Source: Deltaproteobacteria bacterium (GTDB lineage: Bacteria > Acidobacteriota > Thermoanaerobaculia > Multivoradales > JAHZIX01). From it: a stretch of 64,000 nucleotides of DNA. A model generated the notes under the pieces. That model saw nothing but the letters and a program-made list of their open reading frames with translations, ran no database searches and was not told where the DNA came from. The stretch spans positions 16,629-80,628 of the forward strand of contig JAHZIX010000006.1 of the NCBI GenBank assembly GCA_022601195.1. Reading direction: 5' to 3'. Below are positions 1 through 64,000 of this stretch, in pieces. The position numbers and the translations under genes are program-made. Position 1 is the stretch's first letter. Every line of letters starts with the position of its first letter.

Positions 1-478
1 GATGCCAGGAAACTAGGATGACCCGAGTAGCCCGGCGGGCGACTCTCCGACTTGCCGTGCGCAGTAGGCGACCCTTGAGGGTGTAGCCCCCCCCCTCGCC
101 GACGATGCCGTGAAGGTCGCTGCCATGAAAGGTCACCACGAGGGGAGTCTCGGTCTTTCCAACCACCAACCCACTCTGACCGAATTGGGCGTGAATCAGA
201 TCGAAAGATTCCAAGTCCCAGCGCTGGCGAAGCTGCCGACGGGCTCGGTTGTAGTTGGCCGGGTTGTTGGCTCCTCGAAAGGGGAAGACCTCGACGGCGA
301 TTCCTGCTTCACGGAGGGCGGCCACTTGCTCTACCAAAAAGGGGACGAAGGTCGGGTTTTCGGGAGTCGGCCATTCGCTGGTTACCACGAGTACCTTGAG
401 GGGGGGGCCGGGCGTCGTTTTCCCTGAGTTAAGGGGCGAAGGGACCCCTCCCTGTTGTCGGGTGCTCACCTTCTTCAT
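1..478 (-). CDS. Glycosyltransferase family 4 (GT4), N-terminal part; gene continues beyond window start
   Basis: Manual translation of the minus strand from ATG (complement of 476-478) runs stop-free to position 1. It starts MKKVSTRQQ...LKVLVVTSEWPTPENPTFVPFLVEQVAALREAGIAVEVF...LIHAQFGQSGLVVGKTETPLVVTFHGSDLHGIV, typical of a Glyco_trans_4-like N-domain. The ATG overlaps the stop of the upstream gene (ATGA-type coupling). It is absent from the ORF track because it runs off the window edge. Confidence 0.65.
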   Translation of the reverse strand, partial: MKKVSTRQQGGVPSPLNSGKTTPGPPLKVLVVTSEWPTPENPTFVPFLVEQVAALREAGIAVEVFPFRGANNPANYNRARRQLRQRWDLESFDLIHAQFGQSGLVVGKTETPLVVTFHGSDLHGIVGEGGGYTLKGRLLRTASRRVARRATRVILVSWH

Positions 479-1980
479 AGTCGTCGAGCCTCGCGGAGCG
501 GTGAAGGCACCGCCGCTGGCCATTGTGGGGGCGGAGCGCCGCCGCTAGGGGAAGGGTGTTTCCCCAAGGCCCTCGGAGGCGAAGGCCTGGTGCTCGGTCG
601 TCTTATGGGGCTGACTTCTGCCAGCATCAGGGCGGTAGCTAACCCAAAAGTGAAGGATGGCGCTGCCAAGCGAGTGGCGGAATGAAATAGGTAAAGCAGC
701 GCCCAGGCGATCATCGTGGCGCGAAAGGCCCGGGTCAACGGTGGAGCTTTCTTGGCGAGGAATTTCACGCTCATACCGAGCAGCAACAGTAGAGACAGCA
801 GGCCCAAGCTACCGTGCTCGGCGAGCATTCGGGTGTATTCCGTGTGGGCGCTGGAGAGCCGAAAGAAAATCTCATGGTACTCCGCAGCGTAGCCGGGACC
901 TACTCCGAGGATAGGGTTCTCCCTGAAGGCGAGCAAATCCCCTTGAATGATTCGGTCTCGTCCGGTGAGAGAGGGATCCGAGAATCGCTTGCCGAGATTC
1001 CCTCCGGTCATGGCGTCGAGGGCGGGAAAGAGAAGGTAGAGACCCACGGCGCCAGCGAGAGCTCCACGAATCACCGCACCGCCGCGACTTCGTCGGTCGC
1101 CGAGGAGGAAGAATCCCCCCACCGCCAAGGCGCCTAGGCAGTTGGCTAAACCGCCACGAGAGAAGGTCAGAACACTCTGACCGAGCAGCCACAGGGCAAC
1201 GATCAACAAAGACCAGTAAAGGAGCTTACGTTGTCGTTCGATGAAGGCATAAAACAGGGCGAATACTGCCCCTAAGCCGAGGGCCGCGGACACCTGGTTG
1301 GGGCCAATTCCTGCGGAGGTGATCTTGGTAGAGCCGGTGAAGTGTAAGTCGGCGGCGGAGAAGGTCGAGAACGTCGAAATAGCTGCCAGACCGAGAATCG
1401 GCGCGACCAAGGCAAAGCAGAGGTTGCGAAAGACGCTTTGGGATAGACGGAGGCAGGAGAAAAGCGCAACGCAAACTGCCAGAGCGAAGGGGCCACTTAG
1501 GTTCTTGGCGATTAGCTGACGATCAATACCCGGCATGACGGCGATGCTCGGAAGGAGCAGAGCGAAATAGATGACTGGAGTTCTCGGAATTCGTTTGTGC
1601 AGGGAGAAACGGAAGATGAGGATCATCGCCATGAGGCAGATGGAGTACTTGCCGGATTCCCACAGAATCTTTGCTCCGGTGCCTCGCCATAAAATTTCGG
1701 CGCCAACAATGTAGCCCATCACGGGGATGACCCGATTGGGATTGCGATCCTTCATGGCGAAGAACAATCCCAGGCCAAAGGTAGCCAGGGCGTGACCAGT
1801 AGAGATCAGGGAGCTGGCCCGGATCGCTACCGCGAGGGGAATGTGAGCGGCGAGGAAGGCCAGAACTTTGAAGGTCAGGAGGGGATCTTCTCGTGGAGGT
1901 GCCTGAGCCGATGCAGCAGAATTTCGGCCAGGGCGCTTTGGGGAGACTCTCACCAACGCATTTCTAGCGGGTGTCGTCAT
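475..1980 (-). CDS. O-antigen ligase / Wzy_C-family membrane protein (polymerase or ligase)
   Basis: 501-aa polytopic membrane protein. It carries Wzy_C-like motifs TFSRGGLANCLGAL, ENPILGVGPGYAAEY and SAHTEYTRMLAEHGSLG, plus a low-complexity Pro/Arg-rich C-terminal tail. Confidence 0.7.
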   Translation of the reverse strand: MTTPARNALVRVSPKRPGRNSAASAQAPPREDPLLTFKVLAFLAAHIPLAVAIRASSLISTGHALATFGLGLFFAMKDRNPNRVIPVMGYIVGAEILWRGTGAKILWESGKYSICLMAMILIFRFSLHKRIPRTPVIYFALLLPSIAVMPGIDRQLIAKNLSGPFALAVCVALFSCLRLSQSVFRNLCFALVAPILGLAAISTFSTFSAADLHFTGSTKITSAGIGPNQVSAALGLGAVFALFYAFIERQRKLLYWSLLIVALWLLGQSVLTFSRGGLANCLGALAVGGFFLLGDRRSRGGAVIRGALAGAVGLYLLFPALDAMTGGNLGKRFSDPSLTGRDRIIQGDLLAFRENPILGVGPGYAAEYHEIFFRLSSAHTEYTRMLAEHGSLGLLSLLLLLGMSVKFLAKKAPPLTRAFRATMIAWALLYLFHSATRLAAPSFTFGLATALMLAEVSPIRRPSTRPSPPRALGKHPSPSGGAPPPQWPAAVPSPLREARRL

Positions 1981-3040
1981 TGTCGCTATCCCCTAGACCC
2001 CAATGATGATTGGCTCCATCCAAGGCGCTCATGACATCGGTGGATTCACTACTCCAGCAAAACCGGCTCGTGGCCCGAAAAAAGAAGCCGTAATTCCGCA
2101 GGCGAGCCACCGAGGCAGGCCTCGACACCAGAATCGTTACCTGGTGGGCTCCCCTCTGTGCTGCCGCAGCGCTGGCCAGGCGAATCACGTCCTCCACATC
2201 CCTTTCCTGTTCCAAATTTCCAAAAAGGTCGAGTATTCGCACTCCAGGGCTGCCGACCTTGAGGTCTTGGCCCTCAGGCCAGTGGCGGCAAATCAATCCT
2301 ACCTCCGGGGCCGATGAAGGACCCGCCACGTAGAATTCTAGCTGATCTCGAAACGGCATTTCGAGATAGCGCCATTGGAAGAAATCAGCGTCCCTTAGGG
2401 TGGTTACTTGGTCCCGAGAAGTGCCTCTCGCTGCGATCGCCGCGAGCTCTGTACCAGTGGGTCGCTCGAGACGACGGGCTGTCTTGGGGCGGTAGCGAGC
2501 AACGTAGCCTCGCCACAGGCCTGCTGCGGGTCTCGCCAACCTCGAGGCTAGGCGTAGCGCTCGGCCCCGCCAACCGCTCGCGGTGGCGATTGCATTGAGG
2601 CGAGGAGGATCTAAGGGAAGAAGGAGAGTCTTCAAATCCTCTCTGACTCCCCAGCCATGCTTGCGGTGAATGCGTGCCGCCAATTCGTTGGGAAAACCGA
2701 GCAGCAACGGAGCCCGCCGCCGGACTTCCACATCGAAGAGAGTCTGCAGACCTCGGCCACGAAACGCTGGTGCCACCACTAGGTCCATCCACCACAGGGC
2801 GGGTATTCGTTGGTCGCCGACAACACATTCGATCGGAGTCACGGCGCAGTAGGCGGCGATCTCTTCCTCCACCTGAATGACCCAACGATTCCCTTCGCCC
2901 CGATGCCACCAGCTGCCATGGTGATGTAGGAACTCTGCCTTCTGAGGGCCGAAGGAGGCTTCTAAGAATGAGCGCAGTCGATCCGGTGAGACTTCTTCGG
3001 CAGTGCGCAGGAGGGGCTCTGGGGAATTCTGAGGGCTCAT
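1964..3040 (-). CDS. GNAT/FemAB(CelD/BioF2)-like acyltransferase
   Basis: GNAT motif A-like LVVAPAFRGRGLQTLF around residue 90. At 358 aa it is larger than a single GNAT domain, suggesting a FemAB/CelD-like two-lobe acyltransferase. Confidence 0.5.
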   Translation of the reverse strand: MSPQNSPEPLLRTAEEVSPDRLRSFLEASFGPQKAEFLHHHGSWWHRGEGNRWVIQVEEEIAAYCAVTPIECVVGDQRIPALWWMDLVVAPAFRGRGLQTLFDVEVRRRAPLLLGFPNELAARIHRKHGWGVREDLKTLLLPLDPPRLNAIATASGWRGRALRLASRLARPAAGLWRGYVARYRPKTARRLERPTGTELAAIAARGTSRDQVTTLRDADFFQWRYLEMPFRDQLEFYVAGPSSAPEVGLICRHWPEGQDLKVGSPGVRILDLFGNLEQERDVEDVIRLASAAAAQRGAHQVTILVSRPASVARLRNYGFFFRATSRFCWSSESTDVMSALDGANHHWGLGDSDNDDTR

Positions 3041-4236
3041 GGGATAGGCCTCGAGTCGATCTCTCTGGGCTCTTTCCCGAGGGCCTGTTCGTAGAGCTTC
3101 CCGAGGCGACTGGCAATGACTGCGCAGCCATGCTCTTGGCGAGCTAGGCGGAGCCCTTCCTGGCCCATGCGGCGCCGGAGCTCTTCATCGTCCAAGAGCT
3201 GGCCGACCGCAGCGGCGAAGCCAGCTTCATCGCCGGGTTCCACCAACAGGCCGCTGGTTCCATGGCGTACCACTTCAGGAACACCTCCAACGCGCACGGC
3301 CACAGTCGGTCTACCGGCAGCCATGGCCTCGAGGAGCGCATTGGGCATGCCTTCACTGTGGGAAGTGAGGCAAACCACCGCTAGTCTCGGCAGGAGTTGG
3401 GGTACGTCGGAGCGAAACCCCAGCATCTTGACCCGTTTCCCTAATCCAAGCCGGTTGATCTCTTGTTCCAAGCGCTGCGGCATATCCGGTTCACTGGCGA
3501 TCGGTTGGCCGATCAACACCGCCTTTGCTTCCGGTCGGTGAGGTAGGAGGCGAGCCATCGCTCGGAGAAAAAAGAGCTGGTTCTTCACTCGGCGAAGATT
3601 GCCGACGATCCCCACCAGAAGGTCATTGGCAGCGATCCCGGCAGCGGAGAGATCCACCGGCAGGTTCTCCTCCGCTCGTTCCACACAGTTGGGCAGCACG
3701 AGCAGCTTTCTTGCCGGCACTCCGGCTGCCTCTAGCTGGTCCCGCAGGGCGTGACAGTTGCTGATCTGGGCGGAGACCGAGTGGAGAGCGAGGGCTCGCA
3801 GCAGCCACGGAAGGCGCTGTAGCCCCGGTGAGAGCAGAGAACCTCTTAGAGAGCCCCAACGCACCGGGCAGCCGGCGAGCCGGCCGATGACTCCCGAGTA
3901 GGGATTGTCATGGAAACTCCAGGAGTGGACAACCTGGGGATGTAACTGACGAAACAATCGAAACAGAAACGCCGATCGCCGGGGGACTCCTCGACAGGAG
4001 GGGGGCACCGTCCAAACACGAATTCCTAGGGAGGCCAGCTCATCGTCGTAGACCACGTTCTGGCTCTGATTGAAAACGACGACATGGTTTTCGAAGCGCT
4101 GCCGATCTAGGTGTTTGAGGGCCAGGAATAACTGCCGTTCCGTGCCTCCCAACCCAAGATGGTTGACCAGGTGGAGCAGGCGAATTCGATGGCTACCAGG
4201 ATTCTCGAGGGGTGCCGTTTCGAGGGTAGCTCCCAT
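3037..4236 (-). CDS. Glycosyltransferase family 4
   Basis: C-terminal GT1/GT4 signature SEGMPNALLEAMAAGRPTVAVRVGGVPEVV. The probable start is internal, at Met25 (MGATLETAPLENPGSHRIRLLHLVNHLGLGGTE), sharing one base with the stop of the upstream gene (TAATG). The full ORF extends to 4308. Confidence 0.85.
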   Translation of the reverse strand: MGATLETAPLENPGSHRIRLLHLVNHLGLGGTERQLFLALKHLDRQRFENHVVVFNQSQNVVYDDELASLGIRVWTVPPSCRGVPRRSAFLFRLFRQLHPQVVHSWSFHDNPYSGVIGRLAGCPVRWGSLRGSLLSPGLQRLPWLLRALALHSVSAQISNCHALRDQLEAAGVPARKLLVLPNCVERAEENLPVDLSAAGIAANDLLVGIVGNLRRVKNQLFFLRAMARLLPHRPEAKAVLIGQPIASEPDMPQRLEQEINRLGLGKRVKMLGFRSDVPQLLPRLAVVCLTSHSEGMPNALLEAMAAGRPTVAVRVGGVPEVVRHGTSGLLVEPGDEAGFAAAVGQLLDDEELRRRMGQEGLRLARQEHGCAVIASRLGKLYEQALGKEPREIDSRPIP

Positions 4237-5051
4237 TAGAGGTCTCCCCTTCGCAAGGGGCGGCGGTGGAGTCCGCAGAGTTTGGCGCTGAGGTAGTCCG
4301 GGCGCCAATTGTACAGGCCGACGCGGGGGATCTCGAATCGGGGAATACCGAAGCGAAGAGAGTCCTCCGCAAAGGCGGCCTGGTAGCCGGCGGCGCGAAC
4401 AGCCTTAGCGACGCAGAGGTCATAGTCCCCCGAAGGGTAGGCAAATAGATCGACCTTCTGGCCACTGACCTCTTCGAGGAATCCCTTGGAGCGGAGTAGC
4501 TCGGATTCGAGGCTGGAGCGATCGCAGGTAGAGAGTCGGGGGTGGCTCTCGGTATGGCCGCCTAGGGTGATCAAAGGGCTTTTGGCGCAGGCCTCTAGCT
4601 GCTCCCGGGACATACCAGCGAAAAGGTCCGTGGCGACTTCCTGCGGCAGGGGACCGCAGGCCTCCTCTTGGCTGCGGCTGGTGTGAAGGCGCTGGCTCGG
4701 TTCTCCCACATGACCGGTGGCGACGAAGAAGACGGCTGGGGCCCCCGCTTCTTCCAATATCGGTAAGGCGTTCTCGGCATTGTTTGCCAGACCGTCATCG
4801 AAGGTCAGAAGAACGCTCCTTGGAGGGGGGCCGCCGGGCTCTAGGAAAGCCTCCGGAGGAAGAAATTGGTAGCGTTCTCCCAACCACCGAAGAATACGCT
4901 GCAGCTCTTCCGCGGAGAGGTAGGAAACGGCTCCAGAGGGGAGTTCCGGATAGCGCTGCCGAGCAATGCCATGGAACTCCAGCACGAAGCTACCGTTGCC
5001 TACTAAGAAGCGGCGGCACAGTTCGGTGAAAGGCAGGCGCCAACTAGACAT
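4236..5051 (-). CDS. Polysaccharide deacetylase (CE4 / NodB homology)
   Basis: LLTFDDGLANNAENALPILEEAGAPAVFFVATGHV is the classic NodB motif 1-2 region. The ORF track offers a TTG start at 5132, but the more likely start is ATG (MSSWRL) at about 5051, just past the stop of the upstream GT4. Confidence 0.8.
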   Translation of the reverse strand: MSSWRLPFTELCRRFLVGNGSFVLEFHGIARQRYPELPSGAVSYLSAEELQRILRWLGERYQFLPPEAFLEPGGPPPRSVLLTFDDGLANNAENALPILEEAGAPAVFFVATGHVGEPSQRLHTSRSQEEACGPLPQEVATDLFAGMSREQLEACAKSPLITLGGHTESHPRLSTCDRSSLESELLRSKGFLEEVSGQKVDLFAYPSGDYDLCVAKAVRAAGYQAAFAEDSLRFGIPRFEIPRVGLYNWRPDYLSAKLCGLHRRPLRRGDL

Positions 5052-6249
5052 GCTCGGCTTCCTGCTGCAGGTCTTCGGTGGTGAGCTGTGCTTTCCGCCG
5101 CCACTTCCAAGCAGCGAAGAGGCTCTCTCCAATGAGGTCTTGCCATCCTTCCAGGGTGTAGCGTTGGGCAGTCTTCCGAGCCTGAGAAGAGATCCTCCCT
5201 AGCCGCTCAGGGTCTGCCGTCAGTGACAGCACCGCATTGGCCACCTGCTTGCCTTCCGGGGCTTCCAAGAGAGCGCCGCAACCCTCTTCCAATAGAAGGC
5301 GAAGGACCGACACCGGCGGAGCGACAACCGGCAGGCCACAAGCCAGGGCTTCAAGAGCAGCTTTGGGGAACCCTTCCGCGGTGCGAGTGGGGAAGAGAAA
5401 GATATGGCTACGGCACAGGGCGTCGAGGACCCCCGGGTGGCTGAGGTTGCCGTGGAAGGTCACCGCATCCAGGAGGTCCAGATCCTTTGCCATGGATTCC
5501 AGCTCGGCACGGCAAGGGCCCGCTCCGACGACTTCCAGGTGAGCCTCTGGGTAGTGGTTCCGGATGAGGGACAGAGCGGAGAGGCAGGCGCGGGTGTTCT
5601 TGCCGCGGCTCAAGCGACCGACCGTGACCAACCTCAGCGGTCGCCCCGGTTGCCAAGGCGAAGAGATCGGAATCTCGTTCATTTCTTTCCGGCTGAGAGA
5701 CGTGGAGAAGATCCATTGAACAGCAGGGTAGCGCGGCTCCGGTGGCGCGGCGTCGCCTCCCGTGGCGAGCACGACGTTTCTTCCTCCCGCAATGCGAGGT
5801 AGCAGCCAGGCGAGGAAGCGGTCGGCGAGGGTGGTGCGGTTCCCCCAGGTGCCGCAATGGCGCACCAGAAGGGGTTTTTTTCTGATCAGGGCGAGCAGCA
5901 GACCCAGAGTCCCTAGATCTCCCGGTACCGCCGCGTGCACCGCGTCGGCGTGGCCCACTTGGCGCCAGAGGTTTGGCAAATGACGGGGAAACCAGATCAG
6001 CAGAGCGAGTTTCCGCCGCAGGCCGAGGCCCGGTGGTTCCGGTAGGGGGGAGACCCGAAGCTCATGTCCGGCTAGGGGAGTCAGGCCCTTCGGTGCCGGG
6101 CTCCGCCGATGGGGGAGCAATAGGGTCGTCTTTTCGAAGAGCTGGGAGAGTGCTCCCATTTGAAAGGGGAAGCCACCATCCGTGGCGAAACCACTCGCTG
6201 CTTCCGCAGAGGGCCAGCAAGGCTTGTGGGAAAGGACGAGCAATTCCAT
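5044..6249 (-). CDS. Glycosyltransferase family 4
   Basis: 401 aa with the retaining GT-B C-domain signature FPTRTAEGFPKAALEALACGLPVVA. Confidence 0.85.
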   Translation of the reverse strand: MELLVLSHKPCWPSAEAASGFATDGGFPFQMGALSQLFEKTTLLLPHRRSPAPKGLTPLAGHELRVSPLPEPPGLGLRRKLALLIWFPRHLPNLWRQVGHADAVHAAVPGDLGTLGLLLALIRKKPLLVRHCGTWGNRTTLADRFLAWLLPRIAGGRNVVLATGGDAAPPEPRYPAVQWIFSTSLSRKEMNEIPISSPWQPGRPLRLVTVGRLSRGKNTRACLSALSLIRNHYPEAHLEVVGAGPCRAELESMAKDLDLLDAVTFHGNLSHPGVLDALCRSHIFLFPTRTAEGFPKAALEALACGLPVVAPPVSVLRLLLEEGCGALLEAPEGKQVANAVLSLTADPERLGRISSQARKTAQRYTLEGWQDLIGESLFAAWKWRRKAQLTTEDLQQEAEHV

Positions 6250-6264
6250 GGAGAGCTGAGAATC

Positions 6265-6897
6265 CTAACGGGGTAGAGAGTCGATGGTGGAGTAGACCTC
6301 TTCTTTCCGATAGATCTTCAGCCAACTGTCCTTCTGTTGGTCGTAGTCCTCCCACTCCAGCTCTGGATCCATGGGGTCAATATTGGTGGGCGGAAAGGGG
6401 AAGCCTTCCGGTCGCTGCCCCTTGCGGACCAGACCACAACCTCGGTTGGTGTTGAACAGCCAAGTGGTGAGATCCGGGTCTTGGCTGATCTTGAGGTAAG
6501 CCCGCCACACGTCTCCCGTCCAGGAACTCTGCATCCGCGGGACGATCTGCTGCTCCCGGGTACTGGGAATGCAATCGTGGACCAGAATCGCGCCTCCGGG
6601 ATTCAGCACCTCGAGGGAATTGCGAATGTCTTTGTAGGCTTGGTCCGCATGGTGCAAACCATCGACAAAGATCAAGTCGAAAGTGCGCTGGTTCCGTTCG
6701 AAAAAGCGGTCCGAAGTGATCTTTTTGATCTCGCGGCGGAAGATGTACCAACGCCGCCAAGCGGGATCGACACCCAATTTGTCTTCTACCTGGACGTTGC
6801 GAAAACTACTGCCCCCGGCAACTCCGATCTCCAGGTAAGAGCGATAGCCAAAGCGTGCTGCCAGGCGGTTCAAAATGTCGACGCGGTTGATTTTCAT
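6265..6897 (-). CDS. Class I SAM-dependent methyltransferase (CmcI/TylF-like sugar O-methyltransferase)
   Basis: YLEIGVAGGSS (motif I) followed by DLIFVDGLHHADQAYKDIRNSLEVLNPGGAILVHD, as in Methyltransf_24/CmcI-type O-methyltransferases. Confidence 0.75.
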   Translation of the reverse strand: MKINRVDILNRLAARFGYRSYLEIGVAGGSSFRNVQVEDKLGVDPAWRRWYIFRREIKKITSDRFFERNQRTFDLIFVDGLHHADQAYKDIRNSLEVLNPGGAILVHDCIPSTREQQIVPRMQSSWTGDVWRAYLKISQDPDLTTWLFNTNRGCGLVRKGQRPEGFPFPPTNIDPMDPELEWEDYDQQKDSWLKIYRKEEVYSTIDSLPR

Positions 6898-7973
6898 CCT
6901 ACGGTTTTCCTTCCCGCTGAGAGGGTGCTGAGCACGACCCGTTGCGGGGCCAGATGATCCAAATAGTATTTGCGGGCATTGGTTTGTAGATGCCGTCGGT
7001 AGTCCGCATCGTTGCAGAGCTTGTCGACGGCTCCTCTAATCGCTTCTTGGGAGCCATCTACGAAGTGTACCTGCTTCCCGTGGTCTAGGGGAGCTGGCAT
7101 GGCTCGAGATAGGGGGGTGGAAATGATCGCTTTGCCCAAGGCCAGGAATTCAGCCAGCTTCCAACCGTGACAGGAGGAGACCGCCGGGGTATTGAACACC
7201 AAGAGGGAGCGCTGAGTCTTGGTGAAGTACTCGGCCGTTGGGTACTTTCTGTCGATGGTTTCCGGGGCGTATTCCGGAAATTCTCCCTTAGGTCGAGGCA
7301 CGAACCCTCCTTCGAAGTGGAGATCCGCCACGGAGCGACAAGCCCGAATGTAGTTGGCCCGGAATTGGTTGGTGGTCGGGTTGCGTTGCCAGAGTCGAGA
7401 GGCGAAGAATAGGTAATCCGACTCGGGCTCCTGGGGTCGGTAGGCCGAAAGGGGCATACGGTATTTGTATTGGCGCCGGTAGTTGGCAAGATGCTCCCGC
7501 ACTCGCTCCACCTGACCCCGGCAGAGGGCGAAGCTCTTGAGGGCACGGAAGGCGGCCGCCAAAGGAGACCATCGTCGAACGGGGAAGCTCGGTCCGATGG
7601 CTAACAGACGGCTGCGCAACTCTAAGGGAGGAGCGTCTGGGCCCAAGACTTCATCCAGGTCAAGGGCCAGGTTAGCCTTGGCGTAAACGTCGCACCACTC
7701 GAGGCCTCGAGGGTTGATGCCGGGGCCATCCGAGGCGGAAATGTAGATTCGGATCGGTCTTTGCCCCCCTGCATCTACCTCGAAGGCTAGGCAGTGATGT
7801 CCGAATCTTGGGAAACTCCTCGTCGTCCAGGCGAGGTTGCCCCGACCGAAGGCTTGCTCCAATCCCTGAAGGTAAAAGGAGTAGTACAAGGCGTTGAAAC
7901 CGGGGTAGAGGCGGACGACCCGTCGGCCTCGGGAGGCTACGGGGGCCGAAGGGCTTGCAGGTACCGAATTCAC
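6894..7973 (-). CDS. Putative GT-B-fold glycosyltransferase (CgeB/DUF3880-like C-domain); function uncertain
   Basis: C-terminal LVFNTPAVSSCHGWKLAEFLALGKAIISTPL...HFVDGSQEAIRGAVDKLCNDADYRRHLQTNARKY resembles Glyco_trans_1_2-type C-domains. The N-terminal half has no motif I recognise. It overlaps the downstream MTase by 4 nt. Confidence 0.4.
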   Translation of the reverse strand: MNSVPASPSAPVASRGRRVVRLYPGFNALYYSFYLQGLEQAFGRGNLAWTTRSFPRFGHHCLAFEVDAGGQRPIRIYISASDGPGINPRGLEWCDVYAKANLALDLDEVLGPDAPPLELRSRLLAIGPSFPVRRWSPLAAAFRALKSFALCRGQVERVREHLANYRRQYKYRMPLSAYRPQEPESDYLFFASRLWQRNPTTNQFRANYIRACRSVADLHFEGGFVPRPKGEFPEYAPETIDRKYPTAEYFTKTQRSLLVFNTPAVSSCHGWKLAEFLALGKAIISTPLSRAMPAPLDHGKQVHFVDGSQEAIRGAVDKLCNDADYRRHLQTNARKYYLDHLAPQRVVLSTLSAGRKTVG

Positions 7974-8022
7974 CAGAGTTTTTCCTGCCCATCGATGCTC
8001 GAGGCCGTTCTTCCAGCCAGCT

Positions 8023-9294
8023 TCACGACTTCCAGACTCCTTTGCGCTGCTTCTGCCACTGGAGTAGCTCTTGCGTCAGGCGGCCGTAGGTGGCCTCGAA
8101 GGAGTATCGCTGGGCCACTTGTTGATGGGCCAGTTCTCCTTGTTGACGTCTTTGCATCGGGTCCTTGAGCAGCTCTAGGGCGCGCCGCGCCTGATTTTCC
8201 GGCTCGGATTCCAGAAAGATGCCCTGGCCGTCTCGAAGGTCCATGCCGGCGACGGCATCCTTAGAGGCGATCACCGGCAGGCCGAGAGCCATCACTTGAA
8301 CCAGGCGGCTTCGGAAACCATAGGTCCCTTGCCAGGGGCAAAGCACCAAGCTCATGGTGTTGAGAAGAGGCGGCGCGTCTTCCACGAATCCCGTCACGTG
8401 AACTCGGGAATCTGATTCCTCGAGGTTGCGAATCTCTGCGGGAGGGTTGGAGCCCACGATCCACAGCTCGGCTTCGGGCAGCTGCTGCCAGACCAACGGC
8501 ATGATCTTCTCGTAACAGCTGCGAGCATCTCGTTGATTGTGGACGCTGCCCAGGCCACCAAAGTAGGCCAGCCTCGGAGGCGAAGCGGGTTGCGGGTCGA
8601 AAGGCCATTCGCCGAGATCGATACCCATGGGAGCGTAAAAGACCTGCTGCTTGGGGCCGCAGTGTCGCCGCACGTAGGTGTCTTCCTCCGCATTGATGGA
8701 GATGAGGCCATCGAAGTCTCCCCAAGCCGCTTCTTCTCGCCTCCGATAGGCGGTGACCTTACGCCGACGCAGCCACGAGGGGAGCCGCGGTCGGGCTTCC
8801 AGCTGGCGCCCAAAGGACTGCCAAAGGAGGTTGTGCATATCGAGTACCGAAGGCACCCCTCGTCGCCGGAGGGCTGCGGCAGCGCGGTGAGAATGCCAGT
8901 ACTCGAAAAGAGCTAGGTCGTAGGCTTGAGGATCGATGGCTCCGAGCACTCGTTGGGGTGACAGCTCGAGCTCTCCCACCAGGTAGTTCGAAGTCTTCAA
9001 GGAACGAAGGGCGGCGTACCCCGCTGCCCGCACGCGGTGACTCCAGCGAGAAGCGGTACTTCGAGTGTAGAGGGACTCCATCACGACGGCATGATCGCAG
9101 AGCTCCTTGAGCTCCTGGCGCAAGCCCGGCCGTCGGCTGCTCTCCGCGAAAGTCAGAAAGGTCGTCTCGAAGCTCTCCCGGAGCGCCAAGAGTTTGTTGC
9201 GCACCCGTTCCCGTTGCCCAGCGACAGCTGGGAAGGGGAGAACCGCCGAGACGATCAGGATGCGCGGTCGCGACAATTTCACTTCTTCTCTCAA
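8023..9294 (-). CDS. Glycosyltransferase family 4
   Basis: 423 aa. The N-domain starts RILIVSAVLPFPAVAGQRER. The C-domain has FGGLGSVHNQRDARS...IVGSNP...LVLCPWQGTYGFRSRLVQVMALGLPVIAS, giving a GT4 architecture. Confidence 0.85.
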   Translation of the reverse strand: MREEVKLSRPRILIVSAVLPFPAVAGQRERVRNKLLALRESFETTFLTFAESSRRPGLRQELKELCDHAVVMESLYTRSTASRWSHRVRAAGYAALRSLKTSNYLVGELELSPQRVLGAIDPQAYDLALFEYWHSHRAAAALRRRGVPSVLDMHNLLWQSFGRQLEARPRLPSWLRRRKVTAYRRREEAAWGDFDGLISINAEEDTYVRRHCGPKQQVFYAPMGIDLGEWPFDPQPASPPRLAYFGGLGSVHNQRDARSCYEKIMPLVWQQLPEAELWIVGSNPPAEIRNLEESDSRVHVTGFVEDAPPLLNTMSLVLCPWQGTYGFRSRLVQVMALGLPVIASKDAVAGMDLRDGQGIFLESEPENQARRALELLKDPMQRRQQGELAHQQVAQRYSFEATYGRLTQELLQWQKQRKGVWKS

Positions 9295-11138
9295 GGTCGC
9301 TTCGCTTCTCCCGAGGCCGCCACGGTCTTTCTGCCCAACAACATAGGGCGAGAGAAGCCATCCGGGGCAAACTCTTCAACTTGTGGAAAACCGTTGGCCT
9401 GGAGGAGCCTCTTGAGGAAAGTCAAAGTGGATTTCTGAGCTTTGTTCTCGGTGGCCTGGGCTCGGGTGTCGTTCTTGGCCTGAAGCACCATCATGGGGGC
9501 GAGCTCCGCTGCTCTACGGACCACCTGAGCCATTTCCTCCTCCTCTAGGTAGTAGAGGGAGCAAAAGGCGGTCACGAGATCGAAGGAGCCCCAGTCTTCC
9601 GTCAGCACGGCACGCATATCCCGTCTCTTGAGGTCGAGGCTGTAGGACCGCATATCTCGCCAATGGAATAGGGCTTCCAATGATCGAGCGCTTTGGCAGT
9701 TTTCTTCCGACTGCTCCACCGCGACGACTTGGCGAGCTCCGGCCCGCAGCATCAGCAGGGGGAGCACACAGTTGTGGGAGCCGAGGTCGAGAATGCGTTT
9801 GCCTTCGATCTGGCCTTCCAGCGCTCGTCGGTTGAGGTACTCCCACCTCCCGGTGCCGCTGTCGACGGACCAGAAGCCGCGAGTCGCCAGGCCGTCGCCT
9901 AAGTCCACGGGGGCATAGGATTCGAGGGCCGGGGTTGCCAAGAGGGCACGGGCGCTGCCTTCCGTGAGGAGGTCTCGGTCGTAGAGTCGGTTGAACTTTG
10001 AGCGGTCGCGGTCCCGCTGTAGGGCGAAGAGGAAGCCAAGATCCGGGCCGTGGCAATAGCCATCATCGAAATCGAAGAAGCTCGGCAGGCCCTCTACCGG
10101 ATCCACAGCAACATTGCTAAAGGTGAGGCTTAAACCGGTGACGCCACGGGAGTGAATCACTTCCATCTGGCGCTCCAATTCGGCGACAAAACCTGCGCCG
10201 ACCGCTTTTTGTAGGTGCTGGGTTCCCCTCTCCAGTATCGCTGCCAGCCGCGCCGGCGGTTCCAGGGCCTCGAGGTCCGGGTCCGTCGCTGTTTGTGACA
10301 GGCGGATGCGGGCTCCGGAGCGCACCAGGAGGTCGTTCAAGGTGTCCCCAGGAAGGAAACTTCGGGTGAGGTGATAGCGCTTCTCATCGACCGCGAGAAC
10401 GGTCGGCACCCGGGCGTGACCGGCGAGTTGGTCGAGGATGGTCCACTCTTTCTGAAAAGTCCGTTGGTCGCCTCGAAAGTTCTTGCGAATGGCAACCCAA
10501 CCTTGGACTAGGACCAAATCGAGGTCGTAGCGAGATCGGTTGAGGAAATCCTCTTTGGAGCCAGGGTCGAAACCGGGGAAGGTGCCGAAGTTGGAGAGCA
10601 GCTTGCCATCGGCGTCGATGTGGCCGAGAACGACCAGCTCATCTCCCTCGCGCTGCGATTCCACCGCTCTCCGCACCGTCCCATCGACTTCCCAGCTCTG
10701 CCAATCGATGGCGCTGCCCTTGGTGGCACGATCTTTGGTGGCACCGTCTTCGAGGGGATTGGCCGAGGTAAGTAGAGAGTGAGAGGGCAGCCTCGACCGC
10801 GCCCCCTCGAGGCGCTGGCGCCTCTGGCGAGCTTCGGACAAGCTCTGCCAACTCCACCGAGCCAGTGCCAGGAACAAGCCGAGGATGATGCCTGCTGGAA
10901 TTCCAATCCATGGAACGGTAATCAGCCCGAGCAGGAAGAAGGCTGTCATCCCGGCGAAAGTCCCGGCTGCACGGACCCGACGCGGGCTGTGGTGAAAAAA
11001 GGTTCGGTAGCGCAGACGGGGCCATAGGTAGCCTCCAACCAGATAGAGCAGGTAGGAAGGTCGCCGTCGCCGGAGCACCTCCATCAGGCGGACGAGGGCA
11101 TTCATGGTGTTCTTCCACCCCAGGTCGTGACTCCGCAA
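9291..11138 (-). CDS. Membrane-anchored protein-kinase-like domain fused to C-terminal class I SAM methyltransferase (WbdD-like chain-terminator candidate)
   Basis: 615 aa with two N-terminal TM helices (LLYLVGGYLW...; FFLLGLITVPWIGIPAGIILGLFLALA). The central domain has a beta3-Lys-like WVAIRK, an FSNVAVDP catalytic-loop-like segment and a DFG-like FFDFDDG, but no canonical HxD. The C-terminus has MTase motif I KRILDLGSHNCVLPLLMLRAGARQVVAVEQSEEN. Confidence 0.55.
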   Translation of the reverse strand: MRSHDLGWKNTMNALVRLMEVLRRRRPSYLLYLVGGYLWPRLRYRTFFHHSPRRVRAAGTFAGMTAFFLLGLITVPWIGIPAGIILGLFLALARWSWQSLSEARQRRQRLEGARSRLPSHSLLTSANPLEDGATKDRATKGSAIDWQSWEVDGTVRRAVESQREGDELVVLGHIDADGKLLSNFGTFPGFDPGSKEDFLNRSRYDLDLVLVQGWVAIRKNFRGDQRTFQKEWTILDQLAGHARVPTVLAVDEKRYHLTRSFLPGDTLNDLLVRSGARIRLSQTATDPDLEALEPPARLAAILERGTQHLQKAVGAGFVAELERQMEVIHSRGVTGLSLTFSNVAVDPVEGLPSFFDFDDGYCHGPDLGFLFALQRDRDRSKFNRLYDRDLLTEGSARALLATPALESYAPVDLGDGLATRGFWSVDSGTGRWEYLNRRALEGQIEGKRILDLGSHNCVLPLLMLRAGARQVVAVEQSEENCQSARSLEALFHWRDMRSYSLDLKRRDMRAVLTEDWGSFDLVTAFCSLYYLEEEEMAQVVRRAAELAPMMVLQAKNDTRAQATENKAQKSTLTFLKRLLQANGFPQVEEFAPDGFSRPMLLGRKTVAASGEAKRP

Positions 11139-11160
11139 ACAGGCTGCATGATCGGGTGGT

Positions 11161-12003
11161 TCATCCCTTCGGTACCGCTAGGACGTGCTTTGGGTAGAGG
11201 CGGCCCCCCTCTCGAACCGGCTCGATGGGAGTGAGGGTGTAGGAGGCGGCGGTGAGGAGCCGTTGGACTGCGGTGTCGTTGGCGGGATCGTGAACCTCGA
11301 TCAGCCAGGTGGGAGGAGTCTGCGAAGCGAGCAGGTCTCTGGCCCCTTCCAGCGCTTGGCCTTCTGCGCCTTCGATGTCCATCTTGATGAAGTTAGGGGG
11401 CGGGTGGTTGGAGACGAAATCATCCAGTCGGATCGTCGACACCTGCACGGTTTCTCCCTCTTCTTGTGCTCCCTCTTGTCGAGAGGAGCTTGGCTCGGAG
11501 TCGGCGACGAGGCTCGCTTCCGTGGTGGCTCTGCCGGTGCCGAGAAAAAGGGTCGAGTGACCGGTTTCGCTGGCTACGGCGAAGGACTCCAAAGAAACCT
11601 GCTGGCAACCGTTTTGTTCCAAAGCAAGCTCCAGGAGTCGCCGGTTTGCCTCGACCGGCTCGAAAGTGAAGACCCGCCCCTTCGGCCCCACGATGCGTGC
11701 GGCCAGCAAGCTCATATAGCCGTTGTGACCACCGATGTCGTAGCACACTCCGCCCGGGCGGAGATGGCGCACCATGGTCTCCTGAGCAGGCAATTCGTAG
11801 ACCCCGAGGCGTTGGGCCAGGCCTCCGGTGAATCGGGCGCCTCGCAGGGGGCCGGAGAGGACGCGATGGCGCCGCAGAGCCCGTCGGCAAATGGCCTCGA
11901 AGGGGCGGCGGAAGGGTCCCCACCAGAGCTTCCCAAGAAGCCTCTGGAGAGGGGTAATGGTCACAGAGGATTCCTGTTCCACAGGTGTCTGGGCAGCCTT
12001 CAT
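11161..12003 (-). CDS. FkbM-family methyltransferase
   Basis: GGVCYDIGGHNGYMSLLAA...NFIKMDIEGAEGQALEGA matches the Methyltransf_21 (FkbM) hallmarks. The likely start is MKAAQ at 12003, overlapping the upstream stop as ATGA; the ORF track offers an earlier start at 12042. Confidence 0.8.
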   Translation of the reverse strand: MKAAQTPVEQESSVTITPLQRLLGKLWWGPFRRPFEAICRRALRRHRVLSGPLRGARFTGGLAQRLGVYELPAQETMVRHLRPGGVCYDIGGHNGYMSLLAARIVGPKGRVFTFEPVEANRRLLELALEQNGCQQVSLESFAVASETGHSTLFLGTGRATTEASLVADSEPSSSRQEGAQEEGETVQVSTIRLDDFVSNHPPPNFIKMDIEGAEGQALEGARDLLASQTPPTWLIEVHDPANDTAVQRLLTAASYTLTPIEPVREGGRLYPKHVLAVPKG

Positions 12004-13433
12004 GCCTTCTCTTTTCGGTCTTGGGCCAAATGCAGCAGGCACTCAGCGACACGGCGGCCGCTGTTGCCATCGAGGGTATCCCCGAACATTTCGTGGAGGA
12101 AGCGACGACGGATCTCGCTGTCTCCCTGCGGCTCGCTGAGACCCCGGTACAGCATGCTCCTCATATCTTCGACACTTCTGGCCACCATTACCGCACCGCT
12201 CTGGGCCACAGGCCAATAGTGGTCGAAGCGAATGTGGCGCTCAAAGCCGAGGGCCCACGGTAGGTTCGAGCCGGGGGGGTCGAAATCGAGATTCATCACC
12301 GGTTTGTCGAACAGCAGCAGCTCGAGAGAAACGGTGGAGGCAGCGTTGATTCCAACGGTGGCGTGGCGCAGTAGGTTGGAGTAGAGAGCCAGGTCCTCGA
12401 AAAGGGGTGTTTGCCAACGAGGTTCCCATAGGACTTCCGGAAACACTACGTCCGGGAGGTTGCGTTTCGACAGTTCCAGCATCTCGGGGCTGGTGCCCTT
12501 GACGTAGGTCCGCACCACCAGTTGTGGCTTGTGGGGCAGATCCAGCTCTGCAAGGATGCGGATCACTTCCTCTACGTGGCGATGCTCTTCGAAAAAGTGA
12601 TTCGAGATTCCGGTGGTGTAGAGAACGAAGGGTCGATTGGCGTCGAGGCCAACCCGTTGACAGAGCTCCTCTCGGGAGAGCTCCAGATCCGATTTGAGAT
12701 GAAAGTCGAATTGGGGAGTGCCGGTCGTCCAAACGTTTTCCGCTTTGACCCTCGGGTAGATTTCCAGGAGCTGCTGGCGCATGTTCTCGTGCCATACCAG
12801 GTAGTGGTCGTAGGGCGGAAAGATGCGGCTACGGGAGGTGAGATTGTCCCAGGAGAAAATGAAGCCCGCGGTGGGGATGCCCATGCGCTTGGCGACTCGA
12901 ATGGGCAGCTCTCCGGCCTGGCCATGGATATGGGAGCCGTTAAACACTAGGTCCGGTTGGAGTTCTTCGAATAATTCGTCGAACCGGCGGGTCGGCCGCA
13001 GAGTGTAGCTCAGGCGGTTTTCCAGGGCGGTCAGGGCGTGGAGGCTCGGGGAGTTGGCGAGGAGTCTGGAGGCAGCTTTGATCAGCCACCGCTGCAAGCT
13101 CTTGCCCCGCTCGGCGGCGCGGCGATCCCGTAGCTCCCAATGGTTTCGGGCGACGGCGCTCCATAGCCACCGGTCGTGGGCATTCTCGGTGAGAGTTCGC
13201 AAATAGTAGGAGAGGCGCGGCTGCGGCAGCTCAGAGAGGGGCAGGATCGCCTCGACGAAGGGCCGGAAAGGTTCCACGAAGGCCTCGTCGTGAACCACCG
13301 TCAACACGGTGACCCGTGCCTGCTCGTGAAGGGTCCGCAGGGTCTCGGAGTAGAGGAAGTTGCGCACCGCCTCTCCGCGCGGGATCACCAGCACAACGTG
13401 GGGTCGCGAGGACTTGTTTTCTGGGGAAGTCAA
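12000..13433 (-). CDS. GT-B-fold surface-polysaccharide biosynthesis protein (TagF/KpsS-like glycosyl- or polyol-phosphate transferase); possible ulosonic-acid transferase
   Basis: 477 aa. RPFVLYTTGISNHFFEE resembles the TagF-family YAPTWR region. Its position immediately next to the NeuB-like/CMP-synthetase pair is the usual place for the cognate transferase. The assignment is weak. Confidence 0.4.
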   Translation of the reverse strand: MTSPENKSSRPHVVLVIPRGEAVRNFLYSETLRTLHEQARVTVLTVVHDEAFVEPFRPFVEAILPLSELPQPRLSYYLRTLTENAHDRWLWSAVARNHWELRDRRAAERGKSLQRWLIKAASRLLANSPSLHALTALENRLSYTLRPTRRFDELFEELQPDLVFNGSHIHGQAGELPIRVAKRMGIPTAGFIFSWDNLTSRSRIFPPYDHYLVWHENMRQQLLEIYPRVKAENVWTTGTPQFDFHLKSDLELSREELCQRVGLDANRPFVLYTTGISNHFFEEHRHVEEVIRILAELDLPHKPQLVVRTYVKGTSPEMLELSKRNLPDVVFPEVLWEPRWQTPLFEDLALYSNLLRHATVGINAASTVSLELLLFDKPVMNLDFDPPGSNLPWALGFERHIRFDHYWPVAQSGAVMVARSVEDMRSMLYRGLSEPQGDSEIRRRFLHEMFGDTLDGNSGRRVAECLLHLAQDRKEKA

Positions 13434-13491
13434 GGCAGGCCTATTCCGTTAGTAGCAGATGCTCTCGCCGCGGCAATTTTCAGATCAGGCC

Positions 13492-15381
13492 TCAAAGGAC
13501 CCCGAAACGTCCCAAGCGGTGGATGGCTTCCACAAAACCCGCGGCGTTGTGCAAATGCCCGCTCCAGATCTCCGGCACCCAGCTAAAGTCTTTGTGGGAG
13601 AGGAGCTCCATCAAGTCATCCCATTCCACGACGCCCTCACCGATCTGCAACCCTTCGCCATCGATTCCGCTGGCATCGGCGACGTGCAGATGACGCACAT
13701 GGGGCAGACACAGGTCGACGAAATCCTGCAGCTTGCGGTGATAGAAGTTGCAATAGAGCTGGGCGTGGGAGATATCCAGAGTCATCCCCAGGCCTAGCTC
13801 CTGGCAGAACTCCACCAATTCCTCCGGTCGGATGAAGACGTTCTGGACCCATTGCCCTCCCAGGTACCAAGGCCGGGGAGGAAGATTTTCCGGCAGCAGA
13901 ATGGTGCCCTTCGCATCGAGTCGGCGAAAGGCCTCCACGGCTCGACCGAGGAGCAGGTCGTGGCGCTCGATGGGCTCGTCCATGCTCATGCCGCCGACAT
14001 GGATGACCACGCCCACGGGACCGGTGAAATGAGCTTGCATGGCAGCAGCCTTGTCGATGGTGCGCTGCATCAGAGTGATGGCTTGTTCACGGATCTCGTC
14101 ATCGAAGGAACAAAGGTCCAGGAGTCGGCTGTCGGAAAACTCGGGAGCATGAATGAACAGCTGCTGCGGGTGAGGCGAGGGGGGAGCTTCGAAAGGGTGA
14201 TCCACATCCGCTTCGCTGAAATGAAGCTCCACTAATTTCGGCTTCTTCTCCAGAATCTCCTGGAGATCGTGGAAGCGGGCCTTGAGTCCCCAGGTACGGA
14301 CCAGCTTCGAGGGTTCCAGGACGCGATCCGTGCCGGTCGACAAGTCCCCCTCGGTGAAATATTCGTCCTCTTCGATATTGCGATCCAAACGAGTGCCGAG
14401 GAGCTCTTGCATGCGCTGGGGGGAGAGCCCTTTGCCGGGTCCCTTGACTCGCACCATTGCTCGCTCGACGACCGTGCCCGTTGCCAAGTCTCGAGACGCG
14501 ACCAGGCTCTTGCGCAGCACCTGGCGATTGAGCATCTCCATGGTGGAAAGGTGTTTGACTTGGTCCCCTAGAGCAATTTCTCCATGGCGAATATCGCGCA
14601 CCAACTTCTGGATCCCTGCCGGCTCCAGACTCGCTGGGTGGTCCGGTCCAGGGAGGGTGCGGTCCAGGGTGATGTGTTTTTCGATGATCACGGAGCCCAA
14701 GGCCAAGGCCAGCATGGGGACGGCAATGCCCCGTTCGTGGCTGCTGTAACCCACCGGCACGTCCAACTCCTTGAGTCGCTCCAGGTAGCGCAAGTTGAGG
14801 CTCTCGAAGGGGGCCGGGTAGGTGCTGACGCAGTGGAGCAAGGCGAAGGAGGCGCCGAGATTCTTGAGGTGGCTAACGGTTCTCTCGATCTCCTCCGGAG
14901 TCGCCATGCCCGTCGAGAGAATCAGGGGCTTGCCCGTAGCGGTCAATTTTTCCAGCAAGGGCAAATTGACCAGATCCGCAGAGGCCACTTTGTAGATGCT
15001 CACTCCGAGCTCTTCGAGAAACTCCAGGCTCGGGGCGTCCCAGGGAGTGCACATGAAGCGGATTCCCTTTTCGTCGCAGCGCGCCTTGATCTGGTGGAAG
15101 CCGTCGTCGGTGAGCTCCTGCTGTTGGAGGATCGGTAGAAGGTATTGAAAAGCCCACTCGGCAGAGTTGGGATCGTTGAGCAGCTTGGCCGGGTACAGGC
15201 TCTTGACGTTCCGTTTCTGAAATTTGACCGCGTCGGCACCGGCTTCCGCAGCGACATCGACCAGCTTTAGGGCCATGTCCAGGCTACCGTTATGGTTCAC
15301 GCCGGCCTCGGCGATGATGAAGCAGGGCTCGCCCGTTCCGATACGGCGATCTTCCAGTTGCAAATAAGGTGTCTCAGGCAT
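13492..15381 (-). CDS. NeuB-family ulosonic-acid synthase (PEP-condensing, with SAF domain) fused to a C-terminal xylose-isomerase-like TIM-barrel (AP_endonuc_2) domain
   Basis: The N-terminal CFIIAEAGVNHNGSLDMALKLVDVAAEAGADAVKFQ is the classic NeuB/PseI/LegI motif. The SAF region lies around SLVASRDLATGTVVERAMVRVKG. Residues ~350-629 carry LHVADASGIDGEGLQIGEGVVEWDDLMELL, typical of sugar-phosphate isomerase/epimerase TIM barrels. Confidence 0.8.
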   Translation of the reverse strand: MPETPYLQLEDRRIGTGEPCFIIAEAGVNHNGSLDMALKLVDVAAEAGADAVKFQKRNVKSLYPAKLLNDPNSAEWAFQYLLPILQQQELTDDGFHQIKARCDEKGIRFMCTPWDAPSLEFLEELGVSIYKVASADLVNLPLLEKLTATGKPLILSTGMATPEEIERTVSHLKNLGASFALLHCVSTYPAPFESLNLRYLERLKELDVPVGYSSHERGIAVPMLALALGSVIIEKHITLDRTLPGPDHPASLEPAGIQKLVRDIRHGEIALGDQVKHLSTMEMLNRQVLRKSLVASRDLATGTVVERAMVRVKGPGKGLSPQRMQELLGTRLDRNIEEDEYFTEGDLSTGTDRVLEPSKLVRTWGLKARFHDLQEILEKKPKLVELHFSEADVDHPFEAPPSPHPQQLFIHAPEFSDSRLLDLCSFDDEIREQAITLMQRTIDKAAAMQAHFTGPVGVVIHVGGMSMDEPIERHDLLLGRAVEAFRRLDAKGTILLPENLPPRPWYLGGQWVQNVFIRPEELVEFCQELGLGMTLDISHAQLYCNFYHRKLQDFVDLCLPHVRHLHVADASGIDGEGLQIGEGVVEWDDLMELLSHKDFSWVPEIWSGHLHNAAGFVEAIHRLGRFGVL

Positions 15382-15616
15382 GACGGCTCTCGTTTCTCAC
15401 GGTGCTCCCTCTGGCCAGCGTGTTTTCTCTAGTCAGTGTGCTCGTTCTTCTGACAACGCTCATGGCGCTGAATACGTGCGCTGTTTTTGCGATGCGCAGG
15501 GTCTTATCTATGCGCAGATCTCTTCGGTGCAGAGGTTTTTACCCATGCAGACTACGCTGAACAACGCTCGCCGGTGCCGGCCGGAAGGGTCTTCACAAGA
15601 TCTTAGGGATGGAGAT

Positions 15617-16315
15617 TCAGGACTTGACCGCGCGGCGCAACTGAAAGAGCTGCTCCATGCGCGGAAGATCTTCGGGCTCGTCGATCTGGAACGAATCAAG
15701 GGGGTCCATCCGGTGAACGGCGATTCTACCACCTAGACGGTTGCCATGGCGACGCAGCACCCAGGGCTTGAAGAGATAGATCGAACCGTTTTCTAGTAGA
15801 TCTTCTCCCAGATCCTGGCGGCGTTGACGCCTCTCGAAGTCGTAGCTAACGGAGCTCAGGCCCTGGGCATTCAGGCGCCATACGAATCCGTGAACCGGGC
15901 AAGCGGAAAACAAGCTGTCTGCCCCTTCTCGGTGCAGGGTTTCGATGGCCCGGGCTATGTCTTCCGGTTGGCGCAGAGGGGATGTGGCTTGGAGGAAGAG
16001 GACTAGGTCTGGCACGTATCCCTCCTCCTGTTCCAGGTGATCCAATGCATGGACCAGAGCCGACTCGGAGCTGGCTTCGTCGCCACTGATGTCTACCGGG
16101 CGGTGGACGACTTCAGCACCGTACTCGCTGGCCACTCCGGCGATGACCTGGTCATCCGTGGAGACGACCACCCGGTCCACGGCGGAAGCTTGTCGAGCTT
16201 GCTCGATGCTATGGGCGACCAGAGGTTTTCCCGCTACCAGGTGGACGTTTTTTCCAGGTATTCCTTTGGAGCCCCCCCGGGCAGGGATCAGGGCGAGGAT
16301 GGAAGGTGCGCTCAA
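15617..16315 (-). CDS. CMP-ulosonic acid synthetase (acylneuraminate/KDO cytidylyltransferase family)
   Basis: ALIPARGGSKGIPGKN N-terminal motif, 232 aa. It is separated from the synthase gene by an unusual 235-bp gap. Confidence 0.85.
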   Translation of the reverse strand: MSAPSILALIPARGGSKGIPGKNVHLVAGKPLVAHSIEQARQASAVDRVVVSTDDQVIAGVASEYGAEVVHRPVDISGDEASSESALVHALDHLEQEEGYVPDLVLFLQATSPLRQPEDIARAIETLHREGADSLFSACPVHGFVWRLNAQGLSSVSYDFERRQRRQDLGEDLLENGSIYLFKPWVLRRHGNRLGGRIAVHRMDPLDSFQIDEPEDLPRMEQLFQLRRAVKS

Positions 16316-18105
16316 GGGGTCGCTCCTTTGTTCGGTTGATGGGATGGCTGCGGACTCTGGGGTGGCTTCGGTTCCTGGAGCGGCGAAGTTGCCGGCGTGG
16401 TGGAACCTCTTGGAAGCAATAGACCATCTGGAAGCGACAGGTCTTCTGGAAAGGACAGGTCATTTGGTAGCGAAAGGGCGAACAGCAGTAGGTGCTCGGA
16501 TCGAAGGATCTCGGTGGCAAAGCTCGGTGGGCTGGAGAAATCCTGCTGATGCTCCGAATCTACCGCCAGGTAACCGAGAGACCCGGGAAAGACTCTAGGT
16601 AGCTCCTCTCTCACTCTCTCTACCAGAGGCCAGTTGGTGACCCCTCGCACAACGTGCCGCTCCGCGTAATAGACGGGAATCATATTGGTTTGAGGAGACA
16701 ACACCACGGCGCCCTGAGGGATGGCCTGGCGGATTTCTTGGGCGTAGTCCAAGAGAGGGTGGGAGATCTCGCGGGGGCCGGAGGCGTTTACCCTTCCCTT
16801 GGCAACCAGGGGGAAAAGCAGGGTTGCTGGAAGAACGCCCAGGAGAGTCCAGCGGGCTGCCCTGCGTAGGGCAGGGGACGGGGAGACATCGCAGTGGGCT
16901 AGAGCGCTGGCTACTGCCACTCCGACGCTGCCGGCAAGAAACGGAGCGCCGATATACATCTCGTATTGGTGGTTATAGGCGTGGTTCTTCATCAAGAGGA
17001 ACCAAGCGACCCACATAGTGGCCAGTCCACCGAGAGCGTAACCTGCCTCGATGTTTGGTCGACGGCGGTGTAGCCAGCCAGCTATCACTGCCCATCCTGC
17101 CGCCGTAACCACGAGCTGTCCGTTGGCCCAGATTCGCTCCGCGAAGGTGAGAACAACCTGGGCTAGGGAAGGTTGTAGATAGCTGCCGTAGCTGTGGTGG
17201 TTGACCAGGGTATGCACCTGAAAAGCCTGCTCTGGGGAGTACTCGAGGCCGAGGCGAAAGGCGACGGTGTGCCAAAGGTCCTCCAACAGCCCCGGCGACT
17301 GCCATGCGTAGAGCCCCATGACCAGGAAGACGGTGACTCCGGCGGTGAGGCAGTAGCCAGCTGCCAAGACCAGGTCGAATCGCCGTCGCCGAAACAGCGC
17401 CAGGCCCAGCAGGCCCCCTGTGGCGAGGGCTGGTTCCCAGGAGGTTCCCACGGCGGCTGCCATGGAGGTGATTCCGAGCCAAGGCCAGGGGCTTTTCCAC
17501 TGGTTTTGTTTCGTCTGGTTTTGTTTCGTCTGGGTTCGTTTCGTCTGGGCCCGTTTCGTCGCTTCGACAAAGCCGAGCAAAGCGAGAAGGGTAAAGGCCA
17601 GGGCCAGATGGAGATGCATCACCATTTCTCCCTTGATGGCCACGATAGGCAAGCAAAGGAAGGTGAAGGCTCCTACCAGAGCAGCGCGTTGGCTCAGGCA
17701 GGCACGCAGCAGCCAACCGACAAGGGCAGCGTTTATGAGCAAAAGGAAGGTGGCGAAGCCACGGGCGGCCATGGGGGACTCCCCAAACACTGCAAAAACC
17801 CAGCTCAAGACAATGGGGAAAAGGGGGGGCCAATGAAGATAGGCATCCGGTTCCAGGCCCAATGGTGAGTGGTTCTGGATGGGTAGACCGCCCAGCCCGA
17901 ATACTCCGTGCTCCTGATATGCGTGGGCTATGGTCGCGAAGTGGGCCGACACCCAACCGTTGGTGACCAGGGGTTGAGAATAGCGAAGGCCGTGGCTGAT
18001 CAGGGTCAACAGGATCGCCAGAGCCAACCAGGCGAGCAGGATAGGTTCCCTGGTGGCGGCAGGGTTCCTGGCTTCCTCGGCCTCGGGCTGTCGGTGGGCT
18101 TCCAT
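16312..18105 (-). CDS. GT-C-fold polytopic membrane glycosyltransferase (ArnT/PMT-like, polyprenyl-P-sugar dependent)
   Basis: 597 aa, many TM helices, large hydrophilic C-terminal domain. An internal five-residue repeat TKRAQ/TKRTQ/TKQNQ/TKQNQ is encoded by a 15-bp tandem DNA repeat. The start overlaps the UbiA gene by 1 nt. Confidence 0.55.
   Translation of the reverse strand: MEAHRQPEAEEARNPAATREPILLAWLALAILLTLISHGLRYSQPLVTNGWVSAHFATIAHAYQEHGVFGLGGLPIQNHSPLGLEPDAYLHWPPLFPIVLSWVFAVFGESPMAARGFATFLLLINAALVGWLLRACLSQRAALVGAFTFLCLPIVAIKGEMVMHLHLALAFTLLALLGFVEATKRAQTKRTQTKQNQTKQNQWKSPWPWLGITSMAAAVGTSWEPALATGGLLGLALFRRRRFDLVLAAGYCLTAGVTVFLVMGLYAWQSPGLLEDLWHTVAFRLGLEYSPEQAFQVHTLVNHHSYGSYLQPSLAQVVLTFAERIWANGQLVVTAAGWAVIAGWLHRRRPNIEAGYALGGLATMWVAWFLLMKNHAYNHQYEMYIGAPFLAGSVGVAVASALAHCDVSPSPALRRAARWTLLGVLPATLLFPLVAKGRVNASGPREISHPLLDYAQEIRQAIPQGAVVLSPQTNMIPVYYAERHVVRGVTNWPLVERVREELPRVFPGSLGYLAVDSEHQQDFSSPPSFATEILRSEHLLLFALSLPNDLSFPEDLSLPDGLLLPRGSTTPATSPLQEPKPPQSPQPSHQPNKGATP
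17501..17560. repeat. 15-bp tandem repeat x4 (tggttttgtttcgtc; two perfect plus two diverged copies) inside GT-C coding sequence
   Basis: Read directly: tggttttgtttcgtc tggttttgtttcgtc tgggttcgtttcgtc tgggcccgtttcgtc. In frame this encodes TKxxQ pentapeptide repeats. Confidence 0.8.
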
Positions 18106-19100
18106 TACATGCCCGGAACGGTTGGTTCCAGGAGGCGATGCACCCAGGGGATATCGAAGTAGAGCAGCAGGAGGATCACTGCAGCGCAGCCGAGGATGGC
18201 GAACATCAGGTGGGGTTCTTTGTACAGTCGCTCCGGAGCTTGGGCGGCACTGTTGTTCTTGAAAGCTACTGAGAGGTATAAGGCCATCACCAAGGCAACA
18301 AAGGGAAAAGAGAGAATCAGCTCCAGGCGGTACCTCATGATGAAAGCGCCTAGGAAGAGCATGGCTGCCGAGCTATAGAACATCACTGAGATCAACAGCT
18401 TGTCCAGTGTGTAGACGCCGAAGGAGCGCCGGTAGCCGGTGGTCTGCGCCGTACTGCCCAACTGCCTCAGCTCGGCGTAGCGTTTGATGGCCATGAAGTA
18501 CGCCCCCACCATCCAATAGCTAAGCAATAGGGAGCCTGGGGGAGCTCCCAAGGGAGTGGCTATATACCAACCGGCGAGCATGCGCAGGGGGTTGTTGACC
18601 GCTTCGGACAGGGCGTCCAAGTAGGCGACTTCCTTGGTTCGAATGGGGCGGACGTTGTAGACCACCCCCATGAGCCAGAGGGCTCCGAGAGTCCAGGCCA
18701 ACCCCGGGGAGACAGAGGCTCCCAAAGCGATTCCGGCTGCGCCGAAGACGATCCATTGGAGGTACGCGAGAGGGATGTGTACCTGGCCACTTGGAACCGG
18801 CCGGTGGCGCTTAGTGGGGTGGAGGCGATCAAAAGGGGCGTCGAGGACCTCGTTCAAAGTGTAGTTGCTGGAGGCCACCAAACAGGTGGCCAGGAGCCCC
18901 ACGGCAATCGCTAGCCAGAGCTGGTTGCCGGCGGCTTGGGGAGCCAGGGTCAAGGCGACGACGATGCCCGGCAGCACGAAGACATTCTTTACCCAATGGT
19001 CGAGGCGCAGGATGGCTAGATGGCCCGCCAGAGAAGGACGGCTCGCTTCGGTGGGCCGGGAGGAGCTGCTGGGGGCAGGTGGTTGAGGGGGCTCGCTCAA
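18105..19100 (-). CDS. UbiA-superfamily prenyltransferase, decaprenyl-phosphate phosphoribosyltransferase (DPPR)-like
   Basis: NEVLDAPFDRLHPTKRHRPVPSGQV contains the NxxxDxxxD motif plus the R..RP.PSG segment of UbiA enzymes. A second acidic motif lies at YLDALSE. It has ~8 TM helices and 331 aa. Confidence 0.75.
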   Translation of the reverse strand: MSEPPQPPAPSSSSRPTEASRPSLAGHLAILRLDHWVKNVFVLPGIVVALTLAPQAAGNQLWLAIAVGLLATCLVASSNYTLNEVLDAPFDRLHPTKRHRPVPSGQVHIPLAYLQWIVFGAAGIALGASVSPGLAWTLGALWLMGVVYNVRPIRTKEVAYLDALSEAVNNPLRMLAGWYIATPLGAPPGSLLLSYWMVGAYFMAIKRYAELRQLGSTAQTTGYRRSFGVYTLDKLLISVMFYSSAAMLFLGAFIMRYRLELILSFPFVALVMALYLSVAFKNNSAAQAPERLYKEPHLMFAILGCAAVILLLLYFDIPWVHRLLEPTVPGM

Positions 19101-20008
19101 GGCTGCCTCGCGTAGAGTACGACCATCGAATCTCTAGGGTTTACAGGGATCACACGTTCATAAAGCCAAGCTAGTGGCGCGATGCGTTTGGCCATCCGGT
19201 TCACGAAGCCAACGGGGAGGTAGCGCTCCAGGCGTTCCGCCACGTATCCCACGGGGAAGAACCACCGAGCCCGGCGAAAGCCAATGGGGTGAAGGCCCGC
19301 TGCCTGCGCCGCACGGTCGAGGGATCGACGGTCGAAGTAGCCTACATGGGCGAGACGAAAGTGCCACCAACGATGCCGCAGTATCTTGGCTGCAAGGCTG
19401 CCCACATCCGGCGTTACGACCATCAATCGGCCGTTCGATTCCATGCCCTCGGCACAAGCGCGCAGCAAGGCCACCGGATCGGGGACATGCTCGATGACGT
19501 CGATCAGACAAACCGCGTCGAAGCGGTGTCCGCTCAACTTTGGGTGGGGATAGGTTCCTTGCAGAATTCCCACGCTGTGGAGTCGTTGGGCCGTTGCCAC
19601 GAGGGCTTGGCTTGGCTCGACCCCCTCGGTCTTCCAGCCTCGAAGATTGGCCTCGGCGATCAGGGCTCCAGCTCCAGCTCCGATGTCCAAGAGGGTCTTG
19701 GCTTCGGGAGCGGCCTTGCGCAGCACCTTCAGCAACCAGCTCATTTGCAAGCGCCGGCTTTCCTGACCTTCTTCATACCCGGAGTCTTCGAGTTCTTCAT
19801 AGAGACTCAGCAGCTTCGCCAATTCGCCGCCTTCAGCAAAGATAAAGCCGCAATCCGGACAACGGACAAGGGATAGGGTCAGGCCGTAGCGAGCATCGGT
19901 GATTTTGAGATCATCGGGTACCAGCTCCCGGTCGAGATTTCTCGGCTTCCAGGGCTGGCTCTGGAGCGAGCCGCAGATCCAGCAAGCGTTTTCTATGAGT
20001 CTTTCCAT
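19097..20008 (-). CDS. Class I SAM methyltransferase with N-terminal Zn-ribbon
   Basis: CWICGS...CPDCG forms a Cys4 ribbon. MTase motif I is LLDIGAGAGALIAEANLRG. Motif III/post is VCLIDVIEHVPDP...GRLMVVTPD. Confidence 0.75.
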   Translation of the reverse strand: MERLIENACWICGSLQSQPWKPRNLDRELVPDDLKITDARYGLTLSLVRCPDCGFIFAEGGELAKLLSLYEELEDSGYEEGQESRRLQMSWLLKVLRKAAPEAKTLLDIGAGAGALIAEANLRGWKTEGVEPSQALVATAQRLHSVGILQGTYPHPKLSGHRFDAVCLIDVIEHVPDPVALLRACAEGMESNGRLMVVTPDVGSLAAKILRHRWWHFRLAHVGYFDRRSLDRAAQAAGLHPIGFRRARWFFPVGYVAERLERYLPVGFVNRMAKRIAPLAWLYERVIPVNPRDSMVVLYARQP

Positions 20009-20056
20009 GGTACCCGCGGATCATGGCACATTTGCCTTCTGCTACACTCGCCCGCC

Positions 20057-21466
20057 ATGAAACTCAGTGTGTTGATTCCCGTGTACAACGAGCGCTATCT
20101 CGTGGCAGAGCTGGTGCGCCGAGTCTTGGTGGCACCGCTTCCAGAAGGGGTCGGACGGGAGATTATCATCGTCGATGATGGCTCCCGGGACGGTACTGTG
20201 GAAGTGGTCGCGAAGATGGAGAGCGAGCACCCTGACCAGATTCGTTTCATTCAGCACGAAAAGAACCAAGGCAAGGGTGCCGCGGTTCGGACTGCGATTC
20301 GCGAGGCCAGCGGCGATTTCGCCATCTTTCAGGACGCCGACTTGGAATACGATCCCCGCGACTACGAGCGACTCCTGGAGCCTCTTTTGTCCGGTCAGGC
20401 GGATGTGGTCTACGGCTCCCGCTTCCTTCCTTCTCAACGTCGCCGTGTTCTCTATTTTTGGCACAGCCTGGGCAACCGCTTCCTCACCCTTCTGTCCAAT
20501 ATGTTTACCAATCTCAATCTCACCGACATGGAAACCTGCTACAAGGTTTTTCGCACCGAGGTCCTAAAGACGATCCCCATTCGCAGTAACGATTTCGGCC
20601 TCGAGCCGGAGATCACCGCCAAGGTTTCCAAGCGGGGGCTGCGTCTCTACGAAGTTCCCATTAGCTATGACGGGCGAACCTATCTGGAAGGCAAGAAGAT
20701 CGGTTGGAGGGATGGCTTACGGGCCCTCTACGTGATCCTCAAGTATCACTTCATCGACGATCTCTACGATGAGAAAACCGGCCATGCGATCCTCTCGGAC
20801 CTGTCTCGGGCGCACCGGTTCAATCGTTGGATGGCAGACATCATCCGCCCCGAGTTGGGCCACTCAGTGCTCGAAGTGGGAGCTGGAATCGGCAATCTCA
20901 CCTCCCAGCTACTGCCTCGGGAACGGTACATCGCTAGCGATTTCGACGATCTTCACCTCGATGTCCTGCAAAATCTGGCCATGAATCGGGTCGGCCTCGA
21001 CGTCCATCGTCTCGATGCCTCAGAGGCCGAGGGCTATGCAGGCTTTCGGGGCGATATCGACTCTATAGTCTGCCTCAATGTTCTCGAGCACATTCCCCAA
21101 GCGGCGGCCTCGTTGAAGAATTTTTACGATTCCTTGGCCCCAGGGGGCCGAGTGATCATCTTGGTGCCTCAGGGGAAATGGCTCTTCTGTCCTTTGGACG
21201 AGGCTTTGGAGCACGTCAAGCGCTATTCGCCCCAGGAGCTGCGAGAGGAACTGGAGGCAGCGGGTTTCGAGGTGGAAAAGGTCCGTCATTTCAACCGCAT
21301 CGGAGTGATCGGCTGGTTCTTGAACGGCAAATTGCTGCGTCGGGTTCAGCTGGCCAAGATTCAGCTGAAGATTTACGACTCCTTGGTGTGGCTCTGGCGA
21401 GGCATCGATCGGTTCTTACCGTGGCATGGACTCTCGGTCATCGCCGTGGGCCGCAAGCCGGAATAG
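20057..21466 (+). CDS. GT2 polyprenyl-phosphate sugar synthase (ArnC/DPM1/GtrB-like) fused to C-terminal class I SAM methyltransferase domain
   Basis: The N-terminal MKLSVLIPVYNE...IIVDDGSRDGT...IFQDADLEYDP...VVYGSRF matches the DPM1/ArnC family. C-terminal residues ~260-469 carry SVLEVGAGIGNLTSQLL...SIVCLNVLEHIPQ...GGRVIILVPQ (MTase motifs I and III). Confidence 0.8.
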   Translation: MKLSVLIPVYNERYLVAELVRRVLVAPLPEGVGREIIIVDDGSRDGTVEVVAKMESEHPDQIRFIQHEKNQGKGAAVRTAIREASGDFAIFQDADLEYDPRDYERLLEPLLSGQADVVYGSRFLPSQRRRVLYFWHSLGNRFLTLLSNMFTNLNLTDMETCYKVFRTEVLKTIPIRSNDFGLEPEITAKVSKRGLRLYEVPISYDGRTYLEGKKIGWRDGLRALYVILKYHFIDDLYDEKTGHAILSDLSRAHRFNRWMADIIRPELGHSVLEVGAGIGNLTSQLLPRERYIASDFDDLHLDVLQNLAMNRVGLDVHRLDASEAEGYAGFRGDIDSIVCLNVLEHIPQAAASLKNFYDSLAPGGRVIILVPQGKWLFCPLDEALEHVKRYSPQELREELEAAGFEVEKVRHFNRIGVIGWFLNGKLLRRVQLAKIQLKIYDSLVWLWRGIDRFLPWHGLSVIAVGRKPE

Positions 21467-22846
21467 TCGCCGTCTCGAAGTTTCCAGGCCGGCGGCGGCG
21501 TAGAGACAGAGGATCGGCGTAATGGGAACGCGAAATCGGTGGTAGGACTCCGGGCCGGCAGAAATGAGTACCAGATAAGCGGCGACTCCCCAGGCACAAA
21601 GGTCGAAGACTTCGACCCGGCGGTGGCGAAGGGATGTCCACCACCAGCGGGCTCCACCCCAGTAGAGGACCGCCAAAAAGGCCAGCAGTACCAGAGCGAC
21701 CAGAAAGCTCATCGATCGTTCTAGAACCCACCGCCTCAGGTAGTCCCTCGGCTTCAAGCGAAACAGATCTCCCAGCGGTCCGGAGCTGGGAATGGGAATG
21801 CCGAGCAACCGCATCACGGTGTGTTCACCGGTTCCCCCGAGGGTTGCCGCCATGCCCACCAGCTGCATTTTCGCGACTTCTGCCGGATGCTGAGCCAAAA
21901 TGGCTAGACCTTCTTCCTTCCACCGTTCGGTGAGCTCTTCTTCAGTGAAGTCACGGGTTTCCGGATGAAGCTCCCGGTACCAACCCTTTCCCAGCTGATG
22001 GCGGGCTTCCTCGAGGCTGATGCCATCTCGCAAGGAGATGACTTTGGCGCCTCGGAAGAACAACAGATCCAAGCCGACGATTTGGCTGATATCGCCGCTA
22101 CCGGTGAGGCGATAGTTGCGCAGTTGCCAGCCTCCCAACAGTCCCACTACGGGAATAAGGAAGGCCAAGAGAGCCGCGCAGGTCTTTTGAGGCGAGAGAT
22201 GGCGCCGCCACGCTGCCACCAGGATCCAGCCGGCGACAGCGGGCGCCAAGTAGTAGCTGATCGGCCTCACCAAGGTCGCCACGGCCAGCAACAGGCCGAT
22301 GCCGCCGGCCCACAGAACCCCCCGATTTCCCTTGGCAAAACGGAGGGCGCAAAACAACATGGCAACCATGAGGAATGCGAAGAGGGTCTCGGTGAGTAGA
22401 AGGAGCGAGTGGGAAAAAGAGGCTGCATCGAGGGTGAGAAGGCCCGCGGCGGCGATTCCCACCGGTGTGGAGAAACGCTCTTGGGTGAGGCGAAAAAGAA
22501 GCAGTATCGTTGCCAGGCTAAGGAGGATCTGCCAGGCGATACCCGCTGCTGGTCTTTCTCCTGCCAAAGCATAGGCGGGAGCCAGAAAAATCGGGTAGCC
22601 GGGTGTGCGACGAGTCTCCGGGACGTTGGGGCGGTCGGCGGACACGGAGAACCTTCCCGCTTGCAACAGAGAGCGGGTGGTCTCGTGATAGGCGACCGAG
22701 TCGGTGTAGACGAAACGGGCCGGGTCCTGGGTCACCACGACCCCCCACACAAGAACCTTGAGAACTGCCGAAATGGCCAGCAGCCCCAACAGGCATTTGG
22801 GCAAGCCTCCCCTGGGCAGTTTCACTGGGTTACCCCTCCTCGGCAT
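21416..22846 (-). CDS. GT-C-fold glycosyltransferase, ArnT (GT83)/PMT-like
   Basis: The first periplasmic loop FVYTDSVAYHETTRSLLQ aligns with the ArnT TDETRYAEISREML motif (T-D-x-x-x-Y-x-E-x-x-R-x-x-L), and there are more than 10 TM helices. The probable start is at Met34 (MPRRGNPVKL); the ORF extends to 22945. Confidence 0.7.
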   Translation of the reverse strand: MPRRGNPVKLPRGGLPKCLLGLLAISAVLKVLVWGVVVTQDPARFVYTDSVAYHETTRSLLQAGRFSVSADRPNVPETRRTPGYPIFLAPAYALAGERPAAGIAWQILLSLATILLLFRLTQERFSTPVGIAAAGLLTLDAASFSHSLLLLTETLFAFLMVAMLFCALRFAKGNRGVLWAGGIGLLLAVATLVRPISYYLAPAVAGWILVAAWRRHLSPQKTCAALLAFLIPVVGLLGGWQLRNYRLTGSGDISQIVGLDLLFFRGAKVISLRDGISLEEARHQLGKGWYRELHPETRDFTEEELTERWKEEGLAILAQHPAEVAKMQLVGMAATLGGTGEHTVMRLLGIPIPSSGPLGDLFRLKPRDYLRRWVLERSMSFLVALVLLAFLAVLYWGGARWWWTSLRHRRVEVFDLCAWGVAAYLVLISAGPESYHRFRVPITPILCLYAAAGLETSRRRLFRLAAHGDDRESMPR

Positions 22847-23970
22847 TTCCCCTCTTCGGCGGCGAGGCGCAAGACTTTTTCGACTCTTCCGCCGGCTACC
22901 TGCCAATTGAGATCCGACTCGTAGCGTCTGCGGCTGTCGATACACAACCGGTGATAGCGCTGCGGTTGGGCCATCAAGCGAGCGATGGCTTCGGAAAAAG
23001 CTTCCGCCATGGCCCCGGCGGGGAGAACCACGCCGGAGGTACCGTTCTTCACGGAAGTAGCGATGCCTCCGACATCTCGGGTCACGACCGGGAGGCCAAA
23101 GGCTGCAGCCTCGGCGGTGACGATAGGAGAGGGGTCGAAGCGAGCTGGGTGAAGCAACAGATGCGACCTGCGGTAGAGCTCTAGGTAGGTCTCGAGCTCT
23201 TGAGATCGGCTCTTTCGAAACGGGCCCACAAAGCGAATATGCTCCTCATCGGATCCCGAAAGCCCACAGATCGTCAACCGAGTGGGGTTGCCGGAGCGGT
23301 TCAGCTGTCGAGTCGTCTCCATGGCGATATCGATACCTTTGCGGTGGAAGTTCCGGCCCACGGTGAGGAGCTCCAAAGGCTCTGCCAGGGACCGCGGAGG
23401 GGGAGCCCCATCGGGAACCTTGTCTTGGGGCAACGCCGAGGGATTGGGAAAGGTATGAATACGGCGCGCATCGAAGCCGTAGTCGCGAGCCAAGCCTTCG
23501 GCGGACCAACCACTATGGGTGATCAAGTGGGAGCAGCGGGCAAAGGCGCGATGTTCCTGCCAAATATTCAGTTTCATGGCCAAATCTCCGAACTCCTCAT
23601 ATCCACTTTGGTAGCCACGGAAACTGGTGTCCAAGCGGAAGACGCAAGGGGTAGAGCCGCGGTAAAAAACCAACGATGGCTGAAACAGAGTGAACACGAC
23701 ATCTGCTTTGGCTGCCTCTTCGGCCCGGTTCAGCCCCGCTGATGCCCGCCGGGTCAGGCTGTGGGGGAACTTGGCGTATCGCTTCTTGATCCCTCGCTGG
23801 TAAAGGCGTTTCAAGACTCTCTCCCAGGCGCTGGGTGGGTGTCTAAAGGGCCCGACGAGACTCATGTCATGGCCTCGTTCCGCCAGAGAACGATAGAAGT
23901 TGAAGTCGGCGCCGCTCGCAGCGTCCGGGTCTCTGGGGTCGTGGCGATAGGCGGAATAGAGGATTCTCAT
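22822..23970 (-). CDS. Glycosyltransferase family 4
   Basis: 382 aa. HLLLHPARFDPSPIVTAEAAAFGLPVVTRDVGGIATSV is a GT4 C-domain motif. Confidence 0.8.
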   Translation of the reverse strand: MRILYSAYRHDPRDPDAASGADFNFYRSLAERGHDMSLVGPFRHPPSAWERVLKRLYQRGIKKRYAKFPHSLTRRASAGLNRAEEAAKADVVFTLFQPSLVFYRGSTPCVFRLDTSFRGYQSGYEEFGDLAMKLNIWQEHRAFARCSHLITHSGWSAEGLARDYGFDARRIHTFPNPSALPQDKVPDGAPPPRSLAEPLELLTVGRNFHRKGIDIAMETTRQLNRSGNPTRLTICGLSGSDEEHIRFVGPFRKSRSQELETYLELYRRSHLLLHPARFDPSPIVTAEAAAFGLPVVTRDVGGIATSVKNGTSGVVLPAGAMAEAFSEAIARLMAQPQRYHRLCIDSRRRYESDLNWQVAGGRVEKVLRLAAEEGKCRGGVTQ

Positions 23971-23973
23971 GAA

Positions 23974-24792
23974 TCACTCGTCGCCGGAGCCCCGGGGGGA
24001 CGAGGGTGCCCGGGCGGCGACCAACAAGTCGATCGCCTTGTTCGGTGTGGTTTCCCGTTGGGTTCTCTTCCAGAGTTTCCAAACGAACGGCAGGCGGTTC
24101 ATGTATTTGCGCAGCTTGAGGCGGGCTCCCTCACAGCGTCTCCCGTGGCCGCGAAATTCCAACACCTCGAAGCCGCTGCTCTCGAGGAGAGCCGACAGAC
24201 GTTCCTGGGAATAGTGGCGAAAGTGATGGGTTGGCATTTTCAGGTTCCAGCTCGGGGTGGTCAGAACCAGAAGCCCACCGGGAGCGAGAACTCGCCGAAT
24301 CTCCTCCAGGAGAGCTGTTTCCACCTCATCGGGCACATGCTCGATGACTTCGATGGCGGTGATTAGGTCAAAACTGCCAGCTTCGAAGGGTAGACGGTTG
24401 CCATCGTAGGCACGAAAGTCGATTTCAGGGGTGATCAATCTGGCAAAAGCGATGGCCCGTTCGCTGATGTCAACGCCGAAGGCACGGGTATCCCCGGCCA
24501 GATGGTCGAAGACATCGGAGGTCCAACGTCCGTCACCACAGCCGAAGTCCAGGTAGCGACCGATCGACGGCGGCCCGTTGCGGGAGATGAGCTCGAAGAT
24601 GATGCGTTGTTTTTCCTCACGGAAAAAGCGCGGCAGCCTCTGCTCCGGGAACCAGTGGTAGGGCAAGCGGTACTGTTTTTCTTGCTCGTCGATAGGGGAA
24701 GTTGGGGGTTGAGATGTCACAGCGTCCCCTCCCTGGGCAGCCGGGATTCGATCTCCAGAAGCAGTCGCTCGGTTGCGATCTTCCATGTCCAA
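23974..24792 (-). CDS. Class I SAM methyltransferase (Methyltransf_11-like)
   Basis: YLDFGCGDGRWTSDVF is motif I. ...FDLITAIEVIEHVPD...PGGLLVLTTP follows. The start is uncertain because the first ~25 codons overlap the upstream GT4 C-terminus. Confidence 0.75.
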   Translation of the reverse strand: MDMEDRNRATASGDRIPAAQGGDAVTSQPPTSPIDEQEKQYRLPYHWFPEQRLPRFFREEKQRIIFELISRNGPPSIGRYLDFGCGDGRWTSDVFDHLAGDTRAFGVDISERAIAFARLITPEIDFRAYDGNRLPFEAGSFDLITAIEVIEHVPDEVETALLEEIRRVLAPGGLLVLTTPSWNLKMPTHHFRHYSQERLSALLESSGFEVLEFRGHGRRCEGARLKLRKYMNRLPFVWKLWKRTQRETTPNKAIDLLVAARAPSSPRGSGDE

Positions 24793-25994
24793 TTCTCCTC
24801 GTAGCGCCGCCGTGAAGCTCGAGCCAGGTGACGATACAGGTCGGGGGTCTTGACGAGACCAGTGACGGCGTCGGCAAAATCTATCGCAGAGCTTCCCAAA
24901 GGGAGAAGCAGGCCGGTTTCTTCGTGGAGGACGATCTCATTGACGCCATCCGTGTCATGGGTGATCACCGGGAGGCCGTGAGCCGCAGCCTCCGCGAAGG
25001 CCAGGCCGAAACCTTCTGCGGCGGTAGGAAGGACGAGGAGCTGACATTTTGCAAAGAGCTCCCCGAGGCGAGCTAGATCTTTGGGTCGATTCTTGTCCAA
25101 GAGTCCGTAGTAGACCACCGACTCGTCCTGCGACCGGTCTGGAGACTGGCCTTGAGACGGGCCCTGAAGCGAGGCTTGAGATACGCCTTGGGGTTCGCCG
25201 CCCGCTGCATGCAGCACTGCTTCGTACCCTTGGCGCCGAAGCACCCGACAGCACTCGACGGCCAAGGGGCCTCCTTTGCCGAGCCAATCTTTGCCCAGGA
25301 AGAGCAGGTCGAGACGAGTTTTGCCGGTCGATCCTTTGGGTAGATCCGTGACGGACCGAGTTCTTGAGAGTTCAGCTCCCGGGTCGTCGACGTTGGCACC
25401 GAAGGGAACCACTGCGAGGCGCTGGGCAAGATCCGGGTCATAGGCTAGGGCCTCTCTCATCTGCCATCGTCCGGGAAAAATACTGATCGCTGCCTTTGCC
25501 AAACCAGCGCCGATGGTTCTCAAGCTGAAAGCCGTGCTCAAGGGAGAGAGTCCGGCCAGACGCGGGTTGGTACGTTTTGCTGGTTCCTTGGAAATCATGC
25601 TGTCGGTGTAGAGAACGACAGGGCGCTCTGTTGGACAGTAGGCTGCCAGGCCATAGTCGGAAGTGAGCAAGAAGTCGTAGTCCAACCCGGCCAGGCTCGG
25701 CCCGAGGCTACGTCCCAGTCGGCGGGCAAATAGTGGATCTTGAAAGGTTCGGTAGCCCGAGCCTTGGCGCCGGCTAAGTCCCTTGAAGATGCGAGTGGCA
25801 ACGGGGAGCTCGACCTCTCCGGGCTGCAGAAAATGTACCGTATGACCCTGTCGTTCGAGCTCTTGGCCGAGGAAATACCAGGTGCCGGAGCCGCGGCGAA
25901 CGTCGCGAGCATCGAAGAGGTTCGCGTAGGCGATGCGCAGAGTCAAGGTTCGTAGAGCAGGCGGTAGGTGAGCGTGTTGATTCTCTTGAGCCAT
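24717..25994 (-). CDS. Glycosyltransferase family 4
   Basis: LLVLPTAAEGFGLAFAEAAAHGLPVITHDTDGVNEIV is a GT4 C-domain motif. A Gln/Ser/Pro low-complexity insertion is present. The probable start is Met64 (MAQENQ); the ORF extends to 26183. Confidence 0.8.
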   Translation of the reverse strand: MAQENQHAHLPPALRTLTLRIAYANLFDARDVRRGSGTWYFLGQELERQGHTVHFLQPGEVELPVATRIFKGLSRRQGSGYRTFQDPLFARRLGRSLGPSLAGLDYDFLLTSDYGLAAYCPTERPVVLYTDSMISKEPAKRTNPRLAGLSPLSTAFSLRTIGAGLAKAAISIFPGRWQMREALAYDPDLAQRLAVVPFGANVDDPGAELSRTRSVTDLPKGSTGKTRLDLLFLGKDWLGKGGPLAVECCRVLRRQGYEAVLHAAGGEPQGVSQASLQGPSQGQSPDRSQDESVVYYGLLDKNRPKDLARLGELFAKCQLLVLPTAAEGFGLAFAEAAAHGLPVITHDTDGVNEIVLHEETGLLLPLGSSAIDFADAVTGLVKTPDLYRHLARASRRRYEENWTWKIATERLLLEIESRLPREGTL

Positions 25995-26971
25995 CGCCGC
26001 AGATATCGGTTGCTGACCCGGGGCCGGGAGTGGCTCTGCTGGTCTGTTGCCTCGTTTTTGGCAGGCAATCCTGAGGCGTCGAAGAGGCGAGGGTCCACAT
26101 CGATTCCCTCCGGCATGGCTGCAAAGCTTGGGGCAGCGTTGCCGAGGTGATGAATGCGGTAACCGGTGGTGGAGAGACGCCAAAACCCAAGAGCATCCAC
26201 TCGCTTCTCCAGCACCGGGCTATAGACCGGGTCATAGTACTCACCGGGCTCCGTCACTTGAAGGGGCAGGACCTGTTCCAACACCTTGCGTCGGGTGGTG
26301 AATTGAAAATCTTGAGCCGAGACAAAGGCACTGACCCCTCGCCGGGTGATCTGTACATCCTGACGGTTCAGCAGTCGACTCGCGTACTCCTCGGAACTGG
26401 ATCCAAGGCTGATGCGGTGGGCTTCGATATGAGCCTCGGGGATAAGGTCCGGACCCTCCTGCAAGGTGAGGTCTTCGCTTCGGCGTACCGCCTCTCGGGT
26501 GCCGGAACAATGTCGGTCTGCGGTATCGGCCGTGGGCAGGGCTGTGACCTGGCCAGCTTCCGGGAAGGCATCGAGAACCGCCAGGGTCTCATCGAGCCAG
26601 CCGGGTAGGAAGAGGACGTCGCTATCGGCGAAGGAGATGATCTCTCCTGGAGCCACCTGCAGCAGAAAATTGAGCGCTCCCAATTTGCGCAGATTGTGTT
26701 GCGAGAGGATCAGGCATTGAATGACCCCTTGTCGTCGCAGTTCCAGAAGGTAGTCCTGAATTTCGGTACAACTGCCATTGTCGAAGACATAGAGGTCAAA
26801 GGGGTGATCGGTATTTTCTTTCAGGCTGCGGAAGAACAGTCGAAGCACGGAGAAGCTCTCAGCCCAGAAGCCCTCTAGCACCGGCACATGGACGATGGTG
26901 GTGATGGTGATTCTCTGGGCCTTGGGTTGCTCGTGGAGCCACTTCATAGGGTTCTGGCCAACTCGTGACAT
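25943..26971 (-). CDS. Glycosyltransferase family 2 (GT-A)
   Basis: FDLYVFDNGS and ISFADSDVLF (DxD) are present. 342 aa. Confidence 0.6.
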   Translation of the reverse strand: MSRVGQNPMKWLHEQPKAQRITITTIVHVPVLEGFWAESFSVLRLFFRSLKENTDHPFDLYVFDNGSCTEIQDYLLELRRQGVIQCLILSQHNLRKLGALNFLLQVAPGEIISFADSDVLFLPGWLDETLAVLDAFPEAGQVTALPTADTADRHCSGTREAVRRSEDLTLQEGPDLIPEAHIEAHRISLGSSSEEYASRLLNRQDVQITRRGVSAFVSAQDFQFTTRRKVLEQVLPLQVTEPGEYYDPVYSPVLEKRVDALGFWRLSTTGYRIHHLGNAAPSFAAMPEGIDVDPRLFDASGLPAKNEATDQQSHSRPRVSNRYLRRWLKRINTLTYRLLYEP

Positions 26972-28261
26972 TCAATCACCTCGTCCGTGAGCTTGGTGCC
27001 ACTGATGATGCACCAAAAAGCTGCCATGGCGTTGGCCGATGGGGGCCTGTCCACTGCCGAAGGCATTGCCTTCCACCAGATTGAATTGGAAGGCCTCTTT
27101 GACATTGTCGGAGAACTCTCCATTCACGGAGCAACCTAAAGAGACGGTGTAGACGCCAGCCGCTAGGGGAATCGAAGGCATTTGGCAGTGGATTTTTCCT
27201 TCGGGCGGCAACGTTTCGAATCGTCCGACATCAGTGAAGTGAGTCGATAGAGTAAAGAGTAGATTGCCGATGTGGTCAGCGACGTGTATTTGGGCCAAGA
27301 CTTTGATCAGAGGTTTGCCGTCGGTGGAGCGGTAGCCGATCTCGAAGACACCCGAATCGCCGGAGCGTAGGGAACCGCTTTGGGTACCGTCCGGGTCGGT
27401 CAGTCGAATGCTTTGGAAGCGCATCGGGCCCGCCCCACGGCGATCGGTCCGATCTCCTAGAGGTATTGCTAGCTGAGTGGAGACCTTGGCCATGTATTGG
27501 GTGATGACTTCGTCGGTAGGACCGTAGGCCTCCAAACGGCCCCTTTCCAGCATTAAGGTGGTCGGGCAAAGGTGGGAAATAGCACCTAGATTGTGACTGA
27601 CCAAGAGCACGGTGCGACCTTGTCCAGCCACCTCTCCCATTTTACCCAGGCATTTTTTTTGAAAGGCGGCATCTCCCACTGCCAGCACTTCATCTACCAG
27701 TAGAATCTCCGGTTCCAAATGAGCAGCTACGGCAAATGCTAGCCGTAGGTACATGCCGCTCGAGTAGTGCTTGACCGGAGTGTCGATGAACTTTTCGAGC
27801 TCCGCGAAGTCAACGATCTCCTCGAACTTCTTCAGAATCTCGCCCCGGCCCATGCCGAGGATCGCCCCATTCAGAAAGATATTCTCTCTACCGGTGAGCT
27901 CCGGGTGAAAGCCGGTGCCGACCTCGAGCAGGGAGCCGACTCGGCCTCGGATTCGCGCTAGCCCGGCGGAAGGCTCGGTGATACGTGAGAGAATTTTGAG
28001 CAGTGTGCTCTTGCCTGCTCCATTGCGGCCGATAATACCCACCACCGCCCCTTCCGGAATGGCGAAAGAGATTTCCTGGAGGGCCCAGAAACTTTCGTGG
28101 AGGTCCGCTGCTCCGGTCGCATGACCCTTGAGTAAGTTTCCTACCCGCCGAAACGGGCTCGCTGCTAGCTCGACGAGCGTTTCTCGCAAAGTGCGGTACC
28201 GCTCCTGCTTGCCAATGAAGTAGCGCTTGCCGAGATCTTCCGCGAGGATGGCGTCATTCAT
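26972..28261 (-). CDS. wzt: ABC transporter ATP-binding protein Wzt with C-terminal carbohydrate-binding (Wzt_C-like) domain
   Basis: GRNGAGKSTLLKIL is Walker A, YSSGMYLRLAFAVA is the signature motif and LLVDEVLAVGD is Walker B. A ~165-aa C-terminal extension (FQSIRLTDPDGTQSGSLRSGDSGVFEIGYRS...) follows. The start MNDAIL lies 2 nt after the wzm stop; the ORF track extends spuriously to 28585. Confidence 0.9.
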   Translation of the reverse strand: MNDAILAEDLGKRYFIGKQERYRTLRETLVELAASPFRRVGNLLKGHATGAADLHESFWALQEISFAIPEGAVVGIIGRNGAGKSTLLKILSRITEPSAGLARIRGRVGSLLEVGTGFHPELTGRENIFLNGAILGMGRGEILKKFEEIVDFAELEKFIDTPVKHYSSGMYLRLAFAVAAHLEPEILLVDEVLAVGDAAFQKKCLGKMGEVAGQGRTVLLVSHNLGAISHLCPTTLMLERGRLEAYGPTDEVITQYMAKVSTQLAIPLGDRTDRRGAGPMRFQSIRLTDPDGTQSGSLRSGDSGVFEIGYRSTDGKPLIKVLAQIHVADHIGNLLFTLSTHFTDVGRFETLPPEGKIHCQMPSIPLAAGVYTVSLGCSVNGEFSDNVKEAFQFNLVEGNAFGSGQAPIGQRHGSFLVHHQWHQAHGRGD

Positions 28262-28263
28262 GA

Positions 28264-29160
28264 TTAGACGACATCCGCAAAAGTCTTTTCCATGCGCCGA
28301 AAGTACAGCAAGCCGGTCACCAGGAGCACCAGGGTTGCGATCGAAGAGGTCAGCACCAGACTGAATATCGGGGCGTCGAGTCCGAGCAGAGCCCATCGGA
28401 ATCCCTCGACGACACCGACCATGGGGTTCAATGCATAGATCCACACGGGGATGCCCATCTCCTCGAGCTTGGGCGCGACCTCTGCGGTGGAGTAGATCAC
28501 TGGCGTGACGAAAAGGAGGAGCTGGGTAAAGAAAGGGATGACATAGCGGATATCTCGGAATTGGACGTTCAAGGCAGAAAGCCAAAGGCCTGCCCCGAGT
28601 GCGCTACCGAAGGCCAGGAGAGCCAGGAACGGCAACCAAACAACCATCGCCGTGGGGCGGGTGCCGTAGTAAGCCATCATGGGGAAGAGAATCAGAAACG
28701 CTAGAACGAAATCAACGGCGGGAGCAAGGGCTGAAGCGATCGGGATGGCGAGACGAGGAAAATAAACTTTCTTGATCAGGTTTTGGCTTCCCACCAGGCT
28801 ATTGGACGATTGGGTCAAGCCGAGGGAAAAGAAAGTCCAGGGGAGTAGTCCCGCATAGGAAAAGATGGGGTAGGCGATTCCCTCTGGCCCCAACTGGGCC
28901 ACCCGCCCGAAGAAGATGGTGAACACGACCATGGTCAATAAAGGCTGGAGAATCGCCCAGGAGGCACCAAGGACCGTCTGCTTGTATCGAACCTTGATGT
29001 CCCGCCACACCAAGAAGTAGAGCAGGGCTCGGTAGTCCCACAACTCGCCCAACCGCAAGGAAACCCAGCCGGAAGAGGGCTGGATGAGGGTCTCGGCAAT
29101 GGCCGAGATACGCGGTTGATTATCCATGAGCTGCGGCTTACTTTCGGGAGGCAAAATCAA
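28264..29160 (-). CDS. wzm: ABC-2 type polysaccharide export permease Wzm
   Basis: LWDYRALLYFLVWRDIKVRYKQTVLGASWAILQPLLTMVVF is the canonical Wzm/KpsM/TagG N-terminus. Six TM helices. Confidence 0.85.
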   Translation of the reverse strand: MILPPESKPQLMDNQPRISAIAETLIQPSSGWVSLRLGELWDYRALLYFLVWRDIKVRYKQTVLGASWAILQPLLTMVVFTIFFGRVAQLGPEGIAYPIFSYAGLLPWTFFSLGLTQSSNSLVGSQNLIKKVYFPRLAIPIASALAPAVDFVLAFLILFPMMAYYGTRPTAMVVWLPFLALLAFGSALGAGLWLSALNVQFRDIRYVIPFFTQLLLFVTPVIYSTAEVAPKLEEMGIPVWIYALNPMVGVVEGFRWALLGLDAPIFSLVLTSSIATLVLLVTGLLYFRRMEKTFADVV

Positions 29161-29216
29161 AGAAGGCGTCCGCCATGTAGCGGACGCCTCATTCGTACAA
29201 GCTCTCTATCGAGGGC

Positions 29217-30092
29217 CTACGGGGCCGATGGTGAAACCGGCGGATCGTCTCTATTCGAAATAACGATGGCGGGGGGAACCAGCAAGGCCGGAATGAGAAT
29301 TTCCTTCTTTTTCCACCAGGCGATGACGCAAGCGCGACAGTGGTCGTCCGCGCGCAAGATGTCGAGGGGGTTGATTCGACTGACGATGCCATCGCAGAGC
29401 CAGTGGAAAACCCGTTCTCCCCGTTCCCATTCAGCGGTTTCACCGATGGTGAGGTTCTCGGATTCGCCTTCCTGCTGCTCGGTCAACTCGACTTCACAGT
29501 CGTCCCGGACCTCGACTACTTTCATGTCCGATCGAGCTATGCGTTTGCCGGCGTCGTCGTACACGGTCCCGAAGTACTCGGCTGGCTCGTTTTCGAGCCC
29601 TTCGAGCCATTCCTGGAGAGTCGCGTCATCGAGAGCTTCTAGCCACTCCCTCGGCTCATTTCGACCTTGAGCAGAGCGCTCTTCGATGAGCTCTTGGTCG
29701 AGGTCATCGTTGGGGTCTCGGTCATCGACTGTGACCTTGGTGCGCCACCATTCCGCCCAACCTTCGTCGGGGTTGTCGTCGTCGTCGAAATCCCCCTCGA
29801 GATCCCGTTCTTCAAGTTCTTCGTCCTCGGCTTCCGGTAAGACAGCCCAATACCGGCCACCACCACTGGGCCGTGCAACAACGTAGTAGAAATCCTCGAC
29901 TTCCTCGTGGAGGCGTCGGAAATATATGCGGACAGAGCTTCCTCCGGGAGCATTCTCTACGGTCGCGGTCACTAGGCCGTTCTCGGCGATTGGTAGGCAT
30001 TCAGCCTGATCGACCGAGACGGAAACCTCCTGCGCGGCCAGCAGTTGGCTTCCCATGAAGGCCAAGATTGTCATCAATAGGTACCGATGCAC
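29217..30092 (-). CDS. Secreted acidic hypothetical protein
   Basis: Signal peptide MHRYLLMTILAFMGSQLLAAQE. An Asp/Glu-rich middle region follows, then Cys pairs (HCRAC) and a hydrophobic C-terminal segment. No family recognised. Confidence 0.4.
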   Translation of the reverse strand: MHRYLLMTILAFMGSQLLAAQEVSVSVDQAECLPIAENGLVTATVENAPGGSSVRIYFRRLHEEVEDFYYVVARPSGGGRYWAVLPEAEDEELEERDLEGDFDDDDNPDEGWAEWWRTKVTVDDRDPNDDLDQELIEERSAQGRNEPREWLEALDDATLQEWLEGLENEPAEYFGTVYDDAGKRIARSDMKVVEVRDDCEVELTEQQEGESENLTIGETAEWERGERVFHWLCDGIVSRINPLDILRADDHCRACVIAWWKKKEILIPALLVPPAIVISNRDDPPVSPSAP

Positions 30093-30183
30093 GGTCTCCC
30101 CCCCTCTTTACTCCAAGATCGTCGGATCATATAAGTAGAAACAATATCCTATCAAACTAGGTGTTCGCAGCAAAAAATCCGGA

Positions 30184-31740
30184 CTAGCTACCAGATTCGC
30201 TGAGTATCTTCTCTATATAGTCTTCCACGAACGAAGTTCGTTGCAATTTTGGCAAAGCTCGTTCGAGGGCTCCTTCTGCTGCTACCGGATCGCCGGATTC
30301 GTAGAAAGATATAGCCATAAAGAAAAGCAGGTTTGGACGGTTGTCGCCGGGGTCGCCGCCGCGGCGAAAATAGGTTGCTGACTTCTCCCAAAGAGAGCCT
30401 CGATAGGCAATCTCGGCTACCAAGTGTTGAGCTCTTCGAGATTGAGGAAAAGCGTCGGCTACAGATTGAGCCAGAGTCAAAGCCGGTTCAAGGTCGGCGA
30501 CCTTCTTGGCGTTGGACAAGAGGCTTCGCGCCTCTACCAGGCGGGCCTCATCTTCGGAGCTGAGATTCTTGGGAGCCGGTGAGGTTCGGGGAGCCGGGGG
30601 CGTCAGCTCTGTATTTTGGGATGCTGATGTAGGTCTACGCCCGCCACCCTTTTCCTCAGCAGCTCTTCTCGCAACATCCTCGCCCTCGAGACGAGGATCG
30701 TCCGGGACTCTTTGGGTCGCGACTTGGCTGGCGGCGGGACTTTTCTGGTCCATTGAAGCCGCAGGTGGGTCGAAAGAAGGCAGGTGGTTTTCGTCCCTAG
30801 CTACTGGCTCTGAGGCGAGGTCAGCAAGATCTTCACCGGATGCCTCAAGTTCTTCTTGTCGCTGGGCCTCTTGCCTTTTGAGACCCTTCTCAATGCGCCG
30901 GCCTAGGCGGGTAAACTCTCTTTGAGAGCGCACCGATGGTTCGAGGGCTAAAAGGGTGGCATTCGCCTGTTCCCAGGATTCCATTTCGGTCAGGCAACTG
31001 ACTAGCGGGGAGGCAAACCGGGCCTGGAGCCGTGTCTCGGGACAGATTGTGAGGTCGGTGATGGCTTCGGTGCACCGTTGCATTTCGGCCAGAGTTTGAC
31101 CGCGAAGGCAATGGGCTTGCTCCGACTCTTTGCCTTCAGAGATGAGCTGGTCTAACAAAGGGAGGGCCTCCTGCCTCAGCCCTTCTTCTAGGGTCAGCTT
31201 CGCTAACTGAAGGCGCCACTTCGGTTCTTCCGGTTCGATTTGAGCTCGTTCCGAGAGCGCTTCGCGTCGTTGAGATTTGGGTAGAGCAGCAATGCGTTCG
31301 ACCGCCTTCTCTTTGGCTAGATCCGCAAAGGCAGGAAAGGTCGAGAGCTCCGCTTCTGGGACGAGGTTTCTGACCGTTTCGACGAAGCTACTCTGTAGGG
31401 ATGGAGGGAAAGAATTCTTGGAGTAGGCCTCGAACTGATTTTCGATTTCCATCAGTTTGCGAAATGTGGACCGAAACTCATCCGGATCCCCAGCCCTAGC
31501 ATGGGTCAGAGAAAGTCTGGCCAAACCTTCTGCCAGGAGGTTTGGTTCATCCAAAAATCCGAAATTCGCCAACCGGAGCAGATCTTGAGCTTCTTGGAAG
31601 TCACCACGCTCAGAGGCGGCAATGCCATCTCGTAGGAGGTTTGTGTAGAAGGGGTCTGCTGCTCTCGAGAGGCCAGGAACAGCGAAGCAGAGAAGAAGAA
31701 AGACCAAGAGGAGCTTGCTCAAAGAGGATCGAGAGCCCAT
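30184..31740 (-). CDS. Secreted TPR-repeat protein
   Basis: The probable start is at the signal peptide MGSRSSLSKLLLVFLLLCFAVPGLSRA (Met38 of the ORF). The helical repeat content includes ...DPVAAEGALERALPKLQ.... Confidence 0.5.
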   Translation of the reverse strand: MGSRSSLSKLLLVFLLLCFAVPGLSRAADPFYTNLLRDGIAASERGDFQEAQDLLRLANFGFLDEPNLLAEGLARLSLTHARAGDPDEFRSTFRKLMEIENQFEAYSKNSFPPSLQSSFVETVRNLVPEAELSTFPAFADLAKEKAVERIAALPKSQRREALSERAQIEPEEPKWRLQLAKLTLEEGLRQEALPLLDQLISEGKESEQAHCLRGQTLAEMQRCTEAITDLTICPETRLQARFASPLVSCLTEMESWEQANATLLALEPSVRSQREFTRLGRRIEKGLKRQEAQRQEELEASGEDLADLASEPVARDENHLPSFDPPAASMDQKSPAASQVATQRVPDDPRLEGEDVARRAAEEKGGGRRPTSASQNTELTPPAPRTSPAPKNLSSEDEARLVEARSLLSNAKKVADLEPALTLAQSVADAFPQSRRAQHLVAEIAYRGSLWEKSATYFRRGGDPGDNRPNLLFFMAISFYESGDPVAAEGALERALPKLQRTSFVEDYIEKILSESGS

Positions 31741-32002
31741 TGTGGTGGAAGAACTCCTAGGAAACCTTCCTATCTGGTAGCGCCCACGGCAGGACGACGG
31801 TCGCTTCTTGCAAGGACCGGTCTCTGAATGGGATTCGGGCAACTGAATCATTTATCGACTTTTTCCACTGGGTGGCCTGATATTTCCAAAATCGAAGCTT
31901 CGACCCGTAGAATTTATAGCAAGAGCCGTACCAAGGACTAATTTCTCTGCTCTTCTCAATTTTTTTAATTGGCGGTGTGCCATCTTACTGGCCTCCGCCT
32001 AG

Positions 32003-32725
32003 CTAGGGTATGGGTTGATTGTTCACGACCCTCGTAGGGTTCGTCGTGGTCAACAATGTGGCTACTTCTGGGCTCCAGCGGTCCGCTACATGGTCGTAGG
32101 CTCGCAATAGCCCTGGGGGGCGACGCTCAATTCCGTGGCAGTCGCTGGCGATAAAGTGAGCGAGGGATGTCTCGATGAGCCGCCGGGCCGATTCCCGTGG
32201 ACGACGCCCGAATTCTCCCGTGAGGCTCATCGCAGTAATTTGTAGTCGTGCGCCCAGGTGAACCAGGTTTTCCAATCGGGGTAAATCCCCAGCTAGCCAT
32301 GGCAGCAGCTCCGGGTGCGCAAGAATTGGCCTCCAGCCGCCAACTACCAACTCATGGACGATATGTTCCGGCTCCGGCCCTGTTCCGGACCGCGAAAATT
32401 CGATCAGCAGATATTGGGTGTCTGCGATGGGAAGAAAACCGCCGCCGGGCCAAGATTCGGCTTCTGACAACCATTCCGAATCGACTCGGATCTCTCCGCC
32501 AGGCAACAGAGTGGGACTCTCCCCAATCTCCTCTTGAAGGCGGTTGCGGAGCTCCGTCAAGCTCTGCCGGTCTCCATTCCACCAGCGAGGGTGACGCTGG
32601 TGGGGAGTCGCAACCATAGCGGTACAGCCCTGTTCACCAGCGAAACGAACCATGGCGACGGCTTCTTCGAAGCTATCGGCGCCATCGTCGATCCCGGGGA
32701 GGATGTGGCAATGAAGATCGATCAT
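32003..32725 (-). CDS. PHP-family protein-tyrosine phosphatase (CpsB/YwqE type; Wzb functional analogue)
   Basis: MIDLHCHILPGIDDGA N-terminus and ...IASDCHG... metal-binding residues. 240 aa. Confidence 0.9.
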   Translation of the reverse strand: MIDLHCHILPGIDDGADSFEEAVAMVRFAGEQGCTAMVATPHQRHPRWWNGDRQSLTELRNRLQEEIGESPTLLPGGEIRVDSEWLSEAESWPGGGFLPIADTQYLLIEFSRSGTGPEPEHIVHELVVGGWRPILAHPELLPWLAGDLPRLENLVHLGARLQITAMSLTGEFGRRPRESARRLIETSLAHFIASDCHGIERRPPGLLRAYDHVADRWSPEVATLLTTTNPTRVVNNQPIP

Positions 32726-35016
32726 TAGGCCGCTGAATCGGTGCGCGAGTCAGCCACGTCGTCCACATAGCTTTCGTAATACCGGTGTTTGCGCGCATAG
32801 CTGGCTCGACTGGAGTTGGCCCGGAAGCCATTGAGAACCGCCCCGAGCACTCTAATGTCTGAGAAAAGAAGGCGGTCGCGGCAGGCTCGGGCATCTTCCC
32901 GAACCAAAGAGCCCGCTCGGCAGCACAGCACGACGCCATCGGTCATAGAGCCGATGAGGGTGGAATCAGTCACCGCCAGGGTAGGGGGCGTGTCGACGAT
33001 GACAAAGTCGAACCGTTTGCGGGCTTGGAGGAGAAACTCCCTCATCTTGTCTGAGGACAAGAGCTCCGACGGATTGGGAGGAATGGGGCCGGAAGGGCAG
33101 AGATAGAGATTCTCGACCACCGTGGGGAACAGGATGTCCTCCGGTTCTGCGGTACCGGTCAGATAGCTCACCAAGCCGACTCGATTCGACTGCTTGAGCA
33201 ATTGGTGCTGCCTTGGTTTCCGCAGATCACCATCGATGATCAGAACATTTCGGTCTAGTTGGGACATGACCACGGCGAGGTTGGAGGCGGTGGCGGTCTT
33301 TCCTTCCCCAGCTTCTGCAGAGGTCACGGCGATCATCCGAAGCTCTTCGGCGGTAGAGAGTAGTAGCGCCGTTCGAAGGGATCGATACGCCTCAGACACC
33401 GCCAGACGGGGCTGTTCGTGAGGGAGTAGCTCGATCTTCTGTGGATCGTTCTTGCTCCGTCGTTCTCGCCAACTTTTGGAGGCCTTGGCGGGTGCCGCTC
33501 CGTAGCCATAGGCTTTGGCGCCGCGATAGCCATAGGACCGGCCAGCCTCGAAGATATCGGGTATGACCGCGAGAGTGGGGAGCCCCATGACGCTCTCCAA
33601 CTCTTCACTGGTCTTGATGGTGCGGTCCAGAAGCTCTAGAAGAGCAGCGAGCCCTACGCCGAAGAAGAGTCCCATCGCCATGCCCAGGGTGAGGTTGCGG
33701 CGCAGCGATGGCCGAAAGGGCCCTCCCGGAACCAAGGCTGTATCCACGATCCGAACGTTGGATGCACGGGTGTCTTGCAGTCTCGCAGTAACCGCAGTTT
33801 CCGACTGCCGTTGCAGCAGCTGGTTGAGCAGCTGGCGGCGGGTATTGACTTCGTCTTCGAGATTGATGAACTCGAGTCGGCTCGACTTTTGGTCGAGGGT
33901 TTTGTCCTTGAGGTTGCTGATTTCGGCTTCGAGAGCTCGCTTCTGCCGCTCCGCCGCTTGAAACTCACCCCTTGCAGCTTCTTGAGCCTGAGTCGCGCGG
34001 TCTTGGATCAGCCGGTTCAGGCTCTGACGAGCTTTGTCGATGCGTGCCTTCAGATCTACCATCTCGTGCCATTCGGGTTTGTAGACGGCGAGCTTCGATT
34101 GATAGTCCTGTTCCAGGGTTCGTAGGGCACTGCGCTGCTGCGAGACTTCCGTGCTGGCTACCGATTCAGCGAGAGCCTCAGCGGGGGTCGTCAGAAGCTC
34201 GCGATAGTAGGCTTGCTTTTGGATGTGTAGATTTTGCGCTTCCGAGAAATCCTGATTGAGAGCCTTCAGGCGCTGCAAAGTGGTGTTGGACTCCGGGTCC
34301 AGCGCCACGATGTCACTGCGGCGGCTCACTTCTTGAAGGAGGCCTTCTTTCTCGGCAATTTCTGCCCGAAGCTTCTCGATTTCAGCGCCAAGAAAAGTCG
34401 ATGCCTTGCCGGCGGTGGCGCCTCGGTATTCGATTCCCATGTCGATAAAGGCTTGGGCGAAACCGTTGGCGAGAAGAGCAGCCTTGTGGGCCGAGTCGGC
34501 TGTGTAGATCAGCTCTACTAGTTGGGTCTCTCTAACTCGCCGCACGGTCAGGCCGCCGAGAATTGAGCCGGCCAGTCCTGCTACGGCGGCTTGATCGGCG
34601 GCGGCGGTAGCTTGCTGATCTTGGCCATTGAGGGCGGTGGGAGAGCCCCCGAAAGCCGGATCCGTGGTCAGGCGCAGTTGGCGCACCACCTGTTCCGCGA
34701 GACCCCGGCTCTGAAGGAGCTTCTCTTGGGTCGGGTAGAACTCCATATTCCAGTAGTTTTCTAGCCAGGGGTTCTGGGTGCCGATGAGCGGGGTCAGGGA
34801 ACGCCGCTCAATCTGAACGACAGCTCTTGTTTGAAACTCCTCTGGACTAATCACGAACTTGGCGAAGGCAGCCCCTAGGCAAAGGACGACTGCGACCAGA
34901 ATTAAGCGCCAGTGGCGAAGCAGCTTGAAAAGGTAGTCTTTGACGTCGAACTCCATGTCCGGCGTCTGGGAAAAGCCATCCTGCTCCGTTTGCAGGAACG
35001 AATCGGAGTGACTCAA
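32725..35016 (-). CDS. wzc: Polysaccharide co-polymerase / BY-kinase (Wzc-like tyrosine autokinase)
   Basis: Two TM helices flank a long coiled-coil periplasmic region. Walker A is TSAEAGEGKTATASNLAVVM, followed by LIIDGDLRKP and DFVIVDTPP. The C-terminal Tyr cluster is YARKHRYYESY. Confidence 0.9.
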   Translation of the reverse strand: MSHSDSFLQTEQDGFSQTPDMEFDVKDYLFKLLRHWRLILVAVVLCLGAAFAKFVISPEEFQTRAVVQIERRSLTPLIGTQNPWLENYWNMEFYPTQEKLLQSRGLAEQVVRQLRLTTDPAFGGSPTALNGQDQQATAAADQAAVAGLAGSILGGLTVRRVRETQLVELIYTADSAHKAALLANGFAQAFIDMGIEYRGATAGKASTFLGAEIEKLRAEIAEKEGLLQEVSRRSDIVALDPESNTTLQRLKALNQDFSEAQNLHIQKQAYYRELLTTPAEALAESVASTEVSQQRSALRTLEQDYQSKLAVYKPEWHEMVDLKARIDKARQSLNRLIQDRATQAQEAARGEFQAAERQKRALEAEISNLKDKTLDQKSSRLEFINLEDEVNTRRQLLNQLLQRQSETAVTARLQDTRASNVRIVDTALVPGGPFRPSLRRNLTLGMAMGLFFGVGLAALLELLDRTIKTSEELESVMGLPTLAVIPDIFEAGRSYGYRGAKAYGYGAAPAKASKSWRERRSKNDPQKIELLPHEQPRLAVSEAYRSLRTALLLSTAEELRMIAVTSAEAGEGKTATASNLAVVMSQLDRNVLIIDGDLRKPRQHQLLKQSNRVGLVSYLTGTAEPEDILFPTVVENLYLCPSGPIPPNPSELLSSDKMREFLLQARKRFDFVIVDTPPTLAVTDSTLIGSMTDGVVLCCRAGSLVREDARACRDRLLFSDIRVLGAVLNGFRANSSRASYARKHRYYESYVDDVADSRTDSAA

Positions 35017-35858
35017 AAGAAAGACTCCTTGACCACCACTACGTCACCTTCTCGAAGGCGGAAATCTTCTTCCTTGCCAGCGACGATGCGTTTGTAGTCG
35101 ACGCCGATCTCCTGGCCGGTAGAGTCGTGGGTCTGGCCGGCTCGTTTGACGACGATTTTTGGAGAGGCCCGATCCGTCAACCCGCCAGCTCGAGCGATGG
35201 CTGCGAGAAGGGAGACGCGCTCACTGCTCTTGAAGGTCAGGGCACCTGGTCGTTCAACGGCTCCGAGGCAATACACCGTCACGTCGACCGCAGCGGAGAC
35301 GTTGATGAGGTCGTTGGCGAAGATGGGAATATTGACTTTGGGGTCGGCTCGGACCATGAGGTCGTCTACAGCGATCTCCACTTGGCTCGAGAGCCCGTTC
35401 TCCGCTTGTCGCCGGACATAGATCACGGTGCCATGATTTTCGGCAAGGCCTCCCGCGGCGGTGAGAGCCTCCAGTAGAGTCCAGCGACCGGAAAAGCCTA
35501 GATCTCCCGGTTTAGTGACCGCTCCGATCACCGAAATGGGCTTGGAGCGATATTCACGCAACTGTACGGACACGGAGGCGCGCTGGAAAAAACGTTCTTC
35601 CAACCTCTCCTTCAGTCGTGCTTCCAACTGCGCCGCTGTGAGGCCGAGCACGGAAACATCGCCAACCGGTGGGAAGTTGATGTCTCCGTCGGTAGAAACG
35701 CGGTGCTCACTGTTGAGGTTGGGCGCCTCGAAGACCCGAATCTCGACGAGATCCTTGGGGCCGATTCGATAATTGTCGACATTCTGAGCCGTGGCGTCCG
35801 GGAGGGCCGCTGCTAGAAAGAAGACACAAGAAACCCAGTACAACAGTTTTCTCATCAT
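35013..35858 (-). CDS. wza: Outer-membrane polysaccharide export protein, Wza-like OPX (short form lacking C-terminal OM helix)
   Basis: Signal peptide. Poly_export motif NYRIGPKDLVEIRVFEAPNLNSEHRVSTDGDINFPPVGDVSVLGLTAAQLE. SLBB repeats. At 281 aa it is about 100 aa shorter than E. coli Wza. Confidence 0.85.
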   Translation of the reverse strand: MMRKLLYWVSCVFFLAAALPDATAQNVDNYRIGPKDLVEIRVFEAPNLNSEHRVSTDGDINFPPVGDVSVLGLTAAQLEARLKERLEERFFQRASVSVQLREYRSKPISVIGAVTKPGDLGFSGRWTLLEALTAAGGLAENHGTVIYVRRQAENGLSSQVEIAVDDLMVRADPKVNIPIFANDLINVSAAVDVTVYCLGAVERPGALTFKSSERVSLLAAIARAGGLTDRASPKIVVKRAGQTHDSTGQEIGVDYKRIVAGKEEDFRLREGDVVVVKESFF

Positions 35859-35901
35859 TTTAGAGTAACTCAGTTAGACCTTTGGGGTCTACCGGTTGCA
35901 G

Positions 35902-37191
35902 CTATGGCCAAGAGCTACCTCCGAAGGTCAGGTTTGCCGTCAGGCGGGTGAAGGAACGGTCAAACTCCGCGATGGACGAGTCGAAATCGGTCTCTGCTGC
36001 ACCCAGGCGAAAGGTGGAGTTGGGGCGGAGGCGGAACTCGAGGCGGGCTCCGTATCCCTGATATTCGTCTTTTCGATCAGGCCCCAATAGCTGGGAGGCA
36101 GTGTAGTCGGAGTCGCCAGTTTCCGCGTAGATCTCCAAGCTGGTTCGCCGGCCAAAGCTCATCTTGGCTGCGGCTCCTAGGCGGTCGTCGATGGAATAGA
36201 CGAAACCATCGCCGATGGAGTAGGTGACCGACCGGCGGCCATAGGAGATCAGGGTTAGACGGCTACGGGGCTCGAAACCCACCTGGAAGGAACCGGTCGT
36301 TTCGTCGAGCTCTAGGAACTTGGAACCGGGTTCGCCCTCCAGGTCGCGCTGATTGAGCCGCAGATAAAGTTGGCGGCCGCCTCGATTGAAGTCAACTTCG
36401 AGAAAAGGCGTGGTGCCACTGTTGGAGAGGTCGTTGTCTGGATTTCGAAAGATCGCTTCCGAAACTTCAACGCCGAGTTTGAAAAACCAATCCGACTTGA
36501 GTCTCAGCCGGAAACCGACCTCGAGGAGCTCCTCATCCCGATCCAGGCGGTCGAAGGGAGCCGTTCGCGAGTCCTCAGTTTCTTCCACCAGGTGCCGGTA
36601 GTCGGTTGAATAAAACGATGAGAAGAGCCACATAGAGTTCCTCAAAGCGACTTCGGCTCCGAACCGTAGGTCATCCTCTTTGGTGACGATAGCCTGTTCG
36701 AACTCGGAGGAAACGAACCGTTGATTCTCGTCGGACCGGGCAGAGACCTCTAGCGTCAGGCGATTGAAGTAGGCGAAGATACCGCCACCAAAGCGGTCAT
36801 TGAATCGTCTCCGGTCTTCCAGTTTCTGCCACCAGACATATTGAGGTAGATAATAGGCAACCGCCGTGGTCTTGCCCCCGAGGGGGATGTAGGCTTGTAG
36901 GCCGGCACTGATCGTGGCGGTGAGATCACTGGTCTCGGGCTCGTCGGAGCCGGAGAAAACATCGGTGAGGTAGCTGAGGTTCCTCAAGGAGAGCTCAGGT
37001 TCGACCCGTACGGGGCCAAACTTCCAGCGAGCTTCCTGGGTGTCTTGGGAGATCTTGTCTCGTTGAGAGACCGGGTCCCCACGTAAATCGCCCGGAGGAG
37101 CGTATGTGGAAAGCTGGGCGTCTGCGGAAACACAAAAGCCCACCGCAATGACTAGGCATAATGGTAGGGGTAGGGTGTTAGAAGGTCTCAT
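35902..37191 (-). CDS. Outer-membrane beta-barrel protein (putative partner of the short OPX)
   Basis: Signal peptide MRPSNTLPLPLCLVIAVGFCVSADAQ. Alternating hydrophobic beta-strand pattern throughout. C-terminal ...LTFGGSSWP. The ORF track starts at 37239; the start at Met17 is used here. Confidence 0.5.
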   Translation of the reverse strand: MRPSNTLPLPLCLVIAVGFCVSADAQLSTYAPPGDLRGDPVSQRDKISQDTQEARWKFGPVRVEPELSLRNLSYLTDVFSGSDEPETSDLTATISAGLQAYIPLGGKTTAVAYYLPQYVWWQKLEDRRRFNDRFGGGIFAYFNRLTLEVSARSDENQRFVSSEFEQAIVTKEDDLRFGAEVALRNSMWLFSSFYSTDYRHLVEETEDSRTAPFDRLDRDEELLEVGFRLRLKSDWFFKLGVEVSEAIFRNPDNDLSNSGTTPFLEVDFNRGGRQLYLRLNQRDLEGEPGSKFLELDETTGSFQVGFEPRSRLTLISYGRRSVTYSIGDGFVYSIDDRLGAAAKMSFGRRTSLEIYAETGDSDYTASQLLGPDRKDEYQGYGARLEFRLRPNSTFRLGAAETDFDSSIAEFDRSFTRLTANLTFGGSSWP

Positions 37192-37203
37192 TTCTCCTCC
37201 GAG

Positions 37204-38664
37204 TTGGTGGGCAACGGGGTCGGCGCGATGATAAGGCATTTACCTTTGATCCTCGCGGTCTTCCTTGCTCTTGTCCTTTTCTTGATACCTCTACCGTTCG
37301 GTGGAGTGACTCCTTGGGCGGCGTCCTGGACGCAAATCCTCTGCTTCCTGGGCCTATCTCTGGCTTTGGTCCGGGCTCGTTCTATGGCCTATTTCAAGCC
37401 AGTTCGAGCTCCCGCCTTAGCACTGGGGGCGATCGCTTTGCTGGGTACTTTACAGGCCTTGGCCTGGCCGGCTGGCTTAGTGGGGTGGATTTCCCCCGAG
37501 CATTTGGAAGCCCATCGCGCTACAGCGGAGATGATCGGTAAGGGGAAGGGTGAGGTGATCTCTTCGGGTGCTCCTCATCTCAGTTTGGCGCCGGAGGTGT
37601 CCCGGCGGGTCGCTCTCGGCTGGGCAGCGCTAGCAGCTCTAGTTGCTGTAGCTGGGGTCGTCGGTCGCCATCGCTGGCATCGCCGAGCCTTGGCTGGGGG
37701 CCTTTTGGCGGCCGCTTTCTTCCAAATTTTCTACGGAGCTCGCCGGTGGCTCAGTGGCCTGACCACCATCTGGGGGGTCGAAGTTCCCGGCTCTTCCGAT
37801 CGGCTTCGTGGCACCTTCGTCAATCCCGATCATCTGGCCCTCTTTCTCGAGATTGGGCTGGCTGTCGTGTTCGCCTGGTCTTGGTGGGCGCTGCGACAAT
37901 CTGCCCGGCGCCATCGGTGGGAACGACGACTCCTCTTGGTTGGACCTCCGCTGATCTGCTGGTGCTTTCTCTTCGTGGCCCTCGCCTTTACGGGTTCGCG
38001 AGCCGGGTTGGTTGCGGCGGTGATCGGAGTCGCGGTACAGACTTTCCTCTTGCTGTGGCTAGACGGGCGCCATCGGTGGCGAGCGGTGGGGGTGGGCCTA
38101 GGGGCGGTAGTGATCGGTTTACTTGCTATCGGAGTGACCGGGGCGAGGTTTGGATTCGGCCGCCTCCTTGCCACCTCACCCTACGAGGTCACCTTCGGGG
38201 CACGATTCGAAGCAATACGCAGCAGTCTCACCCTGTGGCAGGAATACCCTTGGCTGGGGACTGGCCTAGGCACCTTTCGAGACGCTTTTCCCGTCGTCCA
38301 ACCTCTGACGATTCGCGGTGGCTCCTGGCGCCATGCCCATAGCGATGTCGTTGAGCTGGGGGTCACCACGGGAGTTCTTGGGTGCCTCCTATTCGCCACC
38401 GGCCTGGCCTTTTTACTGGTTCATCTGGTTCGGGTGCTTCGCTGGGGTTGGTCTTCTGAGGATCGAGCGGCTGGTCTTGCTGCCCTGGGGGCCATCGCTG
38501 CCGTTGGGGCTCACGAGTGGGTCGACTTCGGCTTGACGATGCCGGCCAACTCCCTGGCGTTGGCCGTCGTGTGTGGTGCAGCAGCGGCTGCGCGGCTCGA
38601 CTTGGAAAAGGTCACCTCCCCCGGAGTAAAGAGGACCGGGGCCAAGGACTCCAGCTCGAGGTAG
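37204..38664 (+). CDS. O-antigen ligase / Wzy_C-family membrane protein
   Basis: FTGSRAGLVAAVIG, EYPWLGTGLGTFRDAF and HAHSDVVELGVTTGVLG are Wzy_C hallmarks. The start may be the internal Met9 (37228). It is divergent from the beta-barrel gene. Confidence 0.75.
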   Translation: MVGNGVGAMIRHLPLILAVFLALVLFLIPLPFGGVTPWAASWTQILCFLGLSLALVRARSMAYFKPVRAPALALGAIALLGTLQALAWPAGLVGWISPEHLEAHRATAEMIGKGKGEVISSGAPHLSLAPEVSRRVALGWAALAALVAVAGVVGRHRWHRRALAGGLLAAAFFQIFYGARRWLSGLTTIWGVEVPGSSDRLRGTFVNPDHLALFLEIGLAVVFAWSWWALRQSARRHRWERRLLLVGPPLICWCFLFVALAFTGSRAGLVAAVIGVAVQTFLLLWLDGRHRWRAVGVGLGAVVIGLLAIGVTGARFGFGRLLATSPYEVTFGARFEAIRSSLTLWQEYPWLGTGLGTFRDAFPVVQPLTIRGGSWRHAHSDVVELGVTTGVLGCLLFATGLAFLLVHLVRVLRWGWSSEDRAAGLAALGAIAAVGAHEWVDFGLTMPANSLALAVVCGAAAAARLDLEKVTSPGVKRTGAKDSSSR

Positions 38665-40238
38665 TGCACTTCCCCCGCGGCTGCGGAGATTTCTAAGCTC
38701 ACTAGCCCACCGGGCTGGATTTGGAAAGTTCCAATGGGGGAACCGTCCAGTCGAGCTTCGAGAACGGTTCCTGTTGCATTGACGTGGGTGAATTGGATTT
38801 CCACGCTTTCCTGCTTTTCCCCTGCCAGCCATTCGAGACGATAGGCTCTCTCTTTGCGTTTCCAGGCCTGCGCAGGGAGCCGGTTGCGGGCCATGAGCCG
38901 TAGCCTGTCGTTGGCTAGATCGAGGAGGTCTCGATCGCTGAGAGCCATCGCTAGGTCTCGTCGCACCAGCCAAAATAGAGGGTGGTCTCTCCACACCGGA
39001 TCGACGGAGGCGAGAGAGACTTTCGCAGCAGCGAGGTCTCCTCGTTGCAGGAGAGCGCGGGACAGGGCTATGCGAAAAGCGCTCCATTCCGGCGCGCCAG
39101 GAGGCGCCTGAGAGCGACGCTCGAGGAGCTCAGCCCTGACCAGGTCGTTGGATGCCAAGGCAGCTAGGGCCTGCTCAGGTGGGTCGAGCTCCCCGGAGGC
39201 GAGGGTCAATCGGGCTACTACCTCGGGGTCCAACGGGCTACTTCTGGTCAGGAACAACTCAAAGGTGCGGTCCAGATGGCGGCGCAGACTCCGGGCGTAA
39301 TGGGCGCTATAGGCCCCAGGTGGACAACGGGAGAGGGCTCGATTGATGACTGGATCCATGGCGCTTTCGAGAGGGGCCACGGAAGCGGCGGTGAGGAAAA
39401 GGTGGCGAGCACCGCGCAAGTCGCGTCCGGCAAGGTGGAATTCCGCTTGCTCCATGGAGGTGAAGACTTCGTTCCGTAGCGCGGATTGGAGCAGGTCATA
39501 GGCTTCTCGTACGGCTGGCCAGTCGCTGAGGCCAGCGTACTCACGGATGAGAAATCGCCAAGCATCGGGATCGTCCGGGACCACTGAGAAGGCTTCTTGT
39601 CGATCCTTGGCTCGGCTGAGCCAGGGAGCGATCAAACGGCGAAAATGACGGGTGTCCTCCATGGCTCTTCTCAAAAGGCTCTGGGCTAGTTGCTGTTTCT
39701 CAGCAGAAAGAGCCGGCCAAACCTCGAGATAGGCCGAGGCCAGGAAACGAGTCGGCTCGACTCGACTTGGTGCCAGCTCCAGGCTGCGAAGTAGAGGGTC
39801 TTGCCAGGTTTCCGGCGATCGAAACAGGCGGCCATCTCGTTGCAGCGACCAGTCGAGGTAGGTGGCGGCTCCTAGAATCATCGGAGCTTCCCAATTCGTT
39901 GGCCTCTGCAATTGGACTTTCTGGGCGAGGCTTCTGGCTAGGTCGAGGTGGCGTCCCCTCGGCTTTTGGGAATCCGGTTCCAGCGCAGCGGCAACAATGA
40001 AGCGGGCAACCATCATGCGAGCCCGCTGGGGATCACTCTCCCTTTTGATGCGCAGGAGCAGGCCGGAGCTCGGGTCTAGGTCCAGATGTTCTGCTACCTG
40101 AAGAACCGTGTTTTGGTCTCGCAGAAAGCTCTGATGAGCGCCAAAGGCGGTCAAAGCCAAGAGGAGTGAAGCGGCGGCGAGAGAGAATCTCCAAGTTCGG
40201 TGCCGAAGGCTCAGGGAGGAAGGGTGTATAGAGGCCAT
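38511..40238 (-). CDS. Secreted alpha-helical hypothetical protein (possible alpha/alpha-toroid polysaccharide-processing enzyme)
   Basis: N-terminal signal/anchor LAAASLLLALTAFGA. 575 aa, largely predicted helical, with Arg/Leu/Ala-rich repeats. No catalytic motif recognised. The 3' end overlaps the convergent Wzy_C gene by ~150 nt. Confidence 0.35.
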   Translation of the reverse strand: MASIHPSSLSLRHRTWRFSLAAASLLLALTAFGAHQSFLRDQNTVLQVAEHLDLDPSSGLLLRIKRESDPQRARMMVARFIVAAALEPDSQKPRGRHLDLARSLAQKVQLQRPTNWEAPMILGAATYLDWSLQRDGRLFRSPETWQDPLLRSLELAPSRVEPTRFLASAYLEVWPALSAEKQQLAQSLLRRAMEDTRHFRRLIAPWLSRAKDRQEAFSVVPDDPDAWRFLIREYAGLSDWPAVREAYDLLQSALRNEVFTSMEQAEFHLAGRDLRGARHLFLTAASVAPLESAMDPVINRALSRCPPGAYSAHYARSLRRHLDRTFELFLTRSSPLDPEVVARLTLASGELDPPEQALAALASNDLVRAELLERRSQAPPGAPEWSAFRIALSRALLQRGDLAAAKVSLASVDPVWRDHPLFWLVRRDLAMALSDRDLLDLANDRLRLMARNRLPAQAWKRKERAYRLEWLAGEKQESVEIQFTHVNATGTVLEARLDGSPIGTFQIQPGGLVSLEISAAAGEVHYLELESLAPVLFTPGEVTFSKSSRAAAAAPHTTANARELAGIVKPKSTHS

Positions 40239-40260
40239 AGGGAGATATACTAGCTAATTC

Positions 40261-40671
40261 ATGGGAAGTAAGCGTATTCATGGCCGTTGGGCGGTTGCGG
40301 CGGCTATTTGGATGAGCTTGGCCTGGGTCTTGTTGACGATGCAGCTGGGGTCCGCCGAAACGGGGACCCAGGAAGTTTCCGTCTCTGCTTTTGTCGACTC
40401 CTTTGCCAAATTCGGTCACGCTGCTCTCTTTGGCATTCTCGCTTGGCTATTGCACCGTTCTCTGGTCCACCCTCGGGAGAGGAGTCTCGGTGGCTGGTAT
40501 TTCCAGGCTCTTTGGGCAGCGACTCTTGCGGCGATCGGGTACGGAGTCGTCACGGAGTTATACCAGGGGCTACTGCCTCACCGTTCCACCGAGTTCAGAG
40601 ACGCTGTCGCCAATAGTGCCGGGGTCGCCTGCTACGCTTTGTTCGCTTTTTGTTGGCGAGGAAAGGGCTAG
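40261..40671 (+). CDS. VanZ-like family membrane protein
   Basis: 136 aa, 4 TM helices. FGHAALFGILAWLL...TELYQGLLPHRSTEFRDAVANSAGVACY matches the VanZ-like pattern. Confidence 0.6.
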   Translation: MGSKRIHGRWAVAAAIWMSLAWVLLTMQLGSAETGTQEVSVSAFVDSFAKFGHAALFGILAWLLHRSLVHPRERSLGGWYFQALWAATLAAIGYGVVTELYQGLLPHRSTEFRDAVANSAGVACYALFAFCWRGKG

Positions 40672-40745
40672 ACGTTTGATGCGTGGTTCGCTGAGAAACT
40701 CAAGACAGGTCGATAACGCAGGTCGCCAAGAGCCGACCATCCCAG

Positions 40746-42170
40746 GTGCCCGAAGGTAGATCCAGTCGAGGGGCCGTCATTTTGTCTCGTTCTAAGACCA
40801 CCAGAAAGAAACGCGGAGCCGGAGGGAAGCTCCTGGGGGCCGGACTGGGGCTGCGGCTGGACCGGGCGGCCGTGGTGCTGGGAGAGACTTTCTTTTGGCT
40901 GTTGTTGATCTCCGTATGGTGGTTTCATGACCCCGAAGCGAAAGACGCCTTCCGTTTGCCAAAACAGGTCTTGAGTCAAGGCCTTGCTCTCGCTTCGATT
41001 TGCGCCCTCTGCTGGCGCCTGCGGGGAGCCTCTCTGGGTCTAGGCCAGATCAAGCGATGCCAGGTAGTGAGAGCTCTGGTGCCTTTACTCCTGGTGGCGA
41101 GCTTGGGACTGGTCTTCTCTCGATATCCCCTTCATTTGCAGGACGCCCTCACCTCACTGGCTATCGGTAGTTTGGCTCTGGTGGTGTGGAGTTGCTGGTT
41201 GCCGGTCGAGACTCTGAACCGCCTGGTTGGTGGGATCGTCGTACCCGGCGTTGCTTCCGCCCTGGTGGGTATTTCCCAGTTCCACGGCATTTGGCGGCCC
41301 TTCGATTTTGCCGGCGAGTTGGAGTCCCAGAGACTTGGTGTCACCTCCTTTGCTGGTAGCGCTGGGGACCTGGCCGTTTTCTTGGTTCTGCCTTGCCTAA
41401 TCGCTCAGCAGCGATGGGTGGTGAGTACGGGGCGTCGACGCTGGGGGTGGGCCGCAGCGCTGGCGATCTGCCTGTACGCCCTGGCGGTAACTCAAACCCT
41501 CTCTGCCCTGGTCGCCTTGATCGTGGGAAGCCTAGTGTTCTGGCTGATTTTCGCCTCCACCAAGCGGGTTCTGGCAGTGGCTACCGGCCTAGGTCTTGCG
41601 GCTAGCTTGTTGATCCTCGTTTTGGCTCCACTGAGGGCGCGAGTGGTCTCTAAGGTTCAGTACCTGGCGAAGGGAAAAATCGATGAGGTTCTGACCGGCC
41701 GTCTCGACGGCTGGAAGGGAGCCTGGTGGATGTTGTCAGAGAATCCTCTCACTGGCGTCGGGTTGGGGGGCTATCGGGCGGAGTTCGCGACGGCCAAGAT
41801 GGCCCTTGTCGACCAGGGAGTTGAATTTTTCCGCGGCCAGCACCAGGTCATGTTTGTGAACGCCCACAACGAGTTTCTGGAGGTTGCTGCAGAACTGGGA
41901 TGGCCGGGCTTGGTGGCCCTTGCCTGGGCTCTCTGGGTTCTGTTTCAAGTGCTGAGAAATCGCACCTCCCGAATCCAAGGAAAAGACGCACCGGCCCTGG
42001 AGCTACAGCCGAGATCGCGGGCGGATTCTGCTCTCGCTTGGTCTGGAGTGACCGGTTTGGCGGTTTGCTCTCTGGCCCAATTTCCCTTTCGCCTGGCCAT
42101 GGTGGCGTTTCCGGCTATCCTGTTTCTGGCCTGGGTGTTTGCTCGCCAAAGCTCGGAGGAACCATCTTGA
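40746..42170 (+). CDS. O-antigen ligase / Wzy_C-family membrane protein
   Basis: TGRLDGWKGAWWMLSENPLTGVGLGGY and VNAHNEFLEVAAELGWPGLVA (H-N-x-x-L-E) are Wzy_C motifs. About 12 TM helices. Confidence 0.7.
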   Translation: MPEGRSSRGAVILSRSKTTRKKRGAGGKLLGAGLGLRLDRAAVVLGETFFWLLLISVWWFHDPEAKDAFRLPKQVLSQGLALASICALCWRLRGASLGLGQIKRCQVVRALVPLLLVASLGLVFSRYPLHLQDALTSLAIGSLALVVWSCWLPVETLNRLVGGIVVPGVASALVGISQFHGIWRPFDFAGELESQRLGVTSFAGSAGDLAVFLVLPCLIAQQRWVVSTGRRRWGWAAALAICLYALAVTQTLSALVALIVGSLVFWLIFASTKRVLAVATGLGLAASLLILVLAPLRARVVSKVQYLAKGKIDEVLTGRLDGWKGAWWMLSENPLTGVGLGGYRAEFATAKMALVDQGVEFFRGQHQVMFVNAHNEFLEVAAELGWPGLVALAWALWVLFQVLRNRTSRIQGKDAPALELQPRSRADSALAWSGVTGLAVCSLAQFPFRLAMVAFPAILFLAWVFARQSSEEPS

Positions 42171-42196
42171 AAGGGAGCTATGCTGCTGGTCTCGCC

Positions 42197-42622
42197 ATGA
42201 TGTTGACCCTGTTTGCACTGGTATGGCAGGTCCAGGATGGCCGCAAGCGCATGGCGGCGAGTCGACTCCTCTACCGGGCCGAGGCCATTAGTCTCGAAGT
42301 GATGGCGGCGGGAACAGCGCCGCGGGCCTATCTGCAACAGAACCTGCGTGATTTGCGGCGGGCAGCGAATCTAGACCCCCTCGAGGCCGCTATCCCCTTA
42401 GCTCTGGGCAGCCAGTTCCTACTCCTCGATTCCCCCCAGGCGGCTCAAGAGGCCTATCTTCAGGCCTTGGAGATCGAGCCCCGTCCGGAAACCTACCTGA
42501 ACCTCGGAAAAGCCCAGTTCCGTTCCGGTCAAGAGGAAGCTGCTCGGGAGAATTTCGACCGAGCCATCAAACTCGACTGGCATTTCAAGTCCGAGATTCC
42601 CAGACAAGCTAGGGAACGGTGA
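42197..42622 (+). CDS. Small TPR-like protein (start uncertain)
   Basis: AQEAYLQALEIEPRPETYLNLGKAQFRSGQEEAARENFDRAIKLD forms TPR repeats. The ORF track starts at 41900, inside the preceding gene; Met100 is taken as the start. Confidence 0.35.
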   Translation: MMLTLFALVWQVQDGRKRMAASRLLYRAEAISLEVMAAGTAPRAYLQQNLRDLRRAANLDPLEAAIPLALGSQFLLLDSPQAAQEAYLQALEIEPRPETYLNLGKAQFRSGQEEAARENFDRAIKLDWHFKSEIPRQARER

Positions 42623-43820
42623 GCGTCCAAGCGGAAGTGTCACCGGACTCGAAGCCGTCGGCAAAGAAGGGCGCGACCAAACCCTGGTAAACGAAGACTC
42701 CACCGGGCTCCAGCACCCCAAAACGCGGCGCGCCGGCCAACACCGAATCTCCTCCGATGCACACGGAGGTACCCAGTTCATCTCCCTCGAATCCGTTGAG
42801 GGCCGACAGTCGAGCCACCTGGTCCCAGTCGTCCCCGGAGCGCCAGTAGACATAGGCAGCACCGCGGGCTACATCGACCCGCGCGGGATGGTGAGTGTCC
42901 TCTTTAGGGGCTCCTACGATGAGGGTGTGACCGTCGAGCTCGACACTGCTCCCGAAGCGTGCCCCTGACTGAGTGCCGAAGAGAAGCGTCCTAAGCTGGA
43001 AGAACCCCACAGCGTCGGCTTTGTAGAGGTAGATGGCGCCCATGTCCGTGCCAAATATGGTGTCCTCGAAGGGCGCGCCGACCGCTAACCAATCGCCGGA
43101 AAGGGAAAGGCTGGCGCCAAACCCATTTTCAACCTCTTCTCCTGGCGCCCTGATCGTCCCGAAGTCGAACCAGATTCCAAGGGGGTTGCGAGCTCGCAGG
43201 AAGACCTCACCGGTGAGGCCGTTTCCGAAGTTGGGGTCACTGAAGGCGAGGCGAGAGCCATCGAGGTCCACGCTGGTGCCGAGGCTGGAGAGCGGAAAGG
43301 GATTCTGCTGATGGAAATCCAGGTGCCACTGGGCACCATTCCAGCGGTAGACGTTGATTTCGCGATCGATCACGACCCCGAGGGCCAAGAGGTTGTCGGA
43401 GATGGCCAAGGAGTCTGCAGGACCCAGCGCCGGAAAGAGGACTCCCGGGTCCGACTGAGCCGAGCCATCGGTCCAACCACGCACCTCGGTCCCGGTAGGG
43501 AGTTGGTAGGCGAATTGATGGGAATCAAGAGCGGACACTGAGGCGGAATTGAGAAACTCCAGTCCGAGCCATTGGTTCGAAGATTGGCGAAAAAGCATGT
43601 GGGTCGCCGTGAAAGTACCGGCTGCTGCTCGCCGGCCGTTACAGGAGAGTTTTCGCCCGTAGAGATCCCCGACGATGCCTCCGATAATCGAATGGGTCTC
43701 GACAATTTCAGGGATCTCGCCGGCCTCCAGAGGAGAGGCCAGTGGAAAGGCAAGCGCCTGGATGGGCAAGAGTGCGAGAGCCAGGAGCAGGGCTGTGGAC
43801 GGAGAGATTTTTCTGTTCAC
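42609..43820 (-). CDS. Secreted FG-GAP-repeat (integrin-alpha-like beta-propeller) protein with C-terminal GFESGD..AW tag
   Basis: Signal peptide MNRKISPSTALLLALALLPIQALA. Repeats FGASLSLSGDWLAVGAP, FGSSVELDGHTLIVGAP and GAAYVY. Ends ...FFADGFESGDTSAWTLTVP*. Confidence 0.7.
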   Translation of the reverse strand: MNRKISPSTALLLALALLPIQALAFPLASPLEAGEIPEIVETHSIIGGIVGDLYGRKLSCNGRRAAAGTFTATHMLFRQSSNQWLGLEFLNSASVSALDSHQFAYQLPTGTEVRGWTDGSAQSDPGVLFPALGPADSLAISDNLLALGVVIDREINVYRWNGAQWHLDFHQQNPFPLSSLGTSVDLDGSRLAFSDPNFGNGLTGEVFLRARNPLGIWFDFGTIRAPGEEVENGFGASLSLSGDWLAVGAPFEDTIFGTDMGAIYLYKADAVGFFQLRTLLFGTQSGARFGSSVELDGHTLIVGAPKEDTHHPARVDVARGAAYVYWRSGDDWDQVARLSALNGFEGDELGTSVCIGGDSVLAGAPRFGVLEPGGVFVYQGLVAPFFADGFESGDTSAWTLTVP

Positions 43821-44028
43821 GGGAAGTTCCTTTCGGTAGTGGTGATGGGTCGAGGAAATCGCCCTGCGAAGAAGCTTGAAGGTCGCTGGGTTTCGGTCGA
43901 GGCCACCAGGAGGTGACTTCGGGAGATCTCCAATGCCTTCTTCGCAGGACAGTGAACCTCTCGGTCCCTACCTACCTAGAGGAGAGAGAGCCGTCGTTTG
44001 CTCACCGGCGACCTTCGGTAATCGCCGT

Positions 44029-45528
44029 TCAAGGAAAGCTCGCCGACCAAGCAGCGGCATCCCCGGACTCGAATCCGTCGGAGAAGATCTCGGGACCCGG
44101 CGGGTGGGAGTTGGCCTCGTAGGCGCCGCTGTGGCAGAACAGGCCCAGCCGTTGGGCGCCTCGCTGGTCGGTCGGGGGGCAACTAGTGGAGGCAACGAGA
44201 AGGGTAGTGCCGTCCGCAGAGGGCAGTAGCGCGTGGGTCGGAGTGGGTCCGCCGTACCCGGCGAGGGGACGCAGAAGGGGTTTTGTGGTCGTCACATCGC
44301 TCACGTGATCGAGGCTGCAAAAGGTAGAAGGAGCGCCGCCCATGGGGTGTTCCACATTGAACCCGATGGAAGTGATGCCTCCACCCATGCACTCTCCTTC
44401 GATGATCGAAGAGAAGAGAGTCAAGGTCGAGCCGGTGGCGAGGTCGAGGGATGCGGGCATCCCCGAGCCGTGGGCTTTGATGGTCGAGAACGAGATTCCG
44501 AGGTTCGAATTCTGGGCCGCTAGATCCGTACCGCCGCCAAGGGGTGCAAGAGATTGGTTTGCACTGAGAGTCGTATTGCGCACGAGCAGTTGGCTATTCT
44601 GGATGAAGATGCCTCCTCCCGAAGAGCTGGTGCCGGCTAGCCTTCCAGCAACATTGCTGGCAATGGTGGAGTCGAGAATGAAGAAGGAGCCGCTCCCTAG
44701 AAAGAGACCACCGCCTTGGGAGATGGTCGTGGAGGCGGCCCCAGCGGTGTTGTTTTCGAAGCTCGAGCGCTCGATGGAGATCGGAGTGGATCCGCCGAAA
44801 AACAAACCGCCACCACCGTTGCTTGCTGCGACATTTCCTCGGGCCAAGACTCCATCGAAGGCGACGGTGGAATCAGAAGACTGGATGAAGAACGCCCCCC
44901 CGTTGCCACCACTGTTGCAGTCCGCGAAAGAGACATTTGTGAGGCTCAGGGTGCCCGGGGAGCTTGGCGCCGTCCACTCTAGGCAACCGGAAGAGGCGGC
45001 AGCAGTTCCGCCGATGAAATGGATACTCTCCATGGTGAGGGAGGCGCCATGGAAGAAGCGGAGGGAACCGCCTCGATCGTCCGTGGCGCCGTTGTCGGCA
45101 GATCCTCCAAGGAGAGTCAAGGGCCCTTGGAGGAGGATATCGCCGGCACCGAATCGAACGTCTAGAATTCGGTCCGCAGTGAGTTGTTGAACAATGGGAT
45201 GAGCTCCCGGTTCTGCCTGCACTGTCAGGTCGCCACCACCGGGAGTGAAATCGAGGTCGCCACTGGCAGCGGCGTCCTCGGAGGCACCTTCGAGAGTCAG
45301 CGGATAGAGCCCGTCCGGTAGCACCACTGTGGAGCTATCGGCGCTCTGATTTGCCTTGCGAATGGCTCCCCGCAAAGAACAATCGTTCTCAGTAGAGATA
45401 TCGCACCCATCGGCGCTGATGACGTCATCGAATCGGTCTACCACAAGGATCTCTAGAGCTAGGCAGGGGCTGGCCCGAAGAAGAAGAGCAAGAGCCAAGA
45501 AGGCGGCAGCAGGATGTCTCATATTCAC
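44029..45528 (-). CDS. Secreted right-handed parallel beta-helix repeat protein with C-terminal GFESGD..AW tag
   Basis: Signal peptide. CSLRGAIRKAN motif. Gly/Ser/Asn-rich beta-helix coils (GGGLFFGGS, GGGIFIQNS). Ends ...IFSDGFESGDAAAWSASFP*. Confidence 0.7.
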   Translation of the reverse strand: MNMRHPAAAFLALALLLRASPCLALEILVVDRFDDVISADGCDISTENDCSLRGAIRKANQSADSSTVVLPDGLYPLTLEGASEDAAASGDLDFTPGGGDLTVQAEPGAHPIVQQLTADRILDVRFGAGDILLQGPLTLLGGSADNGATDDRGGSLRFFHGASLTMESIHFIGGTAAASSGCLEWTAPSSPGTLSLTNVSFADCNSGGNGGAFFIQSSDSTVAFDGVLARGNVAASNGGGGLFFGGSTPISIERSSFENNTAGAASTTISQGGGLFLGSGSFFILDSTIASNVAGRLAGTSSSGGGIFIQNSQLLVRNTTLSANQSLAPLGGGTDLAAQNSNLGISFSTIKAHGSGMPASLDLATGSTLTLFSSIIEGECMGGGITSIGFNVEHPMGGAPSTFCSLDHVSDVTTTKPLLRPLAGYGGPTPTHALLPSADGTTLLVASTSCPPTDQRGAQRLGLFCHSGAYEANSHPPGPEIFSDGFESGDAAAWSASFP

Positions 45529-45758
45529 CTCTCTATTGGACGAAGATGACTGGGTAATAGATGTGGCAGCCCAGACCAGATTCCTCGGCTCGCCTCTTGA
45601 TCTCGGCGAACTGGACGCAACAGGCCTGTTCGAGAGCTGCGGGGCCCCTCTGTGTTGAGGCCCTATCTATTTAGAGAAGAGATGAGAGCGGTTTGCTCAC
45701 CCCAGGGAACGGGTGGAGAGCTTCGTCCATCAAGCCATATCGAAGCTGGTGAATTCGG

Positions 45759-47159
45759 TTAGGTGCCGCGAAGGGTGAGGACGATCTTGACCGTGCGTAG
45801 CAGGATGGAAAGGTCGAGCCAGAGGCTCCAATTGGCCAGGTAGGCGAGGTCGAAGCGGAGCTTGTTTTCGGCTGTGGAGTGGTATTCACCGCTGATCTGG
45901 GCCAGCCCCGTCAGGCCCGGAGGCAGCGAAAATCGCTCCGAATAGCCGGGAATTTCATCCAGAAAGCGCTCAACGAAAACTGGGCGTTCAGGCCGAGGAC
46001 CCACCAGGCTCATCTCCCCCTTGAGGACATTGAAAAGCTGGGGCAGCTCGTCGATACGAAAGCGTCGCAGCATCCCTCCCACCGGGGTCAGTCGGGGATC
46101 GTTGGGTTCCGCCAAGACTTCTCCCGTGTGGCGCTCGGCATCCTGCTGCATGGTGCGGAGCTTCCAAAGCTCAAAGGGTTTGCGTCCTGCGCCCAGCCGT
46201 TCTTGGCGAAAGAAGGCCGGCCCGGGAGAGGTGAGTCGGATCACCAGGGCACAGAGGGCGATCAACGGGAGGGTGCCGAGTAGCAGCAGGGACCCGCCGA
46301 CCAGGTCGACGGTGCGCTTGACGGGCCGATTGACTCGCCACTCGCTCTGGCGAACGACCTCGATGAGGGGAAGATCCCGCACCCAGCGGTATCGCATACG
46401 TCCAATGAGGCTCTCGAAGGGTCCGGGCAGCAAGAGGACGCTACCTCGCGTCCGTCCGGTCGCTGTCAGTCCATCCATGAGCCGTGTCTGCCAGCCGTAG
46501 CTATTGGCAGCGAGAATCAGATCATCTATCTGCCCCGCTTGGAGGAGAGCCGGAAGGTCCTCCACCGATCCCAAGCAAGGTCCCAGATCGGCATCCTTGG
46601 GTTGCGGCGTTTCCGCCTCGTCCGGCGCCGGGACGAATCCTGCTACTTCCAGCTCATGCCAGCCGTGGTCGCGGATGGTCCGGGCGAGAGACCGGGCGGC
46701 CGACCCACAACCGACGATGGCGACCCGTCGTGCTTCCTGATGGCGAAGGCGGAGGGCCCAGTGTCGCCACCCTAGAAGCATCAGGTAGTTGAACAGGGCG
46801 AAGAGGAGGAGGATGGATCGGGGAAAAGTACCGTTGGTGAGAAAAAAATATCCCATCAGCAGGAGACCTTGGAGGATGACTGCGGTGCCCAGTCGCCGGG
46901 ACAGATCCCCTCGGGTACCGGGATCCGGAGGGTCATAGAAGCCGAAGAAATAGAGGACCAAGGGTTGCGAAACGGCTACAACCCACCATTCCGTAGCGAA
47001 AAAAGACAGCCGATCGGGAGGCAAGAGACTGAGAGTGAAGGGTAAAGGCAGATGGATGCGGGTCTGGAAAGCGAAGAGGAAGGCGGCCAAGCCAGCTGTC
47101 AGGTCGGCTGCCGCCAACAGCCATCTCCAGCCGCGGTGGTGGGAGGTCATGGGTTTCAT
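45759..47159 (-). CDS. Initiating polyprenyl-phosphate hexose-1-phosphate transferase (WbaP/CpsE/EpsZ family, Bac_transf)
   Basis: N-terminal TM bundle. C-terminal PFELWKLRTMQQDAE...IDELPQLFNVLKGEMSLVGPRP. The start is taken at MKPMTSHH; the ORF extends to 47255. Confidence 0.85.
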   Translation of the reverse strand: MKPMTSHHRGWRWLLAAADLTAGLAAFLFAFQTRIHLPLPFTLSLLPPDRLSFFATEWWVVAVSQPLVLYFFGFYDPPDPGTRGDLSRRLGTAVILQGLLLMGYFFLTNGTFPRSILLLFALFNYLMLLGWRHWALRLRHQEARRVAIVGCGSAARSLARTIRDHGWHELEVAGFVPAPDEAETPQPKDADLGPCLGSVEDLPALLQAGQIDDLILAANSYGWQTRLMDGLTATGRTRGSVLLLPGPFESLIGRMRYRWVRDLPLIEVVRQSEWRVNRPVKRTVDLVGGSLLLLGTLPLIALCALVIRLTSPGPAFFRQERLGAGRKPFELWKLRTMQQDAERHTGEVLAEPNDPRLTPVGGMLRRFRIDELPQLFNVLKGEMSLVGPRPERPVFVERFLDEIPGYSERFSLPPGLTGLAQISGEYHSTAENKLRFDLAYLANWSLWLDLSILLRTVKIVLTLRGT

Positions 47160-47478
47160 GTATCCAGGATTATGTACCAGGAGCCTGTAGTGAAAGTCTC
47201 TTGTTTGCGAGAGCGAGCGATCTTTCGGTGAATCCAGAAGGCAAACCGGAGCCAAACCTGGGGTTCGTCGAGGACCTCGCTGCGCCGGGTCGCGGAGTCG
47301 CTGGAAGAGACCCGCTCGCCGCCAGAGAGAGTCGCACTACAGGCTCCTTGGCCAGGGTTTCCTGCTCGATCGTTCGCCGATGTTCGGCTCCAGAATACTC
47401 CCCTCCGCTACGGGACCTGGGCGGTGAGGGGAATTCCGTTGAGGCTCGCAGACTCTATGTGTAGATTCGGCTATACTC

Positions 47479-48438
47479 TTGCGCCTCATGAAGGTAACCG
47501 AGCACCTGGAAAAAGCCACTCGTCCCTTGATTAGCTTCGAGATCATCCCGCCTCTTCGCGGAGGAGATCTCAAGAGTCTTCTTGGGTTGATCGACGATCT
47601 GATGACTTGCCGACCACCGTTTATCGATATCACCAGCCATGCGGCTGAAGTGGTCTACGACGAGACCCCGTCCGGTATCGAGAGGAAGGTCAAACGCAAG
47701 CGCCCTGGGACCCTCGGTGTCTGTGCTCTGATTCAGAACAAATACAACGTAGATGCTGTGCCTCACATCCTCTGTCGCGGCTTTACCCGGGAAGAAACCG
47801 AGGACTTCCTCATCGAATTGCGTTACCTAGGGATTGAGAACGTTCTCGCGGTTCGTGGGGATGATAGCGGTTACCAAAAACCTCTCCGCGATGGCCGCAG
47901 CGCCAATCACTTCGCTTCGGATCTCGTCGCCCAAGTCGCCGATATGAACGGCGGTAAGTACGTCGAGGCCCACCTACTGGATGCTCAACCATCCGAATTT
48001 TGTATCGGCGTCGGTGGGTACCCGGAGAAGCACTTCGAGGCGCCTAACCTAGAAGCCGATGTTCGGTGGACCAAAGCCAAAGAAGAAGCTGGCGCTGACT
48101 ACATTGTGACGCAGATGTTCTTCGACAATCGGCACTATTTTCGCTACGTCGAGGCCTGCCGTGCCGCAGGGATCACCATTCCGATTATTCCCGGGCTGAA
48201 GATCATTACCAGCAAGAAACAGCTCAGCAGCGTGCCTCGGACCTTCTTCGTAGATCTGCCCACTGCGCTCGCCGATGAGGTGATGGAGGCGAAGAAGGGG
48301 CACGTTGCGGACGTCGGGGTAGAGTGGGCACTCAAGCAAAGCGAGGAATTGCTGAGCAGCGGAGTTCCTTCGGTTCATTTCTATGTCATGGCGAGCTCTA
48401 GGGCCGTTCTACGGGTGGTAAAGAAACTCGATGTCTGA
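47479..48438 (+). CDS. metF: 5,10-methylenetetrahydrofolate reductase
   Basis: ISFEIIPP N-terminal motif, 319 aa. Its 3' end overlaps the metH start by 8 nt. Confidence 0.9.
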   Translation: MRLMKVTEHLEKATRPLISFEIIPPLRGGDLKSLLGLIDDLMTCRPPFIDITSHAAEVVYDETPSGIERKVKRKRPGTLGVCALIQNKYNVDAVPHILCRGFTREETEDFLIELRYLGIENVLAVRGDDSGYQKPLRDGRSANHFASDLVAQVADMNGGKYVEAHLLDAQPSEFCIGVGGYPEKHFEAPNLEADVRWTKAKEEAGADYIVTQMFFDNRHYFRYVEACRAAGITIPIIPGLKIITSKKQLSSVPRTFFVDLPTALADEVMEAKKGHVADVGVEWALKQSEELLSSGVPSVHFYVMASSRAVLRVVKKLDV

Positions 48439-51400
48439 AAATTCCAACGCTTCTGCTGTATCCAATGGACTCTCTGTGGCGAGCCTCGCTGCGGATACGC
48501 CACTCCCCCCTCGGGCCGCGGATCTCGAGAGTCGCCGGGCAGCCTTGCTATCGGCCCTGGAAGAGCGGATCCTGGTGCTCGATGGAGCGACCGGGACAGC
48601 ACTTCAGGATGCCGAGCTGGGCCCGGAGGATTTCGGTGGCCCGGAGCTCGAGGGTTGCAACGAGCTACTCTGCGTCACTCGTCCCGATGTCGTGGACAAA
48701 GTCCATGATCGCTACCTGTCTGCCGGAGCAGATATCGTCGAGACCAATAGTTTCGGCTCGACCCCCTTGGTGTTGGATGAGTATGACCAGGGTTATCGAG
48801 CCTACGAGCTGAACCGAGAGTCAGCCCGGCTAGCGCGAGTCGCCTGCGCTCGGTTCGATGAGCCGGGCCGGCTGCGGTTCGTCTGTGGCTCCATGGGACC
48901 GACGACCAAGGCCATTTCGGTCACCGGCGGAGTGACTTTCGAAGAGTTGATGGATCATTTTCGGATCCAGGCTCTCGGCCTCATGGCAGGGGGCGCGGAC
49001 TATCTTCTCCTGGAGACCTGCCAAGACACCCGCAATGTCAAGGCGGGGCTTCTGGGTATTGAGCAAGCCTTCGAGGAGAGCGGGTGGCGCCTACCGGTAG
49101 CGGTCTCTGCCACCATCGAGACCACCGGAACGATGCTCGCGGGGCAGGATGCCGAGGCCTTGGCGGTCTCCCTTCTCCATTCCGAGCTGCTCTACCTAGG
49201 CCTCAACTGCGCCACCGGTCCCGAGCTCATGGCAGACCACCTTCGGACTCTCTCGGAGCTCTCCCATACGCGCATCGCCTGTGTCCCCAATGCCGGCCTA
49301 CCGGACGAGGACGGCATCTATCAGGAGGGGGCCGAGGATTTTCGGCGGGTTTTCGACCGTTTTTTCGCCTCCGGCTGGTTGAACCTCGTGGGCGGATGTT
49401 GTGGCACCACCTCTGAGCACGTGGAAGCCCTGGCGGACCTGGCCCGTAGTCACCGACCTAGAACCATGTCCGTTCATCAGAAAGCCTTGGTGTCCGGCCT
49501 CGAGGCCGTGGAGCTCACGGACGACAACCGCCCCCTCATGGTGGGGGAGCGCACCAACGTGCTCGGCAGTCGCAAGTTCAAGCGCCTGATCCAAGAAGGC
49601 AAGTTTGAGGAAGCGGCGGAGATCGGCCGGGGGCAAGTCAAGGCCGGGGCTCAGATCATCGACGTTTGCCTACAGGATCCGGACCGAGACGAAATGGAGG
49701 ACGTGGAGCGTTTTCTCGATCAGTTGGTGCGCTTGGTAAAAGTGCCGCTGATGATCGACTCGACAGACGCCGAAGTCATGGAGCGGGCTCTCACCTATTG
49801 CCAAGGCAAGGCGGTACTCAACTCCATCAACTTGGAAGACGGCCTGGAGCGATTCGAGCAGGCCGTACCATTGGCCCGTCGATTCGGTGCTGCGTTGGTC
49901 GTAGGGTTAATCGACGAGCAGGGCATGGCGGTCTCCGTCGAACGCAAGCTTGAGGTCGCTCGCCGTAGCTACCAGATCCTCACCGAAGACTTCGGCCTCC
50001 CTCCCGAGGATATCTGGTGGGATGCCCTGGTGTTCCCTTGCGGCACGGGGGACGAGAATTACATCGGCTCCGGTGGCAGTACCATCGAAGGGGTACGAGC
50101 TCTCAAGAAAGAATTCCCCCTTACGAAGAGCATTTTGGGGGTCTCCAACGTCAGTTTCGGTTTGCCTACTGCCGGTCGAGAGGTCTTGAACTCGGTCTTT
50201 CTTTTTCATGCTACCCGTGCCGGTCTCGACACCGCCATTGTCAACAGCCAAAGGCTAGCTCGGTATGCGGAGGTGCCTCAGGAAGAGCGTGAGCTGTCCG
50301 AGAAGCTTATTTTCCTCGAGCCTGGTGACGTGGCCGGCAGCGAGGGCGCGGTCGAGAAATTTGCCGCTCACTTTCGAGGCCGGAGTGCCCTGCGGGAGGT
50401 GCAGCCGCGCAGTGAGCTGCCTTTGGACGAGCGCATCTCTAGGGCCGTGGTGGAGGGGAGCAAGATCGGTCTGGAGAGCGACCTGGCCCTGGCTCTGGAA
50501 GACGATCGATGGCCGGAGGCTTTGGACATCATCAACGGGCCGTTGATGACCGGTATGAAGGAAGTCGGTCGGCTATTCAACGACAACCAGTTGATCGTTG
50601 CCGAAGTGCTGCAGAGCGCTGAGGTCATGAAAGCCGCGGTTGCTTTTCTGGAACCCCATATGGAGCGGGCTGAGGGGGCCTCCCGAGGCAAGATTCTGCT
50701 CGCTACGGTCAAAGGGGATGTTCACGATATCGGCAAAAATCTCGTCGACATCATCCTTAGCAACAACGGTTTCGAAGTGGTCAATCTGGGCATCAAGGTG
50801 CCCAGTGAGCAGTTGATTCAAGGAGTCCGAGAGCACCAGCCGGATCTGATCGGCTTGTCCGGTTTGTTGGTCAAGAGCGCGCAGCAGATGGTGACCACGG
50901 CGGGTGATTTGAAAGCGGTTGGAATCGACATTCCTCTGTTGGTGGGAGGGGCCGCGCTGACCAGGCGTTTCACCCACAAGAAGATCGCCGCTGCTTACGG
51001 GGGGTTGTGTACCTACGCCAAGGATGCCATGTCGGGCCTTCATCTGGTGGAAAAGATCAACGATACCGAAGCGAGGCCGGCATTGGAGTCAGAGATCGCC
51101 GAGCTGGTGCGGTTGGACACCGAAGCCGCTGCCCAACAAGGTAGCGCCGGTCGTCGTGAGCCCAAGCAGCGGAAGGAGACCGTTTCTCGGGATATGGCCG
51201 CGCCCCAACCCTCCGACCTGGTGCGCCACGTGGTCGACTTGGATCTGGATGAGGTCTGGCCGCTGATCAATCCCCAGATGCTATACGCGAAGCATTTGGG
51301 CCTTCGGGGCTCGGCCGCCAAATTAGCGGCGGCGGGAGATGCCAAATTCCTGAAGCTCAAGGAAGTCATCGACGAGCTACAGAGCTTTGGCCGATCCGGT

Positions 51401-51967
51401 GCCATGTCGTGCCGTGCCGTCTGGCGTTTCTTCCCGGCCCAAACCAAGGGTGATCAGCTCGTCCTTTTGGATCCGGACAGCGGTGATCCGGCAGCCACCT
51501 GGACCTTGGCCCGGCAAACCGGGGGTGGTTTGTGCCTTACCGATTACGTCCTCGAAAACGATCACGTGGCTCTGTTCGTCACCACTGCCGGGCATGGAGT
51601 GCGAGCCCAAGTGGAGGAGTGGAAAGAAGCCGGTGAGTACTTGAAGAGTCACGCCTACGCAGCGATGGCCTTGGAGACCGCAGAGGCAGCAGCGGAGTGG
51701 GTACACAGTCATGTGCGCAAGGCTTGGGGTTTTCCGGACCCTCTGGAGCTGACCCCCAAAGACATCTTTTCCACGCGCTATCGAGGCCGCCGCTATAGTT
51801 TCGGTTACCCAGCCTGCCCAGACCTCGAAGGGCAGCAGGCCCTTTTTCGAGCCCTGGCTCCGGAGGAGGTGGGAGTTCAGCTAACCGAAGGAGACATGAT
51901 GGACCCGGAAGCCTCGGTCTCTGCACTGGTTTTCCATCACCCGGAAGCCAAGTATTTCGGAGTGTGA
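48431..51967 (+). CDS. metH: Cobalamin-dependent methionine synthase
   Basis: 1178 aa. Hcy-binding, pterin-binding and B12-binding (GDVHDIGKNLV, DxHxxG) domains and an AdoMet reactivation domain are present in the canonical order. Confidence 0.95.
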   Translation: MSENSNASAVSNGLSVASLAADTPLPPRAADLESRRAALLSALEERILVLDGATGTALQDAELGPEDFGGPELEGCNELLCVTRPDVVDKVHDRYLSAGADIVETNSFGSTPLVLDEYDQGYRAYELNRESARLARVACARFDEPGRLRFVCGSMGPTTKAISVTGGVTFEELMDHFRIQALGLMAGGADYLLLETCQDTRNVKAGLLGIEQAFEESGWRLPVAVSATIETTGTMLAGQDAEALAVSLLHSELLYLGLNCATGPELMADHLRTLSELSHTRIACVPNAGLPDEDGIYQEGAEDFRRVFDRFFASGWLNLVGGCCGTTSEHVEALADLARSHRPRTMSVHQKALVSGLEAVELTDDNRPLMVGERTNVLGSRKFKRLIQEGKFEEAAEIGRGQVKAGAQIIDVCLQDPDRDEMEDVERFLDQLVRLVKVPLMIDSTDAEVMERALTYCQGKAVLNSINLEDGLERFEQAVPLARRFGAALVVGLIDEQGMAVSVERKLEVARRSYQILTEDFGLPPEDIWWDALVFPCGTGDENYIGSGGSTIEGVRALKKEFPLTKSILGVSNVSFGLPTAGREVLNSVFLFHATRAGLDTAIVNSQRLARYAEVPQEERELSEKLIFLEPGDVAGSEGAVEKFAAHFRGRSALREVQPRSELPLDERISRAVVEGSKIGLESDLALALEDDRWPEALDIINGPLMTGMKEVGRLFNDNQLIVAEVLQSAEVMKAAVAFLEPHMERAEGASRGKILLATVKGDVHDIGKNLVDIILSNNGFEVVNLGIKVPSEQLIQGVREHQPDLIGLSGLLVKSAQQMVTTAGDLKAVGIDIPLLVGGAALTRRFTHKKIAAAYGGLCTYAKDAMSGLHLVEKINDTEARPALESEIAELVRLDTEAAAQQGSAGRREPKQRKETVSRDMAAPQPSDLVRHVVDLDLDEVWPLINPQMLYAKHLGLRGSAAKLAAAGDAKFLKLKEVIDELQSFGRSGAMSCRAVWRFFPAQTKGDQLVLLDPDSGDPAATWTLARQTGGGLCLTDYVLENDHVALFVTTAGHGVRAQVEEWKEAGEYLKSHAYAAMALETAEAAAEWVHSHVRKAWGFPDPLELTPKDIFSTRYRGRRYSFGYPACPDLEGQQALFRALAPEEVGVQLTEGDMMDPEASVSALVFHHPEAKYFGV

Positions 51968-52029
51968 GCGGGACTCAAGCCAACTCTGAGCCTCTGGAAC
52001 CTTCCCGGTAGCTCCCGGAACCGTGACGC

Positions 52030-53490
52030 GTGCTGTTCAACACTCCAGAGTTCCTCCTTTTCTTTCCCATAGTTGCCGGTCTCTTTTTTCTGCTGCGCCA
52101 GCGGTTCCGCTGGGCATGGCTGCTCGCGGCGAGCTATTTCTTCTACGCCTGCTGGCGGCCCAGCTATCTCATTCTTATCTTGGTCTCGACCTTGGTCGAT
52201 TACTTCTGTGGCCTGGGTATGGAGGCGACCTCCAGCCGCACTCGTCAACGGCTTCTGGTCGGCATCAGCATTGTTGTCAACTTGGGTTTTCTGGCAGCTT
52301 TTAAGTACCTGGACTTCTTTTTCTCTATCTACTGGGACACGGCGGAGCTATTCGGTTGGTCCCCCACTCGTAGCGTTATCGAGTTGGTGCTCCCGGTGGG
52401 GATTTCTTTCTACACCTTTCAGACGATGAGCTATTCCCTCGACGTCTTTGGAGGGCGTCGTAAGGCGGAGCGGCACCTGGGTTATTTCGCTCTCTATGTG
52501 GCCTTTTTCCCTCAATTGGTGGCAGGTCCAATCGAAAGATCCACCCGGTTGCTGCCTCAATTACGAGCAGAGCATCGCCTCGTAGCTCGTCGGGTATGGA
52601 GTGGGCTTCAGCTGATACTCGGTGGGCTGTTCAAGAAGGTGGTCATCGCTGACACTCTGGCGAAGGTCGTCGATCCGGTCTTCGCCTCTCCACAGGGTCA
52701 GATGGGGCCGGCAATCGCGCTAGCTACGATCTTTTTCTCGCTGCAAATCTACTGCGATTTCTCCGGCTATTCGGACATCGCCATTGGAGTCGCGCGGGTG
52801 ATGGGCTTCGATCTCATGAAGAATTTCGAACGACCCTACCTGGCGATTTCCATCGCTGATTTCTGGCGGCGATGGCATATTTCCCTGTCGACTTGGTTTC
52901 GGGACTATCTGTACTTTCCCCTCGGGGGGAGTCGTGTGCGTCCCTTCCGCCAGGGTCTGAATCTGGTGGTTGTCTTTGCCGTGAGCGGCTTGTGGCATGG
53001 CGCCAATTGGACCTTCATTATCTGGGGCTTGCTCCATGGGAGCTACATGGTGGTGAGCCTGCTCACAAAGTCCCTGCGGTTGAAAGTTCTGGAGGGTATG
53101 GGGATTTCCCCCGAATCCAGCCTCCTGCTCTGGTTTCGCCGAGCTACGGTTTTCTCTTTGGTTTGTCTGGCCTGGATTTTCTTTCGTGCCCGTAGCCTGG
53201 CGGATGCCGTTTACCTGATCCGGCATATTCCTTTCGGTTGGCCTCAGCTGGGGCAGGTAGCAGGTCTGCAGGCAGCTTTTCAGGCACCGTTGGCGGAACC
53301 GGTGGTTCTTGGTGCCTTGTTGTGCCTCGGGCTCCTGGCAGCCCATCTCTTGGGTGGCCAAGAAGAGATTTGGGAGAGACTCTCCCGACAACCGAGGTTC
53401 TATCGCTGGTCGGTCTACTATGGCCTTATCGCCGCCGTGGCTATTTGGGGCAATGCAGGAGGAAAGGAGTTCATCTATTTCCAGTTCTGA
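52030..53490 (+). CDS. MBOAT-family membrane O-acyltransferase (AlgI/DltB-like)
   Basis: MLFNTPEFLLFFPIV... N-terminus with a GTG start. Conserved His region ...FWRRWHISLSTWFRDYLYFPLGGSR. Confidence 0.9.
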   Translation: MLFNTPEFLLFFPIVAGLFFLLRQRFRWAWLLAASYFFYACWRPSYLILILVSTLVDYFCGLGMEATSSRTRQRLLVGISIVVNLGFLAAFKYLDFFFSIYWDTAELFGWSPTRSVIELVLPVGISFYTFQTMSYSLDVFGGRRKAERHLGYFALYVAFFPQLVAGPIERSTRLLPQLRAEHRLVARRVWSGLQLILGGLFKKVVIADTLAKVVDPVFASPQGQMGPAIALATIFFSLQIYCDFSGYSDIAIGVARVMGFDLMKNFERPYLAISIADFWRRWHISLSTWFRDYLYFPLGGSRVRPFRQGLNLVVVFAVSGLWHGANWTFIIWGLLHGSYMVVSLLTKSLRLKVLEGMGISPESSLLLWFRRATVFSLVCLAWIFFRARSLADAVYLIRHIPFGWPQLGQVAGLQAAFQAPLAEPVVLGALLCLGLLAAHLLGGQEEIWERLSRQPRFYRWSVYYGLIAAVAIWGNAGGKEFIYFQF

Positions 53491-54646
53491 GGAGTCGCAG
53501 GAGCCGCAGGAGTTTGGTCGCCTGGTTCTTCGAGGTTTCTTCTTTGTTCTACCCCTGGTTTTTATCCTAGGAGTCGATCTCGTTCTACCTTTGGGTTCCT
53601 CGACCTTTCGTCCCTGGGAGAGCCTGTCTGTTTATCGGGCGAGAGATTTCTTACCAGGCCCCTTTTATCCCAATCAAGAGCTGACAATGACGGCCGAGGG
53701 GGATCTGGGGCGCCAGGGAAGTTACGCGGTGGGGAAGAAGGTTCGATGGCAAACCGATTCCTATGGATACCGCTCTTCTCCAGCTGATGACGAGGTCTAC
53801 GAGATTGTCTTGGTGGGCGATTCCTTCGCCGTGGGTTCTTCCCTAGATCACGAAGACACTCTTGCCGGCCAACTTGGGAACCTTCTCAAAAGGGATGTCT
53901 ATGCCTTCGCTCCGGAAGCTAGGTTTTCTGTTCCCTTGCGAAGTGCCAGGTTCCAGAACCCACGAACCTCTTGTTTCGTTTTGGTGTTGAGTGAGCGTAG
54001 CCTGGAAGGTCTACCATTGGCAGAAGGAACTCTGGAATCGCTCGCCTCGTCACCGGCGACTTCCTTCAGTGGCCTGGTGATCCTGATCGATCGCTTGGCG
54101 AAGGCTTCTCTATTGCGGGCAGGCCGAAACAATATTCGCCGCTGGTTCAGTCGGATTGCCGAGATGGCGGTTGGGGTGGAGCCGTCTATTCCCATGCATC
54201 CCTCCGCCATCGTCGGTGCCAACGGAGTACTCTTTCGGGACCCGCGATTGGAGGACGATCAGGCCTATGGCAAGCCAGAGGCGGCGGATCGGCTCATTGA
54301 AGTCTTACACAGCTATCGAACAGCGGCAGAAGCATTGGGGAAGCATTTTGTCTTTATGCCCATTCCGGAGAAGGAAACCGTCTATTGGCAGCGAACGGGT
54401 GGGCTTCGAGATCCAGAGATCTATCTTTCGTTCGTCAAGAGAACCGAGATGTCTGGAATAGCCACTGTGGACCTGCTCACGCCGTATCTCGAATTTGAAG
54501 CGAGGGATGATCGAATCGACCTCTATCACGCCGACGATTCTCATTGGACCGCCCTGGGAGTCTCGGTTGCAGCGGAGCTGCTCGGTCCTGCTTGCACCAC
54601 CCAAGCCCGAAGTTCTCACGAACCTTCTGCTGCGAAACTCAATTAG
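53453..54646 (+). CDS. AlgJ/AlgX-like SGNH-fold polysaccharide O-acetyltransferase partner
   Basis: TM anchor. IVLVGDSFAV (GDS) and HADDSHWTALG (DxHW, as in AlgJ). The start MQEERS overlaps the MBOAT 3' end by ~38 nt; the ORF track begins at 53309. Confidence 0.65.
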   Translation: MQEERSSSISSSEESQEPQEFGRLVLRGFFFVLPLVFILGVDLVLPLGSSTFRPWESLSVYRARDFLPGPFYPNQELTMTAEGDLGRQGSYAVGKKVRWQTDSYGYRSSPADDEVYEIVLVGDSFAVGSSLDHEDTLAGQLGNLLKRDVYAFAPEARFSVPLRSARFQNPRTSCFVLVLSERSLEGLPLAEGTLESLASSPATSFSGLVILIDRLAKASLLRAGRNNIRRWFSRIAEMAVGVEPSIPMHPSAIVGANGVLFRDPRLEDDQAYGKPEAADRLIEVLHSYRTAAEALGKHFVFMPIPEKETVYWQRTGGLRDPEIYLSFVKRTEMSGIATVDLLTPYLEFEARDDRIDLYHADDSHWTALGVSVAAELLGPACTTQARSSHEPSAAKLN

Positions 54647-55027
54647 ACTCAACTTCCTGCGTCAGGCGGCACTTTGATTCGCCGAGAGAGTGTCGCACTG
54701 CCTCCAGCCACAAAGTCCTGCTTGCCTCCTGGGTTTCCTTGAGTAGATGGCGCCTCGCTACGAATTCGGTGAGAGGTCTGGTCTGTCGGGTCGGGTGTTC
54801 CACTGGCGGAAACCCCGCTTCAAGTGCGTCTTTCCTGGAAACCTCCTCAACTTTCCTTCGTAACAAAGCCTGTTGATTTGATTTTGGATCAGGGGGACGC
54901 CCTTGATTCCTTTCGTATGGTCGATAGCATGGCTCCGGATCTGCTGTCACCCTTTCGGAGTGAGGTGTTTGTGCGATGTTTTGGAATGCTTTATTTGCCG
55001 ACCTCCCAACGATAGGAGTCAACTATT

Positions 55028-56899
55028 GTGAATGTCTCGAGGTTTCCTCTTCTTTCCTCTGTGGTTTCAGTTCTCGGTTTGAGCCTGGTCACGTCTTTCG
55101 CTGCCGCAGGACCTTCAAACAACGGTGAACCTTCCCTCACTCTTGATATAGCCAACCTAACCCCTCAACTGGGCACTTTCACTCGAGTCGCGGGAGCTGG
55201 AGGCCCGACGACCTTTGGAAATTTGGGTACTCCTGTCGCTGGTGGTTTTGACGTTGACGGCGATGGTTTCGTCGATTTTGCAGTAGGACATATGACCACC
55301 ACGAACGGAGCGGACCGGTTGTTTGCCGGTGAAGTGCAGTTGGTCTTTGGCAACGGCACGATCGGTGAGACGGTAGATCTGGCGATCCCTCAGCCGCGGG
55401 TGCTCCGGATTCTCGGTGATGGCCTCTTCGAGGCTACCGGCAGCGAAGTTTGGATGGGCGATGTCACCGGAGATGGTTTGGGCGACATCTTGGTTTGTCG
55501 ACAGGCCTTCAGTCCGGGTGGTCGCCTCGATGCGGGAGGCCTAACCCTCATTGCCGGCAGTGCGGAGCTTCGTAACCTAGCGGCTTCCACTGGAGTTCTA
55601 GACCTTCGCAACCCACCGGCCAATCTCGACATCCTGACGTTTGTCGGCCCAGAGCCGGGGGCCCGCTTGGGAATCTGGGCTCGAACCGGGGATGTGGACG
55701 GCGATGGCATCGATGAGCTGGTGATGGCGGCGGATGGGGAGAGCCTGCCTGGGGAGGCTCTTCGCGGAGCGGTGTATGTGGTTCGTGGAGGGGCTCACCT
55801 GGCCCAGTCGGGAACCGTTGACCTAGTGGACTTCGGCACAACGGCTCTGGCTGGCCAGATCGCCAAGGTTACCCCTCCTACCGGCAGCAATGATTTTCAC
55901 TTGGGGGCCACTTTGCAGACGGGAGACCTGGATGGGAACGGCCAGGTGGAGTTGCTCCTTGGGGCGACCATCAACCGGGCCGGGGCTATTCTCAGTGCTT
56001 CCGGGATGTTCGACGGTCCTGCTGCTGGAGGTGCTCCTGGGGGGCTGATGTACATCGTTTGGGACGATTCCTTTCCCGCCAGCCCTTGGCCAGCAGGCTT
56101 TCATCTCGATCTGACCTCGCCACCAGCCTCTTTGACCACCATTAGTGGTGGAGTCCAGAACGTCAGTTTCGGTGAGGAGCTCTTGGGCGGCAAGGATTAC
56201 GATGGTGACGGCCGAGCAGACCTGTTCATCGGAGACCTGGCAGGGGATGGCTCTGCGGCTCAGGATCGGCGACAGAGCGGCATCGGATACCTCTTTTATC
56301 GCGCTTCTAGACTTCGAGGGCGAACTCTCAACATCGATAACATTCCGTCGAGGCACAAGGTGACGAAGTTTCTTGGTCCCGTCGCTGGAGCCATCGGTGC
56401 AGATACGGTTACGGACGGTGATTTCGACGGTGATGGCATCGATGACTTGGTTTTCGGCAACCCCCACGATACCCCTAATGGTCGCGCTAATGCAGGTACC
56501 TTTCACGTCTTCTTTGGCCGCCACGGTCGGTGGCCGAAAGAGATCGACACGGCGGACGGACAGCTGCCCAAGCCATCCAAGGTGCGGATTACCGAGGTGC
56601 AGGGCGCTTTGGCGGAGATTCCCAACCCCGGTGGGGGCTTTCCGCCGGCAGATGCGGGCGACACGCTTTGCTACAGCGCAGCTGCCGGTGATGTAGACGG
56701 CGATGGCCGAATCGACGTGATTACCAACGAGATGATCGGTAACGGTGTCGCCCCGGATGCCGTAGACGTAGGGAATCTGGTGATTTTCAGTGGCGAGTTT
56801 CTGACGCCGCCGACCGGTGACGACGATGACGACAGCGATTCCGATAGCGACAGTGATTCAGATAGTGACAGCGATTCCGATAGTGACTCGGACGACTGA
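55028..56899 (+). CDS. Secreted FG-GAP/VCBS-like repeat protein with C-terminal (Asp-Ser)11 tail
   Basis: GTG start, signal peptide. Repeated DGDGxxD calcium-binding-like loops (DVDGDGFVDFAVG, DVDGDGIDELV, DLDGNGQVELLLG, DYDGDGRADLFIG, DFDGDGIDDLVFG, DVDGDGRIDVI). Ends DDDDDSDSDSDSDSDSDSDSDSDSDD*. Confidence 0.7.
   Translation: MNVSRFPLLSSVVSVLGLSLVTSFAAAGPSNNGEPSLTLDIANLTPQLGTFTRVAGAGGPTTFGNLGTPVAGGFDVDGDGFVDFAVGHMTTTNGADRLFAGEVQLVFGNGTIGETVDLAIPQPRVLRILGDGLFEATGSEVWMGDVTGDGLGDILVCRQAFSPGGRLDAGGLTLIAGSAELRNLAASTGVLDLRNPPANLDILTFVGPEPGARLGIWARTGDVDGDGIDELVMAADGESLPGEALRGAVYVVRGGAHLAQSGTVDLVDFGTTALAGQIAKVTPPTGSNDFHLGATLQTGDLDGNGQVELLLGATINRAGAILSASGMFDGPAAGGAPGGLMYIVWDDSFPASPWPAGFHLDLTSPPASLTTISGGVQNVSFGEELLGGKDYDGDGRADLFIGDLAGDGSAAQDRRQSGIGYLFYRASRLRGRTLNIDNIPSRHKVTKFLGPVAGAIGADTVTDGDFDGDGIDDLVFGNPHDTPNGRANAGTFHVFFGRHGRWPKEIDTADGQLPKPSKVRITEVQGALAEIPNPGGGFPPADAGDTLCYSAAAGDVDGDGRIDVITNEMIGNGVAPDAVDVGNLVIFSGEFLTPPTGDDDDDSDSDSDSDSDSDSDSDSDSDD
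56830..56896 (+). repeat. (GAY-AGY)n codon repeat encoding (Asp-Ser)11
   Basis: gacagcgattccgatagcgacagtgattcagatagtgacagcgattccgatagtgactcggac is read directly. Confidence 0.85.
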
Positions 56900-56911
56900 A
56901 TAAGGGGCTTT

Positions 56912-56935
56912 CAGCGAGCCTCCCGGGGCTCGCTG
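56912..56935. terminator. Perfect 9-bp GC-rich hairpin between convergent genes (candidate bidirectional terminator)
   Basis: cagcgagcc-tcccgg-ggctcgctg lies 13 nt after the FG-GAP stop and 24 nt after the BON gene stop. There is no strong U-tract. Confidence 0.45.
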
Positions 56936-56958
56936 GAAGCTCTTCGCGCCCCCCCTCC

Positions 56959-57606
56959 TCAATTCAACTCGAGAAGATCGATCACCTTGCGGACCCCTTC
57001 GGCGTCCTGAGCGGTCTTCAGGGCTCGCTGTTTCCTTTCCTGGTCGGGCATCGGGCCTCGAAGGCTCACAATGCCGTCGCTGCTTTCCACTTCGATGTCG
57101 AGGCCGTATCGGCCCAGCTCACCCAATAAAGCCAGCCCAACGCGATTCTCCGTGGCAGCGTCCCGAAGCTCCGCTCCGGAATGCTCCATGGTCTTCCCGA
57201 CCAGGCCACGATCATCTTCTCCGGACTTGTCTAATGCAATGCGGTTCTTGACGCGGCGGATTCCCGGGACCGATAGGGCTATCTCCCGCGCGAGCTCCTG
57301 GGAGGACCGTTCCTGCACTTGTCCCCACAGCGTCGCGGTGGTGGAGCTGACTTGGGGTTGGATACCCAACGCGTCTTTGCCGAGCTTGTCGAGAAGCGCC
57401 CCTCGCACCTGGGCCGCGAGCTCGGCGTCCGCGACCTGATGAGCTTCGGACCGTTCCGTCTCTTGGTCCATGCCCAGTCGAGCTGCGCAGGCTCCTAAGC
57501 CAAGCAACAGGCCTAAACTCAGGGAGAGGATCAGCTGGGTCCGGAACGGGAAAGATGAAGTTTTCCCGGTTACATGAGGGAAATGGGGGGAGGGATTGGT
57601 TTTCAT
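56959..57606 (-). CDS. BON-domain (OsmY-like) probable lipoprotein
   Basis: Possible lipobox LLGLGAC. Two BON-like segments (...LWGQVQERSSQELAREIALSVPGIRRVKNRIAL... and ...VSLRGPMPDQERKQRALKTAQDAEGVRKVIDLLEL). The ORF track starts at 57621. Confidence 0.6.
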   Translation of the reverse strand: MKTNPSPHFPHVTGKTSSFPFRTQLILSLSLGLLLGLGACAARLGMDQETERSEAHQVADAELAAQVRGALLDKLGKDALGIQPQVSSTTATLWGQVQERSSQELAREIALSVPGIRRVKNRIALDKSGEDDRGLVGKTMEHSGAELRDAATENRVGLALLGELGRYGLDIEVESSDGIVSLRGPMPDQERKQRALKTAQDAEGVRKVIDLLELN

Positions 57607-57821
57607 CGAGTAGATCCTCATTTAGAGATTGGGTCCCGTGCTGTCCTTGGGGCAGATAATACCAAGGCCCGTTGGGGTATTTCCTGATGATCCCGGACTG
57701 CGAATAGAATGCCCTTTAGGTGCGCGCTGAAAAGGGGGCGATGCGCTTCTTCAGCAAGCTCTCAGGACTCAGGATCTTTGGAGATGGCTAGGATATTTCG
57801 AGAAGGAAGGGAGATGCAGCC

Positions 57822-58637
57822 ATGGCGGAAAGGGACTACCGACGCTTGCCTGGAGAGCGTTACGATTTATCGGCGATCGATCCGTCCGACACGGGCGACT
57901 ACGAAGGGAAGAAAAAGGGGGAGAAGGAGCTGGAGAAACGCCGGGAGGTGCTCCTCGAGTTGCAGCGAAAGCTACACGTAGATGGTCGGAATTCCCTGTT
58001 GGTAGTACTCCAGGCGATGGATTGCGCAGGTAAAGATGGGACCATCCGTCATGTGCTCGGAGCCTTCGAGCCCCAAGGAACCCAGGTCGCCTCTTTCAAA
58101 GTTCCGAGTGAAGAGGAGAGAGCTCACGACTTCCTGTGGAGAATTCACAAAGCGGTGCCTCGGCTGGGAATGGTAGGTATCTTCAATCGCTCTCACTACG
58201 AAGAGGTACTGGTGGTTCGGGTCAAAGAATTGAAGCCCGAAGCGGTCTGGCGAACCCATTTCGAACACATCAACAACTTCGAACGGTTGCTTGCCGAAAG
58301 TGGTGTGACCATCGTCAAGATCTTCCTCCACATCAGCCCAGAAGAGCAGGCCGAGCGTTTGAGAGACCGGCAACAGCGACCGGAAAAGCAGTGGAAGTTC
58401 AGCCCAGGAGATCTCGAAGATCGCGTTCGATGGAAGTCCTATATGGCCGCCTATGAAGAAGCTTTGACCTTATGTAACACAGACCACGCTCCTTGGTATG
58501 TGGTTCCGGCGGACAAGAAATGGCATCGAAACCTGGTGGTCTCCGAGATCTTGATCGAGACGTTGAAGAATATGGATCTGCAGTACCCGGATCCTGTAGC
58601 AGATATCGACTCCTATGTAATTCCAGATATCGAATAA
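57822..58637 (+). CDS. ppk2: Polyphosphate kinase 2 family (polyphosphate:nucleotide phosphotransferase)
   Basis: LLVVLQAMDCAGKDGTIRHV is Walker A-like. ...GIFNRSHYEEVLVVRV and the lid region ...WKFSPGDLEDR follow. 271 aa single-domain PPK2. Confidence 0.9.
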   Translation: MAERDYRRLPGERYDLSAIDPSDTGDYEGKKKGEKELEKRREVLLELQRKLHVDGRNSLLVVLQAMDCAGKDGTIRHVLGAFEPQGTQVASFKVPSEEERAHDFLWRIHKAVPRLGMVGIFNRSHYEEVLVVRVKELKPEAVWRTHFEHINNFERLLAESGVTIVKIFLHISPEEQAERLRDRQQRPEKQWKFSPGDLEDRVRWKSYMAAYEEALTLCNTDHAPWYVVPADKKWHRNLVVSEILIETLKNMDLQYPDPVADIDSYVIPDIE

Positions 58638-59185
58638 GCTGCTCAGTGGCTCGGGGTGCCTTTGGCTCCTGGAGGTCTCGCTGCAGGAGTGAGAAGGAAA
58701 ACTCATACGAGAAAATTCTCTCCTTGATACGGAGTCGGGAGGCATTGAAAGAGGGAAAGTAGGTACCTCGATGCCTCGGTTTTGCCGAAGACTCTTGAGC
58801 ACGAGAAAGCGTTGGGGCTGGAAATAGCCTGGATTTCGTGTATTCTTGGCGCACATTGAATCCTGGTTGTGGCTGCGAGGTGCGATGAGCCGGCACTCAT
58901 AAACAGTCTTAGGTGAAGATCTCTTGTCAGCGGTAGTGAGGAATTTGGCGTTGGTTCGAGGCAAAAACCGGGGATCAACTCCAAGGTTGTTCGAAGGTTT
59001 TTCACCCGGAGGCGGCGTCAGAGGCCCGCTCGCAACCAGAGGACTCTTCGGAGCTCTGGAGAAGACATCCCAGGCTGTACTATCGCTATCTATAGTGTGG
59101 TTACACGACCGCAGTTTTTGAGTTTTCTTTCGTTTCTATGGGGATATAGGTTTGTGACCTGGAAGTACTGATTCTTCTGGTCTAG

Positions 59186-60478
59186 GTGAGTGCGATGAGT
59201 GAAGACAAGAGGTTTTGGAATATTCGGCCGGAATCAAGGCGTATTGCCCACCCACAAAAGGTTTATCTTAAGTTTCCAAACTCAGATGAGTTTATCGAGG
59301 AATACCTGGTCGATCTTTCGATGACCGGAATGTTCGTTCGGTGCATGAATCCACAAGAGTCAGGAACCACCTTCTCTTTCAAGATGCGGCTATCTGCAGG
59401 GGCCTCTACGGTACAAGGAACCGCGGAGGTGGTATGGGTTCGACAGGACCAGCATCGCCTCTCCCATCCGAAGGGAATGGGGGTTCGATTCGTTCACCTA
59501 GAACCGGATAGCCGTCGACAGATTCAGGAAACTGTAGAGAGGTATGCTCAGGATCCTGGAGAACCCCAGGAGATGAGTCATCTGCGCTCGGTGGTCGAAG
59601 AGACCCTGGGAGAGGTTCTTGCTCCTTCCGACGAAAGTGTTGAGGCCGAGGAAATTTTCGCTCCAGGTCCCCAAGAAGCGGCCACGATTAGCCTAGAGAT
59701 ATCACCACCCGAAACGAGTTCGGCCACCGACGAAAGGGTTGGGATGGTCGTTGAGGGCAAGGGGTCTCGCAATCGCTGGATTTCTGTAGCTGCAATCTTA
59801 CTGCTTTGTGCTGGTTTGGGTGTGTTCTTCTGGGGGCAGGGTCGAAGAGCTCCCAAACCGGTGGCGACGGTAGCCGAGGGTGGACCTGAGCCCTCAACGA
59901 TCTCACTACCTCAGGCCAGCACTTCCCCACCGCCGGGATCTGCGGCGACTGTTAGTCCTTCCTCGAACCCGGTACCCCCCGTGGAAGGAAGTGAAGTGGC
60001 TGGCGATTCCTCTTTGGCCGTTGAGAGCCCGGTGCAGGTGTCGTTAACAGAAGAGTCTGCCGTGCCAGAGAGCGCTGCAATGGAGGAGTCTCCAAAGGTT
60101 GCTGAGGAGACAGCTCCGCCCCCTGTTGTCGAGAATCCAGAGCGTTTGCTGTTGAGCATCGTAGAAGGATGGGCGGATGCTTGGTCGAGTCAGGACGTAG
60201 ACTCCTATCTGTCGTTCTACTCGGATCGATTTCGGCCTTCTCGAGGTCTTAGCCTGGTCGATTGGCGCAAACAGAGAAGAACGCGATTGAGACGACCTAG
60301 TTTCGTTTCAGTAACCGTATCGAGCCCTACAGTCTCCGCCCAATCGAACGGAAATATGGAAGTTCGTTTTGTTCAAACCTATCGATCGAATACCTTGGAC
60401 GATACGGTTTGGAAGATTCTGGAGTTTGCCCAGGAAGGAGAATCTTGGAAGATTCTTCGAGAGCGGGTTGACTCCTGA
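59186..60478 (+). CDS. PilZ domain - TM helix - Pro/Ser-rich linker - NTF2-like (SnoaL/DUF4440-like) domain protein
   Basis: The N-terminus has RPESRR (RxxxR) and DLSMTGMFV (DxSxxG), the canonical c-di-GMP-binding PilZ motifs. The TM helix is WISVAAILLLCAGLGVFFW. The C-terminus (EGWADAWSSQDVDSYLSFYSDRF...WKILRE) has an NTF2-like pattern. The start is GTG at 59186 or ATG at 59195. Confidence 0.6.
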   Translation: MSAMSEDKRFWNIRPESRRIAHPQKVYLKFPNSDEFIEEYLVDLSMTGMFVRCMNPQESGTTFSFKMRLSAGASTVQGTAEVVWVRQDQHRLSHPKGMGVRFVHLEPDSRRQIQETVERYAQDPGEPQEMSHLRSVVEETLGEVLAPSDESVEAEEIFAPGPQEAATISLEISPPETSSATDERVGMVVEGKGSRNRWISVAAILLLCAGLGVFFWGQGRRAPKPVATVAEGGPEPSTISLPQASTSPPPGSAATVSPSSNPVPPVEGSEVAGDSSLAVESPVQVSLTEESAVPESAAMEESPKVAEETAPPPVVENPERLLLSIVEGWADAWSSQDVDSYLSFYSDRFRPSRGLSLVDWRKQRRTRLRRPSFVSVTVSSPTVSAQSNGNMEVRFVQTYRSNTLDDTVWKILEFAQEGESWKILRERVDS

Positions 60479-60776
60479 TTCAGGGTCTTGCTTCGCGAGC
60501 TGGTCGCCATGAGTCGCGTCGTATTTCTACCTAGCCAATAGCTCAAATTTTCATACCTATAGTTCGATCTGTTTAGATCTTCTGGTCACGCGTTGGAACT
60601 TGTCTCCCCGACATTCTGGAGGCCTCGCGATGCCTCCTCCTGTAAACTTGCAAAGTTCCAGTTCAATAGGTCAATTTTTCGATAAGTTCGCCTGGTTGGA
60701 TACACCAAGAAAACCCTCCGGTATACTATTTGTTCGTCTATTTTATGGTTTGTGTTTAGTGGGCTGATCAACGTCG

Positions 60777-62015
60777 ATGAATGAACTGCTAGCTCGCCGA
60801 CCGGTTCCTGTGGAATCCCGCCGGATTCCTTTGGAGGCCACTGTCGTGCTGACCCAACCAGAAACGGGATTCTCTCGGGAGGTTGCCGGAGTCAACCTTT
60901 CCATGTCCGGTATGTTTGTGAGTAGCGCGGTTCTTTTAGACGTTGGCACGCTCGTTGACTTTCGTTTCGATCTCGGAGAAGACCAGCAGTCGATCCATGG
61001 CCGTGCAGAGGTGGTGTGGACTCGCGAGGATGCCAAAGGAATTCGATTTCCCAAGGGGTTGGGAATGAGGTTTTTGCGCCTCGATGCGGAGTGCCGGAGA
61101 CGGATTCGAAAAGCCGTGGAGAGTCTGATTCAGGAGAGCGACGCGCCTCCGGAGCTACGAGAGTTGCGGATGGTAGTGGAGGAGACTCTGGAAGACATCC
61201 TGAGTCTGGAATCTCCTGCCCCTGTGAACCCGCCGGCTTTGCTCAATGAGCGCACCCCGCACCTTGCCTCGGAATCTCGGGCGATGGTGGCTCGGTCAGA
61301 ATTGGGCAGCGGCAGATGGCTTCCCATCATGGGTATCGGACTTTTGGTCTTGCTCGTTGTATCCGGTTCGTATTTCCTAGCTCGACGCGGGCCACAGGTT
61401 CGTGGGTCACAGGTCGCTAGCCAGAGTGCCTCTGCCGTTTCCGATCTGCCCGCTACCAAGGCTCCTGATCTCGCGAGGCAGCTGGAAGCAGACCAGGATG
61501 AGTTGACGGAACTCAGAGGCTTCGGTCCTGACGAAGCGCTCTCGGTTTCGACGGACAAGACAGTCAAGGCGCCTCCTGGGCGCGAGCAAGAGTCGCTGGT
61601 AGAGACAGGAGAAGCTCCGGGCCTAGCTCTGGTACCAAACTCTAACGGCCCGAAGAAGATTGCTAGTCATCGAGTGAGAGAAGAGGTGCAGAGAGTCGTG
61701 ATGGGGTGGGCCAAGGTATGGTCGGACCAAGAGCCGGAGCGCTATCTTGAGTATTACTCGAGACGTTTTGTACTCCCTGACGGACTCAGTAGATCTCAAT
61801 GGGAGTCGCAGCGACGCCAGCGAATCTCGCAGCCTCAGTTCGTGAGAGTCAGCCTGGTTGATCTCGAGGTCGCGATACAGCAGGAGGATCTGGTTCAGGC
61901 TCACTTTCTCCAAAACTATCGGAGCGACAGCTTCGAAGATGCGGTTCGCAAGACCCTACATCTGGTCCGTGAAGATGATGCCTGGAAGATCTCCCAAGAG
62001 CTATCGGGTCCCTAG
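60777..62015 (+). CDS. Paralogous PilZ-like - TM - linker - NTF2-like domain protein
   Basis: The N-terminus has ESRRIP and VNLSMSGMFV (NxSxxG), with the RxxxR motif degenerate. The TM helix is WLPIMGIGLLVLLVVSGSYF. The C-terminus (MGWAKVWSDQEPERYLEYYSRRF...WKISQE) is homologous to the C-terminus of the upstream paralog. Confidence 0.55.
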   Translation: MNELLARRPVPVESRRIPLEATVVLTQPETGFSREVAGVNLSMSGMFVSSAVLLDVGTLVDFRFDLGEDQQSIHGRAEVVWTREDAKGIRFPKGLGMRFLRLDAECRRRIRKAVESLIQESDAPPELRELRMVVEETLEDILSLESPAPVNPPALLNERTPHLASESRAMVARSELGSGRWLPIMGIGLLVLLVVSGSYFLARRGPQVRGSQVASQSASAVSDLPATKAPDLARQLEADQDELTELRGFGPDEALSVSTDKTVKAPPGREQESLVETGEAPGLALVPNSNGPKKIASHRVREEVQRVVMGWAKVWSDQEPERYLEYYSRRFVLPDGLSRSQWESQRRQRISQPQFVRVSLVDLEVAIQQEDLVQAHFLQNYRSDSFEDAVRKTLHLVREDDAWKISQELSGP

Positions 62016-62793
62016 GAGCCTGTCGTGTATTGAATCACCCAGCGTGCGATGGGCGGCACGGGACCCCCTCAGCATTGCCTTCACGATGAAACCAACCAGG
62101 TTTTGCCTGCAAAAGCGTCTCGAGGGATCTCCCGTGGCGCCCCATCTGCCACCAACCGTCCATGTGAACGTGGACTCCTAGTCCGCCCTTTGCACCAGCC
62201 TTCTGCTGCGGCTCCGGACCTACTGGGATCTCCTACATCAAAACGCGATTCTGATTCCCGACCGAGAAAGACGATGCTTGCGGCACTGAGTACGCCTTCT
62301 TCCAGGGATCTTTAGCCTTCAAAGGCAACTCACGACACAGCTGGCGACAAGTCCGGATTGACCTTTGATCTCACGGGGCTTTGGTTTGGTGGTGGTTCTA
62401 TCAGCGGCCCCTGCAGTGAGGATTCCGAGTGCCGTCGGCCCTATGGAATCGCGACGAAGGCAGCCAGCGATGATCGGATCGACTGGTTCCTGGAGCTTCG
62501 AGGCCCTGAGGTCCCTGCAAGATAGGGAAGATCTCCACCCGTCCCACTGTCTCAGTTTGGTGAATTCTACGCACAAAAGAGACAGCGCTTGTTGGCTACT
62601 GCACTAGGTTGCTGTGCCAGATTGGTCGTAGAGGGTGTCAGAGAAGCGCTGGGGCTCATGGGATCCCGGGAATTCTTCCTGGTCGGACGTTGTTGAGAAC
62701 CTGACCTTCAGTCTCAGGGGAACGGGTACATGTCACCGCAAGTTCTTTCATGCTCTTCGCCTCGATCAAGATCCTTCGAACTGTCGCCCTACT

Positions 62794-62850
62794 CCAGAAA
62801 CCCAGACCCCAGAAACCCAGACCCCAGAAACCCGAATCCTAGAAAACCAG
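62794..62850. repeat. 15-bp tandem repeat (ccagaaacccagacc x2 plus degenerate copies) in ~900-bp non-coding stretch
   Basis: ccagaaacccagacc ccagaaacccagacc ccagaaacccgaatc ctagaaaaccag is read directly. Confidence 0.7.
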
Positions 62851-62914
62851 CGTGAATGCCCCATTTGCCCTCCTTCCTAGGAGAGCCCCATTAGATAGAT
62901 TGTTCGTATTGCTA

Positions 62915-64000
62915 TGAGTCAAGCCTTAGAAGCCAATGCCGATTTCCTCCGGGTGGTATCCCTTCTCGAAGGCATGAAAGCCCCAGAGAACCCCAGGCTG
63001 GATTCAGCTCCAGGGTCCCCTACGTACTCCGGAGGAGGTGCAAAGCGGGCTTCGATGGAGTACCTCGGCGAGCGAGCGCACGTGATCTCGAGGTATCTGA
63101 AGGCTCACGATCTTTCGGGAAGGCGAGTTTGGCTGTTGTACCCCCCCGGTCCAGATTTCGTTGCCAGTTACCTCGCCTGCCTTAGGGCATCGGTGATTCC
63201 TCAACCGATTTGGCTTCCCAATAGTGATTGGGCAGGTTTCGTGCAACATCTCGAATCCTCAGAGGCCGAGACTGCCCTGATCCTGACCTTGGCGACGGAG
63301 GTCTCCCAGTGGGAAAAGGAGCAAGCCCAGGAGCTTCGGCTGCGGTGGGTAGCGACCGACACTCTCCCAGGATTGGCTTGGGATTCCAGCGAGTTGCGCG
63401 ACCCTCCGCTGTCCTTTTCCAGCCATGTACCTCTTTGGCGTCAGAGTGCGCCTCGTCCTCCCTTCGAGGCGGCGGAGGTGCGGAGGTGGCTCTTTTTTGT
63501 CGATGATTACGGGGTGGTCTCGGATCTGGTCGAGCGCATGAGGCGATTGCCCGGAAGCCTGGAGCCAGAGGTTTCCCTGGTCCGGCCTGGCGAGGGCTTC
63601 GAGCGCATCGACGAAGGTCTCTACACGATCGACCCAGGTTGTCCCCAGCACTATCTGGAGCTGATCGCCGATCTCGTCGATCAAGATCGGGCGCCGGACT
63701 ACATACTCCATGGCTGGAGCATTTCCGTACCCCCTCAGGGACGAGCCCCTGAGCCCGCTTCCGCGTCTAGGGAGGACAGTGATTTCGAATCTCGCCTTGC
63801 CTTCGAGCGCAACCGTCTCGCCGCTCACCGTGTAGTGAGCTTCGATAGCTTAGAGTTTCTCGCGCGAGCTCTAGGGCGTCAGTTGCCCACCGGGCCGCGG
63901 ACTCTGACGATCCTGTCCAACGATCTGCACCGAGTTATGGCAGAAGACAACGTGGAGCCAGACAAAGCCTTCCTTCTCGGTGCCGTGAGGGAGCTGCCGC
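62915..64000 (+). CDS. 5' part of a large gene; adenylate-forming enzyme (FAAL/AMP-ligase)-like N-terminus; continues beyond window end
   Basis: Manual translation from ATG 62915 is stop-free to the window end (~360 codons in high-GC DNA). The N-terminal ASMEYLGERAHVISRYLKAHDLSGRRVWLLYPPGPDFVASYLACLRASVIPQP resembles the FAAL/AMP-binding A1-A2 region. Downstream adenylation motifs were not recognised, and there is a frame-reading risk. Confidence 0.3.

Follow-up and report, generated by a model that had tools for sequence, protein, structure and literature searches.

An undescribed kinase-like/methyltransferase family, one clade of which lacks the catalytic Asp and is linked to a nonulosonic-acid cassette

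To our knowledge, only two unrelated prototypes of kinase-methyltransferase pairs acting on bacterial surface glycans are known, and both are enterobacterial. In the WbdD proteins of Escherichia coli O9a and Klebsiella pneumoniae O3, a protein-kinase-fold domain and a class I SAM methyltransferase (MTase) share one chain acting on the cytoplasmic side of the membrane, and the locus encodes a Wzm/Wzt exporter bearing a cap-binding module. In O9a WbdD the N-terminal MTase precedes the kinase, followed by a C-terminal coiled-coil ruler and an amphipathic membrane helix. WbdD becomes kinase-dead upon D351A/E substitution, and the O8 WbdD is an MTase alone (PMC3482155). The K. pneumoniae O7 ORF6 protein consists of MTase, kinase, CBM, coiled-coil and GT2 modules, in an order that does not match the protein described here; its AmiN/APH-like kinase depends on an essential Asp, D441, and a coiled-coil ruler accompanies the characterised terminators (PMC11231755). 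MTase-kinase glycan-capping pairs therefore do not share a single origin, and their kinase domains are unlike one another (PMC3482155; PMC11231755).

The focus protein of this study is encoded within a giant surface-polysaccharide gene cluster in a window of 64,000 nucleotides (the whole stretch of DNA that was analysed). Its family is large, previously undescribed and drawn from uncultured microbes. Like WbdD, the focus protein joins a protein-kinase-like domain to a class I MTase, probably at the cytoplasmic membrane face, at a locus where Wzt carries a cap-binding type of module, and it has equivalents of the Mg-binding Asn (N356) and the DFG Asp (D369) of O9a WbdD. It differs in that D351 is replaced by Ser and the catalytic-loop Lys by Thr; the domain order is kinase-like, then MTase, reversed relative to WbdD as a previous sequence-only reading of this DNA had it; an N-terminal hairpin takes the place of the C-terminal ruler and amphipathic helix; and its clade is tied to a nonulosonic-acid cassette, whereas O9a WbdD is tied to a polymannan. 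No specific sequence or structural kinship with WbdD was detectable, WbdD being absent among the matches listed when the family profile was run against the PDB and when the central-domain model was submitted to Foldseek. The family appears to represent a third, independent and much larger kinase-MTase group (576 representative clusters) with a domain order opposite to that of the known prototypes, and our literature searches found no described kinase-like/MTase family in polysaccharide loci.

Gene start, membrane segment and methyltransferase

The sequence-only reading had taken the open reading frame 9291..11138 on the minus strand, which opens on a TTG at 11138 and encodes 615 aa. The frame is present, but translation more probably begins at the ATG at 11105 (Table 1), since this is the start of the 100%-identical NCBI MAG protein P0001, the alignments with homologues begin there, and GGTGGAAG lies 7-14 nt upstream. 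The gene and the downstream GT4 gene overlap by 4 nt. Numbered from the ATG, all the motifs quoted by that reading were found: VAIRK (K208), LTFSNVAVDP (N331), FFDFDDG (D345) and ILDLGSHNCV (D440).

In the full-length AF2 model (pLDDT 90.8) the only long helices are those of the N-terminal hairpin; no coiled-coil ruler was found in this model, and the chain stops about 8 residues past the MTase. The hairpin, formed by a single hydrophobic stretch, is likely a membrane anchor that would leave both ends of the protein on the cytoplasmic side. The two N-terminal transmembrane helices proposed earlier are thus plausible for this protein, but just 21 of the 40 family members show such a segment, and anchoring by transmembrane helices, which had been made part of a chain-terminator model, does not hold as a family trait. 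The basic and aromatic helices preceding the hairpin occur also in members without it and may therefore form a membrane-surface helix.

The C-terminal class I MTase, also predicted earlier, is genuine: the PF13649 match of the focus protein exceeds the family cutoff, and the domain has a Rossmann-like fold, a glycine-rich motif I (LDLGSHN, D440) and an acidic residue after beta2, with E464 and D509 conserved. Structurally it comes closest to MTases of small molecules and natural products. In a third group of relatives, Acidobacteriota proteins of about 400 aa, only a C-lobe remnant of the kinase-like domain accompanies the MTase, which marks the latter as the indispensable part. CmoB-like carboxymethyl transfer was considered (members of the D-x-K clade defined below weakly match PF08003) and set aside, the similarity being at the level of the fold and no CmoA-like gene being seen.

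Table 1. Features of the focus gene and its surroundings, in window positions; residues are numbered from the ATG at 11105.
Feature	Position	Strand	Basis or remark
Focus gene	9291..11105	-	604 aa from ATG at 11105; stop codon 9291-9293
Conserved basic/aromatic helices, aa 1-40	10986..11105	-	Family consensus LRxRGxxYxxYLxxGYLxPRL
Hydrophobic stretch of ~42 residues, aa 44-85	10851..10976	-	Helical hairpin in model
Protein-kinase-like domain, aa 132-395	9921..10712	-	Profile matches and AF2 central-domain model
Beta1-beta2 loop insert, ~30 residues	inside kinase-like domain	-	Conserved, IDxDGR...RxR
K208, beta3 Lys of VAIRK	10482..10484	-	Invariant
E220, partner of K208	10446-10448	-	Invariant
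Catalytic-loop region H318...N331 (IHSRGVTGLSLTFSN)	10113..10154	-	Profile alignments, hmmalign
S326, at catalytic Asp position	10128-10130	-	Profile alignments
T328, at catalytic-loop Lys position	10122-10124	-	Profile alignments
N331, Mg-binding Asn	10113-10115	-	Invariant; alignment
D345-F-D347, DFG-equivalent motif	10065..10073	-	D345 invariant
RDRDR motif, R364-R368	10002..10016	-	Alignment of both clades
Conserved junction and class I SAM MTase, aa 396-596	9318..9920	-	Junction YAPxDLGxGLxxxGFWSVDSGTGRW
Downstream cassette	475..6249	-	Synteny; co-travels with focus gene in other genomes
Wzy_C	475-1980	-	Downstream cassette
GNAT-like 358-aa protein	1964-3040	-	Downstream cassette
GT4	3037-4308	-	Downstream cassette
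Polysaccharide deacetylase	4236-5132	-	Downstream cassette
GT4	5044-6249	-	Downstream cassette
GT477, TagB-like GT-B protein, candidate nonulosonic-acid transferase	12000..13433	-	NCBIfam BFO_1060 family match
NeuB-type nonulosonic-acid synthase with C-terminal xylose-isomerase-like TIM barrel	13492..15381	-	NeuB in conserved cassette
CMP-nonulosonic acid cytidylyltransferase (CTP_transf_3; PseF/KdsB-like)	15617..16315	-	In conserved cassette
Wzt ABC ATPase with C-terminal Wzt_C module	26972-28585	-	PF14524, E 3.4e-10; real start probably near 28261
Wzm permease	28264-29160	-	Export system partner of Wzt

The kinase-like domain and its active site

The kinase-like character suspected for the central region is borne out by modelling. 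Modelled alone, the domain reached a pLDDT of 91.9, and a bilobal protein-kinase-like (PKL) fold is recognisable by both structure and profile comparison: the family profile matched the PDB sequences 8car (E 1.6e-5) and 7wj6 (E 5e-5), both annotated as Ser/Thr protein kinases, the latter being the kinase domain of the class III lanthipeptide synthetase CurKC. Profiles were needed, as a single-sequence phmmer search of the PDB with the focus protein returned nothing significant; similarly, Foldseek with the full-length model returned MTases only, and the kinase-like domain surfaced once it was modelled and searched alone. Judged on model and profile together, the fold is genuine and beyond chance.

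The nearest kinases in profile and fold searches are of the RIO, Bud32 and LanKC types. Like the RIO/Bud32, LanKC/LanL and Kdo/WaaP kinases, the family has a compact C-lobe that lacks an activation-segment subdomain. It differs from all of them in its IDxDGR...RxR insert, which stands where they have the glycine-rich loop and is an N-lobe element specific to this family, unlike those of RIO/Bud32, the best fold matches; in an RDxDR helix motif; and in the fused MTase. All of these kinases retain the catalytic Asp, whereas the clade of the focus protein does not. Membership among the WaaP/Kdo kinases was considered, but it rests on just three weak matches to Pfam Kdo (PF06293) among 20 members of this clade (best E 1.1e-5), and the focus protein gave no match at E up to 1.

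K208, E220, N331 and D345 are invariant in 40/40 sequences, and in alignment A1, which covers the 40 close homologues, position 347 is Asp or Glu without exception. All profile alignments pair Ser326 with the catalytic Asp (GLSLTFSN versus RDLTPTN and HGDLTTSN), which sharpens the earlier remark that a canonical HxD is missing. A competent kinase is expected to have its catalytic Asp, that of the HxD motif, five positions ahead of the Mg-binding Asn and a Lys or equivalent at +2; here these positions hold Ser326 and Thr328, while the Mg-binding Asn and the DFG Asp are in place. By sequence the domain is thus a pseudokinase, with both the catalytic Asp and the loop Lys missing, and the suspicion of an atypical active site proves right for the clade as a whole. 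Ser occupies position 326 in 39 of the 40 close homologues, and among full-length proteins two clades separate: position 326 is Ser in 100% of 56 S-x-T proteins, with Thr or Ser at 328, versus Asp in 100% and Lys in 97% of 32 D-x-K proteins. The ATP/Mg ligands and the SAM motifs are common to both clades.

The S-x-T clade has also gained basic residues. In the RDxDR motif both clades conserve D365 and D367, but R368 is specific to S-x-T proteins (Ile in D-x-K); R168 and R293 (for Glu) are likewise specific to S-x-T in the kinase-like domain, as are R483, R548 and K555 in the MTase region, and together these residues would fit an acidic acceptor. Some members that retain the ATP-site residues K, E, N and D have Ala, Val or Gly instead of Ser326; the Ser itself is therefore not essential, and a role for it as catalytic nucleophile or phospho-acceptor is unlikely. 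A relocated catalytic Asp, e.g. the clade-specific D401 or D275, could in principle act as an alternative base. The mean pairwise identity of the kinase-like domain is 43.5%, versus 54.7% for the MTase; since it is still conserved to this degree, the domain has a function.

Two clades and their gene neighbourhoods

An exhaustive search recovered 576 representative relatives in two clades, all with the kinase-then-MTase order. Among GTDB species-representative genomes the matches, found by a scan that was seeded on the MTase motif and finds solely members bearing that motif, all lie in uncultured MAGs from many phyla, archaea included. Three D-x-K proteins sit on contigs of just 3-5 kb, and the D-x-K gene context was taken from the GTDB scan.

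A conserved cassette for a sialic-acid-like sugar, a nonulosonic acid, is genetically linked to the S-x-T clade. In the 15 long S-x-T loci NeuB and the CMP-transferase are each present 13 times and GT477 14 times, versus 0/7 long D-x-K loci for all three. GT477 shows a weak likeness to Tannerella transferases: its match to the NCBIfam BFO_1060 family, at E 1.2e-11, scores 44 bits and so falls short of the curated cutoff of 200. Across several phyla, the homologue lies inside a glycan cassette in 15/16 long loci. The divergent homologue P0047 (locus L007) lies outside any polysaccharide locus and has degenerate SAM-binding residues.

Export genes also distinguish the clades. The Wzt with a C-terminal binding domain noted earlier was recovered about 16 kb from the focus gene, and Wzt_C-bearing Wzt proteins are encoded at loci L003, L004 and L015 as well; within the available flanks, Wzm/Wzt are present in 4/20 S-x-T loci. 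At L003 the homologue, the nonulosonic-acid genes and wzm and wzt all alternate with one another, and at L004 the homologue is the sole gene with an MTase Pfam match in a 21-kb locus. The focus locus encodes at least five MTases besides the focus protein. Wzx was detected in 0/20 S-x-T loci with an HMM that, having been built from D-x-K neighbours and fusions, is biased, a result backed by Pfam tables. The D-x-K clade adjoins Wzx flippases or is fused to them: in P0142 and P0154 the kinase-like/MTase unit, with a canonical D-x-K loop, is joined to a MurJ/Wzx-like flippase. A fusion of the unit to a GT4 occurs as well. Because the canonical-loop relatives are tied to Wzx and not to Wzm/Wzt, the family, taken in its entirety, is not one of Wzt-coupled terminators.

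Bacterial envelope machinery can carry pseudokinase domains, as in mycobacterial MviN/MurJ. These offer an analogy of a catalytically depleted kinase fold attached to, or working beside, lipid-linked glycan export machinery; the focus protein differs in keeping all ATP/Mg ligands and in its fused MTase, and its flippase-fused relatives have the canonical D-x-K.

Possible roles of the fusion protein

We tentatively favour a role as a cytoplasmic-face MTase acting on a lipid-linked nonulosonic-acid glycan, the kinase-like domain being retained to bind nucleotide or acceptor. The membrane-associated protein would modify the glycan through its C-terminal SAM-dependent MTase, the working catalytic part, and its target would be the lipid-linked product of the co-travelling cassette, which supplies the nonulosonic-acid synthase, the CMP-activating enzyme, the TagB-like candidate transferase, GT4s, a deacetylase and a Wzy_C protein. 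Export by Wzm/Wzt would follow methylation. The putative acceptor is a sugar chain that would carry the nonulosonic acid, a tie made by gene neighbourhood only. The kinase-like domain may have arisen from a sugar- or protein-type kinase with a canonical D-x-K loop, as still seen in sisters of the same architecture; in the S-x-T clade the catalytic Asp would have changed to Ser and the loop Lys to Thr, with ATP/Mg ligands retained and conserved arginines gained. With both residues lost, ordinary base-catalysed phosphoryl transfer would be gone, and the domain may instead bind nucleotide and/or an acidic acceptor and so position or gate the MTase. The WbdD proteins of E. coli O8 and O9a, which differ as methyl only versus methyl-phosphate, provide a functional precedent. 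The terminators of E. coli O8 and K. pneumoniae O5 put the methyl on directly without phosphorylation, but a kinase domain is entirely absent from O8 WbdD, whereas the focus protein retains a conserved, probably nucleotide-binding one. That the product is a cap read by the Wzt binding module is conceivable but doubtful.

On sequence grounds, the four invariant ATP/Mg residues together with the conserved Ser326 and Thr328 could equally belong to an active enzyme with altered chemistry. The sequence-only reading had proposed a WbdD-type terminator; a true one would use a non-canonical base to phosphorylate the terminal sugar and then methylate the phosphate, giving a cap that stops elongation and is read by Wzt. 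A kinase-like fold and an MTase in one chain, albeit in reversed order, invariant K208, E220, N331 and D345, Wzt_C modules here and at three further loci, a possible substitute base in D401 or D275 and the two unrelated terminators on record (PMC3482155; PMC11231755) all agree with it. We nevertheless consider it unlikely, because both proven kinases need the catalytic Asp (WbdD D351, ORF6 D441), and in 100% of the clade this Asp and the loop Lys are replaced, with even Ala or Val tolerated at position 326. There is neither a coiled-coil ruler in the focus protein nor a detectable specific similarity to WbdD, the canonical-loop sisters accompany Wzx, the conserved linkage of the clade is to nonulosonic-acid genes, and the other MTases and the candidate nonulosonic-acid transferase at the locus could equally provide a cap.

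Less probable again is a repurposed kinase-like enzyme which, as SelO and SidJ do, has kept activity, using ATP on an anionic group (nonulosonic carboxylate or phosphate) without a general base and together with the MTase. The gain of R168, R293 and R368 alongside the loss of Asp and Lys, the invariant Mg/ATP ligands, the strict linkage to an acidic-sugar cassette and the purifying selection still acting on the domain would suit such chemistry, but the proposal is purely inferential, our literature searches found no precedent in glycan pathways, and Ser326 can be replaced by Ala or Val. A bolder version, in which the S-x-T clade uses ATP on the terminal nonulosonic acid and, with the MTase, creates a new terminal mark read by Wzt while the D-x-K sisters mark for Wzx, strikes us as improbable. 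We give very little credence to methylation of a lipid, a protein or a small molecule instead of a glycan, with the kinase-like domain as a protein-protein docking module: the nearest MTase structures and the stray P0047 would agree with it, but class I MTase fold matches are uninformative on substrate, P0047 has a degenerate SAM site, and both the conserved placement inside glycan cassettes and the fusions to Wzx/MurJ flippases and GT4 speak for a glycan.

The two clades amount to a natural experiment, with a textbook kinase site beside Wzx in one and a nonulosonic-acid cassette with ABC-transporter export in the other. If confirmed, these findings would give hundreds of genes now labelled just 'methyltransferase' a correct annotation and draw attention to a nonulosonic-acid glycan cassette that is conserved and widespread among environmental bacteria. 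They would also supply a pseudokinase and a kinase in a tractable pair, with which the signalling of glycan completion to exporters could be studied. Two residues that the family conserves are altered in the focus protein, as G330S and W342S.

The focus gene and the fold of its product

The sequence-only reading had placed the focus gene at 9291-11138; this 615-aa open reading frame, on the minus strand, is real, and all the motifs quoted from it are found in the protein. The mechanical ORF opens at TTG. The start is more likely the ATG at 11105, giving 604 aa, since a 100%-identical NCBI protein from a Deltaproteobacteria MAG (P0001) begins there, homologue alignments begin at that residue and GGTGGAAG sits 7-14 nt upstream. 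We number residues from this ATG; the earlier numbering is higher by 11. Where two N-terminal TM helices had been proposed, there is a single hydrophobic stretch of ~42 residues (aa 44-85), which AlphaFold models as a helical hairpin.

Pfam recognises nothing in the protein except the methyltransferase at its C-terminus (PF13649; 29.8 bits, cutoff 27; aa 449-545 in the numbering of the 615-aa ORF), and NCBIfam contributes no more than faint traces of LanKC and Bud32 in the central region. Pfam Pkinase and APH do not match the window protein; members of the D-x-K sister clade, described below, match one or the other weakly. Homologues form 48 clusters at 36-55% identity, nearly all metagenomic. 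AlphaFold modelled the full-length protein from a 40-sequence alignment with a mean pLDDT of 90.8 and a pTM of 0.88, and the central domain alone, from its own alignment, with a pLDDT of 91.9. Kinase matches of the central domain are Rio1 (14.3), Rio2 (14.1), the CurKC class III lanthipeptide-synthetase kinase domain (13.3), PIM1 (12.8), PknB (12.3) and Bud32 (12.3). Searched against PDB sequences, the family profile matches the same kinase group (8car, E 1.6e-5; 7wj6, E 5e-5). It also matches two chains of ~230 aa whose deposited name is 'non-specific serine/threonine protein kinase'; 8k20_B among them is the kinase subunit of an Arabidopsis KEOPS complex. Model and profile matches together show that the central domain, earlier called kinase-like, has a genuine protein-kinase-like fold; the protein belongs to that superfamily and to the class I methyltransferases. 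Pfam Kdo/WaaP is weakly matched by 3 of 20 members (best E 1.1e-5), and WbdD, WaaP and KdkA are absent among the 60 listed matches of every search.

In profile alignments, 'GlSLTFGN...IDFD' of the family falls on 'RDLTPTN...VDFE' and 'HGDLTTSN...IDFG', which places Ser326 at the position of the catalytic Asp and Thr328 at that of the catalytic-loop Lys, bearing out at residue level the earlier remark that a canonical HxD is missing. K208 (beta3 Lys), E220 (alphaC Glu), N331 (Mg-binding Asn) and D345 (DFG Asp) occur without exception in the 40 sequences, Ser326 in 39 of them. Because some members of the S-x-T type (see below) carry Ala, Val or Gly at 326 with K, E, N and D kept, the Ser itself is not indispensable. 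By the sequence definition the protein is a pseudokinase. Two further serines occur in the window copy alone (n=40): Ser330, next to the Mg-binding Asn, is Gly in the 39 others, and Ser342 is Trp in 32.

Two clades of kinase-like methyltransferases

An exhaustive HMM search with the central-domain profile against 1.84 billion representatives (threshold E ≤ 1e-3) retrieved 576 proteins, 186 of them at E ≤ 1e-30. Among 188 aligned sequences, comprising 150 listed matches and the partly overlapping earlier homologue set, 89 carry Ser and 77 Asp at the catalytic-loop position, and 87 carry Thr and 68 Lys at +2, a split that defines two clades: S-x-T, which includes the window protein, and D-x-K. 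The order of kinase-like domain then methyltransferase, with homologous linker and methyltransferase, is found in both (65 S-x-T and 40 D-x-K sequences); the family also contains shorter sequences consisting of the kinase part alone, possibly with fragments among them. Pfam has no model for the kinase-like domain, and we found no description of the family in the literature; at source, members go by the name 'methyltransferase' alone, apart from an occasional 'LPS kinase InaA family' or 'Bud32'.

Among full-length proteins (56 S-x-T versus 32 D-x-K), position 326 is Ser in 100% of the former and Asp in 100% of the latter, and position 328 is Thr/Ser in the former and Lys in 97% of the latter. 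K208, E220, H318, N331, D345, D365, D367 and the SAM-binding motifs are common to both. Seven further residues are conserved in the S-x-T clade only, namely R168, R293, R368, D401, R483, R548 and K555; the D-x-K clade has Glu at 293, Ile at 368, Tyr at 401 and Ala at 483. Mean pairwise identity is 43.5% in the kinase-like domain versus 54.7% in the methyltransferase for S-x-T (ratio 0.80), and 36.1% versus 39.8% for D-x-K (ratio 0.87); the kinase-like domain is not decaying.

Several members are fusions: D-x-K kinase and methyltransferase behind MurJ (P0142, 1083 aa), kinase and methyltransferase behind Wzx (Polysacc_synt; P0154, 982 aa), S-x-T kinase-like domain with GT4 (P0055, 719 aa) and D-x-K kinase with beta-helix (P0124, 631 aa). 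A third group, ~400-aa proteins of Vicinamibacterales and other Acidobacteriota, combines a homologous methyltransferase with only a C-lobe remnant (H318...RDDR) and a degenerate catalytic loop; near its loci (L032, L033, L035, L037, L039-L045, L048, L049, L051) none of the window's cassette genes was found. In P0047 of Verrucomicrobiales (L007, 10001-11719) the loop is of the S-x-T type and K, E, N and D are intact, but the SAM-binding residues are degenerate (D440N, E464A). P0047 apparently mirrors the window protein, with the kinase-like part retained and the methyltransferase lost; its gene adjoins RND efflux genes outside any polysaccharide locus.

Gene neighbourhoods and proposed function

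Further loci came from homologue look-ups and from a scan of GTDB representative genomes which, seeded on one methyltransferase motif, yielded 44 loci, all in MAGs, from Acidobacteriota, Chloroflexota, Verrucomicrobiota, Planctomycetota, Pseudomonadota and Actinomycetota, plus two archaea. We searched the loci by tblastn with the window proteins and sorted them by catalytic loop. NeuB and the CMP-transferase each occur in 13 of 15 long S-x-T loci, and the TagB-like GT-B protein GT477 in 14; all three are found in 0 of 7 long D-x-K loci. Homologues of the window's first Wzy_C protein, deacetylase, two GT4s and GNAT-like 358-aa protein are present in most S-x-T loci; in the window the cassette covers about 475-16315. 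GT477 matches the NCBIfam 'BFO_1060 family glycosyltransferase' below the model cutoff (E 1.2e-11); the family is named from TagB-like Tannerella forsythia enzymes whose knock-out removes terminal pseudaminic/legionaminic acid (PMC5420450). Locus L003 has its homologue, GT477 and nonulosonic-acid genes intermingled with wzm and wzt, and in the 21-kb locus L004 the homologue is the sole gene with a methyltransferase Pfam match.

Four of 20 S-x-T loci have Wzm/Wzt in their flanks; absence from the others is weak evidence, since flanks were limited to 10 kb and the window's own wzt is 16 kb from the focus gene. On the same scoring Wzx is found in 0 of 20 S-x-T and 5 of 12 D-x-K loci, and Wzm in 0 of 12 of the latter. 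Wzx is directly downstream of the D-x-K gene in L010, L024 and L047, and 0.6 kb downstream in L027. In L024, from an Actinomycetota MAG, the Wzx HMM match is a stop-to-stop ORF (1594-3990) overlapping the kinase-methyltransferase match (1133-2482), which could be a kinase-methyltransferase-Wzx fusion, a frameshift or overlapping genes.

We tentatively favour a methyltransferase acting on a nonulosonic-acid-bearing glycan, with the kinase-like domain as a nucleotide/acidic-acceptor binding module lacking base-catalysed phosphoryl transfer. The fusion partners (flippases and a GT), the membrane anchors and the contexts of the loci all suggest that the family was ancestrally a kinase and methyltransferase unit, working at the cytoplasmic face of the membrane on a lipid-linked glycan. 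The window's clade would then have given up ordinary base-catalysed phosphoryl transfer and kept the domain for binding nucleotide and/or acidic acceptor, beside an intact methyltransferase. The nonulosonic-acid-bearing glycan is the likeliest substrate because of the conserved cassette linkage and the six conserved basic residues gained.

The sequence-only reading had suggested an inverted-order WbdD-type chain terminator. Kinase-like domain followed by methyltransferase stands, and the protein is like WbdD in outline, pairing a kinase fold with a methyltransferase at the cytoplasmic face in a locus with Wzm/Wzt-CBM; unlike WbdD, it has the opposite domain order and no catalytic Asp, coiled-coil ruler or detectable homology to WbdD. 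The corresponding Asp is essential both in WbdD (D351, the Mg ligands being N356 and D369; PMC3482155) and in the K. pneumoniae O7 terminator (D441; PMC11231755). A capper of the WbdD kind, adding methyl-phosphate with the help of a non-canonical base, is therefore unlikely. ATP-dependent chemistry on an anionic group seems quite improbable, and a non-glycan methyltransferase, set beside the cassette linkage, very improbable. Cutting across all these readings, it is somewhat doubtful that the Wzt module reads this enzyme's product as the cap, since the nonulosonic acid itself or any of several other methyltransferases could account for the cap equally well. K. pneumoniae O12 is Kdo-capped. So is K. 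pneumoniae O4 (PMC11231755), with which a nonulosonic acid as cap may be compared. That kinases and methyltransferases modify glycans is already established; the family-level picture is new and testable, and the function, as we infer it under the favoured reading, would be fairly unremarkable, that of a methyltransferase whose kinase domain has been retired.

The polysaccharide locus of the window

The focus gene lies in a minus-strand gene array within a polysaccharide locus of ~47 kb, which encodes an initiating Bac_transf (45759-47255), Wza, a Wzc BY-kinase, a CpsB phosphatase, Wzm and Wzt (together 26972-29160), two Wzy_C proteins, many GT4 and GT2 glycosyltransferases, a NeuB fusion, a CMP-transferase and at least five methyltransferases besides the focus protein. 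No Wzx is recognisable in the locus. With this combination of genes, the locus is either a hybrid of different export systems or a pair of systems lying side by side.

Features of the window (nt)
Feature	Coordinates	Strand	Remarks
Polysaccharide locus	475-47255		
Wzy_C protein, first	475-1980		
Focus gene	9291-11105	-	
Ser342 of focus protein	10080-10082		
Ser330 and Mg-binding Asn331 of focus protein	10113-10118		
GT477	12000-13433	-	
NeuB-type synthase	13492-15381		SAF domain; C-terminal xylose-isomerase-like TIM barrel (PF01261, E 1.9e-23)
GT-C/PMT_2 membrane protein	16312-18105		
UbiA-family prenyltransferase	18105-19100		
GT2-methyltransferase fusion	20057-21466	+	
PMT_2 protein, second	21416-22945		
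Wzt, mechanical ORF	26972-28585		Wzt_C (PF14524, E 3.4e-10)
Wzy_C protein, second	40746-42170		

The Wzt with a binding domain noted earlier is indeed present, its C-terminal module occupying aa ~381-505 of the long ORF. Its mechanical ORF overlaps wzm by ~320 nt and its ABC domain begins only at aa 169; the true start is probably near 28261, as had been assumed. The NeuB-TIM barrel fusion recurs in a Chloroflexia MAG (L018), the halves being 74% and 72% identical to the window's, while most other cassette loci have instead a short NeuB and a CMP-transferase fused to a HAD phosphatase, arrangements that suggest different nonulosonic acids. The UbiA-family protein matches decaprenyl-phosphate phosphoribosyltransferase models below cutoffs (E ~1e-24), and its gene adjoins the first PMT_2 gene; these genes, with that of the second PMT_2 protein, resemble 'three-component' systems for extracytoplasmic pentofuranose addition (PMC11127046). 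The GT2-methyltransferase fusion, among the few large plus-strand ORFs of the otherwise minus-strand array, is another candidate for terminal methylation.

Follow-up and report, generated by a model that had tools for sequence, protein, structure and literature searches.

A predicted nonulosonic acid synthesis, activation and transfer module in a polysaccharide locus with a Wzm-Wzt exporter

Transferases of Pse/Leg-derivative nonulosonic acids (NulOs) have been genetically validated in Tannerella forsythia (Tanf_01245, TFUB4_00887 and BFO_1060, family NF046086) (PMC5420450). A phosphorylated route to Kdn has been described in Bacteroides thetaiotaomicron (BT1713 phosphatase and BT1714 synthase) and in Prymnesium parvum (PMC6200933). 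Kdo terminators that work with a Wzt bearing a carbohydrate-binding domain (CBD) include WbbB (GT99) of Klebsiella pneumoniae O12 and Raoultella terrigena and ORF7 (GT137) of K. pneumoniae O4; a coiled-coil ruler is characteristic of chain terminators, and terminated chains are the sole export substrates in the E. coli O9a and K. pneumoniae O12 systems (PMC11231755).

Within the window analysed here (the whole 64-kb stretch of DNA), a sequence-only reading had placed open reading frames (ORFs) for a GT-B protein, a NeuB-like synthase and a CMP-sugar synthetase, immediately upstream (in the sense of transcription) of an FkbM methyltransferase and a kinase-like/methyltransferase fusion. This arrangement and all three ORFs were recovered on the minus strand (Table 1), and the motif quoted for the synthetase was located at the N-terminus of the 232-aa protein (MSAPSILALIPARGGSKGIPGKN). 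The three genes are co-oriented and closely spaced. The ORF matches are real and not chance, given the Pfam hits to NeuB (E 3.3e-81) and CTP_transf_3 (E 1.1e-28) and the homologues and model of the GT-B protein. Domain matches, family affinity and synteny back a module for synthesis, activation and transfer of an ulosonic acid; the earlier interpretation as a whole was partly supported.

Table 1. Coordinates of the module, its neighbours and the exporter genes in the window
Feature	Position	Strand	Family or basis
GT-B glycosyltransferase, 477 aa, TTG start	12000..13433	-	TagF-related clade; candidate CMP-NulO:glycan NulO transferase
NeuB-type NulO synthase + SAF + xylose-isomerase-like TIM barrel, 629 aa, ATG start	13492..15381	-	
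NeuB catalytic domain (fusion residues 40-276)	14554..15264	-	PF03102
C-terminal TIM-barrel domain, predicted metal-dependent	13492..14325	-	AP_endonuc_2, AlphaFold
CMP-nonulosonate synthetase, NeuA-like cytidylyltransferase, 232 aa, TTG start	15617..16315	-	CTP_transf_3
FkbM-family methyltransferase	11161..12042	-	Methyltransf_21, TIGR01444
Membrane-anchored kinase-like domain + class I methyltransferase fusion	9291..11138	-	Methyltransf_25
GT4 glycosyltransferase, stp1-like	8023..9294	-	Glyco_trans_1_4
Wzt ABC-transporter ATPase with C-terminal carbohydrate-binding domain (~27071-27445)	26972..28264	-	ABC_tran, Wzt_C
Wzm ABC-2 permease	28264..29160	-	ABC2_membrane

The synthase belongs to the NeuB family as had been proposed, but it is not a plain NeuB, since a SAF domain (residues 291-347, E 2.9e-08) and an AP_endonuc_2 TIM barrel (residues 410-620, E 1.9e-23) follow the NeuB domain, to which PF03102 was aligned over its full length (positions 1-241 of 241). 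TIGR03569 scored 348 bits (cut-off 399.65), exceeding the PseI model at 247 bits, and relatives in the PDB were 6ncs (3.4e-54), PseI (1.3e-46) and N. meningitidis NeuB (~4e-42). As this domain reaches the equivalog cut-off of neither the Neu5Ac nor the Pse synthase model, only context points to which sugar is made. The NeuB-SAF-TIM fusion also occurs at ~70% identity in six other loci and is common across metagenomes.

The TIM-barrel domain (AlphaFold model, pLDDT 94.4) was matched by Foldseek to MJ1311, UlaE, endonuclease IV and ketose 3-epimerases (TM 0.6-0.7), and its profile recovered MJ1311 (1.3e-17), M. tuberculosis endonuclease IV (4.4e-10) and an L-ribulose 3-epimerase (1.7e-05) from the PDB, along with a match to CbiR phosphodiesterase (E 6.5e-05). 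Its invariant residues include H59, E62, D184, H187, H214, D217, E224, E252 and H257. The domain is predicted to act on sugars or sugar phosphates as an isomerase or epimerase, or else to be a phosphoesterase. The former is favoured because a D-lyxose/mannose-isomerase-type cupin holds the same fusion position in sister loci, where a NeuB-SAF-cupin protein fills the slot in three cases (Cupin_2 5.1e-12; Lyx_isomer 24 bits). In one further locus NeuB and the TIM domain occur together among DegT and dehydratase genes, which means that the domain may have a role unconnected with Kdn.

No phosphatase domain is fused to the 232-aa synthetase. The PseF model scored 129 bits on it (under its cut-off) and KdsB models gave E 1e-13 to 1e-20 (far under theirs), and its best solved relatives are CMP-Neu5Ac synthetases (mouse, 3.9e-32) as against ~1e-11 for KdsB. 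A scan of the ORFs over the 64-kb window found no KdsA, KdsB, NeuC, PseB/C or DegT. The earlier suggestion of a Kdo or nonulosonate therefore narrows to its second half: with a NeuB-type synthase, a NeuA-like synthetase and no KdsA or KdsB in the window, the sugar is predicted to be a nonulosonic acid, most likely a Kdn-like one. Given the missing precursor genes, the simplest assumption is that the pathway starts from mannose or Man-6-P drawn from central metabolism.

The CMP-synthetase of sister loci carries a fused KdsC/YrbI-family phosphatase (TIGR01670 113 bits, above cut-off; NCBIfam Kdn-9-P phosphatase model 84 bits, under its cut-off of 180). Apart from this fusion, their gene set is that of B. 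thetaiotaomicron and Prymnesium: a NeuB-type synthase, a KdsC-like phosphatase, a CMP-synthetase and no amino-sugar genes. The window differs in having no HAD phosphatase and instead a synthase with SAF and TIM-barrel domains attached, and Kdn is its predicted product. Four interchangeable synthesis-module architectures were distinguished, with a TIM barrel, with a KdsC-type HAD, with a second HAD plus cupin isomerase, or with none of these.

The assignment of the GT-B protein, previously rated weak, is now much stronger owing to a confident fold, TagF affinity, the BFO_1060 family and a CMP-synthetase neighbour in 32 of 33 loci. Its AlphaFold model (pLDDT 91.4) has a GT-B fold of two Rossmann-like domains. 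More than 1400 homologues were collected at E<=1e-3, an identical database entry exists, and the family spans 4961 cluster representatives at that threshold. Motifs conserved superfamily-wide are SWDN (194-197), GxPQFD (238-243), R308, S366-T367 and H405. The protein belongs to a large uncharacterised TagF-related clade. Neither BFO_1060 nor PF04464 reached its curated threshold on the window protein, and no other family did so: the former gave E 1.2e-11 (44 bits, cut-off 200; 164 of 365 model positions aligned) and the latter 12.9 bits (cut-off 22.1). Among 50 relatives, BFO_1060 matched 44 (best E 6.1e-16) and Glyphos_transf (PF04464) matched 35, the commonest Pfam match there; distant relatives exceed the PF04464 threshold or carry fused GT4 or TagF modules. 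Of the label "TagF/KpsS-like", the KpsS part found no Capsule_synth, GT99 or GT107 signal. Homology to the Klebsiella O12/Raoultella Kdo transferases (GT99) or to KpsS/KpsC (GT107) was likewise not detected by Pfam, by PDB sequence and profile searches or among the best 50 structural matches (GT99 structures were in the PDB copy searched; GT137 lay outside the searched set).

Among curated families, only BFO_1060 of Tannerella is clearly linked by sequence to the window protein, and in both systems the gene for a TagB/TagF-like GT-B lies next to a methyltransferase gene and to genes of CMP-NulO biosynthesis. The window protein, however, falls in a separate clade of ~470-500 aa with a four-helix insertion, present in ABC-exporter-type polysaccharide loci of Acidobacteriota, Verrucomicrobiota and Armatimonadota, whereas Tannerella represents protein O-glycosylation in Bacteroidota. 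With TagF and TagB it shares the fold, the weak PF04464 matches among relatives and a common motif order, GxPxxD and then LYxxT/G; the enzyme encoded next to it is a CMP-sugar synthetase of NeuA type and not a CDP-alcohol synthetase.

Synteny was counted over 33 loci with a GT-B of >=55% identity and at least 4.5 kb of upstream sequence. The CMP-synthetase gene adjoins the GT-B homologue in all but one of these and NeuB is present in 27; at 39-45% identity, in contrast, neither gene is found within 10 kb of many of the homologues. The stp1-like GT4 is the most constant downstream partner, 1.3-3.6 kb from GT-B in ~35 loci, distant ones included (in the window, Glyco_trans_1_4 E 1.3e-18; TIGR03087 113 bits, under cut-off). 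The slot after GT-B is variable and holds FkbM, the kinase-like fusion or an unknown 300-aa protein. For the window FkbM (Methyltransf_21 E 1.2e-21; TIGR01444 93 bits, above cut-off), the ATG overlaps the GT-B stop as ATGA at 12003-12000, and the start is probably this ATG at 12003, translationally coupled to GT-B. FkbM homologues follow GT-B in at least 11 other loci.

The kinase-like fusion (615 aa), kept downstream of GT-B in at least 14 loci, has Methyltransf_25 at residues 449-545 and a mid-region whose profile matched protein kinases only, weakly (7e-4; CK2 0.015), over a catalytic loop with the HRD aspartate replaced. It is a candidate terminal-modification enzyme. Like WbdD of E. coli O9a and K. 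pneumoniae O3, it joins a protein-kinase-like region to a SAM methyltransferase in a locus with Wzm and a CBD-bearing Wzt. It differs in its reversed domain order, an N-terminal transmembrane anchor in place of a C-terminal helix, the replaced aspartate and the lack of a coiled coil in its sequence, and no sequence similarity to WbdD was found.

Wzt matched ABC_tran (E 3.9e-20) and Wzt_C (40.5 bits, cut-off 30.4); its listed ORF has a spurious N-terminal extension, with the real start at the ATG at 28264 (MNDAILAEDLGKRY). Wzt_C was also detected in two sister loci (46 and 22 bits). Wzm (ABC2_membrane E 1.4e-15) is syntenic with Wzt across related loci. The locus resembles the Kdo-terminator systems in its predicted CMP-ulosonic-acid-dependent transferase near wzm-wzt, in the CBD on Wzt and in the several sister modules directly after wzt, but its sugar is predicted to be nine-carbon and NeuB-derived rather than Kdo, the coiled-coil ruler is absent, and its GT-B has no detectable relation to GT99.

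A reading of the 477-aa protein as a divergent hydrolysing NDP-sugar 2-epimerase of NeuC type, feeding NeuB in a classical neuABC trio, is quite unlikely. Foldseek ranks UDP-GlcNAc 2-epimerases, NeuC among them, highest (E ~3e-11), Epimerase_2 weakly matches 16 of the 50 relatives, and the N-terminal PRGEAVRN of the protein presumably recalls the epimerase motif GTRPEAIK; yet matches with a TM of ~0.55 at 12-15% identity show the similarity common to GT-B proteins in general, only 7 of the 50 are hit by the NeuC model (E>=0.05) against the 44 of BFO_1060, and relatives bear fused GT4 or TagF modules. Sister loci moreover employ a phosphatase and therefore a hexose-6-phosphate substrate, which a hydrolysing epimerase would not yield. 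An ordinary TagF-type polyol-phosphate transferase (CDP-glycerol or CDP-ribitol), unconnected with the NulO genes, is highly improbable. The prevalence of Glyphos_transf, with distant relatives over its threshold, speaks for it, but the 64-kb window holds no TagD-, TarI- or TarJ-type CDP-alcohol genes, the cytidylyltransferase that adjoins it (32 of 33 loci) belongs to the NeuA and not the IspD/TagD type, and the BFO_1060 family, itself TagB-like, transfers NulO (PMC5420450).

Two placements come into question for the residue that the GT-B protein, as a probable NulO transferase, would add. Tentatively, a single NulO, possibly methylated or phosphorylated through FkbM or the kinase-like fusion, could be added at the non-reducing end, stop polymerisation and be bound by the Wzt domain to license export, much as the nearest annotated family (Tannerella) adds a terminal NulO (PMC5420450). 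The Wzt_C domain in the window, a C-terminal extension of 147-180 aa on each of the 14 complete Wzt proteins encoded close to homologous modules and the coupling of GT-B to a methyltransferase are consistent with such a cap. So is the position of wzm-wzt directly before the module or GT-B in seven loci; in E. coli O9a and K. pneumoniae O12 the gene order is wzm-wzt-terminator. Against it, the GT-B model is compact with no coiled-coil ruler, nor is one seen in the kinase-like fusion, and the gene after GT-B differs between loci. The Wzt binding domains are 22-45% identical or unalignable while GT-B is ~60-70% and the ATPase domain 66-80% identical, so that a variable cap fits better than a constant NulO cap. 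It is possible, if doubtful, that GT-B acts in-chain, building with GT4 a NulO-containing backbone or regular side branch, the end signal being a methyl or phospho modification by FkbM or the kinase-like fusion. NulO-containing capsules exported by ABC transporters offer a likeness. No part of the loci is better conserved than the GT-B/GT4 pair, which resembles two-enzyme polymerases; GT-B shows TagF-superfamily affinity and has relatives fused to a second glycosyltransferase module as in capsule polymerases, and GT-B stays constant while binding domains and modifier genes vary. However, GT-B gave no sign of processivity, its only annotated relative adds one terminal residue, and with at least eight other glycosyltransferases in the window the backbone need not involve it.

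Under either placement, the module likely encodes a self-contained pathway by which a CMP-activated nine-carbon NulO (a 2-keto-3-deoxy sugar acid), most likely Kdn or a close relative and not Kdo, would be put on a glycan while this is still lipid-linked and cytoplasmic. Judged by homology, NeuB would condense phosphoenolpyruvate with a mannose-configured hexose, a reaction that the fused TIM barrel may serve by isomerising or epimerising a sugar to the aldose substrate, or else by stripping a 9-phosphate, and the NeuA-like enzyme would form the CMP-sugar. Family affinity and near-universal synteny suggest that GT-B would then add the acid to a GT4-built polysaccharide, which the adjacent methyltransferases may modify and Wzm-Wzt would export.

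The ulosonic-acid activation and transfer module that had been proposed from the sequence alone was retained, narrowed to a nonulosonic acid (NulO) and without a transferase of the KpsS, GT99 or GT107 type. NulO modules are of a kind already known; new here are an uncharacterized transferase clade and an unstudied fusion of NeuB to a TIM-barrel domain. All three claimed genes were recovered, within a single long minus-strand gene array running from approximately 475 to 37239 of the window. Packing of the array is tight: the end of the upstream GT-C gene lies 4 nt inside the synthetase start (16312-16315), and the GT-B stop codon overlaps an FkbM ATG in an ATGA at 12003-12000 that is preceded by AGAAGG. 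Synthetase and synthase are 235 nt apart, with no ORF between them, and the synthase is followed by a gap of 58 nt. Scans of 9000-20200 for promoters and terminators gave no signal over shuffled expectation. A database protein identical to the GT-B is on a 424-kb metagenome-assembled contig labeled Deltaproteobacteria; by contrast, the closest relatives of the module genes come from Thermoanaerobaculia and other Acidobacteriota, Limisphaerales/Verrucomicrobiota, and Chthonomonas.

Features of the NulO module and the surrounding polysaccharide genes, in window coordinates
Feature	Coordinates	Strand	Description
CMP-sugar synthetase	15617-16315	minus	232 aa; N-terminus MSAPSILALIPARGGSKGIPGKN
NeuB-SAF-TIM synthase	13492-15381	minus	629 aa
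TIM domain of the synthase	13492-14325	minus	
GT-B	12000-13433	minus	477 aa
FkbM methyltransferase	11161-12042		
Kinase-like/methyltransferase fusion	9291-11138		615 aa
stp1-like GT4	8023-9294		
GT-C/PMT_2-like membrane protein	16312-18105		
UbiA-family protein	18105-19100		like decaprenyl-phosphate phosphoribosyltransferase; below cut-off
GT2+methyltransferase fusion	20057-21466	opposite	
GT-C/PMT_2-like membrane protein	21416-22945		
Wzt	26972-28264		
Wzm	28264-29160		
Wzy_C proteins (three)	475-1980, 37204-38664, 40746-42170		O-antigen ligase/polymerase-like
WbaP-like initiating transferase	45759-47255		
MTHFR and methionine synthase	47479-51967		full-length, cobalamin-dependent methionine synthase
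O-acetylation, PPK2 and PilZ genes	52030-54646, 57822-62015		MBOAT + AlgX-like pair; polyphosphate kinase; two tandem PilZ + Cds6_C proteins

The synthetase scored above the gathering threshold of PF02348 CTP_transf_3 (100.9 bits against a cut-off of 22.6), and the CMP-sugar synthetase motif quoted for it earlier is present, with the N-terminal P-loop-like PARxGSKxxxxKN reading ALIPARGGSKGIPGKN at residues 8-23. Its PDB matches were mouse and bacterial CMP-Neu5Ac synthetases at 4e-32 (best 3.9e-32) to 1e-24, followed by KdsB at ~1e-11. KdsB models gave 50-74 bits against cut-offs of 155-281, and none of the curated equivalog thresholds was reached. The synthase is composed of NeuB (E 3.3e-81, whole model), SAF (2.9e-08) and a xylose-isomerase-like TIM barrel (AP_endonuc_2, 1.9e-23, residues 410-620), so that its designation as NeuB-like stood for the first part and had overlooked the third domain. 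PF03102 NeuB was matched across model positions 1-241 of 241 at 272.8 bits, above the gathering score of 22.1, and the solved relatives of this part in the PDB are NulO synthases without exception. The highest-scoring subfamily was the N-acetylneuraminate synthase equivalog TIGR03569, at 348.1 bits and below its cut-off of 399.65, and the protein was not classed as a Neu5Ac synthase sensu stricto. The score for the pseudaminic acid synthase PseI was also below the cut-off (TIGR03586, 247.4 bits against 340.25).

Pfam scans of the main window ORFs returned no KdsA, KdsB, NeuC, dehydratase/aminotransferase pair or HAD phosphatase, and no KdsA-like ORF occurred among the ORFs scanned. Given these absences, the acid would be a NeuB-derived nine-carbon sugar and not Kdo; of the Kdo/nonulosonate pair offered by the sequence-only reading, Kdo was dropped, since KdsA and KdsB are missing from the scanned ORFs and the enzymes are of NeuB and NeuA type, and nonulosonate was kept. 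Missing NeuC and dehydratase/aminotransferase genes imply that the precursor must be a hexose already in the cell. In related loci a phosphatase is fused to the synthetase, so that the substrate of NeuB there would be a hexose 6-phosphate and its product a phosphorylated acid. The Kdn route of B. thetaiotaomicron and Prymnesium leads from Man-6-P and PEP to Kdn-9-P, Kdn and CMP-Kdn (PMC6200933). Based upon this phosphatase route in the related loci, the absence of amino-sugar genes, and a single highly conserved GT-B shared across three NeuB lineages, whose products it is predicted to accept, Kdn or a close relative is the most economical guess for the sugar. Literature searches for Kdn in Acidobacteria found nothing.

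Single-sequence searches with the GT-B were nearly blank (Glyco_transf_4 at E 9e-4, and no match in the PDB). A model built from an alignment of 50 relatives (60-82% identical) had a pLDDT of 91.4 and a pTM of 0.91; it comprises two Rossmann-like domains, with four helices inserted at residues 73-144. Foldseek searches of the PDB with this model returned UDP-GlcNAc 2-epimerases (NeuC among them) and GT4 enzymes at E ~1e-10, TM ~0.55 and 12-15% identity, which is generic GT-B similarity, and no PDB chain was matched by the family profile. Each of the 50 family members was then scanned with Pfam and NCBIfam. Pfam votes went to Glyphos_transf (TagF; 35/50), Epimerase_2 (16/50) and Glyco_transf_4 (15/50), and NCBIfam votes to the BFO_1060 family (44/50, best 6.1e-16), a "surface carbohydrate biosynthesis" family (24/50) and NeuC (7/50, E at least 0.05). 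On the BFO_1060 model (NF046086) the window GT-B scored 44.4 bits against a cut-off of 200, with residues 137-292 on model positions 23-186 of 365; judged by these scores, it represents a clade related to that family and is not a member. BFO_1060 comes from Tannerella forsythia. Its orthologues Tanf_01245 and TFUB4_00887, described by the authors of the study as TagB-like GT-B proteins, are required to add a terminal Pse/Leg derivative to the S-layer O-glycan (PMC5420450).

The earlier suggestion of a TagF affinity held in part: it is visible weakly in most relatives, and the window protein itself reached 12.9 bits on PF04464 (TagF/TagB), below the gathering score of 22.1. Distant members (profile E ~1e-50) passed PF04464 at 27-54 bits over the same region, and some carry a fused GT4 module or a second TagF-like module; these fusions and passes favor a transferase over an epimerase. 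The relation to TagF/TagB is one of superfamily level only. Nor does the GT-B group with polyol-phosphate transferases unrelated to ulosonic acids, in that this TagF branch is linked to NulO transfer and a NeuA-type synthetase adjoins. A UDP-GlcNAc 2-epimerase of the NeuC kind is very unlikely, as the window GT-B was unmatched by PF02350 and TIGR03568 and the votes of its relatives for these families were weak. For the KpsS-like enzyme that had been expected, Pfam and PDB searches gave no sequence or profile signal of GT99 (WbbB) or GT107 (KpsC/KpsS, Pfam Capsule_synth). Sialyltransferases of GT38, GT52 and GT80 likewise gave no PDB sequence or profile match. Of the D/E-D/E-G and HP motifs that mark these families, no literal HP was seen; D196 and H405 are conserved at superfamily level. 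HMMER, run exhaustively against 1.84 billion representatives, collected 4961 clusters at E<=1e-3. Residues conserved across the superfamily are SWDN (194-197, containing D196), W214, GxPQFD (238-243), R308, N363, S366-T367, P378, H405 and R442. The public record of the identical protein has 455 aa and starts 22 codons later than the TTG at 13433; because a protein begun there would lack its first beta strand as well as the invariant R19-G20-E21, the 477-aa start fits the family better.

For synteny, 20 genome loci and 80 metagenome loci (designated by L numbers) were fetched and searched with the window proteins. In the close set (n=33; GT-B at least 55% identical and at least 4.5 kb of upstream sequence), a CMP-synthetase gene was near the GT-B in 32/33 loci, NeuB in 27/33, a KdsC-type HAD domain in 22/33, a TIM domain in 3/33, HAD and TIM together in 0/33, and a Wzt ATPase domain within 10 kb upstream in 10/33. 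In the distant set (39-54% identity) the synthetase was found in only 6/13 loci; upstream of the GT-B, GT2 and epimerase genes take its place in some marine loci that are AT-rich. With 32/33 close loci set against 6/13 distant ones, the link to a CMP-NulO is firm for the clade of the window and unproven for the whole superfamily. Among L072-L105 (e.g., L093, L101 and L105; marine contigs of ~30% GC), GT-B homologues that are 39-45% identical keep the downstream GT4/deacetylase/GNAT/Wzy_C synteny, and no CMP-synthetase or NeuB was found within 10 kb of them; the donor may be different there, or the synthetase and NeuB genes may be elsewhere.

The most constant downstream partner of the GT-B is the stp1-like GT4 (~35 loci), after which come a GT4, a polysaccharide deacetylase, another GT4, a GNAT-like protein and a Wzy_C protein. 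The slot between GT-B and stp1-like GT4 varies. It contains FkbM or the kinase-like/methyltransferase fusion, or the two together as the window does; other loci have a GT2-like gene there, or else a conserved protein of ~300 aa. The latter, absent from the window, directly follows the GT-B in L005 (11437-12366 of that locus) and is in the same place in L004, L006, L008, L043, L067, L072-L082, L093, L097, L101 and L105. Its N-terminal LSRGGSNLF resembles the PAPS loops of sulfotransferases, but there was no significant PDB match and this identity was rejected.

Four architectures of the module were distinguished across these loci.

Module architectures associated with the GT-B
Type	Loci	Composition
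A	window, L003, L005, L015, L060, L061, L066	synthetase; NeuB-SAF-TIM; GT-B
B (majority)	e.g., L001	synthetase-phosphatase fusion (HAD of KdsC/YrbI type); ~290-aa short NeuB without SAF; GT-B
C	L027, L039, L044	synthetase fusion with a second kind of HAD-like domain; NeuB-SAF-cupin; GT-B
D	L051, L094	plain synthetase; short NeuB; GT-B

The HAD domain of L001 matched Hydrolase_3 and passed TIGR01670 at 113 bits; its scores of 123 bits for KdsC and 84 bits for the model of Kdn-9-P phosphatase were below the respective cut-offs. In type C, the HAD-like domain has a DIDGV motif and matched the EcbF/BcbF capsule phosphatase model at E 9.2e-06, and the cupin matched Cupin_2 (5.1e-12) and the D-lyxose isomerase family (24.2 bits, above the cut-off of 20.8). 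The NeuB-TIM fusion was also seen in L021 and L023.

The TIM domain scored 83.9 bits on PF01261 AP_endonuc_2 (cut-off 31.1), and its model (pLDDT 94.4) has MJ1311, UlaE, endonuclease IV and ketose 3-epimerases as structural neighbors (TM 0.6-0.7). The family profile ranked MJ1311 (1.3e-17) ahead of M. tuberculosis endonuclease IV (4.4e-10) and L-ribulose 3-epimerase (1.7e-05), and the top NCBIfam match, CbiR phosphodiesterase (6.5e-05), was below cut-off. Alignment of the family with MJ1311 and with endonuclease IV of M. tuberculosis showed conservation at His, Glu and Asp positions. HAPE, VxHxGG, LPEN, LDxSH, HLHxxD and VPE align to HAP, VHGG, LEN, LDTCH, VHCND and CE of endonuclease IV, among which are residues that we take to be metal ligands, and an RDRH segment is unmatched in endonuclease IV. 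In public data the domain is nearly always fused or adjacent to NeuB (Chloroflexota, Planctomycetota, Coriobacteriia, Patescibacteria), and the fusion is widespread in metagenomes of several phyla. No publication turned up in literature searches on fusions of NeuB with xylose-isomerase-like or sugar-phosphate-isomerase domains.

We lean towards a sugar or sugar-phosphate isomerase or epimerase that feeds NeuB, as type C loci have a cupin isomerase in its place and L024 has the TIM domain with NeuB beside DegT and dehydratase genes. That the domain is instead a non-HAD NulO-9-phosphate phosphatase agrees with the mutual exclusion of TIM and HAD and with the endonuclease-IV-like residues, and is rather unlikely. 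A strict replacement of the HAD phosphatase by the TIM domain was rejected: TIM and HAD co-occurred beside one GT-B in 0/46 loci, yet L051 and L094 have neither, type C has its second HAD and a cupin, and L024 has a TIM domain where a 9-phosphate is unlikely. Such a replacement was kept only as a minor alternative to the isomerase or epimerase.

The kinase-like fusion has an N-terminal membrane anchor. Homology to WbdD was rejected, there being no sequence similarity; the profile of its middle region matched protein kinases only, weakly (7e-4; CK2 ~0.015), over the catalytic loop. The VAIK-type lysine, helix-C glutamate, catalytic-loop asparagine and DFD aspartate are invariant in the family, and the HRD aspartate is replaced by serine or leucine, giving GVTGLSLTFGN; the protein may be an atypical kinase or a pseudokinase. 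Elsewhere, Pfam content of the main window ORFs includes GT4, GT2, GT-C, Wzm/Wzt, Wza, Wzc, CpsB, a WbaP-like initiating transferase, MBOAT/AlgX, MetH/MTHFR, at least seven methyltransferases and three Wzy_C proteins. Taken together, the two GT-C/PMT_2-like membrane proteins, the UbiA-family protein and the GT2+methyltransferase fusion suggest a polyprenyl-phosphate-sugar branch decorating the polymer in the periplasm. The Wzy_C proteins are in a cluster with Wza, a Wzc-like tyrosine kinase, the CpsB phosphatase and the WbaP-like initiating transferase, and no Wzx flippase was found in the cluster; on gene content, the machinery combines ABC-dependent with Wzy-type components, which is unusual. 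MTHFR and methionine synthase adjoin a cluster with at least seven SAM-dependent methyltransferases and may be a local support of methyl supply, and the two tandem PilZ + Cds6_C proteins, in a region that also has the O-acetylation pair and PPK2, may link polysaccharide production to c-di-GMP control. The listed Wzt ORF (26972-28585) has a spurious 107-codon N-terminal extension overlapping wzm. The gene really begins with the ATG at 28264, abutting the wzm stop codon, and encodes 430 aa with the binding domain at residues ~270-430.

In K. pneumoniae, terminal beta-Kdo in O12 (WbbB) and Kdo in O4 (a GT137 enzyme) are needed for export, as are the methyl or phosphomethyl ends of O3, O5 and O7; in each system export is via a Wzt whose carbohydrate-binding module recognizes the chain end, and the terminators ride on a coiled-coil ruler (PMC11231755). 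That the NulO is such a chain-end signal is possible but doubtful. Consistent with it, Wzt_C (PF14524) was matched by the window Wzt at 40.5 bits (cut-off 30.4), by L009 at 46 bits and by L004 at 22 bits, a C-terminal extension of 147-180 aa is present in each of the 14 Wzt proteins that are complete and lie near homologous modules, and the GT-B is coupled to methyltransferases. The order wzm-wzt-(synthetase/NeuB)-GT-B in L004, L009, L057, L059, L065, L070 and L099 equals the wzm-wzt-terminator order of classical operons. However, the GT-B is without a coiled coil (a compact two-domain model with last helices of 15-19 residues), and inspection of the kinase-like fusion sequence found no long one. 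Binding-domain clusters of Wzt are only 22-45% identical and could not be aligned by tblastn, compared with 66-80% for the ATPase domains and ~60-70% for the GT-B, and the varying modifier slot would account for varying binding domains more readily than an unchanging NulO. The pairing of GT-B and GT4, which is constant, also resembles a two-enzyme polymerase, and a NulO within the chain or as a regular branch is likewise possible but doubtful. Binding-domain clusters showed no clear pattern with the FkbM or kinase-like content of the loci, of which too few were complete.

These points can be joined in one reading that is improbable as a whole. The GT-B would found a new NulO transferase family (~5000 clusters at 50% identity, several phyla), and a Kdn-like residue with variable methyl, phospho or other decoration would be the export-licensing end signal for fast-diverging Wzt binding domains. 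The TIM domain would be a previously unknown NulO enzyme, interchangeable with HAD and cupin modules and acting as a hexose isomerase/2-epimerase or else as a NulO-9-phosphate phosphatase outside the HAD family.

Transferases for bacterial sialic-acid-like sugars are poorly known (PMC5420450). Here, a link to CMP-sugar genes is seen for one strongly conserved clade of GT-B proteins in Acidobacteriota, Verrucomicrobiota and Armatimonadota. Soils, sediments and sludge are rich in these phyla; NulOs are detected there, with genetics that, to our knowledge, are largely unknown. The four interchangeable architectures (TIM, KdsC-type HAD, second HAD with cupin, none) amount to a natural swap experiment that points to the unstudied NeuB-TIM fusion. 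If the NulO is the Wzt end signal, the Klebsiella Kdo-cap paradigm would reach nine-carbon acids.

Follow-up and report, generated by a model that had tools for sequence, protein, structure and literature searches.

A NeuB-family synthase fused to an endonuclease IV-like TIM barrel: a possible bifunctional ulosonate-9-phosphate synthase/phosphatase

Introduction

What does a second TIM barrel do at the end of a NeuB-family ulosonic acid synthase, in an exopolysaccharide locus whose only other ulosonate gene encodes a cytidylyltransferase? The question is raised by a gene in a 64,000-nt stretch of contig JAHZIX010000006.1, the window of this study. Characterized KDN-9-P synthases take Man-6-P as substrate and need a separate phosphatase (PMC6200933). 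A preliminary description of this gene considered the known NeuB, PseI and LegI enzymes to be single-module synthases. The fusion is not unusual, however. It belongs to a large family, and a NeuB with an extra domain had already been noted in Serratia marcescens, where the NeuB of the KL1/KL2 capsule (pfam03102) bears an additional COG1082 sugar-phosphate isomerase/epimerase domain (Anderson et al. 2022, PLoS Pathog, PMC9000132). Our literature search returned no paper pairing "NeuB" with "xylose isomerase-like", nor COG1082 with sialic acid synthase. Here we describe the fusion, its neighbours and its relatives, and we propose a role for the barrel.

Results

The gene occupies positions 13492..15381 of the minus strand and, in the ORF listing, runs from an ATG start to the stop codon at 13492-13494 with no internal stops, encoding 629 aa. 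Pfam assigns NeuB (PF03102, E 3.3e-81) and SAF (PF08666, E 2.9e-8) domains followed by AP_endonuc_2 (E 2e-23), which bears out the two-domain anatomy of the preliminary description. The TIM-barrel fold proposed there for the C-terminus is likewise upheld, by a PF01261 match above the gathering score and by a (beta/alpha)8 fold matching superfamily members. The same description had allowed for a frameshift into separate ORFs. An identical 629-aa protein is encoded by three independent contigs, which already makes a frameshift or assembly artefact unlikely; together with the single uninterrupted ORF and hundreds of full-length homologues, this led us to reject it. The fusion of NeuB and TIM barrel in one gene is thus confirmed as real. 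The linker between them (residues 348-362; 14296..14340, minus strand) falls in variable columns of the family alignments A1 and A3 and has low model confidence, with a pLDDT below 50 at residues 349-351. The full-length AF2 model (pTM 0.56) defines no inter-domain geometry or interface with confidence.

The NeuB catalytic barrel (residues ~18-280; 14542..15330, minus strand), predicted to condense PEP with an aldose or aldose phosphate, scores 272.8 bits against a cut-off of 22.1 with PF03102 and covers positions 1-241 of the 241 of the model. The catalytic and metal/PEP residues of NmeNeuB (E25, K53, Q55, H215, E234, H236 and D247) are invariant in 31 homologues and align with 1xuu. The SAF, or antifreeze-like, domain follows (residues 291-347; 14341..14511, minus strand). 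Here Gly takes the position of Arg314, the NmeNeuB residue in contact with the N-acetyl group of ManNAc (VKGPGKG in the fusion, VKRPGNG in 1xuu; 4ipi was also aligned). Gly is invariant at this position in alignment A1, Gly or Ser is found across the wider family, and Arg is absent in NANS too. In NmeNeuB, Arg314 is reported to be essential (Joseph et al. 2013, in the reference list of PMC8208679). The fusion also falls below the cut-offs of the NeuB_NnaB equivalog TIGR03569 (348.1 bits vs 399.65) and of the PseI model TIGR03586 (247.4 bits vs 340.25).

The N-domain of the fusion shares 38% identity with mammalian NANS (229 bits), and scores 155 bits against NmeNeuB. In the same way, seven diverged fusion N-domains reach 204-255 bits and 35-39% identity with vertebrate Neu5Ac-9-P synthases (NANS), and 136-199 bits with NmeNeuB, CjPseI and BsSpsE; these four kinds of enzyme made up the comparison set. 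Fusions and NANS have the motifs GYSGHE(R/T)GI and DH.ASLEP in common. Human NANS and E. coli KdsC query sequences served as probes only, the matches being verified by curated models or database sequences. A strict class-specific residue scan of the fusions against NeuB, PseI and SpsE gave seven positions (R57, L85, D136, L172, Y212, I219 and K291) and no obvious phosphate-binding signature. Judged by these sequence comparisons, the N-domain is nearer to animal NANS than to bacterial NeuB, PseI or SpsE. In this sense, of the "canonical NeuB" of the preliminary description the NeuB and SAF domains stand, but the word canonical does not.

The C-terminal domain (residues 363-629; 13495..14295, minus strand) is a xylose-isomerase-fold TIM barrel with a His-rich metal site resembling those of endonuclease IV (Endo IV) and MJ1311. 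Its candidate metal ligands are H411, H461, E498, D536, H539, H566, E576 and E604, and R369, E385, D392, N499, D569 and Q579 are invariant as well. Altogether, some 20 polar residues on the catalytic face, all candidate metal ligands among them, show no variation over a range of 35-76% identity. A profile built from 30 C-domain sequences matched MJ1311 first (2.8e-18) and then endonucleases IV (1.6e-6, 0.016 and 0.019); sugar epimerases came well behind with non-significant E-values of 0.13-0.24, and dehydratase subfamilies showed no similarity in this comparison. Fold scores left the MJ1311/Endo IV and isomerase/epimerase groups indistinguishable. The sugar isomerase/epimerase-type barrel initially described holds for superfamily and fold; by sequence profile, the domain lies nearer to MJ1311 and endonuclease IV than to sugar isomerases or epimerases.

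In E. coli Nfo numbering, the Endo IV ligands H69, H109, E145, D179, H182 and E261 correspond to the invariant H411, H461, E498, D536, H539 and E604, and H566, in the place of H216, shows a conservation of 90% or more. D229 and H231, present in endonuclease IV (Nfo; PDB 1QTW, 5ZHZ, 2X7V), lack a strict counterpart and a D/x-G-E-G loop is found instead, so that seven of the nine ligands of the trinuclear centre are kept. MJ1311 of Methanocaldococcus jannaschii (PDB 3WQO, "D-tagatose 3-epimerase-like protein") differs from the fusion family in being a stand-alone archaeal protein whose third metal site, in Endo IV terms, still has its D-x-H pair (DDEH). By its residues, then, the barrel site is Endo IV-like while the protein is not an Endo IV, and none of the nfo models called the fusion. 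Being fused to a sugar synthase, the barrel would be expected to act on a small molecule and not on DNA as Endo IV does.

The barrel also has the Glu-Asp-His-Glu metal positions of epimerases, in common with ketose 3-epimerases, UlaE, xylose isomerase and CbiR, which belong to the same superfamily and share the barrel; this leaves room for isomerase chemistry. The domain might be a sugar or sugar-phosphate isomerase/epimerase that makes the aldose acceptor of NeuB, for example mannose-6-P from fructose-6-P or ManNAc-6-P from GlcNAc-6-P, with the scarce aldose being channelled. We regard this as unlikely, given the poor rank of the epimerases in the profile search and the two extra invariant histidines, H411 and H461, which we take to be characteristic of Endo IV and foreign to epimerases. 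The CbiR phosphodiesterase model gave a weak match (E 6.8e-4, 19 bits vs a cut-off of 105). For the xylose-isomerase fold, CbiR shows that phosphoesters of small molecules can be hydrolysed; both this precedent and that of Endo IV are diesterases, and we know of no sugar-phosphate monoesterase with this fold.

Immediately upstream of the fusion, positions 15617..16315 (minus strand) encode a 232-aa putative CMP-ulosonate synthetase of the acylneuraminate cytidylyltransferase family (PF02348, E 1.1e-28) that has no phosphatase domain and scores 129 bits with the PseF model, below its cut-off. Of 83 loci, 67 have a homologue of this cytidylyltransferase, and in 49 it directly precedes the fusion on the upstream side. 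The downstream partner (12000..13433, minus strand; 12000-13367 with the start of the gene caller) is a 455-477-aa protein of unassigned family whose homologues accompany the fusion in 19 loci. It matches a BFO_1060 family glycosyltransferase domain weakly (E 1.2e-11, below cut-off), and the 477-aa form showed no similarity to DUF6716, Capsule_synth, Maf or the Ensifer neighbours; that it is an ulosonic-acid transferase is possible, if speculative.

Between positions 475 and 47255 of the window, the gene families are solely glycosyltransferases, methyltransferases, export genes and one cytidylyltransferase. No NeuC, PseB/C/H/G or LegB/C/H/G gene lies in this range, so that the earlier remark on missing NeuC and other precursor genes holds for the part scanned. 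The cytidylyltransferase and the fusion are the only ulosonate genes of this 47-kb locus and of the Xanthomonas, Comamonas, Synechococcus and Ensifer loci. In Ensifer, a gene for a ManC-type mannose-6-P isomerase/GDP-mannose pyrophosphorylase sits just upstream of the module, and a mannose-6-P isomerase already provided separately also argues against an aldose-making barrel.

The gene content of these loci brings up another reading, in which the barrel is a front-end hydrolase that frees mannose from mannose-6-P, or a sugar from an NDP-sugar in place of NeuC, LegG or PseG, and NeuB condenses the unphosphorylated sugar. A locus without NeuC-, LegG- or PseG-type genes fits this idea, as does a metal site of the Endo IV/MJ1311 kind, which suggests phosphoester hydrolysis; dehydratase and aminotransferase genes, found in a minority of loci (clusters 15 and 20, with 12 and 9 loci), would yield NDP-linked precursors. 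Yet most fusion loci have no NDP-sugar-modifying genes, and the N-domain, lacking Arg314, is more like the phosphosugar-using NANS than the free-sugar enzymes NeuB and PseI. We therefore consider a front-end hydrolase rather improbable.

Full-length relatives are encoded in at least 596 GTDB species genomes from many phyla, and more than 120 clusters (59-94% identity) have the same three-domain architecture. The fusion is common among environmental bacteria and known from some cultured ones, Ensifer canadensis T173, Comamonas aquatica DA1877 and Synechococcus KORDI-100 among them. Cultured Ensifer, Xanthomonas, Comamonas and Synechococcus carry a version of ~750 aa with CBS domains. NeuB and barrel are also found as two genes; at loci L073 and L083 the split falls at the inter-domain linker, while the apparent split at L080 is a single in-frame TAG, possibly an error or a pseudogene, and was left out of the natural splits. 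When 1.84 billion representatives were searched, the barrel family amounted to 658 clusters at 50% identity. Of the best 150, NeuB fusions account for 86 and stand-alone barrels for 22, the latter lying immediately downstream of a NeuB gene where the context is readable. Retention of the barrel as a gene of its own, in translational coupling, is seen as well. It is thus a small, dedicated domain family tied to NeuB.

A non-catalytic role of the barrel, be it structural, regulatory or in oligomerisation, could be argued from the undefined domain interface of the model and from the regulatory CBS domains that the proteobacterial subfamily adds. Nevertheless, we find it very hard to reconcile with the invariance of the catalytic face and its candidate metal ligands, and with the retention of the barrel as a coupled gene of its own.

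Curated domain models found no HAD/KdsC signature in the fusion or in the adjoining cytidylyltransferase. The same is true more widely: none of the 51 cytidylyltransferases adjoining fusions (median length 249 aa) has a HAD domain. By contrast, next to the NANS-like stand-alone NeuBs (~290 aa) of Anaerolineae, a cytidylyltransferase fused to a KdsC-type phosphatase was found in all six cases scored, at five loci. One further fusion of this kind occurs at L014 and a separate 138-aa KdsC-like ORF at L047. The KdsC-type domain scores 107.6 bits with TIGR01670, just over the cut-off of 106.95, and 76-83 bits with the KDN-9-P phosphatase model. This complementarity of HAD domain and TIM barrel owes most to a single lineage, Anaerolineae. 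There the two modules are neighbours, and the HAD domain could therefore act for both synthases. The pairing of barrel-less sister synthases with a product-type (KdsC or KDN-9-P-like) phosphatase speaks against a front-end hydrolase. It also speaks against the aldose-making isomerase, which would leave a NANS-like synthase without a phosphatase.

Discussion

We propose that the fusion is a bifunctional ulosonate-9-phosphate synthase/phosphatase, a reading to which we give somewhat less than an even chance. The NeuB and SAF module would condense PEP with an aldose phosphate drawn from central metabolism, most likely mannose-6-phosphate to give KDN-9-P, with ManNAc-6-P as a possible minor substrate. 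The C-terminal barrel would then hydrolyse the 9-phosphate by means of its Endo IV/MJ1311-like multi-metal centre. The product of the adjoining upstream gene, the cytidylyltransferase, would activate the free KDN for use by the glycosyltransferases of the surrounding exopolysaccharide locus. Our data show the domain anatomy, the conservation of the fusion and of its metal-ligand positions, the likeness to NANS, the loss of Arg314, the neighbourhood patterns and the lack of amino-sugar precursor genes. From these we infer which aldose is used, that the intermediate is phosphorylated and that the barrel acts as a phosphatase. The preliminary description had left three roles to the barrel, namely supplying the aldose, dephosphorylating the product or isomerising it; the evidence favours dephosphorylation and the other two less so.

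The gene content here fits the route of animal NANS with the phosphatase NANP, of the KDN-9-P synthase BT1714 with the HAD phosphatase BT1713 in Bacteroides thetaiotaomicron and of the Prymnesium KDN-9-P synthetase, where a phosphosugar acceptor gives a phosphorylated product that is dephosphorylated and then activated with CMP. The likeness to NANS extends to the sequence, with 38-39% identity of the fusion N-domain over 338 residues. Those systems, however, have their phosphatase as a protein of its own, from the HAD superfamily, whereas here there is no HAD protein and the synthase instead carries a fused metallo-domain of the xylose-isomerase fold. The barrel is proposed, in this sense, to be a functional analogue of the HAD-type KdsC and KDN-9-P phosphatases and not a member of their family. 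It may represent a class of sugar-acid phosphate phosphatase not recognised before, taking the place of the HAD phosphatase of the sialic-acid/KDN pathway. Fused or translationally coupled to the NANS-like synthase, and with one cytidylyltransferase, it would allow two genes to turn mannose-6-P and PEP into CMP-KDN; our confidence in this falls a little short of one half.

The closest parallel is the capsule of S. marcescens, where the COG1082-bearing NeuB adjoins neuA at the start of the locus and other sialic-acid genes are absent (PMC9000132). There, neuA and neuB alone underlie the production of KDN with Neu5Ac at about 20:1, and deletion of neuB abolishes both (PMC9000132). The Serratia NeuB is longer (746 aa vs 629 aa) and probably belongs to the CBS-NeuB-SAF-TIM subfamily, ~40% identical to the 629-aa fusion. 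Orthology of the two appears plausible from the described domain content and the length of 746 aa; Serratia was absent among the best 120 matches of the homology search, and a follow-up Serratia paper contains no enzymology.

The Serratia sugars bear on a further reading, in which the barrel dehydrates, epimerises or isomerises the condensation product into a non-standard ulosonic acid. The recovery of plain KDN and Neu5Ac from strains with a COG1082-bearing NeuB (PMC9000132), and the lack of profile similarity to dehydratase subfamilies, make such a modification quite improbable. The non-standard keto-deoxy-ulosonic acid suggested in the preliminary description gives way to ordinary KDN, which, by analogy with the KDN measured in Serratia, is the most likely product of the fusion.

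If the barrel is the missing phosphatase, it would explain how KDN arises from capsule and flagellin-glycosylation loci with "neuA + neuB" only, those for the KL1/KL2 capsules associated with infection in Serratia marcescens included. It would also constitute a new catalytic activity for the xylose-isomerase/Endo IV superfamily, and correct the widespread generic names "N-acetylneuraminate synthase family protein", under which the fusion family is already annotated, and "sugar phosphate isomerase/epimerase". Should the barrel be an isomerase instead, the fusion would still mark a self-contained ulosonic-acid route that bypasses NeuC. With the synthase/phosphatase that we propose, the fusion would provide a simple sequence marker to predict KDN-type sialylation in uncultured bacteria and archaea, and hundreds of lineages would make KDN-type sialic acids, among them Chloroflexota, Acidobacteriota, CPR bacteria, DPANN archaea, marine Synechococcus, Xanthomonas and clinical Serratia.

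Results

The preliminary description had placed a NeuB synthase and a xylose-isomerase-like TIM barrel in one protein, with a frameshift into two separate ORFs as one possibility to be checked. The fusion is real and has the anatomy described: a single ORF (window 13492..15381, minus strand), which begins with ATG and runs through 629 codons without interruption, encodes a NeuB domain (residues 40-276, Pfam E 3.3e-81), a SAF domain (residues 291-347, Pfam) and a barrel assigned to AP_endonuc_2 (residues 410-620, Pfam E 1.9e-23, well over the gathering score). It is flanked by a plain cytidylyltransferase of 232 aa (15617-16315) and, on the other side, by a protein of unknown family of 455-477 aa (12000-13433). 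All three lie within an exopolysaccharide locus of about 47 kb (475-47255) containing GT2/GT4 transferases, Wzy-like proteins and at least seven methyltransferase genes. Within this locus there are no dehydratase, aminotransferase, NeuC, PseG or HAD genes, so that the earlier remark on the absence of NeuC and other precursor genes nearby holds for this interval. The locus combines Wzx/Wzy-type components, namely two Wzy_C proteins (475-1980 and 40746-42170), Wza (35013-35858), Wzc (32725-35016), the CpsB phosphatase (32003-32725) and a Bac_transf initiating transferase (45759-47255), with an ABC-transporter part, a Wzt with a Wzt_C domain (26972-28585). Also, a UbiA-family prenyltransferase (18105-19100) adjoins two PMT_2/GT-C-like membrane proteins (16312-18105 and 21416-22945). 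This cluster (16312-22945) is reminiscent of polyprenyl-phosphate-sugar donor and GT-C transferase systems, and its 597-aa protein has a low-complexity run, QTK(R/Q)(T/N)QTKQNQ.

The fusion is a widespread architecture, already visible in databases. More than 120 clusters share the three domains (identity 59-94%), and when each species was represented by a single genome, full-length relatives turned up in at least 596 genomes. Among the matches listed, Chloroflexota (Anaerolineae) dominate, and Acidobacteriota, Kiritimatiellae, Nitrospirota, Thermodesulfobacteriota, Planctomycetota, Armatimonadota, Saccharibacteria and other CPR bacteria, Gammaproteobacteria, Arcobacteraceae and one Woesearchaeote are also carriers. 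Proteins of about 750 aa with a CBS pair added N-terminally make up a second subfamily, which occurs in cultured Ensifer canadensis, Parvularcula marina, Comamonas aquatica, Xanthomonas campestris, Methylobacillus and Synechococcus KORDI-100. With the barrel alone as query, an exhaustive search of 1.84 billion representatives returned 658 clusters at 50% identity; the best 150 of these comprise 86 NeuB-fused barrels, 22 complete stand-alone ones and, for the remainder, mostly fragments. Stand-alone barrels with readable context lie directly 3' of a NeuB gene: in locus L083 the NeuB stop codon is followed by two codons and the ATG of the barrel, in L073 a stop-codon-rich spacer carries a GGTGAT Shine-Dalgarno-like motif, the barrel P0389 overlaps the NeuB stop codon and P0375 is downstream of a NeuB+SAF gene. 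The barrel is accordingly a dedicated partner of this type of NeuB, either fused to it or translationally coupled. A Saccharibacteria MAG (L080, 3560-3680) was rejected as a split gene, as homologous sequence resumes in the same frame after a single in-frame TAG, which could reflect an error in sequencing, a pseudogene or read-through.

The N-terminal module had been called a canonical NeuB/PseI/LegI. In support, the catalytic residues of the bacterial synthase NmeNeuB (E25, K53, Q55, H215, E234, H236, D247) are all present and invariant; however, the module does not reach the cut-off of either NCBIfam equivalog model, NeuB or PseI, and Arg314 is gone. Joseph et al. reportedly found in 2013 that Arg314 is essential in NmeNeuB. 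The residue contacts the N-acetyl group of ManNAc. In PDB entry 4ipi its place is taken by Ala (VKAPGNG) and in the fusion by Gly (VKGPGKG); the wider family has Gly or Ser. Over 338 residues the module shares 38-39% identity with vertebrate Neu5Ac-9-phosphate synthases (NANS; 229-239 bits), against 140-155 bits for NmeNeuB, CjPseI and BsSpsE. Six further diverged members are likewise nearer to vertebrate NANS than to these bacterial enzymes, and the motifs GYSGHE(R/T)GI and DH.ASLEP are common to the module and NANS. In NANS and the characterised KDN-9-P synthases, PEP is joined to a sugar 6-phosphate, and a phosphatase has to act downstream (PMC6200933). That the barrel is instead a front-end hydrolase supplying a free-sugar synthase appears quite improbable.

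A profile of the barrel, built from 30 members of 35-76% identity, matched MJ1311 best (2.8e-18), followed by endonucleases IV (1.6e-6, 0.016 and 0.019); UlaE (0.13) and D-tagatose 3-epimerase (0.24) scored lower, and a CbiR phosphodiesterase model matched weakly. In the 30-member alignment, and with the established Endo IV ligand numbering, H411, H461, E498, D536/H539 and E604 are invariant at the metal-ligand positions H69, H109, E145, D179/H182 and E261, and H566 (H216) is kept in at least 90%. The Endo IV pair D229/H231 has no strict counterpart; the barrel has a loop D/x-G-E-G with E576 invariant. Taken together, the conserved ligands and the profile matches make the site look like a candidate bi- or tri-nuclear phosphoesterase centre. 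Epimerases have a single-metal Glu-Asp-His-Glu site. Isomerase chemistry is the less probable reading of the barrel, and an isomerase or epimerase that forms the acceptor seems to us rather unlikely. A non-catalytic module is hardly to be expected, given the invariance of the active-site residues.

Several Anaerolineae loci contain a second module with a stand-alone NANS-like NeuB of about 290 aa (37-42% identity to NANS; 111-139 bits to bacterial NeuB/PseI/SpsE). The adjoining cytidylyltransferase (390-457 aa) ends in a KdsC-family HAD phosphatase (TIGR01670 107.6 bits, cut-off 106.95; KDN-9-P phosphatase model 76-83 bits). This neighbour is present beside all six scored short NeuBs, in five loci; L014 has a further such fusion and L047 a separate KdsC-like ORF of 138 aa. 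None of 51 cytidylyltransferases adjoining NeuB-barrel fusions has a HAD domain. Such complementarity is to be expected if the barrel has replaced the phosphatase in a non-orthologous way; it comes largely from one lineage, Anaerolineae, with both modules adjacent. The pairing of a NeuB-barrel fusion and plain cytidylyltransferase with a short NeuB and cytidylyltransferase-KdsC fusion is seen in L014, L020, L023, L027, L031, L033, L035 and other Anaerolineae loci. These also carry a bifunctional PAPS synthase (ATP sulfurylase and APS kinase), several sulfotransferases, and aaRS-like ligase, GNAT, AAC(3)-like and DUF4910 genes, which suggests sulfated, acylated ulosonic-acid polymers.

Of 83 loci compared, 67 have a cytidylyltransferase, placed directly upstream of the fusion in 49, and 32 have a KpsC/KpsS-like Capsule_synth protein after the fusion. 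In Caldilineaceae (L004), X. campestris (L087) and C. aquatica (L089) the fusion lies within flagellar gene clusters or flagellin-glycosylation islands, adjoined by Maf/MptE-like proteins and flagellin or FliD/FliS, which implies that flagellin is glycosylated with the same ulosonic acid. The Xanthomonas locus has a pyruvyl transferase between cytidylyltransferase and fusion. In the marine picocyanobacterium Synechococcus sp. KORDI-100 (CP006269.1 2408443-2426731), the CBS-NeuB-SAF-barrel gene neighbours two KpsC/KpsS-like Capsule_synth, three DUF6716 and three sulfotransferase genes; in marine metagenomes, clusters of related proteins run to hundreds of members. In Ensifer, a ManC-type mannose-6-P isomerase/GDP-mannose pyrophosphorylase gene precedes the cytidylyltransferase. 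In the window locus and those of Xanthomonas, Comamonas, Synechococcus and Ensifer, cytidylyltransferase and fusion are the only ulosonate-specific genes, which is consistent with an acceptor that central metabolism supplies. A PtmA-like SDR (44/83) and a Gfo/Idh/MocA oxidoreductase (32/83) are also frequent, and in Saccharibacteria and one Woesearchaeote (L079, L080, L082, L073) the module is accompanied by a DUF386 (YhcH/YjgK/YiaL) protein, an aldo/keto reductase and an SDR; the roles of these proteins lie outside what the pathway proposed below explains.

Discussion

A genetic link between this architecture and KDN is already published. The capsule loci KL1/KL2 of Serratia marcescens start with neuA and neuB, and these strains make KDN with about 5% Neu5Ac; strains deleted for neuB (2241 bp, 746 aa), whose product carries an extra COG1082 domain, lose both sialic acid and capsule, and supplying the gene in trans brings them back (Anderson et al. 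2022, PMC9000132). The length of this NeuB fits membership in the CBS-NeuB-SAF-TIM subfamily, to which it probably belongs. The role of its extra domain is addressed neither there nor in a 2025 follow-up, and among the papers searched we found no other on it. As Serratia yields plain KDN, a barrel that modifies the product is very improbable, and the non-standard keto-deoxy-ulosonic acid suggested in the preliminary description gives way to a known sugar as the likely product.

From the similarity relations and gene context we infer a synthase/phosphatase route, which as a whole is a tentative proposal. The NeuB+SAF module would condense PEP and mannose-6-P to KDN-9-P and Pi, with ManNAc-6-P as a minor substrate, and the barrel would hydrolyse the 9-phosphate at its multi-metal centre. 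The upstream cytidylyltransferase would then convert KDN and CTP to CMP-KDN, and the sugar may be transferred by the downstream 455-477-aa protein, or by Capsule_synth or Maf-type transferases, possibly with methylation or sulfation afterwards.

The fusion and its link to KDN being known, the new point is what the barrel does. Should it prove to be a phosphatase, this would constitute a new activity for the xylose-isomerase-like fold and would define a two-gene route to CMP-KDN.
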